Of a stretch of DNA of 33,949 nt, positions 1 through 33,949 are shown one piece after another. The position numbers and the translations under genes were made by a program. The stretch spans positions 1 to 33,949 of the forward strand of contig JAUWHQ010000059.1 of the NCBI GenBank assembly GCA_030605805.1, written 5' to 3'. The DNA comes from Methanosarcinales archaeon (GTDB taxonomy: Archaea; Halobacteriota; Methanosarcinia; Methanosarcinales; Methanogasteraceae). Every line of letters starts with the position of its first letter. Within the stretch, counting starts at the first letter, position 1. The notes under the pieces were generated by a model. The model was not told the origin of the DNA. It made no database searches and saw only the letters and a program-made list of their open reading frames with translations.

Positions 1-1208
1 ATTCCCATTGATTCGAGCACCTCTTTCAGTAGCCTGTGTGCGTTCTCTCCGAACACCCTTGCCCATCGTAAGTGCGTATAGCGGTTCGCTTTTTCAGGAT
101 CGGCGTTTCTGATCAATTGAAGCACTCTACGCGAGCACATAAGCGTTAAAATGGAAACCCAGATCAAAGACTCTATTACGTCCAGATTTGTACTGTCTAT
201 CTGCTCCATACGGTAGTAACTCTTCAATTCCTTGAATACCATCTCAATCTCCCATCTTGCGCCATACAAACTGGCAATATCCTCAGCAGACAGCCTTTCA
301 ACTGGAATATTGGTTATATAGACATGGTAATCACCAGTTTCCTTGTTGAGAACCGCAACAACCCGAAAGAGTTTGGTCACAGTGCTTTGTTTTCCCCTGT
401 ATTTCCGTCTCTTGAATTTGACCTCGACCATCACATCGAGCACGCCTCTTTTAAGGTGTGGCAGAACATCTTTTAGCTTTTTTCCTTCAACAGAGATTGC
501 ATTTCCTCTGTACTTCTGGTTCAGGCTGACAATTATTGGATTGGCATTACTTTTCAGTCTGCTTACGAAACTACCGTGGTATTTATTGATTTTATCAAAA
601 ATACCATACTTAAAGAATCCAAGATCGAAAAGAAGTATTCTATCCTTTACCCAGGGACCAATCCGGAGTGTCTTGATCTCAGATGTCCGTTCCGGGAATA
701 TTTTAACGGATTTTACGCCATCTGCAACTGCGCTCACGACGCACGAAACTTTAACCCCTGCTGCAACCCTTGTTGATCGAGTGGCTGGCCAAAGATCGGC
801 GAGAGACTCATGCAGCCTGATAATCGTACTATCCTGAATTATAATGTCTTTGAAACCGTTTAACTTCTCACCCAGTGCGCGAGATTGCTGCTGCGCCTGA
901 AATTCTATCGCATGTAGGACGCATTCACGAAGAAACGCCACCAGCTCTGGCGTGAATCGGTCGTATAAAGCGCCATCGCTCAATTCTATGTTCGCTTCTG
1001 TCTCGTACCGTCGTTCAAGTGCTCTGATAGATCTCAGAAAATCGACGCCAAATCCGAGTATTAGAACCCAGAAGAATGTAACAGGATCAACCTTACGCTC
1101 ACGTTTGATAAATCCGGTTTTTCGAGCGAAATTTCGTAAGAACTCCTCTGGAAACATCTGCACGAGATATTCAACACTTGGATCGGTTTGTTTAGTATGA
1201 TTGTCCAT
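1..1208 (-). mobile_element. IS4-family DDE transposase gene (IS element); C-terminal end runs off the left window edge
   Basis: The minus-strand frame is open from ATG at 1208 to position 1. It is absent from the ORF track because it has no stop inside the window. My translation reads MDNHTKQTDPSVEYLVQMFPEEF...GDYHVYITNIPVERLSAEDIASLYGARWEIEMVFKELKSYY. It contains the Y-x2-R-x3-E-x6-K signature typical of IS4-type DDE transposases. The plus-strand ORFs 343-837, 576-776 and 952-1200 are antisense shadows of it. Confidence 0.8.
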
Positions 1209-1440
1209 GCCATCACCCTCAGACAACCATGATTGTAGTTATTGTATATAAACATTGTGATGGTTTAGTGACGCCTTAACCGAACACCGATGCACATAAA
1301 ACCTTCTCGAAAACGGAGGGCACCAACCCGGTGTAATATAACAGTCCCGGTTCGTGTATTCATGAGCCATTCATAAGCCACTCGCCCCACCTGAACAACC
1401 GATCTCGAGCTACCCAAAGTTTAACGCTCCCTGAAACAAC

Positions 1441-2343
1441 GTGAAATCGATGGAAACAAACTCTGCGAAGAATCGGACAGGATCGCTTGAGCTGGATTTT
1501 GATCCGTCCTATCTCGCACGCTGCGCACAACTCGCAATGGTTCTCGAGGTCTCCGCATCCCCGAAACCGGGCAACGTGGATCGAGACCACGATTACCCTG
1601 ACACGACCTTCGAGCACTTCCTCTCGTCCGCAATCGGGACATATCCGGTGCTCGAAGAGGCTGCAAGGTCACAGAGCGGCGTCGGCGCGCTGATACACGC
1701 GGCAGCAAAGGAATCGCTGCGATGGCAGCACGGGGGAAACACGCACTTCGGCGCGTTCGTTCTGCTGATTCCGTTGCTGATGGCTGCCGGAAGCGGCAGG
1801 CGTGTTTCTGAGATCGTTTTTGGTACCACGGCAGAGGATGCTGCCGAATTCTACCGTGCGTTTTCAATTGCGAATGTTCGTGTGGACGCAGTTCCGGAGA
1901 TCGATCTCGAAGACTCGGGATCCATCGACAAAATCCTGGAAGAAGAGATCGGGCTCTTCGATCTGATGAAACTCTCTGTCGATCATGATCTGATCGCAAA
2001 CGAATGGGTAAACGGGTTTAAGCGGACATTCAGGTGCGCAGATCTGATCCGGGAGAAGGCGGATAAAATGAGCATCAACGATGCCATCGTGTGTACGTTT
2101 TTGCAGATGCTTGCAGAGACTCCTGATACGTTTATTCAGACGAAATTCGGAAGAGGAAAGTCGATTGAGGTCAGCGAGCATGCGTCAATGATCATCGCAG
2201 GCAACAGGGATCTAAATTCGATAAAATCGAGAGTCCATGAATTTGACCGAAAATTGATCCGCGAGAAGGTAAATCCGGGATCGACTGCGGATATTATAAT
2301 CGGCGGGCTCTTTGTTGCGCTGGTCCGGGGGCTGCGGGTTTAG
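1441..2343 (+). CDS. CitG/MdcB-family triphosphoribosyl-dephospho-CoA synthase-like protein
   Basis: 300-aa ORF with GTG at 1441 and the first ATG at 1450. The blocks SASPKPGNVDRDHDYPDTTFEHFLSSA and HGGNTHFGAFVLLIPLL match the conserved PKPGxVD...D..F..S and GxNTHxGA blocks of the CitG family. Confidence 0.7.
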   Translation: MKSMETNSAKNRTGSLELDFDPSYLARCAQLAMVLEVSASPKPGNVDRDHDYPDTTFEHFLSSAIGTYPVLEEAARSQSGVGALIHAAAKESLRWQHGGNTHFGAFVLLIPLLMAAGSGRRVSEIVFGTTAEDAAEFYRAFSIANVRVDAVPEIDLEDSGSIDKILEEEIGLFDLMKLSVDHDLIANEWVNGFKRTFRCADLIREKADKMSINDAIVCTFLQMLAETPDTFIQTKFGRGKSIEVSEHASMIIAGNRDLNSIKSRVHEFDRKLIREKVNPGSTADIIIGGLFVALVRGLRV

Positions 2344-2382
2344 CAAGGGATTTTCTGGCTACATGAACAGTTTCCGCAGACT
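2318..2382 (+). repeat. Left copy of a 65-bp imperfect direct repeat (last codons, stop and trailer of the citG-like gene)
   Basis: Gapless hand alignment with 7331-7395 gives 59 of 65 identical positions. Core sequence: GGCTGCGGGTTTAGCA(A/G)GGGATTTTCTGGCTACAT. Confidence 0.85.
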
Positions 2383-2389
2383 GGGGGCA

Positions 2390-2395
2390 TTTTTT
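2390..2395 (+). terminator. Oligo-T tract after the citG-like gene (archaeal-type terminator candidate)
   Basis: A T6 run lies about 47 nt after the stop codon. An equivalent T7 run follows the second repeat copy at 7412-7418. Confidence 0.3.
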
Positions 2396-2601
2396 GGGCT
2401 TCTTTGCTGTGTTGATGTGGTGATAAATGTTTGGTTAACTTGTTTAAGAAAGGTGGCGCGTGGTAAATGAGGTATTCTGATAATTGTCCGACAGCCGGGG
2501 GATTTGAAAAGTTTAAATACGTGGCAAGTTACAATTAAACTGTAGTGGGTTGTGCCCGGAAGGGATCACAAAATAAAACACAAAAAAGGAGAGTGGAAAT
2601 A

Positions 2602-3651
2602 ATGTTGAAGCGCAGAAAACGGATGTGGTTTGCAATACTGCTGCTACTCGCGATGGTAGGACCAGCAGCGTGCGAAATAGTCGATATAACACATACATAC
2701 ACCGATTCATACACATTTTCAGAAATCACCGTAACCGCCAGTATAGGCACCGAAGTTGATACTATGGTGGAGTATCCAGAAGCGGATTATCCGTATGGCT
2801 TATGTGAGGTGCACTTCTATCCACCTTCGTCGCAGACGGTTACTGGTGGATCAGGTGGATATGGGAGCGTAAAGTGGAAAGTTGTATTTGGATATAATTA
2901 CATGAAATCTGATGACTATATTCTGACTGCATACAATGTATCGAATCCCGGAGATAACAAATCTGTTGTAGTTCCATTCCGAGGGGAAGATCGACCTAAT
3001 GTAAATTGCTTTGTGCTTTACGTCCCCAATCCCGGAATTGCAGAAGTGAGAGTGGGCGATATAGCTTATGTGCGTATTTCTATTGAAGATCCCTATGGAT
3101 GGGATGATATAACAAGTGTTACTGTCGATCTGACTGATTTTGGTCTTGGATCAGAAGTTGCTGTTAATAAAATAACGAGACCCGACCATACCGGGAACTT
3201 CATACACTTCTATAGTGAAGATCTTGTCATACCTGATGTACCATTTCTCCGCATAAGTATGGTTGCCATAGACAAGAATGGCGCACCTCTTATTGAAGAA
3301 AGAAATGTGACAGTGCATCCTGCTGCTCTCAAACCAACGCCAACTCCTACACCCAAACCGACACCAACGGCTACATCAACACCTGTGCCCACTTCTATGT
3401 CAACGCCAACGCCCACACCAGCATCCAAGCCTACTCCAGTAACAACGGTCATAGAGACGCCAGAAGAGGTTGCGGTGGAATCTGAAGAAGTGGAAGATAC
3501 GGTTGACGAACCCACGACTGACGAGACTCGTCCGGTACAAGTAGAGTTAGAGATTGAAGTGGTGAGCATACCAGGATTCACTGCAAGATTCGCAATCCAT
3601 GGTTTACTCATGATCGCTGCTTTGCTTAGATACAGACGAAATCAGTCATAG
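2602..3651 (+). CDS. Secreted surface protein with Pro/Thr-rich linker and PGF-CTERM archaeosortase sorting signal
   Basis: ATG at 2602 is preceded by AGGAGAG. The signal-peptide-like N-terminus is MLKRRKRMWFAILLLLAMVGPAAC. The linker reads KPTPTPTPKPTPTATSTPVPTSMSTPTPTPASKPTPVTT. The C-terminus is PGFTARFAIHGLLMIAALLRYRR, i.e. a PGF motif, a TM helix and a basic tail. The track start at 2545 is probably too far upstream. Confidence 0.75.
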   Translation: MLKRRKRMWFAILLLLAMVGPAACEIVDITHTYTDSYTFSEITVTASIGTEVDTMVEYPEADYPYGLCEVHFYPPSSQTVTGGSGGYGSVKWKVVFGYNYMKSDDYILTAYNVSNPGDNKSVVVPFRGEDRPNVNCFVLYVPNPGIAEVRVGDIAYVRISIEDPYGWDDITSVTVDLTDFGLGSEVAVNKITRPDHTGNFIHFYSEDLVIPDVPFLRISMVAIDKNGAPLIEERNVTVHPAALKPTPTPTPKPTPTATSTPVPTSMSTPTPTPASKPTPVTTVIETPEEVAVESEEVEDTVDEPTTDETRPVQVELEIEVVSIPGFTARFAIHGLLMIAALLRYRRNQS

Positions 3652-3696
3652 GAAGCGGGGGCGATCACCATTCTTGTAGAAAAATATTCTAAGCCA

Positions 3697-4782
3697 ATGA
3701 CACATAAGATGATGCAGAATCGATATGTCAAAAATATTTTCGATAAATTTAAATATTATAGATTATCTATAATTATCACCATAGCAGTTCTTGTGATATT
3801 ATTGATTCGATATCCCACAGAGGCATGTCCCGATAACGCGAGATACATCCTGAGCGCGATTTCTCAAAGTTTGGCTGCTTTACTCGCCCTGGTGTTTACT
3901 ATTACATTAGTAGCAGCTCAAATGACGAGAAGATACACTGCGATGGATGAAATAATATTTAGATCAGAAACTACCGCTTTAATGTCTGCTTATGGGATTG
4001 GAATAATTTTACCAGTTCTAATGCTGAAATTTGGATTCTGGTATAAAGGAGTAATTGTATCGATTTGTATTGCTGCTTTTTGCGTATTTTCGTTATTTCC
4101 ATTTTTGAGAGGAGTGAACACGACGTTGAAAGAGATTGGAATTGCTAATTTGGTCGAAGAGGCAGAAGAGGCACTTTATTTAGGATTTGAGGCAAAAGCA
4201 ATCCATCGAGTTGTTGAATTGGAAGAAATAGGCGAAGATGTAGTAAAACGAAGGCGGGAAGAGAGAGCCGTTCAGATCGTAAATGGATTGGCGTCTATCG
4301 GAACGGAAGCACTTGATAATAATAAAAAATTTGAGAAGCTAATATTACGTGTTGTAAAAATATTGTCCCGCATGGGGTTGCAAGCAGCAAATAACAAATT
4401 GGATAATGCGGTATTGCACGTTGGGGAGGGATTAAAGGATATCGGAGTCAAGATTGCAATTAAGCAATGGACTTCAGAAATGCGGAGTGTTATAATTGGA
4501 TTAGAACGGATCGGGAGTTCAGCTGCCGAGAATGGATTGAACGCCAAACATAGTATAGTAATTGGGTTATGGGTTTTGGGTGCTGCTGTGAAAGAATATT
4601 TGCCTGGATGTGCTGGTGATGTAAAGAGAAGTCTTAAAAAATTGGAAGAGAATATCGATAGAGAGTTGTGGAATTCGTGTTTTGTTAAAGCAAAAGATCA
4701 AATAAATCAAATAGATGCACTTGAAATAAAGTATCTCTACGAATTCAAAGAGTATTATGATGGTGATGGTGCGAGCTATTGA
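3697..4782 (+). CDS. Membrane protein: N-terminal multi-TM domain plus C-terminal helical-repeat domain, function unknown
   Basis: 361-aa ORF in AT-rich DNA with about 4 hydrophobic helices in the first 150 aa or so. The C-terminal half has a recurring x-G-L-x-x-I-G-x-x-A motif (VNGLASIGTEA, LSRMGLQAA, GEGLKDIGVKIA, IIGLERIGSSAA, VIGLWVLGAAV). The stop lies 24 nt before the GmrSD ATG, which has its own GAGGTG Shine-Dalgarno. Confidence 0.6.
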   Translation: MTHKMMQNRYVKNIFDKFKYYRLSIIITIAVLVILLIRYPTEACPDNARYILSAISQSLAALLALVFTITLVAAQMTRRYTAMDEIIFRSETTALMSAYGIGIILPVLMLKFGFWYKGVIVSICIAAFCVFSLFPFLRGVNTTLKEIGIANLVEEAEEALYLGFEAKAIHRVVELEEIGEDVVKRRREERAVQIVNGLASIGTEALDNNKKFEKLILRVVKILSRMGLQAANNKLDNAVLHVGEGLKDIGVKIAIKQWTSEMRSVIIGLERIGSSAAENGLNAKHSIVIGLWVLGAAVKEYLPGCAGDVKRSLKKLEENIDRELWNSCFVKAKDQINQIDALEIKYLYEFKEYYDGDGASY

Positions 4783-4806
4783 AACGCTATAAAGAGGTGC
4801 GATAAA

Positions 4807-6585
4807 ATGATCCAGAGTGCAGAAATATATCAAATATCGAATATTTTCGATATTGATATAAAAGTGAAGTATGAAGTACCTAAATATCAACGAGAATATA
4901 TTTGGGGAAAAGAGCAATGGGAGAATCTGTTTAATGATATATCCGATAGTGATGAGGGGCATTTTCTGGGCTCTATTATCTGTATAAACAACGGGGTAGA
5001 CGCATTAGGCATAACACCGCTGGAAGTTATAGATGGCCAACAGAGACTTACAACCATCTCTTTATTATTTGCTTCTATTTATAATAAACTTCGGAACGAT
5101 GAACGAAACGATGACGATTTTATAACTGAAAGGAATAATTTAAAACATAGATTAACCCAAAAAAAGTGTGAAAACACTCCGAAACTTGAATTGTGTTACC
5201 AAAATAACAATTTTGAAGATTATAATGCCATATTAGCAGAGATCGGCTTATACAACCTCTCTGATAAACCGTCCAATCTAGGCAATAAGCGTATCTATAA
5301 AGCTTATCAATATTTCAATGAAAATCTCCGTGATCTCGAGTATCACCGAGTCATGGAAATTTTATATAAAATAAATTCAGCTTTGTTGGTTAAAATTGAG
5401 GTGAACAGCCACTCAGACGCATTCGTTCTTTTCGAAACTTTGAATAATCGTGGAATGCCCCTTTCTGCCATAGATATTATTAAAAATAAGATTTTATCGG
5501 AGTTGGATCATAGAAACGTTAGATCAGTAGACGATGCTTATGACGAATGGTTAAAATTGGTGGGTAATTTGCCCGATCACTCAATTCAAGAAAGATTTCT
5601 AAGACAATATTATAACGCATTTAGGTACAAAGAAAGAATAAAAGTAGAGAAGTTTCATAGAGCTACGAAACGTAACCTAATCAAGATATATGAGAATCTA
5701 ATAAACCAAGATTCCGGATTTATTTTTGATGAATTGATTGAAAAATCCAGAGCGTATAACTTATTCGTAGAGCCGGATGACAATGGAAGCGATAGCGAAT
5801 ATCACAGAGGGCTGACTGATTTATTACACATCGGGGCGGCTCCGTCTTACACATTTCTACTGTACTTATTCGCAGAGCATGAAAGTAATCACGAACTCAT
5901 TGAAGGGTCGATAAAGTTTTTAGTGAAATATTTTGTTAGGAGAAATTTAACAGATTTTCCAAGAACGAGAGACCTTGACACTATCTTCATGGGGCTAATA
6001 ACTGAATGTGAGCGAAACAGAGACGATTTAACTCCATCCATCATTAGTAACTATTTAACTCAGTCTATGAGGTTCTCTGATATCAATACATTCAAAGAAA
6101 AGCTGGTAGGTGACATTTATGATGATAATGTTGCAGTTACTCGATTTATACTCTGTAAGATAGAAGAAGAGCACCAAACAAAAGAAATCCATACCGACTT
6201 ATGGGCACGAGGCAAAAACAAAAAGTTCGTCTGGACAATAGAGCATATTTTTCCAGAAGGGGTTAATATTCCTAGAGAATGGGTTGATATGGTCGCAAAC
6301 GGCGATGAAAACAAAGCAAATGAATTACATGTGGCATGGGTTCATAAATTGGGCAATCTAACAATGACGGGCTATAATTCTAATTTATCGAACTTTTCCT
6401 TCGGAGAGAAGAGAGATCGGAAGAATAATAAAGGCGATTACATAGGTTACAAGAATGGATTGTACCTAAACAAAGAATTGGCAAATAAAGGCTCATGGAC
6501 CACAGAAAAGATTAAAAATAGAACTGGTGAACTCATTGCAGAGGCTTTAGAATTGTTTAAATTTGATAATGAGAGGATTGATTAA
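4807..6585 (+). CDS. GmrSD-type DUF262/DUF1524 protein (type IV modification-dependent restriction endonuclease family)
   Basis: 592 aa. The N-terminus shows IPKYQREYIWGKEQWENLFNDI and the DGQQRLTT motif of DUF262 (ParB-like NTPase). The C-terminus shows TIEHIFPEG ... VHKLGNLTMTGYNSNLSN, a His-Me finger pattern typical of DUF1524. Confidence 0.85.
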   Translation: MIQSAEIYQISNIFDIDIKVKYEVPKYQREYIWGKEQWENLFNDISDSDEGHFLGSIICINNGVDALGITPLEVIDGQQRLTTISLLFASIYNKLRNDERNDDDFITERNNLKHRLTQKKCENTPKLELCYQNNNFEDYNAILAEIGLYNLSDKPSNLGNKRIYKAYQYFNENLRDLEYHRVMEILYKINSALLVKIEVNSHSDAFVLFETLNNRGMPLSAIDIIKNKILSELDHRNVRSVDDAYDEWLKLVGNLPDHSIQERFLRQYYNAFRYKERIKVEKFHRATKRNLIKIYENLINQDSGFIFDELIEKSRAYNLFVEPDDNGSDSEYHRGLTDLLHIGAAPSYTFLLYLFAEHESNHELIEGSIKFLVKYFVRRNLTDFPRTRDLDTIFMGLITECERNRDDLTPSIISNYLTQSMRFSDINTFKEKLVGDIYDDNVAVTRFILCKIEEEHQTKEIHTDLWARGKNKKFVWTIEHIFPEGVNIPREWVDMVANGDENKANELHVAWVHKLGNLTMTGYNSNLSNFSFGEKRDRKNNKGDYIGYKNGLYLNKELANKGSWTTEKIKNRTGELIAEALELFKFDNERID

Positions 6586-6615
6586 CCAGCACCGGATACA
6601 CAATGCAACACGCCA

Positions 6616-6903
6616 ATGCCCCCACAAATCGAAGAAATAAAAACCAGAATCACCCACACACTGCGACACCACGATGTCGCCCGCGCAGCCATATTCGGAT
6701 CATTCGCACGTGGTGATGCCGAAGAAAGCAGTGATCTGGACATTCTAATAGAATTCAGAGGAGAAAAAAGCCTGCTTGACCTTGTGGGCTTGAAACTGGA
6801 ACTTGAGGATTCTCTTGGAAGAAGCGTTGACGTGCTTACCTATAATGCGCTGCATCCTGCCATACGCGATCGGATTCTCAAAGAACAGGTGAGGGTTCTA
6901 TGA
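6616..6903 (+). CDS. Minimal nucleotidyltransferase (MNT-type antitoxin of an MNT/HEPN pair)
   Basis: 95 aa. AAIFGSFARGDAEESSDLDILIEF matches the GSxxRG...DxD nucleotidyltransferase motif. Its stop overlaps an ATG at 6900 (ATGA). Confidence 0.85.
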   Translation: MPPQIEEIKTRITHTLRHHDVARAAIFGSFARGDAEESSDLDILIEFRGEKSLLDLVGLKLELEDSLGRSVDVLTYNALHPAIRDRILKEQVRVL

Positions 6904-6975
6904 AGAAAGATCCAAAAGTCAACACCCGGGCACATTTTAGAGAGCATACACCTCATAGAAAAGTACGTAGACCAG

Positions 6976-7242
6976 ATGTCCAAAGATGACTTCCTAAAAT
7001 CAATAAATATTCAGGATGCTGTTATCAGAAGGCTGGAAATTATTGGAGAAGCCGTGAAAAACATCCCTCCGGAGTTCAGGGAAGAGTATCCGGATATCCA
7101 GTGGCGCCAGATAGCCGGAATGAGGGATGTTTTGATCCACGAATATTTCGGTGTGGATCTGGATCTGACATGGAAGGTTGTCAAAAGCGATCTGCCAGAA
7201 CTGGAGCGGAAGGTCGCAGGGATTCTTAAAAAAATCGAGTAG
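6976..7242 (+). CDS. HEPN/DUF86 (HepT-like) toxin domain; N-terminus apparently disrupted by a frameshift
   Basis: [19 protein letters not shown] and the Rx4H motif in [10 protein letters not shown] are DUF86 hallmarks. The same frame upstream of M6976 encodes [15 protein letters not shown] but has no start codon. The expected MKKDPKV start at 6900 lies in another frame. Confidence 0.75.
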
Positions 7243-7330
7243 ACCGGATCGCAACCCCTGCTCTAAATATCCGTTCAGGCTTACTCGCGGGCTTGCAGCA
7301 CTTGAACCGGAGTTGGGCTGCCAACATATA

Positions 7331-7395
7331 CGCTGGTTCGGAGGCTGCGGGTTTAGCAGGGGATTTTCTGGCTACATTAACAACTTCCGCAGACT
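7331..7395 (+). repeat. Right copy of the 65-bp direct repeat (orphan 3' end of the citG-like gene)
   Basis: 59 of 65 positions match 2318-2382. In the corresponding frame it still reads TLVRRLRV-stop, compared with ALVRGLRV-stop in the intact gene. Confidence 0.85.
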
Positions 7396-7411
7396 AAATG
7401 GGCGTTCTCGG

Positions 7412-7418
7412 TTTTTTT
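7412..7418 (+). terminator. Oligo-T tract after the orphan repeat copy
   Basis: A T7 run sits about 17 nt after the repeat, mirroring the T6 run after the left copy. Confidence 0.3.
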
Positions 7419-7567
7419 GCGAAACAGTGTCGCCAGCAGTCAGGAGTTGGCTGGACCATCAACGCCGTGGTGGCGTGACAGCATCGATTTCGGGCACCAA
7501 CGCTCAAGTTGACCACTCCCCATACCCGCCGGATCATTGATATGAGCCTGCAACCAAACATCATCCC

Positions 7568-8095
7568 GTGTTTGACACGATCATCATCGCTCTCTGGCTG
7601 ATGCTGCCGGCATACCTGCCAAACCCGTGTGCAGCGTTCTTTGGGCGCGGTCTCCCCATCGATTTTGGCAGGAATTTCACCGACGATCGGCGGATACTTG
7701 GCGACGGGAAGACCTACATCGGTTTCTTCGCCGGAAGTGCGGCAGGCATCATGATCGGGCTGATCCAGATGGGGATCGTATCGCATTATTCGTTTTTTCC
7801 ACTGTTCACCCTGAAAGCCATCTTCTGCCTCTCGATCGGATCGTTGCTCGGAGATCTCGGAATGAGCTTTGTAAAACGGAGAATCGGGCTTGAGCGCGGG
7901 GCTCCGTTCCCGATCGCAGACCAGCTCGACTTCGTGGCGGGCGCATGGTTACTGACGTTCCTTGTTGAGCGAGAATGGTTCGTCTCGAATTTTACTATTT
8001 GGATTATAATAACGATACTCATTATTACTCCGATTATGCACCGGATCACCAACATAATCGGATACAAACTCGGAAAAAAGGATGTGCCGTGGTGA
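7568..8095 (+). CDS. carS: CDP-archaeol synthase (DUF46 family)
   Basis: 175-aa polytopic membrane ORF with a GTG start. LPAYLPNPCAAFFG...PIDFG......LGDGKTYIGFFAG matches the conserved N-terminal blocks of archaeal CarS. Confidence 0.75.
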   Translation: MFDTIIIALWLMLPAYLPNPCAAFFGRGLPIDFGRNFTDDRRILGDGKTYIGFFAGSAAGIMIGLIQMGIVSHYSFFPLFTLKAIFCLSIGSLLGDLGMSFVKRRIGLERGAPFPIADQLDFVAGAWLLTFLVEREWFVSNFTIWIIITILIITPIMHRITNIIGYKLGKKDVPW

Positions 8096-8397
8096 AAGAC
8101 AAATATCAGGGGGTCATCACCATCAGATGCCCATGCCCGGATGCATCGGTGATCGAGGAAGCGCTTGCGCCGGACAACCTCCGGAACATGAAGATGCAGA
8201 GCACCGGTGCGTCGCTGATCGTTGAAGTGTCGGCGCCGAGGCTCGGAACACTGATAAGCACGGTTGACGATCTGCTGATGAACGCGAAGATTGCGTGTGA
8301 TCTGGCTGCCACAGTGCAGGTGCAAGTGCCTGTGCCACCGATGAAGGCTCCCGCCAGGGAAGGATCGAAATCGCGGAGAACACAGACGTTAGAGTGA
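8089..8397 (+). CDS. pcc1: Pcc1-like KEOPS subunit (tentative)
   Basis: The start is probably GTG at 8089 or 8092, overlapping the carS stop. [21 protein letters not shown]...[31 protein letters not shown] follows the pattern of archaeal Pcc1: beta strand, A..v..AL.PE, then L.i.i.A.D...LR..vn..L. The track start at 7975 lies inside carS and is unlikely. Confidence 0.5.
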
Positions 8398-8452
8398 CCG
8401 GGCAGTCCTCCTGAACCAAACCTTTATCCGAGCGCCGCCCAAGAAGTCACCT

Positions 8453-9469
8453 ATGGGCTCGGATATCGGTGATCTGTTCGAGAGAAGAGAGACCGAACTG
8501 GAGCGATTACGCGGTCAAACCGTTGCGATTGATGCATACAACACAATATATCAGTTTTTAAGCAGCATAAGACAGCGAGATGGCACGCCGCTTAAGGATT
8601 CGCACGGAAGAGTGACATCGCATCTATCCGGATTGCTATACCGGACAACGAACCTTGCTGAGGCGGGACTGAAGCTCGTTTTCGTCTTTGATGGACCCCC
8701 GCCCGATTTCAAGGCAGCGACAATCGAAAAACGGGTGGAGATACGAAACACCGCTGACAGACAGTGGAAGGAGGCGCTTGCTACCGGCAGCGAGGATGCA
8801 TTCAAGTATGCGCAAGCCTCGTCCAGACTTACACCTGATATGGTCGGGGATGCGAAGCTGCTGCTCACATCGATGGGTATTCCGGTGGTTCAGGCGGCAA
8901 GCGAGGGCGAGGCGCAGGCAGCATATATGGCAAGGTCTGGCGATGTTAGGCTTGTCGGGTCGCAGGATTATGATTCGCTGCTCTTCGGCGCTCCGGAGGT
9001 GGTGAGGAATCTCACGATCGGCGGGCGTAGAAAGCTGCCAAAGAAGAATATCTATGTGGAGGTGAAGCCAGAGGTCATCGAACTGCAACAAAACCTTGAC
9101 AGGCTCGGAATCACGCGTGAGCAGTTAATCGATATCGCGATCCTTGTGGGCACCGATTACGATCCCGGAATCCGTGGCATCGGGGCAAAGAAAGCGTTGC
9201 AGTCGATACACAGGCACGAATCGATCGAAGACGTGCTTGCAGAACTCGGTGAATCGATCGAGAATCTATATGAGATCAAGGATTTCTTCTTAAATCCAGT
9301 TGTTACGTCTGATTATTCGCTGAAATGGAAGACGCCTGACGAATCGAAGATCACGGAACTGCTCTGCGATGAACACAACTTTTCAGAGGCACGCGTGACA
9401 AAGGCAGTCGAACGGCTTGCCATCACGGCAGATTCCATGAAACAGAGCACGCTTGATCTGTGGGGATGA
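8453..9469 (+). CDS. fen: Flap endonuclease 1
   Basis: 338 aa. MGSDIGDLF...[44 protein letters not shown]...[14 protein letters not shown] and [17 protein letters not shown] are canonical XPG-N, XPG-I and H3TH motifs of archaeal FEN1. Confidence 0.95.
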
Positions 9470-10725
9470 ACGATTGGATGGCTGAAAGGAGCATCTTCAG
9501 GATCCGCCGCGAACTCTATGTCCTCACAGCCTCGCTCTTCTTCGGAGATTTCGGCACCGGCATATTGATGCCGCTGATTCCGCTGTACATCAGACACCTG
9601 GACGCCGGCATGAGCATGGATCTAGAGATCAAATCTGCGCTGGTGTTCGGCGTATTCGGACTCTTTGCGGCAGCGTCCTATCCGGTGATGGGGCGGCTCT
9701 CTGACCGCATCGACAGGCGGAAACCGTTTGTGCTCGCAGGACTCATCGGATTCATGGTGCTGTCTGCCGCATGTGCGATCATCGATACGTTCGAGCAGTT
9801 ACTGCTTATCCGCGTCGCCCAGGGAATCATGGTCGGAGCGATGGTCCCATCGACTCTGGCGATGCTCACCCATATATCCACACCTGGTAATCGCGGCAGG
9901 TCGATGGGCGTGTACTCGACGATTCGCGGCATCGGATCTGCAGCCGGACCTGCTGCTGGCGGCGTGATCGCTGTGGTCTGGGGATTTGGTGCCGGATTTT
10001 ATGCGTGCGCGCTTCTCGGGCTGATCAGCATCATCCTCGTGAGTTTTTTTGTCAGGGAAACACGCAGCTCCGGCATATCTGGCACCTCTGACATCTCCGG
10101 CTCTGACTGGAGCAAAACCGGCTGTCTGCCAGAGCCGCCCGGCAGCGCAGACCGCATCAACAGTGTCAGCAGCGTCAACAGTACGGCAAATACCGAGATC
10201 AGGCTGCTTGCATCAGCGGCGTTCACAACGATGCTTGCGATCATGATCATAGCAACGATGCTTCCGCTCTATGAGGAACGTCTGGATGCATCGACAGCGG
10301 GGCTCGGGGTCGCCCTGTCTGTTTATTTTTCAGCACGCCTGATCTTCCAGACGCCGATGGGCGTATTGTCTGATCGGATTGGCACGAGGAGGGTGGTGGT
10401 GGCAGGGCTCGGTGTGTCGGCGTTGCTGATTCTCTGGATCGCCCAGGTCACAACGACGCCCGAGTTCCTCACGCTCATGTTTGCAACCGGTGTTGCGGCT
10501 GCTGCGGTGAACACGCCCGCGCTTGCGTTCGGCGCTGATCTGTCATGCCCGGGCATGGTCGGGCAGCAGATGAGCCTGTTTCCGATGGCAAGCGCAATCG
10601 GGATGGTGGCAGGACCACTGATCGGGGGAGTGTTTGCTTCGTATCTTGGATTCATGTCCCCGTTTTATTTCTGTGCGGGACTGATGGTGGCAGTCGGGGC
10701 GATGGTTATGGTGAGGGGGCGTTGA
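9466..10725 (+). CDS. MFS transporter
   Basis: About 12 hydrophobic segments. The [12 protein letters not shown] loop between TM2 and TM3 is the MFS signature. A Ser-rich central loop is present. ATG 9466 overlaps the fen stop (ATGA); the track gives GTG at 9460. Confidence 0.8.
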
Positions 10726-10869
10726 AACGTCCGGGCGGTGATTGGTGCAGGCGGCTTCATTGCTTCGTTGACACGCATTGCTCTGTTTGTATGAAAATAC
10801 ATGCAGTCATGCTAACATAGGGGTGAAGATCAAGCTTACTCACTTTAGGGGGGGGTCGTGAACGGCGGC

Positions 10870-10876
10870 TTTTTTT
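10870..10876 (+). terminator. Oligo-T tract between the convergent MFS gene and the R-M operon end
   Basis: A T7 run on the plus strand, 3 nt from the stop of the minus-strand DUF45 gene. It is a candidate terminator for the MFS transcript. Confidence 0.3.
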
Positions 10877-10878
10877 AC

Positions 10879-11565
10879 CTATAGTTCCAGATAGTTCCCG
10901 TTCACCCTCAACCATTCCTTTTTCCGCTCGTAATCCAGTAAAATTGATGCAAGAATCTCCCAGAATTTCTGTGTGTGGTTCTTTTCCTTGAGATGGACAA
11001 GTTCGTGAACGACTACATAGTCAACTATCGGCATCGGGGTTAGTATGGTCTTCCAGTGAAAGTTCAGGTTCCCGTGCGAGGTGCAGGAGCCCCACCTGTA
11101 CTTCAGATCAAGCACCCTCAATGCACCGGGGCTTACGCCCAGCATATCCTTGTAGATGTTCACACGCCTCTCCATAACTGGCACGGCATGGCTGCGGTAC
11201 CATTCTGTAAAGGTCTTCTTTCCATTCGCAGCATATCGTTTATTCAACTGAAAGAAACCGCGGGAGAGTTTGAGTGGCGCACCGTCGTCCACCAGCTGGA
11301 GCCTGTAGCTTTTCCCGAGATATAGAAACCCTTCCCCGTTCACATATTCTTTTGGCGGAAGTTTCTCTTCTATCAGCCTCTTTTCTGCCAATTTCTGATA
11401 TATCCAGAATTTCTTGCTCTCAAAAAAGTCGTCTATCACCTTATGTGGGCAGTCCAGCGGTGCTCTTAATTGTATATCTCCGTTTCTTTCGATGGTGAGC
11501 CCCAGCGTCTTGCGCTGTGATTGGATGAGTTCATAAGAAAGATTGCTCTTGTTATCTTCTGGCAT
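10879..11565 (-). CDS. DUF45/YgjP-like M48-family zinc metallohydrolase (common type I R-M accessory gene)
   Basis: RWGSCTSHGNLNFHWK and the HExxH motif in VVHELVHLKEKNH. The likely start is ATG 11565 (MPEDNK...), 7 nt after the hsdR stop. The longer track ORF would overlap hsdR. Confidence 0.8.
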   Translation of the reverse strand: MPEDNKSNLSYELIQSQRKTLGLTIERNGDIQLRAPLDCPHKVIDDFFESKKFWIYQKLAEKRLIEEKLPPKEYVNGEGFLYLGKSYRLQLVDDGAPLKLSRGFFQLNKRYAANGKKTFTEWYRSHAVPVMERRVNIYKDMLGVSPGALRVLDLKYRWGSCTSHGNLNFHWKTILTPMPIVDYVVVHELVHLKEKNHTQKFWEILASILLDYERKKEWLRVNGNYLEL

Positions 11566-11572
11566 TGGTTCA

Positions 11573-14500
11573 CTACTCTCTGAGCCGTGAATCAAGCTTT
11601 TCTGCAAGATTAATAAATCTGGTGGATATGGCATCCTTCTTCTTTATGATTTCGGGCAGGCGGGATTTCACGAGTATGCTTATGATGTAACTGTTAAGAC
11701 GCTTTCTTTCAGAGTACTTCTTCCAGAAATCGATGATATTAATCTCTCTTTTTATGATTGAAACGATGTCGATGGTGGCTGAAGCCAATTCTTCCTTTTC
11801 CTGATCTTTTAGCTCTCTGCCACCATAAACCTCCTTTGATAGGATGTCATAGAATGGTTTTTCGATTACAGGGTTGAGACCATCATCTTCTGCCTGCCTA
11901 CCCGCACGCACCTCTTCCAGAAAAGTCATGAGTTCTTCTGCGAGAGCTTCCCAGTTTTCCCTGTTCGCCGCCAGTATTTCATCCAGCTTCTCACTGAGCT
12001 TCCGGTAGTACTCGGGGTCGTAATCGATGTTTGTCGATATATGGAAGCGTATGGCGTGTTCCATCTCGGAAGCACGGGCTTTTGCGGATTTCTGACCTTC
12101 CACATACTTCCCGAAATCATCTGCCGTGATTGCGATCGGCGGGACTTTGGGGTCGATGCCCAGTGATATGATGTGGTCATCTATGAGCTTCCGTACCTTC
12201 TCGCCACAGCCTGCGATGTTGAGTCTGTTGTCTCGGTAGCGGTTTCTTGCGGATGTGTTGATGAAACCAAGGGTTCTCATGTCCTGAATGTACGGAAGGG
12301 CAGCCGGATTTGGCAGAACGATGTCCATGCCCTGCAAGAAGTACCTGTACGCCACAATAAACTCGGCTCGCTTCTCTTCGTCTGCCAGATAATCCACACA
12401 TTCATCTATATCATCTATCGTGTCGATTCCCGCGTTTAAGAAGATATTCAGGACACGCCTGTGCCGATCCTTGAGCTTCGGGATCTCGTCCTTCAAATCG
12501 ATCAGCGCACCCAACACATCCTCTGCACTGAAGATCTTCAGCGCCTCCTTGAGATGATGCCCGATCCCGTAGTAGTCCACCACGTATCCGCAGTTTTTGT
12601 CACTTGCCGGGCGGTTTACCCTGGCGATTGCCTGAAGCAGGTTGTGCTCAACCATTCTTCGGTCCATGTACATGACCTGCTCAACCGGAGCATCAAAGCC
12701 TGTTATGAGCATGTCTTTGACGATAAGGAAGGCAAGACCGTCCTGTTTTTCAGGATCGTCGGACTTAAGCGGCTTTTTGAATCGCTTTATGTCTCGGTCC
12801 TGGCGGACACGGTCGGTATGTGGATGGTATATGGGTTCATCGTTGGTGCCAGCAGAGATGATAGCAGCGGTCTCAAGTCGTTTGAGGGTCTCAAGTTCCT
12901 CTCTTTCCTGCACGTCGGGAGGCTCCTTTTCAAGTCTTTCGATAACCTGCTTCAGGGCTGTGTCCAGCGCTTCCTTGTAGCGGATGGCAGCAAGGCGGCT
13001 GGTGGTCACAACCTGTGCCTTAAAGCCGTTTGGCATTATCTTCCTGCGGTAGTGCTCTACGATATCTCGGGAGATCACCTCAATTCGCTTTGAAGCTTCC
13101 AGCACATCGGTTTTTGTCCCGTATTTCCTCTGTATGGCTTCTCTTTCTTCTGGCGTGTATTCCCTGAACATATCCTCAAAGACATCGTCCAGAGTCTTTC
13201 CGTCTTTTATGGTGTCCTTTGACGTCCTGCCTTCGTATATTATCTGGAGCGTGGAGCCATCCCTCACAGACTGTTCGATCGTGTATTTGTCGATGTACTC
13301 TCCAAAGGTCTCGGTGGTCTTCTTCTTCACCTTCTCGGTGATGAGCGGAGTTCCTGTGAAGGCGACTCTTACGCAATTCGGAAGAGCGTGGAGAAGGCTT
13401 GCCGCCAGACGTGAGGATTGGGTGCGGTGCGCCTCATCTATCAGGAGAAGGATGCGCTCGGATCGATTTAGCACAGGCAAGTGCTTAAATCCTGATTTCG
13501 CTTTTCCATCTCCGCCCTTTTTATTCTTCTCCTGGAATTTCTGCATCATCCCCATAACGATGTTGGAGGTGTCGGTTGCAAGCAGCGTTTTCAGTTCGTC
13601 TATGTTCTTTGCCGCATAGACGGTTTCATCAGTCGTCTTTGCGGTTCCTTTGAGCTGTGTTTCGAGGTCCGTGCGGTCGGTTACAAAAACAATCTTGTAA
13701 CGGCGCATCTGTGAGTCTTTGCGCATCTTCCGAATCAAGAAGACCATGGTAAGGGATTTACCGCTGCCCTGCGTGTGCCAGACCACGCCGCCCATATCTT
13801 TCGGGGTTTTGCCTGACTTGAGCCGATCAAAGATCTTCTGTACCGCCCTGAACTGCTGGTAACGCCCAACGATCTTTATCATCTGCCCCTTATCGTTCTC
13901 TTTGAAGACCGTGAAATTCTCCACGAGATCCAGAAGATTCTGCGGGTGAAGCATCCCCTGAACCAGAAGCTGCTGGCTATTCGGGTTCTTCCCATCAGGA
14001 TCGATATCAGAGAATTTAAAAGGATAACAGTCCTTCCACTCGAGATAATGTGCATATCCGCCGCTTATCGTGGAAAATCTGGCAGCCTGTCGATAGGTTC
14101 CGATCATGAACTGGTTATAGTGGAACAACCGCTCGTTTCCTTCGTTTTCTTTCACCTGAGCGCGGTTGTTGCTGTAGCGTAAAAGCTGGTTTATGGCTTC
14201 CTCCATCGGTTCGGCGATCTTTGGAGACTTGCACTCCACAACAACGAGAGGGATGCCGTTTACAAAGAGCACGATATCAGGGATGATGTGACTGTGATAA
14301 CCGGGTACACCTGTCTTGAACTGGCTTATCGCAAGGAAACGGTTATTTTCGGGGCGTTCGAAGTCTATGTACTTTACAGTCGGGCTTTTCTGATCTGTTG
14401 TGCGGTCCTCGTCCACAACAGTGTTATTCAGGATGAGACCGGTCGCCTCCGCGTTTGCCTCGATCAGGTTTTTCTGTTTGAGACGCACAAGTTCGGTTAT

Positions 14501-14710
14501 CACCTCGTCCATCTGGTCCTCGGCAAGCCATGGGTTGATGCTCTTCAGGGCGCGGCGAAGTTCGGGTTCGAGGATCACCTCCCGGTAGGTGGTGCGAAAA
14601 GAGGACTCGGGCGGGTCGTTCATCTCTAAAAAGAGCGTCTTCCAGCCGATCTTTTCGAGCTGATCCATGAATGGTTTTTCCACATAGGTAAATTCGTTCA
14701 GGTCGGTCAT
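11573..14710 (-). CDS. hsdR: Type I restriction enzyme R subunit
   Basis: 1045 aa. The N-terminal PD-(D/E)xK nuclease block is PDIVLFVNGIPLVVVECK. Helicase motif I is TQGSGKSLTM and motif II is LLIDEAHRTQ. The ATG overlaps the hsdS stop by 4 nt. Confidence 0.95.
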   Translation of the reverse strand: MTDLNEFTYVEKPFMDQLEKIGWKTLFLEMNDPPESSFRTTYREVILEPELRRALKSINPWLAEDQMDEVITELVRLKQKNLIEANAEATGLILNNTVVDEDRTTDQKSPTVKYIDFERPENNRFLAISQFKTGVPGYHSHIIPDIVLFVNGIPLVVVECKSPKIAEPMEEAINQLLRYSNNRAQVKENEGNERLFHYNQFMIGTYRQAARFSTISGGYAHYLEWKDCYPFKFSDIDPDGKNPNSQQLLVQGMLHPQNLLDLVENFTVFKENDKGQMIKIVGRYQQFRAVQKIFDRLKSGKTPKDMGGVVWHTQGSGKSLTMVFLIRKMRKDSQMRRYKIVFVTDRTDLETQLKGTAKTTDETVYAAKNIDELKTLLATDTSNIVMGMMQKFQEKNKKGGDGKAKSGFKHLPVLNRSERILLLIDEAHRTQSSRLAASLLHALPNCVRVAFTGTPLITEKVKKKTTETFGEYIDKYTIEQSVRDGSTLQIIYEGRTSKDTIKDGKTLDDVFEDMFREYTPEEREAIQRKYGTKTDVLEASKRIEVISRDIVEHYRRKIMPNGFKAQVVTTSRLAAIRYKEALDTALKQVIERLEKEPPDVQEREELETLKRLETAAIISAGTNDEPIYHPHTDRVRQDRDIKRFKKPLKSDDPEKQDGLAFLIVKDMLITGFDAPVEQVMYMDRRMVEHNLLQAIARVNRPASDKNCGYVVDYYGIGHHLKEALKIFSAEDVLGALIDLKDEIPKLKDRHRRVLNIFLNAGIDTIDDIDECVDYLADEEKRAEFIVAYRYFLQGMDIVLPNPAALPYIQDMRTLGFINTSARNRYRDNRLNIAGCGEKVRKLIDDHIISLGIDPKVPPIAITADDFGKYVEGQKSAKARASEMEHAIRFHISTNIDYDPEYYRKLSEKLDEILAANRENWEALAEELMTFLEEVRAGRQAEDDGLNPVIEKPFYDILSKEVYGGRELKDQEKEELASATIDIVSIIKREINIIDFWKKYSERKRLNSYIISILVKSRLPEIIKKKDAISTRFINLAEKLDSRLRE

Positions 14711-16047
14711 GCTTCGGCTCCTGTGCTTACCCTGACTTTTCCTGTGAGCAAGTCCTGCATCAAGCCCTTTTTGATCTGCAGGAGTTTGTCGCGGTACGCT
14801 TCTTCTTTTTCGATGCGATCGTCTGCTGCTGTGAGGATCTCTGCGATGCGGCGCTGTTCTGAGAGTGGGGGTAAGATCATGAATAATTGTTTTTGCATCG
14901 TTATTGGGACTTGGTTTCTTGTTGTCTGCGCCATAACTCCAACAAGCTGTTTTTGATAAGTTTCAGAGCGCAAAAAATGAAATAAATAATAGTTATCTAA
15001 TTTGTTTAGATTCGTCCTATAGTATGTTGTAGAGGTGCTTACCATAAAATCTGCTACACCTAAAGCCGCAATGCCAATCCTGCCAACAGTAGCATTGTGT
15101 GCCAATATAACATCTCCAGCTTTTCCAAACCCAACTCTTAATTTCGAACAATAGTCTTCAGGTAATTTAGGTGCAAAATCAAATTGGACCGTACCATTCT
15201 CATCAACATGTTTTGCAGATATGAATGGTCTGCCCACTGTTGAAAAATCCGAAAGCCGAGGATACAGTTCGCCGTGATTTCCATCTTGTATACCTTTAAT
15301 TATATTTGAGTTTAATAATTCGATAACTCTCTCAACCTCCCACCCCTCCGGCACCCGCCCCAGCGGCGAGTCCTTGAACTCGTGCGTCTCCTCGCTGCGT
15401 ATCCTACCCGCCTCGTCGATCCCGCTGGTGAGCAGGTCAGTCATGAGCCCCGCCTTGATCTGCCTGTACTTCGCGATGAGTGCCCCGGTGCGCTCGATGG
15501 TCTCGTCCGCGGCGGAGAGGATCTCGGCGATGCGGTGCTGTTCTGGGAGTGGGGGGAGGGGAATGAACAGATTTGAAAAAGTTGATTTATTTACTATCGG
15601 AACAACTTGCAACCCAGCAACAAGTTCCATTTGATATTTGAAAAGAGATATTGTATAATAAAAATACTCATAGTCGACTATCTCATTTTTACAAATTACA
15701 GTGTTAATCTGCTGATTTGTTGCCAGTTCTCGTTTAGATATTCCAACTTTTCCAAGCTCTCCAATACAAGTAACCATAACAGAATTAGGTGGGAATTTTC
15801 GAGTTTGTTCAAATCCCAATGCTGAAAGTTTGTTGATACCGTCGTAAATGTATTTTTTATCGCCTAAATCCGCAGGAGAAATAAACGGAATATCGCCGTT
15901 ATAATATTCTTTTATTGCTGTTTTTGGAGTATTGCCCGTGATAATCGATCCTAAATTTCCAAGTTTCTCAACCCCCCACCCCTCCGGCAATAAACATAGT
16001 TCAGTCATTTTAAAGCCATTGAAGACCTCTACAGTATTAGCACCCAT
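14707..16047 (-). CDS. hsdS: Type I R-M specificity subunit
   Basis: 446 aa with two AT-rich target-recognition domains. They are separated and followed by GC-rich conserved helices: LPPLPEQHRIAEILSAADETIE...IKAGLMTDLLT and LPPLSEQRRIAEILTAADDRIE...IKKGLMQDLLT. Confidence 0.95.
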   Translation of the reverse strand: MGANTVEVFNGFKMTELCLLPEGWGVEKLGNLGSIITGNTPKTAIKEYYNGDIPFISPADLGDKKYIYDGINKLSALGFEQTRKFPPNSVMVTCIGELGKVGISKRELATNQQINTVICKNEIVDYEYFYYTISLFKYQMELVAGLQVVPIVNKSTFSNLFIPLPPLPEQHRIAEILSAADETIERTGALIAKYRQIKAGLMTDLLTSGIDEAGRIRSEETHEFKDSPLGRVPEGWEVERVIELLNSNIIKGIQDGNHGELYPRLSDFSTVGRPFISAKHVDENGTVQFDFAPKLPEDYCSKLRVGFGKAGDVILAHNATVGRIGIAALGVADFMVSTSTTYYRTNLNKLDNYYLFHFLRSETYQKQLVGVMAQTTRNQVPITMQKQLFMILPPLSEQRRIAEILTAADDRIEKEEAYRDKLLQIKKGLMQDLLTGKVRVSTGAEA

Positions 16048-16050
16048 ATT

Positions 16051-16563
16051 TTACTGATCCTCCTTTTCTAATTGACTAAAAAGCAGAATAGAAAGACGTT
16101 TAAAAATCATTAGCAGGGTCATCATGAAATGAGTAACACCAAAATATACAATCGAAGAAAGAATTAATAAAAATGGATGGTTTTGCCATATTTCGGTAAT
16201 CGCAATTATAATGAGAAATATCAGAGTAATCGTAGAGACAAGAAGAGCATACAGAGAATTTGCATATAAATGCTCGAGCAATAGTCTCCTGTTATTGGCT
16301 TGAGTTACGTTTCCCTCAGCCTTGCCCACGATATCGAAAAGGATGAAAATCACATTAAGAAGAAGTCCTGTAAAGATGGCAAATGCCGTAATAAGAGCGT
16401 TCACAGAATTTTGAGTCAATAGTTTGTTGATTGTTGTGAAAAGTATAGATACGACAATTGGAATTACTATGAAGATTAATATGATAAAACGCAACTTTGT
16501 ATCATGTCGGAGAGTCCCATAATGTTTTTTTACGATAAAACGCACATCAATCAGAGTAAACAT
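16051..16563 (-). CDS. Small 4-TM membrane protein, unknown family (candidate membrane effector)
   Basis: 170 aa. Four hydrophobic helices are visible by eye: RFIILIFIVIPIVVSILFTTI, VNALITAFAIFTGLLLNVIFILF, LYALLVSTITLIFLIIIAI and FLLILSSIVYFGVTHFMMTLLMIF. A 3-nt spacer separates it from the upstream 299-aa ORF, and another 3-nt spacer from the hsdS ATG. I see no recognisable catalytic motif. Confidence 0.7.
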   Translation of the reverse strand: MFTLIDVRFIVKKHYGTLRHDTKLRFIILIFIVIPIVVSILFTTINKLLTQNSVNALITAFAIFTGLLLNVIFILFDIVGKAEGNVTQANNRRLLLEHLYANSLYALLVSTITLIFLIIIAITEIWQNHPFLLILSSIVYFGVTHFMMTLLMIFKRLSILLFSQLEKEDQ

Positions 16564-16566
16564 TAT

Positions 16567-17466
16567 TTATTCTCCAAGATTCTCATTGAGGTGCTTTAAA
16601 TAATCCTCTGATTTTTTCAAAAGATAATCATGTGAAGGAAAGCCACCCTCTATAGGTATACTCCCGTCTAAAGGCATGGATTCTCTGAATTTATCCTCTT
16701 CACCAAAAGTAAGAGTTATTTTGCTCCCATCTTTTTCGATCAACACCTTGATTTCATCATAGCATTCGCCTAATACCTCATAATAGTTTGTTTTTTTCTC
16801 AGACAGTAGAGTTTTAATCGACTCGATCAGGTTTAACTCCTTATTACGTTTAACTCGAAAAACTCGCTCTTCGATAAGTTCTTCCGGGCTCCCGTTATGG
16901 ATTTTTTCAGCGGGGTCCATTGGCACATCATAACGGATCAGTCTAAATTCAACCAAACGGTTTTTTTCGAGCTGCTCTAATAATGTTTGTGAAATTAACC
17001 GATTAAATTCTATAACTAATCCCTGATCACTAAAATATTCGTTTAATTTGCGTTCTAAAACGGTTTTAATCCCATGGACTTTAAACATCTGAAGAATTAA
17101 AATTCCGCGATTTGTGTCGTCCGGAATGTGAAAGAAAAAAAAGAACGGAAGAGTTTCAGAATGTTTTTCCTCTCTCGCATGGGGCGTCTTTTCAAGCGTT
17201 CCTATATCAACAAAATCAGCAGCCACGCCATATTCACCACTTTTTACAATTCCATACACATTTCTTTGAGAATCCTTGAATCCATCCACAGAAATTGTTT
17301 TTTGTGGCTGCTCTAAAACCCGTGTTTCTTGAGCCTCCTTGAGATATTTTTGAAGACATTTCAAAAAACCATTGCCCTTGCCATCTATGTTATTCAAAGG
17401 AAGAGCATCATCCGTTCGCTTTTGCTTAACACGAACAGTGTATGGTACTAACTTAAATCGCGCCAT
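16567..17466 (-). CDS. 299-aa soluble protein of unknown family (candidate sensor partner of the 4-TM protein)
   Basis: ATG 17466 is preceded by GGTGG on the minus strand (about 17470-17476). It has no TM segment and no motif I can assign to a named family. The composition is Lys/Glu-rich and there is an unusual PFFFFFH stretch. Confidence 0.7.
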   Translation of the reverse strand: MARFKLVPYTVRVKQKRTDDALPLNNIDGKGNGFLKCLQKYLKEAQETRVLEQPQKTISVDGFKDSQRNVYGIVKSGEYGVAADFVDIGTLEKTPHAREEKHSETLPFFFFFHIPDDTNRGILILQMFKVHGIKTVLERKLNEYFSDQGLVIEFNRLISQTLLEQLEKNRLVEFRLIRYDVPMDPAEKIHNGSPEELIEERVFRVKRNKELNLIESIKTLLSEKKTNYYEVLGECYDEIKVLIEKDGSKITLTFGEEDKFRESMPLDGSIPIEGGFPSHDYLLKKSEDYLKHLNENLGE

Positions 17467-17588
17467 TTTCCCACCTTAACTAAATTATATTCTCTACTAT
17501 GAGTGTATCTTTGAACAGTATTATCACTTCGCATCACTTCGCCCTATGTTCGGTCATCTTATACTCGTCTGGAGTATCCCCGTCCATT

Positions 17589-17981
17589 TCACACACGCCC
17601 CCAAGGTTCATCTGTATAGCAAAAGGACTGTGGCGGAATAAAATCAGGGACGTGATCTTTTGGATTTACTGGATCGAACAATTCCAACACCCCGATTTCA
17701 ATAGCATATCCCTTGTCCTTATTTCTAAAATAATCGAAAAATTCCACCTCCGCGATCCCCGATAAATCCTTACATATTCTCCACAACTCTTCCGGATGTT
17801 CTTCTATGATAGTTTCTATGGTAAATGCGCCTACAATCCGTTTCACAGGAGAGGAAGCATAAATATACACTTTATCAACGTTATCTCGTTGTTTGAAAAC
17901 CGATTTCCGAAACTCGTATCTTTTATTTCCATTTACGATTTCGTTGACATATTTCGGTCTAATCGACAGTAAAACGTTCAT
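17589..17981 (-). CDS. ASCH-domain (PUA-like fold) protein
   Basis: 130 aa. MNVLLSIRPKYVNEIVNGNKRYEFRK...KVYIYASSPVKRIVGAFTIETI is the canonical ASCH N-terminal pattern. The ATG lies 23 nt upstream of the stop of the preceding PIN fusion gene, and AGGTGG sits upstream of it. Confidence 0.8.
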   Translation of the reverse strand: MNVLLSIRPKYVNEIVNGNKRYEFRKSVFKQRDNVDKVYIYASSPVKRIVGAFTIETIIEEHPEELWRICKDLSGIAEVEFFDYFRNKDKGYAIEIGVLELFDPVNPKDHVPDFIPPQSFCYTDEPWGRV

Positions 17982-19458
17982 TTATCCCACCTCTGGTTTT
18001 TATCCGGAGATATTTTTCATCGGAAATTTGAGCAATGGATTGCGGAGCAGAAATACCCATCGTCTTCAAATCTACCAGCTTTAATGGATTTGGTAAATGG
18101 AAGTGCCACGTAAATAGGATAACCAGCGTTGGTTTTTTTGCGAAATCTTCAATTTCTTCCATGGGATACACGGTTCTATTCCTGACGTATCGAAAAATTT
18201 CATTTTTGTCCTGCAATCCATGGAATGTTTTTCCAACGACACCCAGGGAAGTAATCTCACGCTTATCCACGGTGCGATAAAACAACAGAATATCGCCGGG
18301 TGAAATATTCTTTATTTTGGAATGGCTGAGATATGCTTTTTTTATAGTATTACCCTCAACAATGAATTCACCAGCATGTTCAGATAATGCTGTTTGACGA
18401 CCCCCGTAGTCTGTAAATAATTTCTGATGGTATTCAGGGCGAATCGGGACTAAAAACTTTTTCACATCTGCCCCCTCATAAAAACTCGGGTAATATTTCT
18501 TTGATATTTCCAGCGGGTGCATCAGCTTTGCTTTTTCTTTATCAACTGACAGTTCCTTGACGAAAATATCTTCACCACGATCGTTTACAGCCGCTTTATA
18601 AAATCCATATTCAGTTATTAGATCAACTAAATAGTCGTCTGGCTTGGTAAAATGGGTTAGATAGATTTCAGCGAGGTTGTTTTTAATCGAATAGCCAACT
18701 GCCAATTTTGTAAATAGTTCTCCGATCTTATACCCAACGTGTGTGACGATCAAAGTCGCAATCTTGAGCCTCTTTTTTGCCGGAAGCGGAGGGATAGAAT
18801 CAATGGGATCGTTTTCAATTTTATAAATTAATATTGCTCCGATAGTACCGTCTTTTCTGCGATAAACCCAGCATTTTCTACCTTCTCTGGAAATTTTCTT
18901 AAACCAACTATCAAACTCTTCATATTCTTCTTTTAGAGATCTAAAGATCGGGTCGCTTATCTCAAGATTGTAGACAAGATCTTCCTTTAAAGCAGGTGGT
19001 CGAACCACCTCCTCTCTAAAGATATCCTCTTCAAAAACCCTGATCCCTTCTTCCACGCACAAAACCCTATCTTTTATGTCCAACCGAATAGCTTTTTTAT
19101 GGATGTTTTTATCCTCTGTAATCAGAAAATCTACGGCATCTTTATAGACCGAATACAATAAGGCATTATCAATCTCGTCATTGATTCTCGATGGCGTTCC
19201 AACAATACTCAAAAAATTATCGTCCTTACTTTGGTCAGGAGGAGATTCCAGTGAAGGATAGGTGTTGAGTTTAGATAATGCAATATTCTTTCTATCTTCG
19301 TTCTGGTCTCTTTTTATCTCTTCGAATGTTTCAGGATGGACAAGGATATCAATAGCTTGTGAACTGTTTAATACTTTTAACAGGTGTTGTAACTCATCTG
19401 CAAGTACGTGGTCATTCTCTCTGTAGATGAATATGTTGGTATCAATCAACAGGCGCAT
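17959..19458 (-). CDS. Three-domain fusion: N-terminal PIN nuclease, central GNAT-like acetyltransferase, C-terminal ASCH/PUA-like domain
   Basis: 499 aa. PIN: MRLLIDTNIFIYREND ... HPETFEEI ... DFLITEDKNIHKKA, with spaced acidic residues. Central domain: CWVYRRKDGTIGAILIYKIEN...LKIATLIVTHVGYKIGELFTKLAV...AEIYLTHF...ITEYGFYKA, a GNAT-like strand/helix pattern. C-terminal domain: FLVPIRPEYHQKLF...ISPGDILLFYRT...ITSLGVVGKTF, which parallels the neighbouring ASCH protein. The PIN call is fairly secure. The GNAT and ASCH calls come from pattern recognition only. Confidence 0.65.
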   Translation of the reverse strand: MRLLIDTNIFIYRENDHVLADELQHLLKVLNSSQAIDILVHPETFEEIKRDQNEDRKNIALSKLNTYPSLESPPDQSKDDNFLSIVGTPSRINDEIDNALLYSVYKDAVDFLITEDKNIHKKAIRLDIKDRVLCVEEGIRVFEEDIFREEVVRPPALKEDLVYNLEISDPIFRSLKEEYEEFDSWFKKISREGRKCWVYRRKDGTIGAILIYKIENDPIDSIPPLPAKKRLKIATLIVTHVGYKIGELFTKLAVGYSIKNNLAEIYLTHFTKPDDYLVDLITEYGFYKAAVNDRGEDIFVKELSVDKEKAKLMHPLEISKKYYPSFYEGADVKKFLVPIRPEYHQKLFTDYGGRQTALSEHAGEFIVEGNTIKKAYLSHSKIKNISPGDILLFYRTVDKREITSLGVVGKTFHGLQDKNEIFRYVRNRTVYPMEEIEDFAKKPTLVILFTWHFHLPNPLKLVDLKTMGISAPQSIAQISDEKYLRIKTRGGINERFTVD

Positions 19459-19540
19459 TGTTCGACCTCTTACCCTTTGATAATTCTTCCACGTTCAGCT
19501 TCTTATACCACTCTTGCACAGATTCACACATCATCTTCCA

Positions 19541-20620
19541 TCACCCTCCAGTATTTTCATCAACTCGCCTCCCTGTCCCTTCTCCCCCCCGTTCCAGCTC
19601 TTTCTCCAGTTCTTCAATCGTTGGCAGACTTCCCTTCATCTGGTCAGGCAGCGCATGTATGAGCTGGTATGTGGAGACCCCCATCGGTTTGTTCATGTCG
19701 CGGAGTGCATATTCCGCTATGACCCGGTTTCTGGTCTTGCAGAGGAGGATGCCGACGCTCGGCTGGTCATGGGGTTCGTTGCGGAGCAGATCATCGACTG
19801 CTGATAGGTAGAAGTTCAGTTTGCCTGCGTATTCGGGCACGAAGTTGCCGATCTTTAATTCGATCACCACGTAGCAGTGGAGCCTTGTGTGGTAGAAGAG
19901 CAAATCCGGATAAAAGTCCTGATCGCCCACATCCAGATGATACTCGCTTCCCACGAACGCAAACCCCACTCCAAGTTCAAGGAGGAAGTCACGGAGGTGA
20001 GTGAGGAGCGATTGGTGCAGGTCACGCTCTGAAAATTCCGGTCCGAGACTCAAAAAATCAAAGTTGTAGGGATCTTTCAGGATCTGCTGAGCCAGTTCAG
20101 ACTGGGGCGCGGGAAGCGTCTCTCTAAGATTTGTGACCGCGCTTCCCTGACGATAGAAGAGCCCGCTTTCGATCTGGTGCACGAGCACGTTCCGGCTCCA
20201 CCCTCCCTGGATCGTCTGGTGGATGTACCACTCTCGTTCTGCACGATCCTTCACTTTGTCGAGCAGAGTGATGTTGTGATACCAGGTGATTTGTGCAAGC
20301 ACCTCTTGCACAAATGTTTCATCAGGGTATGCAGCCGCAAAAGCCCTCATGTACTTGAGATTGCGGGTCGAGAAACCTTTTACTTCCGGAAATTCGCGGG
20401 ATAGATCACGAGAAAGACGTGCGATCACCTTCGCACCCCATCCCTCTTCCTCCTGACGCACAAGAATTGATTTTCCTATCTGCCAGTAGAGGAGAACCAG
20501 CTCGCGGTTCACCGAAAGAGCCGCACGGACCTGAGCCGACCGAATCCTCGCCTTCAGATCGGCAAAGAATTCAGGATATCCGGCAAATTGCTCTGTTAAA
20601 CCCGCATCATCGTCTGACAA
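19541..20620 (-). CDS. DUF1016/YhcG-family PD-(D/E)xK nuclease-like protein
   Basis: 359 aa. The N-terminus FFADLKARIRSAQVRAALSVNRELVLLYWQIGKSI is typical of YhcG. The C-terminal block is PDLLFYHTRLHCYVVIELKIG. TTG start at 20620 with a strong AGGAGGT Shine-Dalgarno 8-9 nt upstream. Confidence 0.85.
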   Translation of the reverse strand: MSDDDAGLTEQFAGYPEFFADLKARIRSAQVRAALSVNRELVLLYWQIGKSILVRQEEEGWGAKVIARLSRDLSREFPEVKGFSTRNLKYMRAFAAAYPDETFVQEVLAQITWYHNITLLDKVKDRAEREWYIHQTIQGGWSRNVLVHQIESGLFYRQGSAVTNLRETLPAPQSELAQQILKDPYNFDFLSLGPEFSERDLHQSLLTHLRDFLLELGVGFAFVGSEYHLDVGDQDFYPDLLFYHTRLHCYVVIELKIGNFVPEYAGKLNFYLSAVDDLLRNEPHDQPSVGILLCKTRNRVIAEYALRDMNKPMGVSTYQLIHALPDQMKGSLPTIEELEKELERGGEGTGRRVDENTGG

Positions 20621-20665
20621 CCGCTACTACCTCCTTTTAGTCGTGTTCATACCTCGCGATATTTT

Positions 20666-22756
20666 TCAGGCATACTTGTCGGATTCCGCCATGCAGATCG
20701 GCACACCCGATGCAGCATATCCGAGCCCCTCCAGAAACCCGCCCAGCTTTGCCTTTGCGTTGTCGCGGTCTTCCTCGATCTCTCTTGCTGTCACCATGTA
20801 TTTGTCCCACCAGTTCTCATAGATGGTGATAAGCTCCTGTCTTGATTCTGTGAGGTACTGCTCAAGATGTTTTTCGATATCCAGCTTCAGCGTATTCAGG
20901 GTTTCAACATCAGCCTCCCTTTCGGCGATGATTCGTTTGAGGGTGTACTCTATCTCTTTCCACCAGTTCACGAAAATGCCTGCCACCTTAAACTCATCCA
21001 GAAGCCCAACCGGCAACAGTGCTTCTTTGATGGATGCGATGAACTCCCGCCGTACATTGAAAATATCCTTTCTCGCAGGCAACTCTTTAATGCGCGGCAG
21101 ACTCTCTTCTTCCCACCAGTCAGAAAGCCGGAGTCGCATCTCTTCCTCCACACGTTTCACACCGGGCGCAGTCTCGATAACCTCTTTTATCCGGTCTTTC
21201 TCACCGATCTCGGGCTTGAACCGGGCATAATCTCCATTCATCTCCTGAAACAGCACGCCATCGGTTAAACCGTATTTATCAAGAATTTCCTGTTTAGCCG
21301 CCATCTCTTTCTTTGGGATGCCCCCGAGAAGGTGAGCCCGCACGTCATGGGGTTCAGGGTCTGGCGAGTTGTCCACATACCGCCTGATATTCAGATTGAA
21401 GTCATGTTTCTTGATCTCTTCAACTGTGACGACCTTCGAGTATCCGGGAGTCTCCAGGCGATTCCTGTAAACCGATGTGATCTTCTCGATATCCTCAGGA
21501 CGCAGCCGGTTCTGGTTCTTGCCCTCAGCGTACTCGGCATCACCGTTTATGAAAAGAATTTTGTCTTCTATCACCTCGGTTTTATCCTTATTTATGACCA
21601 GAATGCAGGCAGGAATGCCTGTTCCATAAAACAGACCTGCAGGAAGACCGATTATAGCCTCTATGATGTTGTCCTTCACCATTTCTTCACGTATCCCTTT
21701 CTCCGCACCTCCTCTAAAGAGCACCCCGTGCGGCATGACTGTCGCCATCTTTCCCTTGCTGTTTAAGCTTGCAACCATGTGCTGTGCAAACATGAGATCA
21801 GCTTTCTTGCCGCTCTCAGGTGCAAAGCCATAAGAAAAGCGTTCCTGAAACGGCATCCTGGATTTGGTATAGTTCAGGGAAAACGGTGGATTGGCGATCA
21901 CCCTGTCAAAACGCATGATTTCCCCGCCTTCGGTGTGCTGCGGATCATCAAGGGTGTCTGCGTTCTGTATATCCGCATCCGGAATGTCATGAAGTATCAT
22001 GTTCATCTTGCAGATAGCCCATGTGCCGCCATTGTTATCCTGACCGAAGAGTGAGAGGTTGCGGCTGTTCTGCCCCTGCTCCTCCACATACTGCCTGGAC
22101 TGTATAAGCATACCACCAGAGCCACACGTAGGGTCGTATATTCTCATGCCTTCATGCGGCTCTATTACCTGAACCATCAGGCGCACCACCTCTGATGGTG
22201 TGTAAAATTCACCTCCTTTCTTTCCGGCTGAGTCAGCAAAAAACTTAATCAGATATTCATACGCAGCACCCAAAAGGTCAGGAAACTCAAAGTCCTCGTT
22301 TCTCAGCCGGTATCTGTTGAAATGCGCCAGAAACTCTTGGAGCTTCGAGTCAGGTATCCTTGTCTTTCCCTTCTTTGCGTTGAAATCAATGTGCTTGAGC
22401 ACACCATCCAGCTCAGGGTTCGAGTCCTCAATGGCTGCGAGGGCTTTGTTAAGCTGGTTCCCGATGTCTTTTTTGAGATCCTTTAGTTCAGACCATCTTG
22501 CGCTTTTCGGCACATAGAACATGTATCCCTCATGGGACTCAGCCATCTCCTCTGCGTCTTCCATATCGAGTCCTTCTTTGATAAGCCATTTTTGAAGGAT
22601 CGTCTCCTGCTGTTCCTCAAACTGATCCGAAATTCTGCGCAGGAAAAGCATACCGAAGATGTATTCCTTGAATTCCGAAGCATCCATCTTGCCCCTGAGG
22701 ATGTCGGCTGCTTTAAAAAGATGTGACTCGAGTTGCTGGAGGGTTATTTTGGTCAT
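20666..22756 (-). CDS. hsdM: Type I R-M N6-adenine DNA methyltransferase subunit
   Basis: 696 aa with an HsdM N-terminal domain. SAM motif I is [10 protein letters not shown] and catalytic motif IV is IANPPFS. It has a long C-terminal helical extension. Confidence 0.95.
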
Positions 22757-22780
22757 GTATGGTTACAGTTTCTTCCAAGT

Positions 22781-22790
22781 TATATATAAA
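22781..22790 (-). promoter_or_regulatory. Archaeal TATA-box candidate for the hsdM-led operon
   Basis: The minus strand reads TTTATATATA, with its proximal edge 25 nt upstream of the hsdM ATG (22756). An A-rich BRE-like stretch lies just upstream. The spacing implies a leaderless or very short-leader transcript. Confidence 0.45.
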
Positions 22791-22919
22791 ACATTTTTCA
22801 CAAACAGCCGCATAATCATCTTCATTCGTGCATAGTTAAGAAATGGATGTGATACTTAGCATCGAAGCATATAAGACGCCAGGGGCACCCACCTCGCCCC
22901 CATATCCTATCAGCATCCT

Positions 22920-24491
22920 CTAACCGAATTCCTTCCTCGTCTCTCCGCATTTTACGCACCTGTACACCGTGTACTTCTTGTGCGCTTTCAGGAGTTCAAA
23001 CTCGTGGTCGCACTCTGGCGCCTCTATTGCGGCTGTTTCCTCTTCTGCCAGTGCAGGCATCCCCATCAACTCTCTGATTCGTGAATCGGCATCCTTCTGC
23101 TGCTCACGATACTCGTCCAGGAGCCTGTACGAATCGCACAACAGCAGGAACCGCTGGGTATCGATGACCGGGATCAATTCATCGATGGCATCAGAATCAA
23201 ACTCCAGTTCAAATGCCATTTCCAGCTTTAGTTCCAGTTCCGCCCCGGGTCCAGATTCATCGCAGACGGCAACGACGCAATCGCCGTTCCAGACCAGTTT
23301 ACCACTCACTGTATTACCATAATCAACGGAAAGGGACACTCCGGTCGAAAACGAGTCTTTATCCCCTTCCAGAAATTCTTTCAGCTCATTTAAGATCTCG
23401 ACTGTGGAAGAATCAAGAATCAGCTCATTAAAATCGTTTGCAATACTGATTGAACCGGTGTCAGAGTCATGACGTGTATTCGTAATCTCAAACTCATCAA
23501 CCGATTCCTTCTGATCCAGACAACGATATTTGAGATCAACATACACCGGAGGGAGATTGTATATATCACAATCACTCGAATAGCAGTTATCGCAATCAAA
23601 CGCATCTTTTGGCTCGCATTCGGTGCAGAATGCATCGCGAGGCTCATATTCGCCTGAGATCCCACAAATCTCTTCATCAGGGTCATAATTCTCGCAGATG
23701 CGGCAGCATCCGTGGATCGTCCAGTATTCTGATTCGAGCACCTGATCGATTTTAAAACGCGTGAGGACATACTCGGCTTCGGTAGATATGTGATAGAACT
23801 TACCTAGAACATCCTTATATTCCTCCGAGATTGCTTTCAGACGTGGTATGATCTCATAATTGTGCTGATCATAGAAACAGCCGCATAGAAACCCCAGATC
23901 CATCAGATACTCGCCATCTTCAGCGAACCTGTCAAGAAGTTCTACCATGAAGGCGAACGACCGCGGATCCCGTATCTGTGAGAGTGTGCCAAGTGCATAG
24001 ATCGTGCAGGTTTCACGCTCGTTTTTGTCGATCTCCGGGTTGTTCAGACGATCGTTGATTCGATCGATCAGCGGCTGAACTGCCGGACTGCCGATCTTCA
24101 CCAGTGCCTCTAATGCATCTTCGCACAGATCATCCGCGTCGGTCTCGATCGCATCGATCAGTGCAGGAACAGCGGCTGAGCTGCCGATCTTGCCAAGCAC
24201 GCCTGCTGCGATGATGCAGCTGTATGAGTCTACCTCGTACAGATAATCAGCCAGAGATTCAACAACCGCCTCGCCAAGCCCTATCAAACGCTCTCTCACA
24301 GAAGAAATCCTTTTCTTTAGATTTTCGTCCGATTCCGGATCGAAGTACTTATCGTATTCCTCCTGCCGCTCATCGATCTCATCGCAGAGATCATCCAGCA
24401 CACAGAGCGCTTCGTCGATCGTTTCATCAGATATTTCAGTGGTCTGCATAAGCCCCTTATTCTCCTGTTCTTCTACTCTCCTGATCCCCAT
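22920..24491 (-). CDS. Acidic HEAT-repeat protein with a Cys-rich centre and C-terminal zinc-ribbon, function unknown
   Basis: PBS-lyase-type HEAT repeats: AAGVLGKIGSSAAVPALIDAI and EALVKIGSPAVQPLIDRI. Cys cluster: HGCCRICENYDPDEEICGISGEYEPRDAFCTECEPKDAFDCDNCYSSDCD. The C-terminus shows CDHEF...YRCVKCGETR. ATG 24491 with GGGAGGA upstream is preferred over the track TTG at 24530. Confidence 0.6.
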   Translation of the reverse strand: MGIRRVEEQENKGLMQTTEISDETIDEALCVLDDLCDEIDERQEEYDKYFDPESDENLKKRISSVRERLIGLGEAVVESLADYLYEVDSYSCIIAAGVLGKIGSSAAVPALIDAIETDADDLCEDALEALVKIGSPAVQPLIDRINDRLNNPEIDKNERETCTIYALGTLSQIRDPRSFAFMVELLDRFAEDGEYLMDLGFLCGCFYDQHNYEIIPRLKAISEEYKDVLGKFYHISTEAEYVLTRFKIDQVLESEYWTIHGCCRICENYDPDEEICGISGEYEPRDAFCTECEPKDAFDCDNCYSSDCDIYNLPPVYVDLKYRCLDQKESVDEFEITNTRHDSDTGSISIANDFNELILDSSTVEILNELKEFLEGDKDSFSTGVSLSVDYGNTVSGKLVWNGDCVVAVCDESGPGAELELKLEMAFELEFDSDAIDELIPVIDTQRFLLLCDSYRLLDEYREQQKDADSRIRELMGMPALAEEETAAIEAPECDHEFELLKAHKKYTVYRCVKCGETRKEFG

Positions 24492-24731
24492 ATCCTCCCG
24501 CCATCTGCATGTCTTCGCGATTGCGGTCAAAGAACCATATCTTGGGCATCCCCTAGTCCGGGATTGTGCCCCATGATAGTACTTTTAGGTACTCGCGACA
24601 TCGATGATATGACGTTCCAACCTGATTACCACATTTGTGGTCTGGATGTGGGGGCGCGGGTTGATATATCTTGCGGAGTTTTGGGTTATGACGGCTCCGC
24701 ATCAACGACCTGCCCCGGAACTGATGGGAGT

Positions 24732-25970
24732 TTATTGAGACGAGCGAGCGGTCGGGCATGTCAGTCCGCCATGCGGCATCACCAGAACCCGCGCAAACTC
24801 CCCGTGCTTCGAGATCGCGGTATCAAGAGCGCTCTGCACGTCATCTGCCGGCGTAAAATATGCTTTCTTCGCAAGATCGTCAGGGATGGCAGAGATGAGA
24901 TAGAGGTCAGCACGCTCGGCAAGGAGCGAGGTCAACACAGCCTTGTGACCGCCGAGCTCAAAGTCGCTCTTCAGCCGGGGCAGGAGTTCCCCACGCGGGA
25001 TGTTGAGCCACCGCTCATACACTGCATTACCAAGACCCTCAGGGCATTCGGCGACAAGGATGATCGTCCCCCCATCTTTCACGATGTTCTTTGCATTTTC
25101 AAGGGATTTCTGGGACTGATACAGGTTTATGTCCTTTGGCATCCCGCCAGGGGACGTGATCACGATATCAACGGGTTCTGCCCGGATCCGGTACATCTGA
25201 TCCGCATAAAACACCCCTGCGCGGTGCGCTTCTATGGGATCACCCGAAACGACCGCAACGATCTCCTTGTTGCTGTTTAGTACGGCATTGAGTATGAATT
25301 TTGACAGCCCCATCGTCCCCTCCTCGAGATCCTGACGCACAGGGCTGTCGATGCTGCCTGATACGGCGTCAGGGTGGATCATGAGTGCATGATTCTTCCG
25401 GATGCTTGCAAGCGACGAGATTCCGGGCAGCAGCGACTTGAGACCGCCCGAATATCCTGCATAGTACTGGAATTCGATGCTGCCGGTGCATATCACGATG
25501 TCAGCGTCAAGAACGGGCGTAAATATCTCAACCGGCGTTCCCCTGCTCGTAACCCCGACGCGCCGGCAGCGATCAGGATCGTGATCGATGCAAGATATGC
25601 GATCGTAGATTTCGCTGCCGATCAGCAGTCTCTGCTCATCTTCTGTCTGTTTTCTGTGTGATCCGGTGGCAAATACGATTTTGATGTCAGAATCCCGGAT
25701 TCCAATCTCGCCAAGGTGCGCAATGAGTGGCGGCAGCAGTATCTCTGTCGGGGTGATCCGTGTGATGTCGTTAACGATGATCGCAACAGAATCGCCCGGG
25801 TGTGCGATATCAGGTAACCTGCTCCCGATTGGGTGCTCGAGCGCATCATTGACTGCTGACTCGCAATCCTCAACCGCGGGGAGTTCGTTTGGTTCGAGGA
25901 CGCCTGCGAGGTTCCTCTCCGGGACATCGACAGAGACGCTGCCGTGTCCATAAGGCAGTTGAATCTTCAT
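24732..25970 (-). CDS. larA: LarA-family nickel-dependent (lactate) racemase / DUF2088 protein
   Basis: Start at MKIQLPYGHG (ATG 25970). GDSVAIIVNDITRITP, FATGSHRKQTEDE and IEFQYYAGYSGGLKSLLPGI match conserved LarA blocks. Confidence 0.8.
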   Translation of the reverse strand: MKIQLPYGHGSVSVDVPERNLAGVLEPNELPAVEDCESAVNDALEHPIGSRLPDIAHPGDSVAIIVNDITRITPTEILLPPLIAHLGEIGIRDSDIKIVFATGSHRKQTEDEQRLLIGSEIYDRISCIDHDPDRCRRVGVTSRGTPVEIFTPVLDADIVICTGSIEFQYYAGYSGGLKSLLPGISSLASIRKNHALMIHPDAVSGSIDSPVRQDLEEGTMGLSKFILNAVLNSNKEIVAVVSGDPIEAHRAGVFYADQMYRIRAEPVDIVITSPGGMPKDINLYQSQKSLENAKNIVKDGGTIILVAECPEGLGNAVYERWLNIPRGELLPRLKSDFELGGHKAVLTSLLAERADLYLISAIPDDLAKKAYFTPADDVQSALDTAISKHGEFARVLVMPHGGLTCPTARSSQ

Positions 25971-26131
25971 CGAGGTTGTTGGTGCTTTCCGGGAATTTAA
26001 GAGTTCTGGTTTTCCGGGGGTGCTTCTCAAAGTATTCGCTCAAACGACGGTCATGACGTGAAACGGCGCACCAAAAGGTATAAAAGTGGTTGCACCAGTA
26101 CACTCTTATGATACCGGATACCCGGATACCT

Positions 26132-26202
26132 GCGGCTGTGGTTTAGTGGTATGACATGAGCTTCCCAAGCTTATAACCCGGGTTCGAATCCCGGCAGCCG
26201 CA
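26132..26202 (+). tRNA. tRNA-Gly(CCC): tRNA-Gly (anticodon CCC)
   Basis: Folded by hand. The acceptor GCGGCTG pairs with CAGCCGC, followed by discriminator A. The D-loop AGTGGTA carries GG. The anticodon stem TGAGC/GCTTA closes the loop TT-CCC-AA. The T-arm CCGGG-TTCGAAT-CCCGG is canonical. No CCA is encoded. Confidence 0.9.
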
Positions 26203-26223
26203 TGTAAACCAGAGGTGATTTGT

Positions 26224-27258
26224 ATGAAGATAACAAGAATAATAACGTTGTTGATGGTGCTTACGGCACTGGCGCTGTCACCGTTTATATCTGCGACGGT
26301 ATACGAGGAATACGACTGTTCAATCAAGCCGGACGGTTCATTCAGCCCGGACGGCACCAAGATTGTTTTTTCCGGTTTTGATGACGAAGGGAAGGATAAA
26401 TTATTCATCTCGAAAGCAGACGGGACCGGTGCGAAGGTGTTGATGCCAGATGTACCAAAGAAGGAGTTCACTCCTGACTGGAGCCCGGATGGAGAAAAGA
26501 TCTTCTTTATATCGTTCAATGCCCAGGGAAATGGGAAGATCTACGTGGTGAATGCCGACGGGACCGGTAAAACGGAACTGATGCCGGATAGTCCGTTGAA
26601 GCAGTGGAGCCCTGATGTCAGTCTGGACGGGACAAAGATTGCTTATGTATCACGGCAGCCGGGCAGCAAGGAGAAACTCTACATCGCAAACATCGATGGG
26701 ACCGGTGCAAAAGAACTGATGCCGGACGATCCGGATAAGCAATTCTCCCCGAATTTCAGTCCTGACGGGACAAAGATTGCCTATCACTCCTTCAATGTTG
26801 ACGGCAAGCTTGACAAGATCTTCATCGTGAACGTGGACGGCACAGGCAAGGAAGAACTGATGCCAGACAGTGATGAGAAGCAGTTTACCCCAAGTTTCAG
26901 CCCTGATGGGACGAAGATTGCTTATGTTTCATTCAATGAGGATAAGCTTGAGCGGGTGTACATCGTGAATGTGGACGGAACCGGCAAGCGAAGACTCACC
27001 ACCGCAACAGAGGGCAGGGAGTACGATCCGCACTGGAGCCCTGACGGGACAAAGATCGTGTACAACGGAAATGTCGTGGTGTCGGTGCCATCAGACGGTG
27101 TAACAGGATCAGTCGCTACCGCTACCGGGTCATCAGAAACGGATGCCAACGCAGACACAGGTGCGGGCGATGAAGGGAAGTCCACTCCAGGGTTCGGCTG
27201 GATGGTGGGCGCGGGCATGGTGCTGCTCGTATACCTGCTTGCGAGGCGCGCAGCGTGA
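26224..27258 (+). CDS. Secreted PD40/TolB-like beta-propeller repeat protein with PGF-CTERM anchor signal
   Basis: Signal peptide MKITRIITLLMVLTALALSPFISA. Six repeats of about 44 aa of the form F(S/T)P.(F/W)SPDGTKIAY...DGTG..ELMPD. The C-terminus is TPGFGWMVGAGMVLLVYLLARRAA. Confidence 0.85.
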   Translation: MKITRIITLLMVLTALALSPFISATVYEEYDCSIKPDGSFSPDGTKIVFSGFDDEGKDKLFISKADGTGAKVLMPDVPKKEFTPDWSPDGEKIFFISFNAQGNGKIYVVNADGTGKTELMPDSPLKQWSPDVSLDGTKIAYVSRQPGSKEKLYIANIDGTGAKELMPDDPDKQFSPNFSPDGTKIAYHSFNVDGKLDKIFIVNVDGTGKEELMPDSDEKQFTPSFSPDGTKIAYVSFNEDKLERVYIVNVDGTGKRRLTTATEGREYDPHWSPDGTKIVYNGNVVVSVPSDGVTGSVATATGSSETDANADTGAGDEGKSTPGFGWMVGAGMVLLVYLLARRAA

Positions 27259-27286
27259 AGATATCAACCATTTCGGATGCGGCTGT

Positions 27287-27322
27287 ACGAATCCCACGAA
27301 TAGCACAAATGACACGAATGGA
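27287..27322 (+). repeat. Four tandem 9-bp units (ACGAATNNC-like)
   Basis: The sequence reads ACGAATccc ACGAATagc ACAAATgac ACGAATgga, with unit starts at 27287, 27296, 27305 and 27314. It begins about 30 nt after the PD40 gene stop. Confidence 0.6.
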
Positions 27323-27562
27323 TCGTCGGAGGCGAAGCATCCTGTATTTTTCCAGCACTTTCGGATGTTCCCAACTTCTGAAATGGTTTGTTCGTCGTGT
27401 GAGCTTTATGTCCGTACTTTCTGTAGTTATAAGCCCTCGTGTTCCAAACTCCTCCCTCAAAAGAGTGGTCCACATCGAAACGACGTTCCGCTCGATCTAC
27501 AATTACATTTAAGTACCAAAAGGCGTTAATTAATATATAACTACTAACCGGAGGGCTAAATC

Positions 27563-28672
27563 ATGAAATCCATAGTCGAAGATGCATTATCTCGGGCGGA
27601 AATGCAAGTGGAATCGCCGATATACCTGCAGGATCAGTCTATCGAGACTGATCAGGAACTTGAAAAGATTCTGTCAGAACTCAAGACCAACATCGCGGTC
27701 ATAGGATGCGGTGGCGGCGGCTCGAACACCATCCAGCGGATGATGGAGGAAGGTATCAGCGGTGCTGAGCTGTGCGCAGTGAACACCGACGCCCAGCACC
27801 TGCTGTACATCAATGCGGCTCAGAAGGTACTGATCGGGCGCAAGACCACGAAAGGACTGGGCGCGGGCAGCATACCACAGATCGGGGAAGCCTCTGCCGA
27901 GGAAAATCTGGACGAGATCCAGAAGGTCGTGGATGGCGCGGATATGGTGTTCATCACCTGCGGGCTTGGTGGCGGCACAGGCACCGGATCTGCTCCAGTC
28001 GTTGCGAAAGCCGCGCAGGACGCTGGCGCACTCACGATCTCGATCGCGACACTCCCGTTCACGGCAGAAGGCTCGATCAGACGCAGCAATGCCGAAGCAG
28101 GGCTCAAGCGTCTGATGGAGGTGTCTGATACCGTAATCGTTGTTCCGAACGACCGGCTGATGGAAGTGGTGCCAAGACTCCCATTGCAGGTCGCCTTCAA
28201 GGTCTGCGATGAGGTTCTGATGCGGGCGGTTAAGGGCATCACCGAACTGATCACAAAACCGGGGCTGGTCAACCTCGATTTCGCAGACGTGCGGACAATC
28301 ATGCAGAAGGGCGGCGTTGCGATGATCGGGCTTGGCGAGGCAGAGGGCGAGAACAAGGCGACAGAATCTGTGAAAAAGGCACTCAGAAGTCCGCTTCTCG
28401 ATGTGGACATCTCTGGCGCAAGCTCGGCGCTCGTGAACGTGGTCGGCGGAGCAGATATGACTGTATCAGAGGCGGAGGGCGTCGTTGAAGAAGTTTATCA
28501 GCGAATCGATCCGAATGCACGCCTGATCTGGGGGGCACAGATCGACCCGTCGCTCGAGAACACGGTGCGCACCATGCTCGTGGTCACTGGCGTCAAGTCG
28601 CCGCAGATATACGGAAAGGGTTCTGCCGGACCAAGCGTCATCAGAAAATACGGCATCGACTTCGTGTGCTAA
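27563..28672 (+). CDS. ftsZ: Cell division GTPase FtsZ
   Basis: 369 aa. [17 protein letters not shown] and the tubulin signature [21 protein letters not shown] Shine-Dalgarno at 27550-27555 and an AT-rich TTAATTAATATATAA stretch upstream. Confidence 0.95.
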
Positions 28673-28674
28673 CA

Positions 28675-28857
28675 ATGTCGCTGGCTAATTCGATCAAACT
28701 CGGTGAGTATGCACGGATACTCAAACTGGCAAGAAAGCCGAGCAGAGAAGAGTTTAAGATGATTGCGAAGGTTGCCGGTGCAGGAATACTGCTGATCGGG
28801 TTTTTCGGTTTTCTTGTATACCTGATATTGACAGAACTACCGCAATGGCTCCTGTGA
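28675..28857 (+). CDS. secE: Protein translocase subunit SecE / Sec61-gamma
   Basis: 60 aa. EYARILKLARKPSREEFKMIAKVAGAGILLIGFFGFLVYLI matches the archaeal SecE pattern. It lies immediately after ftsZ, as in the conserved euryarchaeal ftsZ-secE arrangement. Confidence 0.8.
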   Translation: MSLANSIKLGEYARILKLARKPSREEFKMIAKVAGAGILLIGFFGFLVYLILTELPQWLL

Positions 28858-29178
28858 TCGATAGCGACCGAGACCAAGTGACCTACCCGGAAATCCGATC
28901 AAACCACAAACGATTGTGAGGGGGCGGTATCTGCCTCCTTGCAACATAACCTCTGGAGTTTGAGTTTAAAGGCTCGTTTTCAAATTCGTGTGATTTTAGT
29001 GTTGATGGCGTGCGCTGATGCTTCGCATTCACATTTTTAACGAAATATAGCGCAAAAACATCTCTAAAGCGATGTTGAGTCTGCGCGATAAGTGGCATTG
29101 TTCAACACGGCATTCCAACACAACGGATATAATACTTTGCAACCCATGGCAATCCAACAATGGAGGAGTCAGGCTACC

Positions 29179-30564
29179 ATGAAACAACTCGACATCATCG
29201 CAGCCCCGCTTGAAAAGAAGTCGCTCAAACTACTCTTATTCGGAGCGGGCGAACTCGGAAAAGAGATCGCGATAGAGGCGCAGCGCCTCGGCATGGAGGT
29301 CATCGCTGTGGATCGATATGAGCGGGCGCCGGCGCAGCAGGTCGCACACAGGGCATACACCGTGAACATGATGGATGCGAATGCGATGCGCTCGATCGTG
29401 GATCGGGAACGACCGGATATCATCATACCCGAGATCGAGGCGATCGACCTCGATATCCTCTTTGAGTTCGAGGAGGAGGGGTATCTGGTCACGCCGAATG
29501 CACGTGCGACACACGCCGCCATGAACCGGGAGCGTATCAGGGAATTGATCGTGAAATCCGGCGTCAAAACAGGAGCGTACGCATACACACGTACAGACGA
29601 CCTGTCAGAGTTTGCAGATGCGGTCGAGAAGATCGGATACCCGTGCTTTAGCAAAGCGATCATGTCAAGCAGCGGCAAAGGCTCATATTTCATCGAGAAG
29701 CGGGAGGACGTTAAGAAGGCGATGAATGCTGCCAGATACGAGACCCGGGGCTCCGGAGAGATGGCGATCATCGAGGAGTACATACCATTTGACACGGAAG
29801 TGACCGAGATCGCGGTCAGGCATCTGGACGAGGACGGCAGCCGGATCGTCACCACGTTCCCAAAGCCGATCGGGCACTACCAGATCGACGGCGATTACCA
29901 TTCATCGTGGCAGAGCCCGGATGTCGAAGAATACCTGCCATACAACGTCGACGAGATCGGAAAGTCGGTCGATAAGGATCCGGGGCTCGCAGAAGAGGCT
30001 GAGAAGAAGATTTACGATGCAGCACAAAAAATAACCGATAAACTGGGTGGAGTCGGGGTGTTCGGATGCGAACTCTTTGTTCGTGTCAGGGACGGCAAAG
30101 TCGAGGTCTATGGTAACGAATGCGCACCCAGACCGCACGATACAGGCATGGTTACGTATATCTCGCATCCGCAGGGATTCAATGAGGGTGGATTGCATGT
30201 TCGTGCGATCACAGGGCTTCCGATCCCGACACGCGCCCGGGCGGGCTACCGGATATTCGATCCGATCAAGCCTGCCGCATCCCATGTGATCCTCTCGTCT
30301 GTCCAGGGGTTCGACCCCGAGTACAAAGGCATCTTCGATGCGATGTCTGTGCAGGGTGCCAACATCTACCTCTTTGGAAAGCCGCTTGCGTATCACAGCG
30401 GATGGATCGTTGAGGAGCGGATGGGCATCGCGCTTGCGCTTGGCGAGAATGCGTTTGATGCCAAGCAGAAGGCGGAGGTTGCCGCACACAAGATTCGGAT
30501 CAGAACTGCGACCGAGCCTGCGTGGCGGGGGCAGGAAGAGCGGCGGATGCATGTGGCGGTGTAG
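29179..30564 (+). CDS. purT: Formate-dependent phosphoribosylglycinamide formyltransferase (GAR transformylase 2, ATP-grasp)
   Basis: ATG 29179 is preceded by GGAGGAG. KLLLFGAGELGKEIAIEAQRLG, GDYHSSWQ, ECAPRPHDTGMVT and LFGKP...RMGIALALG match PurT blocks. It is longer than E. coli PurT because of an internal insertion and a C-terminal tail. Confidence 0.9.
   Translation: MKQLDIIAAPLEKKSLKLLLFGAGELGKEIAIEAQRLGMEVIAVDRYERAPAQQVAHRAYTVNMMDANAMRSIVDRERPDIIIPEIEAIDLDILFEFEEEGYLVTPNARATHAAMNRERIRELIVKSGVKTGAYAYTRTDDLSEFADAVEKIGYPCFSKAIMSSSGKGSYFIEKREDVKKAMNAARYETRGSGEMAIIEEYIPFDTEVTEIAVRHLDEDGSRIVTTFPKPIGHYQIDGDYHSSWQSPDVEEYLPYNVDEIGKSVDKDPGLAEEAEKKIYDAAQKITDKLGGVGVFGCELFVRVRDGKVEVYGNECAPRPHDTGMVTYISHPQGFNEGGLHVRAITGLPIPTRARAGYRIFDPIKPAASHVILSSVQGFDPEYKGIFDAMSVQGANIYLFGKPLAYHSGWIVEERMGIALALGENAFDAKQKAEVAAHKIRIRTATEPAWRGQEERRMHVAV
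30417..30554 (+). repeat. Left copy of a 138-bp direct repeat (3' end of purT)
   Basis: Gapless hand alignment with 31675-31812 gives 119 of 138 identical positions. Confidence 0.9.
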
Positions 30565-30830
30565 GGATGGTGATCAGATGGTGCCAACAGCCTGGTCTTG
30601 TCCACAGGAATGATTGCTGCCGGACCGATCAGGTTTGCTGCAACAGAGAACCCCACCAGATCCCAGCCAGTGGCAAGTATTATCGCAGGGGGATATCGTT
30701 GCCATCACAAGAGTGGAGATGATGGATCGCTAATAAAATGTTGGGGTACTCCTATGCTATCGAAGCGCAACTACTTCGGGAAACCCTTATACAAATTTAG
30801 GTGAAACGCACAAGTGAAGGAGAAGTAATC

Positions 30831-31049
30831 ATGTCCGCTGAAATTTCTGTCTATGAAAAAGAGCTAATTCGTGAAATCGAAGAGACACCGCACGAATATC
30901 TACCTAACCTGCTTCAGATTGTCAGATTGTTCCGTGAGAGCGTGGTGTTAAAGCCTGCCGAGGATAGCTTCCGTCAGGGCTGGAAGGAAGCGATGGCAGG
31001 TGAGACACGACCGGTATCTGAATTGTGGGATGACATTGATGCCGAGTGA
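30831..31049 (+). CDS. Small antitoxin-like protein upstream of a RelE/ParE-type toxin
   Basis: 72 aa from ATG 30831, with AAGGAG upstream. The C-terminus is acidic (PVSELWDDIDAE). The stop overlaps the toxin ATG at 31039 by 11 nt. The family was not recognised; the call rests on position and size. Confidence 0.55.
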   Translation: MSAEISVYEKELIREIEETPHEYLPNLLQIVRLFRESVVLKPAEDSFRQGWKEAMAGETRPVSELWDDIDAE

Positions 31050-31388
31050 GCCAGCCGAACCTGTGCAGGTTGAGTATACCCCGGAATTCAAGCGTAACCT
31101 GCGGGCACTTGCCAAAAAATACCGGCACATTCGCTCTGACGTTCAGCCGGTGATTGACCAACTTCGGGCAGGCGAGGTTATGGGCGACCAGGTGCCCGGG
31201 GACGCGGGTGCACCATATTCAAGGTGCGGGTGCGGAACATGGATATCCGGAAAGGCAAACGTTCTGGCTATCGCCTGATCTACCACCTCAAGACGCCTAC
31301 AAACGTCATTCTTGTGACGATTTATTCCAAATTGGATCAGGCAGACATCTCGGCAGAGCAGATTCGGCGCATTCTGACCCAGGTTTGA
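31039..31388 (+). pseudogene. RelE/ParE-family toxin gene interrupted by a -1 frameshift
   Basis: The N-terminal part MPSEPAEPVQVEYTPEFKRNLRALAKKYRHIRSDVQPVIDQLRAGEVMGDQVPGDAGAP is in frame 1. The canonical C-terminal part IFKVRVRNMDIRKGKRSGYRLIYHLKTPTNVILVTIYSKLDQADISAEQIRRILTQV-stop is in frame 0. The switch point is about 31212-31215. Confidence 0.75.
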
Positions 31389-31674
31389 CAAGCACTTCGC
31401 CTGACAGCGCAAATACGCGAGACGAATGAACAAATTCGTATCGTTTTCTGGCGCCCACCCCTCCCATCTGTCCGCGCTCATCCTGACATGCGACCTCCCT
31501 CCCGCGGGTGCCCCTGACTTTAGAGTCGATCTCACAATTCGAAATCTCAATAAAAAGAAGTCCGGACAAGATATTATATCAAAAAAGAAGCGTCCAATTT
31601 CGTAAAATATCCAATTATTGGACAGTCTCTTTGGTTAGAGTGGAGCGGCTGGGACTTGGAAAGATATCGACGGC

Positions 31675-31819
31675 GCGGATGGGCATCGCGCTTGTGCTTG
31701 GCGAAAGTGCGTTTGATGCGAAGCGGAAGGCTGAAGTTGCTGCGCACAAGATCCTGATCAGGACTGCGGCCGATCAGGAGTGGCAGGGGCAGGAAGTGCG
31801 GCGGATGCATGTTACCTGA
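31675..31819 (+). pseudogene. Orphan purT 3' fragment (right copy of the 138-bp repeat)
   Basis: It encodes RMGIALVLGESAFDAKRKAEVAAHKILIRTAADQEWQGQEVRRMHVT-stop, compared with RMGIALALGENAFDAKQKAEVAAHKIRIRTATEPAWRGQEERRMHVAV-stop in intact purT. The upstream part of track ORF 31508-31819 is unrelated sequence. Confidence 0.85.
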
Positions 31820-31828
31820 TCCGGGCTG

Positions 31829-33949
31829 CTAACGCTGAAGATACCGCTCCACCACCTCCACGATATTCCTGACATCGCACTCGATCCCATTTCTCGCAAG
31901 TCCGTGCCTGAACTGGAGTTCGCAGCTCGGACAGGTGGTAACAACCACATCAGGCTCGATCTTCCGGATATCATCCGCTTTTCGGTCAAATATCTGAAGA
32001 GAGATCTCGGGATGCAGGAAACTGTACGCTCCAGCCCCGCCGCAGCACCCATCGCTGGTCTCGACGAAATCAGAGACGATCCGCTTCAGTAACTCGCCGC
32101 CACGAATGCCGACAGCCGCGAGATGGCATGGATTGTGGTATGCCACACGAATGTCCAGTTTTTCCCTCGAAAACGCACTCTCATCGAGATTTTTCAGCAA
32201 AAAATCGCCGATATCGTAGGTGATCCCAGATACTCTCGCCGCAGCCCTGCCGACGTCATCATCGTCATCTGTTAGCAGTTCCACAGACTTCTTGAGCATC
32301 ATCGTGCAGGACGCGCATGACGTCACGATGGCGTCGTACCGCTCATCCGAAAACGCGAGAACGTTCTTCCTTGCAACGTCTCTTGCGAGATCGTACATAC
32401 CCTCTTCGATCATCGGAAGTCCGCAGCACTCTTGTTCCGGGATAAAGACATTAAATCCGCTCTTTTCGAGCACCCGGATCATCGAGTCAAAGACGCCGTC
32501 ATCAAGGATCGTGGACGCGCATCCCGCGAATACCGCAACATTCAGCGCATCCGGATTCCGCATACCCGCGGCAGGCAGCAGCGGTCCATTCCTGAAGCGG
32601 GGGAGCGATCGTTTCAAAAGCATCTTTGCTGCCGGGTTTGCAACCGGACTCATCTTCCCAAAAAACCGTGCATACCTGCTGAATCGGTCCAGATCGGACG
32701 CCCACGCACGCATCGTCTGCCTGACCGGCAGAGACGCGGTCTTCTGTGTGAAGAGCAGTTCACCGACGCTCGCATGGCTCGGGCATCTGGTCGTGCATCT
32801 CAGACAGCCAAGACAGAGCTTGAGCATCCTCTCTACTCGGCGTGACTCTGCGGCTGTTGTTTGTTCAAGGTTTCTGAACCGCAGAAGCTGGAGAAACGAC
32901 CTCGAACCAGTTTCCCCCCCGATCGTGGTCGATATCGGACAGACCGACTTGCAGTACCCGCAGTTGACGCATGGTTGTTCAAACCGGTTCATATATTCTC
33001 TCGGATATTTGATGTCATCGGTGATCTCCCTATCGCTGAACATGACATCAGGGTTCAAGAGGTCTCGAGGATCGAATATCTCCTTGATCTGCCGCATATA
33101 GCCGTATATCGGCTTGCCCCACTCTTTTTCAAGAAACATCGTCCTCAAGCGACCCATCCCGTGCTCTCCGGTCATGGTTCCGTTGTATTTGAATACCGCA
33201 TCATACACGCGGTCAACGAGTTTCGGGAGCAGATCGATGTTCTTCGGGTCGTTCAAGTTCAGCATCGGTCTGATATGCAGATTTCCTGATCCTGCATGTC
33301 CGTAGATCGCAGATACGATGTTGTATTCGTCGAATATCTCATTCAGGTCGCGTATCAGCGGAGCAAGGTCAGATATCCTGACAGCAACGTCATCGATGAA
33401 CGCATCAGGTTTTGTGTCAGGATCGTAGTTTGTCAGGATCGGAACAAGTGCTTTCCTGACCGCCCACACATTCTCCTGCACTTCAGCGTCTTCTGTTTCA
33501 GAGATGACTTCTCCGCCGATGTCATAGCGATCATTGATCAGTTTCTCAAGATCACGTATCTTTGATCTCCGATCATCTCCCTCAAACTCGACGAAAAGCG
33601 CGCTCACGTCCGCATCCGCAGGTATTCCCATATTAGGGTACTCTGACCGCACAATACCAAGAGAAGTCGAGTCCATCATCTCGATCTTCACAGGACCGAG
33701 TTCTCTGATGTGTTGCACAGCATCGCCCGCATCATACAGGCTCCTGAAATATATCGCACTGATTGACTTTCCCGCGACGATCGGAAGGACTTTCAGCCGT
33801 ATTTTCGTAAAAATGCCGAGCGTCCCAACACTTGAGGACATTAGGTGCGCGATTCTATCGCCGATGCCCTCGTAATCGAGCAGCGCTCCGATATTGTAGC
33901 CGCTCGCAATCTTGATATCCTTTCGCGAGTCCAGACGACTGGTAGCGTC
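31829..33949 (-). CDS. FAD-linked oxidase (GlcD/D-lactate dehydrogenase-like) fused to an Fe-S/CCG (GlpC/GlcF-like) domain; N-terminus beyond the window
   Basis: The frame stays open upstream of the track M at 33841 to the window end (...ASGYNIGALLDYEGIGDRIAHLMSSSVGTLGIF). There are two CxxCxxCxxxCP ferredoxin motifs, CVNCGYCKSVCP and CLGCLRCTTRCP. Cys-rich CCG-type motifs (QECCG, HNPCH, GCCGGAG) lie in the C-terminal half. Confidence 0.85.
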   Translation of the reverse strand, partial: DATSRLDSRKDIKIASGYNIGALLDYEGIGDRIAHLMSSSVGTLGIFTKIRLKVLPIVAGKSISAIYFRSLYDAGDAVQHIRELGPVKIEMMDSTSLGIVRSEYPNMGIPADADVSALFVEFEGDDRRSKIRDLEKLINDRYDIGGEVISETEDAEVQENVWAVRKALVPILTNYDPDTKPDAFIDDVAVRISDLAPLIRDLNEIFDEYNIVSAIYGHAGSGNLHIRPMLNLNDPKNIDLLPKLVDRVYDAVFKYNGTMTGEHGMGRLRTMFLEKEWGKPIYGYMRQIKEIFDPRDLLNPDVMFSDREITDDIKYPREYMNRFEQPCVNCGYCKSVCPISTTIGGETGSRSFLQLLRFRNLEQTTAAESRRVERMLKLCLGCLRCTTRCPSHASVGELLFTQKTASLPVRQTMRAWASDLDRFSRYARFFGKMSPVANPAAKMLLKRSLPRFRNGPLLPAAGMRNPDALNVAVFAGCASTILDDGVFDSMIRVLEKSGFNVFIPEQECCGLPMIEEGMYDLARDVARKNVLAFSDERYDAIVTSCASCTMMLKKSVELLTDDDDDVGRAAARVSGITYDIGDFLLKNLDESAFSREKLDIRVAYHNPCHLAAVGIRGGELLKRIVSDFVETSDGCCGGAGAYSFLHPEISLQIFDRKADDIRKIEPDVVVTTCPSCELQFRHGLARNGIECDVRNIVEVVERYLQR

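Follow-up and report, generated by a model that had tools for sequence, protein, structure and literature searches.

A candidate Rex-type two-gene defence module nested in a type I restriction-modification operon of a Methanosarcinales archaeon

Layout of the locus

The window, that is, the whole 33,949-nt stretch of Methanosarcinales archaeon DNA analysed here (contig JAUWHQ010000059.1), contains a type I restriction-modification (R-M) operon on the minus strand. The operon is opened by hsdM (20666..22756), whose translation contains the NPPF motif. Within it are found a gene for a DUF1016/YhcG PD-(D/E)xK nuclease (19541..20620), scored by PADLOC as candidate PDC-S02, followed by the PIN-containing PDC-M11A (499 aa, 17959..19458) and the ASCH gene PDC-M11B (17589..17981), which constitute a candidate defence pair according to PADLOC (E=1.6e-47 for PDC-M11B and 4e-155 for PDC-M11A). 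The first-pass annotation, made from the letters alone, had noticed two additional ORFs between the ASCH gene and hsdS, and both are indeed present on the same strand in the ORF list. The first, gene A (16567..17466), encodes a soluble protein of 299 aa (34.7 kDa, pI 5.8); the second, gene B (16051..16563), encodes a basic membrane protein of 170 aa (pI 9.6). The subunit genes hsdS (14707..16047) and hsdR (11573..14710) lie 3' of this pair.

A direct reading of the minus strand agrees with the very short spacers that had been described on either side of gene B. Genes A and B are separated by 3 nt (16564..16566, TAA-ata-ATG), as are gene B and hsdS (16048..16050, TAA-aat-ATG), and the pair leads across this second gap directly into hsdS and hsdR. 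The 122-nt spacer located 5' of gene A (17467..17588) and its GGTGG ribosome site (17471..17475, 4 nt 5' of the ATG) are likewise where the annotation had placed them. The final 60 nt of this spacer have a G+C content of 0.283 and contain ATATAATTTA, and an internal archaeal promoter may lie in the spacer. Elsewhere the pair is found as a solitary unit, which must in those genomes carry a promoter of its own.

The base composition of this region is distinctive, as had also been claimed. The G+C content is 0.373 in gene A, 0.337 in gene B and 0.393 in the spacer, against 0.492 in hsdM, 0.497 in hsdR and 0.529 in the DUF1016 gene. This difference (0.34-0.39 versus 0.49-0.53 for the R-M core) points to a foreign origin of the A/B pair in the window. 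The low-G+C block extends from about 16051 to 19458 and is thus broader than the pair, since it includes both PDC-M11 genes. The G+C content of hsdS is also low in places, and a connection with the insertion of the pair was considered and rejected: the low values fall in the two target-recognition domains and the high ones in the conserved regions, as is usual for such domains, which provides no link to the A/B insertion.

Conservation and predicted structure of the two proteins

A full profile search for the protein A family yielded 1,956 representative proteins, and hundreds of full-length homologues were found. Comparison with an 80%-identical relative gave dN/dS values of 0.18 (A) and 0.14 (B); these low values, together with the homologues, establish that both are real genes, and both are under purifying selection. 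The association with a gene encoding four transmembrane (TM) segments, described initially for the window, recurs throughout the family. A four-TM gene of the B family lies directly 3' of A in all 23 loci of a first set, in 55 of the 58 metagenomic loci for which at least 200 nt of downstream sequence were available, and in the three phage or plasmid records (two plasmids and a filamentous phage of Pseudomonas). The junctions of these homologous pairs measure mostly -4, -1, or +1 to +12 nt, overlaps of 1 or 4 nt being the commonest arrangement. In addition, the identity matrices of A and B are strongly correlated (r=0.879), a value reached by none of 2000 Mantel permutations. This demonstrates that A and B form one conserved, tightly coupled and co-diverging module.

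Protein A had been reported to have no recognisable family, and this description stands. No model of Pfam, NCBIfam or PADLOC (PADLOC-DB v2) matched it; when 83 relatives (two sets, of 35 and 48) were run one by one against Pfam, no family was matched either, and PADLOC returned only scattered single weak matches for the set of 48. Searches against the sequences of the PDB, with a single sequence as well as with a profile, produced nothing that rises above noise (an HPr kinase, a CAP repeat protein and Hsp20, all at E>=0.004). The true sequence relatives of protein A are found in PHROG: it matches phrog_15676 at E=1.4e-4, and 36 of the 48 diverse family members match the same group (best E=9e-19), 13 of the 48 matching phrog_36224. 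Both groups are devoid of annotation, and hence add phage carriage and no function. Two motifs are conserved, SGEYG (76-80) and SE..PFFF (103-110), and across these 48 members G77 and P107 are the only invariant residues of the protein. The near-invariant positions are occupied by Gly, Pro, aromatic residues and one Glu, and no conserved catalytic constellation was found among the aligned members.

The AlphaFold model of protein A (pLDDT 86.2) was compared with the PDB using Foldseek. The sole match at E<=0.001 is the E. coli RdgC structure 2owl, whose chains A and B are aligned over the full length (E=1.7e-4 and 5e-4, probability 0.99), with global TM-scores of only 0.30-0.33 and an rmsd of 12.9 A. 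The RdgC-like fold of protein A is thus a prediction, made from 3Di similarity at the local level and from a model that is itself predicted. In the BFVD collection, the phage relatives of the family itself rank first and are followed by entries named 'Exonuclease' and 'Recombination associated protein' (E=1.2e-4 to 9e-3).

The four hydrophobic helices initially attributed to protein B are supported by two means. Kyte-Doolittle windows delimit TM segments at residues 20-50, 53-82, 99-127 and 130-154, and the AlphaFold model (pLDDT 85.2) is all-helical, with helices at 24-44, 51-81, 89-123 and 129-169, an N-terminal amphipathic helix at 7-21 and loops that do not exceed 20 aa. An N-in/C-in topology is predicted, with which the distribution of Lys and Arg is consistent. 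The residues conserved in the family alignments are P35, N70, the HLYANS stretch (98-103), S136, H145 and R156. No Pfam or NCBIfam model and no PDB sequence matched protein B; PADLOC gave only a weak '2TM effector' match (E=0.0054), and Foldseek matched the model with generic helical bundles only (best E=0.84). As judged from these searches, the A/B pair belongs to no named family.

Distribution and genomic context

The A/B module is present in archaea (methanogen-related lineages and DPANN), soil bacteria, Bacillota, plasmids, phages and an archaeal virus contig. The first-pass annotation had suggested that the pair might be undescribed particularly for archaea, an emphasis that its distribution does not justify: metagenomes of soils and sediments are the source of most of the approximately 2,000 representative relatives, and others are carried by a Pseudomonas phage, a Clostridium plasmid and an Acinetobacter plasmid. 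A locus search using a narrower alignment detected the family in only five species genomes and one IMG/VR contig, and a hand-made degenerate DNA pattern for the family had no match among viral contigs.

The association with type I R-M genes is rare, being observed in only two loci out of more than 60. The second case comes from a genome of Woesearchaeota, where the pair (38% identity) has likewise been inserted between hsdM and hsdS. A cassette common to this operon and to the window is ruled out, because their HsdS proteins are only 21-22% identical, and the two insertions between hsdM and hsdS are for the same reason independent. The module had initially been described as riding on the R-M operon. 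Of this description, the pairing of the two genes in one module is retained, the tie to R-M is not, and the A/B module is independent of R-M.

Several other loci place the pair in the vicinity of defence genes or mobile elements. It adjoins an AlwI R-M system in one case and EcoRII, Dcm, Vsr and HNH genes in another, and in three loci its neighbour is Beta_protein (PADLOC cll / PD-Lambda-2_C). Integrases and transposases adjoin some copies, HigB and UPF0175 genes adjoin others, and a plasmid-borne pair is found next to BrnT/BrnA. One copy, in an apparent integrated element, stands beside ParB_N and CbiA/ParA-like genes, and the copy on the IMG/VR archaeal virus contig is flanked by Mu-F-like and DUF2213 genes. 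In Pf filamentous prophages, the pair is located between the integrase end and the repressor C, next to the latter and to the excisionase; this accessory slot is known to hold Gabija, Avs, IetAS, Kiwa or retrons in other Pf phages, and in the survey that described it the pair of PfAC16 was not flagged by PADLOC (PMC11878078). Many copies are isolated two-gene islets amid housekeeping genes, without any visible element. The 123 nearest neighbouring ORFs of 40 loci are mostly housekeeping genes, only about one tenth being defence or mobile-element genes, which counts against an exclusion function. The defence and mobile-element settings, for their part, support a role as defence or mobile-element cargo.

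Candidate functions and comparison with known systems

A defence or exclusion function of some kind is probable for the A/B pair. It would be a self-contained, horizontally mobile module of two components, directed against viruses or mobile elements. Protein A would be a non-enzymatic cytoplasmic protein which, by analogy with RdgC, RexA and RexApp, would dimerise into a clamp able to bind the DNA or the replication and recombination intermediates of an invader. The cytoplasmic parts of protein B, namely its N-terminal helix, the TM2-TM3 loop and the C-terminus, would be available for docking A. Upon sensing of the invading nucleic acid, A would engage B, which would then oligomerise or open to form a channel or pore; the membrane would depolarise, and growth arrest or death would stop virus production. 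The channel role of B is pure analogy, and it is likewise from analogy that the module may be of the abortive-infection type and membrane-acting, as the first-pass annotation had put it. We infer in the same manner DNA binding by A, the interaction of A with B, the effector role of B at the membrane and the defence phenotype of the pair. That the module works as a RexAB-type exclusion system, in the direction from a sensor A to a membrane effector B, is a plausible proposal that falls just short of being probable. In the window, the type I R-M operon would have received the module along with the PDC-M11 pair, and the transcript that carries hsdS and hsdR would also carry A/B, which would add a second defensive layer.

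The polarity could be reversed, as in Kiwa: B would sense virus attachment or DNA entry, or serve as an anchor there, and the A clamp, kept at the membrane, would capture the DNA as it enters and block its replication and transcription without cell death. Kiwa offers the same parts list, a four-TM KwaA and a KwaB dimer of about 310 aa per chain with a positively charged channel and non-specific DNA binding (bioRxiv 10.1101/2023.02.26.530102), and is, like A/B, a moron in Pf phages (PMC11878078). The predicted RdgC-like clamp fold of A, the fact that RdgC works via DNA binding rather than signalling, and the tight co-divergence of A and B, as expected of a stable complex, would also fit. This polarity is nevertheless unlikely, and the Kiwa-like layout put forward in the first-pass annotation is not supported. 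KwaB consists of a Rossmann-like domain and DUF4868, neither of which was detected in protein A, and no DUF4868 or PADLOC Kiwa match was obtained for A or its 48 relatives. The gene order is opposite, kwaA preceding kwaB (bioRxiv 10.1101/2023.02.26.530102) whereas the soluble gene leads in A/B; the cytoplasmic beta-barrel that KwaA builds from ICL1 and its C-terminus is missing from the all-helical B model; and no Kiwa chain was among the Foldseek matches listed for either model. A service to the mobile element itself can also be envisaged, A being a membrane-tethered DNA-binding regulator of recombination (RecA/RadA), of a lysogeny switch, or of DNA segregation and maintenance. Indeed, the nucleoid-associated RdgC modulates RecA, the lysis-lysogeny switch of lambda is biased by RexA without any need for RexB (PMC11077077), and the proximity of some copies to repressor C and excisionase or to ParB_N and CbiA/ParA-like genes is in keeping with such a task. 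Many islets have no visible element to be served, however, the two independent insertions within type I R-M operons point elsewhere, and such a task does not explain why a membrane partner should be strictly required, which makes this role quite improbable.

An addiction cassette, in which B would be a small toxin acting at the membrane, with A as the antidote in the cytoplasm, stabilising the host island or operon, would account for a small basic hydrophobic protein encoded after a larger soluble one with translational coupling, for carriage by plasmids and prophages, and for neighbours such as BrnT/BrnA, HigB and UPF0175. The membrane protein of the Pseudomonas putida RexABpp system does suppress growth once stimulated, but its soluble partner activates it instead of neutralising it (PMC12894663). 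Antitoxins are moreover usually small and labile, whereas A is a 300-aa protein with a conserved multi-domain fold, and a toxin of this kind would overlap with abortive-infection defence instead of excluding it; a cassette of this type has only a slight probability. A role as an accessory to the type I enzyme itself, for instance in membrane anchoring or in the control of restriction, would agree with the 3-nt junctions of the window, with the position of the pair between hsdM and hsdS and with the equal position in the Woesearchaeota operon. It is rejected on distribution and comes close to being refuted, given that the loci outside the two type I operons have no nearby hsd genes and that the hsd genes of the window differ from the pair in base composition, as expected if the pair is foreign to them. 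The anticodon nucleases PrrC and RloC, which are also embedded in R-M loci, have in common with A/B only the position in a type I operon; neither Pfam nor NCBIfam detected their ABC-ATPase and nuclease domains in the pair.

RexAB is to our knowledge the oldest phage-exclusion system, with a mechanism that is still debated, and it has so far passed for a curiosity confined to lambdoid phages, with a few analogues. As a tentative extension of the RexAB-type proposal, which we consider possible though doubtful, A/B would constitute a large pan-prokaryotic superfamily of Rex-type immune modules, each with a DNA sensor of RdgC fold and a four-TM effector, used as a cassette that fits into R-M operons, the moron slots of prophages and plasmids, in which lambda RexAB would be one small divergent branch and the window the first archaeal example. 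If the RexAB-type proposal is true, a family of about 2,000 clusters would make the combination of a DNA clamp with a small membrane protein a general design of immunity. It would provide many tractable orthologues, such as ORF1/ORF2 of PfAC16 in P. aeruginosa, for the study of the coupling between the sensing of nucleic acids and the membrane, a new entry for the defence-annotation tools that now miss the A/B family, and a candidate abortive-infection system for archaeal virology.

The resemblance to RdgC concerns size (about 300 aa for A and 303 aa for RdgC, matched over the full length), the shared lack of catalytic motifs, and the RdgC-type phage proteins of BFVD, which also resemble the protein A model. 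The RdgC fold is made up of base, centre and tip domains and forms a ring dimer. RdgC differs by being a stand-alone gene without a membrane partner, and the likeness is low in the global superposition and does not extend to the sequences: PF04381 (RdgC) was matched neither by A nor by its relatives in Pfam, and hhalign gave probabilities of 0.2% between the protein A family and E. coli RdgC and of 0.5% with an 8-sequence RdgC profile.

The RexAB-type systems used for comparison are lambda RexA/RexB, P. putida RexABpp, and gp30/31 and gp43/44 of the actinophages Sbash and CarolAnn. Sequence methods connect none of the lambda proteins with A/B. PF15969 (RexA) was matched neither by protein A nor by its 35 and 48 relatives, and PF15968 (RexB) was not matched by protein B; hhalign probabilities were 0.2-2.9% for the A alignments when compared with RexA of lambda or with a profile of 21 RexA sequences, and 0.4% for the B alignment against lambda RexB. 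The RexA structure 8TWQ, which is included in the Foldseek library, was absent from the 50 best matches of the protein A model. For the hhalign results a control is instructive: the RexA and RdgC profiles, from established structural homologues, reach only 0.6% when aligned with each other. Profile comparison is therefore blind at this distance, and its negative result leaves a kinship of A at the superfamily level possible. A/B is also far broader in taxonomy than RexAB and is found in R-M operons and chromosomal islets as well; the pair of the window itself is sited in a type I R-M operon and not in a prophage immunity region.

The architecture of the two kinds of system is the same. A soluble gene of about 280-370 aa comes first and is followed by a four-TM inner-membrane protein of about 145-180 aa. 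RexA of lambda forms a dimer that binds DNA non-specifically, and its fold matches that of RdgC 2OWL; the gene just 3' of rexA encodes RexB, which spans the inner membrane with four TM segments, the tie between DNA binding by RexA and exclusion being disputed (PMC11077077). RexA and protein A would therefore fall in the same RdgC-like structural class, the former by crystallography (PMC11077077) and the latter by prediction. The four-TM partner of RexABpp, which damages the membrane, has like protein B no detectable similarity to RexB (PMC12894663), and temperate-phage carriage beside a repressor is common to RexAB and to the A/B copies of Pf prophages. In HHpred with secondary structure, PP_5643 of P. 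putida scored 98% to RexA. Of the RexA/RexB comparison made in the first-pass annotation, the gene order and the four-TM partner hold and the match to RdgC is added to them, without any link to RexA or RexB from sequences or profiles. The comparison is stronger than first thought, because RdgC, the sole significant PDB match of protein A, is also the protein that RexA has been reported to resemble in structure. With virus exclusion in the manner of lambda RexAB as its likeliest function, the A/B pair is a real and unnamed candidate defence module of the Rex type.

Gene order and base composition of the operon

All genes of the type I restriction-modification (R-M) operon lie on the minus strand. 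The operon opens with hsdM (20666-22756), directly followed by a DUF1016/YhcG gene (19541-20620; DUF1016_N and YhcG_C PD-(D/E)xK nuclease; PADLOC candidate PDC-S02, E=5e-157). The next two genes encode a 499-aa PIN-containing protein (17959-19458; PADLOC candidate PDC-M11A, E=4e-155) and a 130-aa ASCH protein (17589-17981; PADLOC candidate PDC-M11B, E=1.6e-47). Since these three genes precede them, gene A (299 aa, 16567-17466) and gene B (170 aa, 16051-16563) are the fourth and fifth extra genes of the operon. Directly after B comes hsdS (14707-16047) and then hsdR (11573-14710), whose 3' end is overlapped by 62 nt by a gene encoding a YgjP-like (DUF45/WLM-type) metallopeptidase (10879-11634), which looks like an additional operon member. 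The ORF list and a reading of the minus strand confirmed the first-pass annotation for both ORFs, the A/B (TAA-ata-ATG) and B/hsdS (TAA-aat-ATG) junctions, the GGTGG 4 nt ahead of the start ATG of A, and the 122-nt spacer between the ASCH gene and A. The PIN and ASCH genes overlap by 23 nt and also match PHROGs 10674 and 3136. Immediately upstream of hsdM, a 536-aa protein (22920-24530, minus strand) combines HEAT repeats with many Cys-x-x-Cys motifs.

The G+C content is 0.373 for A, 0.337 for B and 0.38-0.39 for the PDC-M11 genes, and 0.49-0.53 for the hsdM, hsdR and DUF1016 genes. The region from about 16051 to 19458 is a foreign block within the operon: the PIN/ASCH pair belongs to the same low-G+C block as A and B, and four foreign genes were therefore inserted. 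The DUF1016 gene, compositionally close to the R-M core, has probably resided in the operon longer than this block. The G+C of hsdS is low (0.37-0.41) in its two target-recognition domains (TRDs) and high (0.51-0.59) in the central and C-terminal conserved regions, a signature of TRD exchange. A second low-G+C islet (0.34-0.40) occupies 2545-6585 on the plus strand, where two ORFs of 368 and 361 aa, both lacking a Pfam match, are followed by a GmrSD-type (type IV) restriction enzyme gene (4807-6585). The window thus contains two distinct defence islets with about 10 kb between them. The host is archaeal, with a FEN1 gene carrying XPG_N/XPG_I domains at 8453-9469, and the closest relatives of A are found in Methanoperedenaceae and Methanosarcinales MAGs.

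Protein families and joint inheritance of the pair

Both genes are real and under selection, as indicated by dN/dS values of 0.18 (A) and 0.14 (B) against an 80%-identity relative. Protein A has no Pfam, NCBIfam or PADLOC match and B gives only noise in the same libraries; a named family was equally absent when 35 close and 48 diverse relatives were scanned singly, in agreement with the initial statement that no recognisable family was involved. PHROGs was the sole library to match the A family, 36 of 48 members hitting phrog_15676 and 13 of 48 phrog_36224, both of unknown function. A word-indexed search returned 41 relatives of A and 29 of B, far fewer than the exhaustive profile search, which for A yielded 1,956 representative proteins at E<=1e-3, 1,422 at E<=1e-10 and 505 at E<=1e-30; almost all of the best 150 of the 1,956 matches listed are full length (~300 aa). 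G77 and P107 are the sole residues shared by every member of the diverse set, and the near-invariant positions are Gly, Pro and aromatic residues with one Glu. This conservation argues against an enzyme and suggests a binding or scaffold protein. A 395-aa variant of A (8830-10017, plus strand, in locus L011; also in L012) has an extended N-terminus and a ~30-aa charged-rich insertion after residue ~28, and aligns with the A family at 100% hhalign probability. The genes for this variant and its 4-TM partner share 17 nt and are flanked by IS transposase genes.

The association of the two families is nearly constant. In all 23 loci recovered by exact-protein look-ups (~13 of them distinct), a B-family gene directly follows the A-family gene, even where members in bacterial contigs are only 25% identical. 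A metagenome scan with a bacterial sub-alignment produced 65 loci, of which 58 had >=200 nt downstream; here the B-family ORF lies immediately 3' of A in 55, so that the proposed pairing of A with a 4-TM neighbour can be regarded as conserved. In two of the remaining three loci a partial ORF with TM segments occupies this position, and in the third A is truncated. Junctions group at -4, -1 and +1 to +12 nt. Across 53 complete pairs, the identity matrix of the A proteins correlates with that of the B proteins (r=0.879; none of 2000 Mantel permutations was as high) and the pair is therefore inherited as a unit, a co-divergence consistent with physical interaction of the two proteins.

Genomic settings

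Insertion between hsdM and hsdS occurred twice independently, in the window and in a Woesearchaeota genome; between the two, A is 38% identical and hsdS only 21-22%. In the latter operon (L005, hsdM-A-B-hsdS-X-hsdR), X is a 432-aa gene without Pfam match between hsdS and hsdR (12753-14051, plus strand), and an integrase and a VapBC pair come after the operon. At another locus (L001) the pair adjoins an AlwI-type R-M system together with genes for a ParB_N and a PRTase-CE protein, which are encoded divergently just upstream (7976-9735, minus strand); these two genes lie next to the R-M system and to a long series of small ORFs without annotation, archaeal primase genes among them, and the setting looks like an integrated element. 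Elsewhere the pair is found beside EcoRII-C, Dcm, Vsr and HNH genes, flanked by IS transposases and a DNA methylase, next to an integrase, and on two plasmids, one of Clostridium and one of Acinetobacter, in the latter beside BrnT/BrnA.

Viruses carry the pair as well. In an 86-kb IMG/VR contig (L017, 7398-13392) it has portal/Mu-F-like genes on one side and a DUF2213 gene on the other, so that it sits like a moron in this tailed archaeal virus; a divergently oriented tandem DUF488 protein is encoded just upstream. By tblastn, the window's own A matches ORF1 of PfAC16, a filamentous Pseudomonas phage (E=4e-12, 24% identity along 98% of the length of A), and ORF2, overlapping it by 4 nt, is a B-family 4-TM protein (E=1.3e-22). 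In PfAC16 and a second Pf record, the pair sits between the integrase end and the repressor C and excisionase genes. The same accessory slot in other Pf phages holds Gabija, Avs, IetAS, Kiwa or retrons, and a PADLOC survey left ORF1 and ORF2 of PfAC16 as hypothetical (PMC11878078).

A survey of 40 loci covered their 123 nearest ORFs. Beta_protein (3 loci; PADLOC cll / PD-Lambda-2_C), DNA methylases, integrases and transposases are the families that recur most often there, but the majority of the ORFs serve ordinary metabolism or transport, and several copies of the pair form bare two-gene islets. In several loci from soil metagenomes, Beta_protein (PF14350, E=2.5e-53; L059, 8168-9175, plus strand; also L063 and related loci) is encoded ~100 nt downstream of the pair and may constitute a recurrent three-gene arrangement, in loci that may not be independent. 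The distribution is patchy, as for small mobile accessory modules.

Predicted structures, proposed mechanism and known systems

The AlphaFold model of A, built with 35 homologues (pLDDT 86.2, pTM 0.76), matched nothing in the PDB at E<=0.001 but E. coli RdgC (2owl), both chains of which align over the whole length (E=1.7e-4 and 5e-4; Foldseek probability 0.99). The global TM-score is just 0.30-0.33, which may reflect a different inter-domain geometry. In BFVD, five uncharacterised phage proteins come first (E=3.5e-22 to 2.3e-8); the next three (E=1.2e-4 to 9.3e-3) are named 'Exonuclease', 'Recombination associated protein' and 'Recombination-associated protein', and by tblastn RdgC homologues in phage records bear similar names. 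Lambda RexA, a dimer that binds DNA non-specifically, has a crystal structure unexpectedly similar to RdgC 2OWL, and RexB, encoded just downstream, is a four-TM inner-membrane protein (PMC11077077). The RdgC match would therefore place the predicted fold of A in the structural neighbourhood of RexA, and its partner agrees with RexB in kind and in gene order. RexA itself (8TWQ), present in the Foldseek library, is absent from the top 50 of the A model. By hhalign, A scores <=2.9% against lambda RexA or its profile and 0.5% against RdgC, and B 0.4% against RexB; as the control comparison of RexA and RdgC profiles also gives 0.6%, profile methods are blind at such depth and these negatives concern family membership, not fold kinship. 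The four hydrophobic helices first read in B were recovered as hydropathy segments and in a confident model (pLDDT 85.2) of an N-terminal amphipathic helix and four long helices, for which Foldseek found no structural neighbour; the K+R distribution indicates an N-in/C-in topology.

The pair is probably a defence or exclusion module. A direction from A as sensor to B as membrane effector is proposed more tentatively, by analogy, and we infer all its functional steps. In such a Rex-type two-component exclusion, A would dimerise into a clamp-like sensor that detects invading DNA or intermediates of replication/recombination, engaging B through the cytoplasmic N-helix of B, the TM2-TM3 loop (conserved HLYANS, at the start of TM3) or the C-terminus (R156). 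B would then form or open a channel or pore, with polar N70, S136 and H145 within its helices, and the loss of membrane potential would arrest both cell and virus. The main rival, a Kiwa-like polarity in which a membrane sensor acts through a DNA-clamp effector and no cell death follows, is rather unlikely. A regulatory or maintenance role for mobile elements is improbable, an addiction cassette highly so, and an accessory role in R-M is nearly excluded by the distribution of the pair.

The preferred Rex-type exclusion mirrors the classical Rex model, and also the P. putida system RexABpp, in which an over-produced RexA-like protein stimulates a 4-TM partner without RexB similarity to damage the membrane (PMC12894663). 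The first-pass annotation had likened the pair to both RexAB and Kiwa: its Rex analogy is strengthened by the RdgC-like prediction for A, the 4-TM partner and the shared gene order, and its Kiwa analogy was not borne out. Its interpretation is thus supported in part, with abortive infection as a putative mode of action. Sequence membership failed for RexA, RexB, RdgC, Kiwa and any PADLOC model, and outside the Rex literature no report of an RdgC-like protein with a TM partner in defence was found. With a layout like that of RexAB and probably a fold of the same class, the pair is best described as an unnamed family of Rex-type architecture, much larger and taxonomically wider, archaea included. 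To our knowledge, insertions of this architecture inside type I R-M operons are first seen here. Rather than a categorically new principle, the pair constitutes a solid candidate system that is open to testing and has bacterial orthologues that are tractable.

Follow-up and report, generated by a model that had tools for sequence, protein, structure and literature searches.

A PIN-GNAT-EVE fusion gene overlapping an ASCH gene within a type I restriction-modification operon of a Methanosarcinales archaeon, a member of the PDC-M11 candidate family

Results

Gene content of the locus

The window analysed in this study is a contig of 33,949 nt (JAUWHQ010000059.1) from a Methanosarcinales archaeon. 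A type I restriction-modification (R-M) operon occupies its central part and carries, between hsdM and hsdS, a gene for a 499-aa fusion protein (gene A, protein A), followed by a gene for a small stand-alone ASCH protein (gene B, protein B). The features are listed below, together with what they were recognised by.

11573..22756, minus strand: host type I R-M operon, in the order hsdM-DUF1016/YhcG-A-B-p299-p170-hsdS-hsdR (ORFs, profile matches)
20666-22756, minus strand: hsdM, in the R-M operon
19541-20620, minus strand: DUF1016/YhcG gene (PADLOC PDC-S02), in the R-M operon
17959..19458, minus strand: gene A, 499-aa PIN-GNAT-EVE fusion (ORF with ATG start; PADLOC PDC-M11A)
19024..19458, minus strand: predicted PIN domain, aa 1 to about 145 of protein A (Pfam PIN_3, invariant acidic residues)
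18484..18993, minus strand: predicted GNAT-fold acetyltransferase domain, aa ~156-325 of protein A (Foldseek, PHROG, invariant residues)
17962..18471, minus strand: predicted PUA-like (EVE/ASCH-type) reader domain, C-terminal, aa ~330-499 of protein A (Foldseek, Pfam EVE, PHROG_30943)
17959..17993, minus strand: dual-coding A/B junction, made up of the 23-nt overlap (17959-17981) and a GAGGTGG Shine-Dalgarno-like motif (about 17987-17993) inside gene A
17589..17981, minus strand: gene B, 130-aa stand-alone ASCH protein (ORF with ATG start; PADLOC PDC-M11B)
14707-16047, minus strand: hsdS, in the R-M operon
11573-14710, minus strand: hsdR, in the R-M operon

The GC content of A, B, p299 and p170 is 0.34-0.39 (0.38-0.39 for A and B), compared with 0.49-0.53 for hsdM, hsdR and the DUF1016 gene. 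Because of this low GC content, both the A/B and the p299/p170 cassettes are interpreted as insertions, and the A/B cassette is a low-GC foreign insertion between the hsdM and hsdS genes of this ANME-2-like archaeon. Two unrelated cassettes and a DUF1016 gene share one slot of the operon in the window, which argues for a generic insertion hotspot.

A conserved 23-nt overlap between the two genes

The ORFs, the 23-nt overlap and every peptide motif quoted in the original prediction are as it described them. It had further proposed that the fusion and the ASCH gene are translated in a coupled manner and that the two should recur as neighbours in other genomes, and comparison with related loci supports both points. 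In 75 of the 76 related loci that include downstream DNA, the ASCH gene starts within the 3' end of the fusion gene, on the same strand; the overlap is exactly 23 nt in 71 of those 75 (67 of them with an ATG), with near-identical junction DNA and a GGTGG Shine-Dalgarno-like motif 5-10 nt before the start of gene B. The same junction occurs in the lambdoid E. coli phage PhiR47_2 and in the Methanothermobacter prophage psiM100. The overlap is far beyond chance, and A and B form an obligatory pair. The overlap is thereby shown to be an ancient and conserved feature of the family, and translational coupling of gene B to gene A is supported.

Domain architecture of protein A

Three parts had been read into the 499-aa ORF, and Pfam, PHROG and Foldseek (the last applied to an AF2 model with a pLDDT of 82.8) concur with this reading. 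The architecture is conserved among 1229 homologs; domain frequencies were counted by Pfam in a sample of 50 family members. At the N-terminus, PIN_3 matches aa 2-117 with an E-value of 5.8e-4, which lies under the gathering score, and the same Pfam family matches 36 of the 50 members (best E 1.8e-7). VapC/PIN_3-type PIN domains act as RNases. Residues D6, T7, N8, E14, D97 and D116 are invariant among the homologs, and a linker of low pLDDT (aa 145-155) parts this domain from the following one.

The central segment had been suspected to be a GNAT, and its model indeed matches many solved GNATs at a Foldseek probability of 1.00 (2oh1, E 1.4e-5; also NatD, PaiA and GCN5). A PHROG acetyltransferase profile covers aa 161-292 (E 1.4e-10), and Pfam Acetyltransf_1 matches 5 of the 50 members. 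G242, G246, E247 and L248 are invariant at the beta4-alpha3 position, and so is the motif B-like stretch E283-Y284-G285-F286; the canonical acetyl-CoA motif, Q/R-x-x-G-x-G/A, is not found literally in the domain, whose model is weak at aa 240-242. A sequence search of the PDB with protein A gave no match at E<=10. The invariance of the acidic residues D6, D97 and D116 in the PIN part, and of the glycines and the EYGF stretch in the GNAT part, speaks for the predicted catalytic competence of both.

The C-terminal domain is predicted to be PUA-like and of the EVE/ASCH type, because its best Foldseek match is the Zymomonas protein ZmASCH (5GUQ; E 1.3e-7, TM 0.74-0.81 on the target; then 2gbs and 1zce) and because Pfam EVE is assigned to it in 20 of the 50 members. 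PHROG_30943 covers aa 333-499. The loop R354-Q355...E360...F365-I366...G369-N370 is highly conserved and of low pLDDT. The segment thus models as ASCH/PUA, as anticipated. It had also been described as a mirror of the adjacent ASCH protein, and we considered it as a sequence paralog of protein B; this was rejected, the similarity being not significant (BLASTP E 0.12; hhalign probability 1%). What A and B have in common here is the fold and a few pocket positions, namely the Tyr of F-Y-R / I-Y-A and a P-Q-S motif.

Protein B belongs with ZmASCH

Protein B matches ZmASCH (PDB 5GUQ/5GUS) over its full length, with an E-value of 2e-10 as a single sequence and of 5.6e-21 as a family profile (profile positions 3-129). 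ZmASCH (PDB 5GUQ; Kim et al. 2017) is therefore at once the closest solved relative of protein B and the best structural match of the C-terminal domain of protein A; no other relative of B has been studied biochemically. In ZmASCH, Tyr47, Gln127 and Ser128 matter for the binding of ssRNA and ssDNA and for an RNase activity that is reported to be weak (Kim et al. 2017). The corresponding residues are kept in the protein B family, where Y41 (Tyr47) and S119 (Ser128) are invariant and Q118 (Gln127) is at least 90% conserved, while the Lys of a P-V-K motif, a cleft residue in ZmASCH (Lys53), is the majority residue. Protein B is a ZmASCH-type (ASCH family 2) protein and a putative nucleic-acid binder. 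In Zymomonas, ZmASCH is encoded by a solitary gene with housekeeping-looking ORFs on either side and no GNAT-EVE neighbour, whereas gene B is paired; a tblastn search for relatives of protein A at two Zymomonas ZmASCH loci found none, and ZmASCH itself is ruled out as the partner of a GNAT-EVE gene at these solitary loci.

Membership in a described candidate family

Protein A matches the PADLOC profile PDC-M11A (PDLC04422) with an E-value of 4e-155, aa 1-498 aligning with positions 1-500 of 501, and protein B, encoded next to it with the 23-nt overlap, matches PDC-M11B (PDLC04424) with an E-value of 1.6e-47. It is near certain that the pair is a member of the two-gene (PIN)-GNAT-EVE + ASCH family catalogued as the phage-defence candidate PDC-M11, as the locus has a PIN domain, a predicted GNAT, a C-terminal EVE, an operonic ASCH gene and an association with type I R-M. 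Both proteins match over their full length, and PDC-M11 is a candidate and not a validated system: PDCs are untested candidates, chosen because they lie within BREX, DISARM or type I R-M systems (guilt-by-embedding; Payne et al. 2024, preprint).

The combination had been thought not to be a described system, a view that does not survive, given the PADLOC entry and an earlier account of both the operon and its R-M link. Bell et al. 2020 (BMC Biol 18:159, PMC7641849) report that PIN-GNAT-EVE fusions form operons almost always with an ASCH protein and often in type I R-M operons, and they credit Iyer et al. 2013 (NAR 41:7635) for these operons; they predict a conflict system or toxin-antidote function for the family, of which no module had been characterised. 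Domain order, operonic ASCH and frequent type I R-M embedding, which they report for archaea and bacteria alike, are the same in our data, and nothing essential differs. An AAA_17 ATPase is a frequent extra in their operons but is absent here, and neighbour clustering revealed no such third component in the window or in 82 related loci.

A homologous pair from Escherichia phage PhiR47_2 (GenBank PV340567.1) carries the annotations GevT (toxin) and GevA (antitoxin). Protein B shares 40% identity with GevA (E 9e-34), and aa 156-498 of protein A, i.e. its GNAT and EVE parts, share 26% with GevT (E 2e-29). Their junction has the same 23-nt overlap and sequence as that of A and B. Unlike protein A, GevT has no PIN domain, which is dispensable in the GNAT-EVE subfamily, and its gene is a moron that immediately follows cI in a lambdoid phage. 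Our literature search found no paper behind the GevT/GevA names, and a search for experiments on any (PIN)-GNAT-EVE + ASCH member yielded catalogue mentions only.

Comparison with better-known systems gives partial likenesses. The GNAT toxins TacT, AtaT, ItaT and KacT share with A/B a GNAT fold and a two-gene toxin/antidote logic, but specific similarity to TacT/AtaT-type toxins does not extend beyond the fold (the "bacterial toxin" 7byy ranks 36th, TM 0.43 on the target), and these toxins have an upstream RHH/HTH antitoxin, whereas A is followed by a downstream ASCH gene and has PIN and EVE domains fused on. With VapBC the link is the PIN_3/VapC-like domain and its conserved acidic triad, yet no VapB-type antitoxin is present here and the PIN is one module of a 499-aa protein. 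PrrC/EcoprrI resembles A in being an RNase gene inside a type I R-M operon; the embedding of A/B is facultative (16 of 82 loci), however, their domains are unrelated to those of PrrC, and their ASCH partner is obligatory. Protein B is a bare ASCH domain encoded 3' of gene A, and it lacks the DNA-binding domain and the usual upstream gene position that mark a type II antitoxin. This gene order and a partner without a DNA-binding domain are atypical for a classical type II toxin-antitoxin (TA) system. HTH-ASCH fusions, typical of antitoxins, were noted by Bell et al. 2020, and the neighbours annotated as "helix-turn-helix domain-containing protein" in our data are HTH-ASCH variants on alpha-proteobacterial plasmids.

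Distribution and neighbours

The family comprises 1758 clusters at 50% identity. It is spread over many archaeal phyla and several bacterial ones, patchily across domains, and a set of 185,579 species genomes contains only 207 stretches that match. Plasmid copies are haloarchaeal and rhizobial, and phage copies are found in psiM100 and, immediately behind cI, in lambdoid E. coli phages; via prophages, the family reaches 275 of 5426 complete E. coli genomes (~5%). Clustering of the neighbours at 83 loci showed that Hsd genes are the only recurrent ones besides B, each Hsd gene family occurring in 10-12 loci and no other family in more than 5. Hsd genes accompany the pair in 16 of the 82 related loci and are co-oriented with it in all of them. 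At L005, L006, L016, L027 and L037 the pair lies, as here, between hsdM and hsdS, and some R-M-embedded copies have 4-nt overlaps with hsdM or hsdS. Among the 35 loci flanked by 3 kb or more on each side, hsd genes are present in 6 and absent from 29. An R-M system is hence not required, since these 29 loci lack Hsd genes and the phage and plasmid copies stand alone.

Discussion

A TA-like cassette as the preferred explanation

The best explanation of the data as a whole, which we consider somewhat better than an even bet, is that the PDC-M11 pair is a self-contained, TA-like mobile defence or addiction cassette. Protein A would be the effector, its C-terminal EVE-type domain docking it on a nucleic acid that probably carries a modified base. 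We favour RNA, e.g. tRNA or rRNA, as the target, given that the enzymes joined to this domain are a PIN RNase and a GNAT. Cleavage of the target by the PIN domain, its acetylation with acetyl-CoA by the GNAT domain, or both, would follow. Protein B, made in fixed proportion to A through the coupled 23-nt overlap, would keep the effector harmless, either by binding A or by using its ZmASCH-like cleft to occupy or shield the nucleic-acid site on which A docks. The balance between the two would be disturbed when the cell is infected or loses the cassette. The R-M operon would provide a transcription unit and a location in a defence island, without being an obligatory partner.

The mobile, conflict-related context supports such a TA-like reading: the pair is obligatory, its spread through archaea and bacteria is patchy, and it is found in prophages, on plasmids and embedded in R-M operons. 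The toxin-antidote interpretation offered in the original prediction accords with these facts and coincides with that of Bell et al. 2020. We also count in its favour the GevT/GevA toxin/antitoxin annotation, the homology having been checked by alignment, and the existence of the antitoxin-like HTH-ASCH fusions.

How protein B would neutralise the effector can be pictured in a more unusual way, which we regard as a long shot. The ASCH partner could act as an antitoxin of a new kind that, in addition to binding the toxin or in place of doing so, uses its PUA-like cleft to occupy or protect the very modified RNA or DNA site read by the EVE domain of the effector. If this were true, two readers of paralogous fold would compete for a single modified nucleotide, and their competition would set immunity. 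A virus that alters the abundance or the modification state of the target would trigger the PIN-GNAT effector, and the 23-nt junction, which ANME archaea and E. coli phages have in common, would hold the ratio of reader to effector constant.

Alternative explanations

DNA rather than RNA could be the object of the system, with the GNAT acetylating an amino group on a base in DNA and with modified DNA being read by the EVE and ASCH domains, so that the pair extends or modulates self/non-self discrimination by the R-M system or acts as a modification-dependent restriction factor. Bell et al. 2020 (PMC7641849) attribute this proposal to Iyer et al. 2013 and themselves argue, from a Methanohalophilus ASCH-HsdS fusion and from HTH-ASCH fusions, that the ASCH proteins of these operons bind modified DNA. 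EVE domains of type IV enzymes read 5mC/5hmC DNA, according to a review, and ZmASCH binds ssDNA as well as RNA (Kim et al. 2017). The co-directional placement in type I R-M operons at 16 of 82 loci, in some cases overlapping hsdM or hsdS by 4 nt, fits in the same way. The majority of well-flanked loci (29 of 35) nevertheless have no Hsd genes, and phage and plasmid copies occur alone. The PIN domain is of a type that acts on RNA, and no DNA nuclease or glycosylase is present. We find a role on DNA unlikely on balance.

A second alternative retains RNA as the substrate and makes the modification reversible, the GNAT acetylating RNA (e.g. N4 of cytidine) and the free ASCH protein acting as the eraser, an N4-acetylcytidine amidohydrolase like YqfB. 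According to a review, N4-acylcytosines are hydrolysed by YqfB, itself an ASCH protein, and here a writer (GNAT) is encoded together with a candidate eraser or reader (ASCH). Protein B belongs to the ZmASCH family (E 5.6e-21), however, with no detectable relation to YqfB: the YqfB structure 1TE7 was not matched at E<=10 in PDB searches with the single sequence or the family profile, and hhalign gave a probability below 1%, for a weak alignment with an approximate YqfB query sequence. In the only aligned stretch of that weak alignment with the approximate sequence, the invariant Glu E23 of protein B stands opposite YqfB Thr24. The catalytic residues of YqfB, Thr24 with its role among them, we take to be Lys21-Thr24-Glu74. 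Protein B has instead kept the phosphate-backbone-binding residues of the ZmASCH type. We accordingly rejected it as a YqfB-type deacetylase or N4-acylcytosine amidohydrolase, and with it the original idea that the free ASCH protein undoes acetylation as YqfB does; the reversible mark as a whole is improbable.

The position of the pair, here and in the other loci between hsdM and hsdS, co-oriented with both, recalls PrrC, the classical R-M-embedded RNase, and one may imagine that the Hsd complex holds the effector latent until a virus that inhibits restriction unleashes it. Such a guard arrangement sits poorly with the rarity of hsd genes at well-flanked loci (6 of 35), with phage and plasmid copies that occur alone, and with an invariable partner that is ASCH and not Hsd. 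The two unrelated cassettes and the DUF1016 gene in the same slot point to an insertion hotspot instead, and we give the guard arrangement little credence. As for a housekeeping enzyme pair for RNA modification or processing with no role in conflict, translation-related RNA modification often involves PUA, ASCH and GNAT domains, but with 207 stretches in 185,579 species genomes, patchily distributed, a foreign GC content and prophage, plasmid and R-M locations, it is very improbable indeed.

Significance of the locus

The family is widespread and joins three nucleic-acid-directed modules, and the target of the EVE domain and the substrate of the GNAT would reveal whether RNA or DNA acetylation serves as an immune effector. 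The present locus adds little beyond another archaeal example, although it shows cleanly how a low-GC cassette has been inserted in a type I R-M operon that houses two further embedded cassettes. The p299 and p170 proteins were considered as parts of the A/B system and rejected, since none of the 82 related loci contains them. Beside A/B, p299 is an orphan protein of 299 aa paired with a protein with four TM segments, and this pair is found elsewhere too in R-M operons; it is a more novel item than A/B.

Gene pair and its restriction-modification operon

The fusion gene (A) and the stand-alone ASCH gene (B) are both present in the window, together with all of the peptide strings quoted in the original prediction, and the ATG of B lies 23 nt within the 3' end of A. 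They belong to a string of genes carried by a single strand, in the order hsdM, DUF1016/YhcG, fusion, ASCH, 299-aa ORF, 170-aa membrane ORF, hsdS and hsdR:

20666-22756, minus strand: hsdM
19541-20620, minus strand: DUF1016/YhcG PD-(D/E)xK gene
17959-19458, minus strand: gene A, 499-aa fusion ORF (ORF calling)
17959-17993, minus strand: dual-coding A/B junction with the 23-nt overlap, sequence ATAAATGAANGTTTTAYTNTC (5028-5056 in related locus L101, 3950-3979 in L102)
17589-17981, minus strand: gene B, 130-aa ASCH ORF (ORF calling)
16567-17466, minus strand: p299, 299-aa beta-rich protein, beside the A/B pair
16051-16563, minus strand: p170, 170-aa protein with four predicted TM helices, beside the A/B pair
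14707-16047, minus strand: hsdS
11573-14710, minus strand: hsdR

The fusion gene, the ASCH gene, p299 and p170 have a GC content of 0.34-0.39 (GC3 0.33-0.39), against 0.49-0.53 (GC3 0.58-0.62) for hsdM, hsdR and the DUF1016 gene, and the fusion/ASCH and p299/p170 cassettes are therefore insertions in a resident R-M operon. The closest homologs of the fusion, at 92% identity, occur in Methanosarcinales/ANME-2 archaea.

The gene between hsdM and the fusion (DUF1016_N + YhcG_C) corresponds to PADLOC PDC-S02 (E 5e-157) and adjoins the pair again in three related loci (L006, L007 and L027); in a cold-seep study, the one PDC-S02 representative assayed was not among the four candidates protecting E. 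coli against T4, T5 or T7. A YgjP-like metallopeptidase gene (10879-11634, minus strand), overlapping the 3' end of hsdR, completes the R-M operon. The second defence islet of the window is a stretch of low GC (0.35-0.43) at 2545-6585 on the plus strand, where a GmrSD-type (type IV) restriction gene (4807-6585, plus strand; GmrSD_N E 3e-39, GmrSD_C E 1e-18) is preceded by two ORFs of 368 and 361 aa that have no Pfam or PHROG match.

A previously described family

The original prediction regarded the combination as not being a described system, which is wrong in view of three records. In PADLOC-DB v2, the fusion is PDC-M11A (E 4e-155, full length) and the ASCH protein PDC-M11B (E 1.6e-47), the two components of PDC-M11; this is one of the 145 candidates that a 'guilt-by-embedding' search of type I R-M, BREX and DISARM systems produced (Payne et al. 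2024 preprint), most of which later surveys still regard as unvalidated. Bell et al. 2020 (PMC7641849) predicted a toxin-antitoxin function for PIN-GNAT-EVE operons, noted that almost all of them encode an ASCH protein and that they are often found embedded in type I R-M operons, credited their first description to Iyer et al. 2013, and stated that none of the modules had been experimentally characterised. Finally, GenBank PV340567.1 (Escherichia phage PhiR47_2) gives the labels 'GevT toxin' and 'GevA antitoxin' to a PIN-less pair immediately following cI; GevT aligns to aa 156-498 of A (E 2e-29) and GevA is 40% identical to B (E 9e-34), and our literature search found no paper using these names. 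The pair thus belongs to a known family that is computationally described.

Conservation of the pair and its junction

Pattern scanning across 185,579 species genomes yielded 207 confirmed loci, 80 of which were examined together with two metagenomic contigs. An ASCH homolog begins within the last codons of the fusion, on the same strand, in 75 of the 76 loci reaching past the fusion stop (the sole exception being L068), and 71 loci have an overlap of exactly 23 nt, which bears out the proposed coupling and shows the two genes to be conserved neighbours. The junction DNA (…GGTGG-N5-ATGAACGTTTTACTNTC…) hardly varies, since both …GGI(N/D)ERFTV* and MNVLLSI… are read from it, with the Shine-Dalgarno-like GGTGG 5-10 nt 5' of the B ATG, which is replaced by ATA or ACG in a few loci. 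The ANME-type archaeon, an E. coli lambdoid phage and psiM100, a prophage of Methanothermobacter (ORFD/ORF5), have near-identical junctions with the same 23-nt overlap, the two archaeal junctions also having a purine-rich Shine-Dalgarno-like stretch upstream of the ATG. Given near-universal pairing and a common junction from archaea to an E. coli phage, translational coupling of A and B is thus a deep-rooted, conserved feature of this family. At the level of sequence, this arrangement shows that a multidomain enzyme is obligatorily co-expressed, at coupled stoichiometry, with a predicted nucleic-acid binder of the Zymomonas mobilis ASCH (ZmASCH) type.

Domains of the fusion protein

Searched alone against Pfam, the fusion gave a sub-threshold PIN_3 match (aa 2-117, E 5.8e-4) and no other domain. 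Scanning 50 homologs one by one recovered PIN_3 in 36, EVE in 20 and Acetyltransf_1 in five; with PHROG profiles, aa 161-292 matched an acetyltransferase (E 1.4e-10) and the C-terminal aa 333-499 a different family. An AlphaFold2 model computed from the same 50 sequences (mean pLDDT 82.8) has a weak linker at aa 145-155 dividing PIN from the remainder. Foldseek matched this model to two groups of PDB structures with probability 1.00, namely ZmASCH (5GUQ/5GUS/5Y6B; E 1e-7, TM 0.74-0.81 on target) followed by 2gbs and 1zce, which we take to be EVE-domain proteins, and dozens of GNAT acetyltransferases including 2oh1, NatD, PaiA and GCN5; a viral structure library gave further PIN, GNAT and ASCH matches. 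The three-domain reading was therefore right, and an EVE-type, PUA-like domain is the better description of the C-terminal module.

Signature residues of PIN (D6, T7, N8, E14, D97 and D116) and GNAT (G242, G246, E247 and L248 at the beta4-alpha3 junction; E283-Y284-G285-F286 at the motif-B position) are invariant in the family, and L392-F393-Y394 and P472-Q473 are conserved in the C-terminal domain. Because the fusion GNAT lacks the literal Q/R-x-x-G-x-G/A motif and aa 240-242 are weakly modelled, a putative acetyl-CoA pocket is only plausible.

The small ASCH protein

B matches the solved ZmASCH structure over its full length, both as a single sequence (E 2e-10) and as a 28-sequence profile (E 5.6e-21). 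The mutated ZmASCH residues have counterparts in B, Tyr47 in the invariant Y41, Gln127 in Q118, and Ser128 in the invariant S119 within a P-P-Q-S motif; in ZmASCH, both ssRNA/ssDNA binding and a weak, Mg-dependent RNase activity depend in part on Tyr47 and Ser128 (Kim et al. 2017). The C-terminal segment of the fusion was thought to mirror B, which holds for the fold and for a handful of pocket positions but not for the sequence, where similarity is not significant by BLASTP or hhalign.

B also has a weak NCBIfam match (aa 3-94, E 6e-7) to the unknown domain of PRK12279, a '50S ribosomal protein L22/unknown domain fusion protein', hinting that the B-type ASCH subfamily may be ribosome-associated. 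Two related loci (one being L031, 2348-4048) encode an ASCH partner extended at its C-terminus by a second GNAT, whose acetyl-CoA motif QG(M/I)GRG is canonical, and by another PUA-like segment (…LPIKPEFYQ…), so that an acetyltransferase can also be part of the ASCH partner.

Genomic contexts and possible function

Clustering of all ORFs of at least 90 aa from 83 loci showed hsdM, hsdS and hsdR to be the only recurrent neighbours. They lie beside the pair in 16 of 82 related loci, always co-oriented and at times overlapping the fusion gene by 4 nt, and in 6 of the 35 loci with at least 3 kb on both flanks, so that R-M embedding is facultative. Sporadic neighbours resemble, by sequence, defence-island genes (candidate COG2865-like protein, RadC, nucleotidyltransferase and Fic). 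The fusion family (1758 clusters at 50% identity, 579 at E<=1e-30, the majority full length) is found in phages and on plasmids of haloarchaea and alpha-proteobacteria, the alpha-proteobacterial copies frequently adjoining a gene for a 'helix-turn-helix domain-containing protein', an HTH-ASCH fusion; among 5426 complete E. coli genomes, 275 have the PIN-less form. The contexts of the family are mobile and of the conflict type. In psiM100 (L102, NC_002628.3 6786-10078), the full-length PIN-GNAT-EVE gene ORFD (492 aa) lies mostly within the annotated 'inserted fragment IFa', and ORF5, its ASCH partner, is listed as common to phage psiM2, which points to gain or loss of the large gene beside a resident ASCH gene.

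We lean, by a modest degree, towards a toxin-antitoxin-like defence cassette, in which the EVE domain would direct the PIN and GNAT activities onto a nucleic acid that is probably RNA and probably carries a modification, and the ASCH protein would hold this effector in check. This retains the conflict module of the original prediction, although neither its novelty nor, in all likelihood, its eraser. A DNA-modification read/write accessory of R-M is an improbable alternative. An acetylation/de-acetylation cycle with the free ASCH protein as a YqfB-like eraser is still less probable, since B affiliates with ZmASCH, has a Glu at the Thr24 position, and showed no detectable YqfB-type relation in a PDB profile search and hhalign. 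That the pair guards the Hsd complex in the manner of PrrC is equally doubtful, hsd genes being absent from 29 of the 35 loci, and a housekeeping role is very improbable.

The adjacent p299/p170 pair

The p299/p170 pair is more novel than the PIN-GNAT-EVE/ASCH pair and looks like a candidate undescribed, R-M-embedded two-gene defence cassette. p299 has no significant Pfam or NCBIfam match, no PADLOC match, and a sole, marginal PHROG match (E 1.4e-4); its fairly confident AF2 model (pLDDT 79.5, pTM 0.74) found no structural match in the PDB with Foldseek (best E 0.059). Both genes are absent from all 82 PDC-M11 loci, and only 41 p299 homologs were found among 5.8 billion proteins. A small ORF of 164-210 aa directly follows the p299 homolog in all six longer contigs; three of these ORFs were compared with p170 and are homologous to it (39-61% identity). 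In a Woesearchaeota locus (L105), the p299 pair again lies within R-M, in the order hsdM-p299-small ORF-hsdS-x-hsdR.
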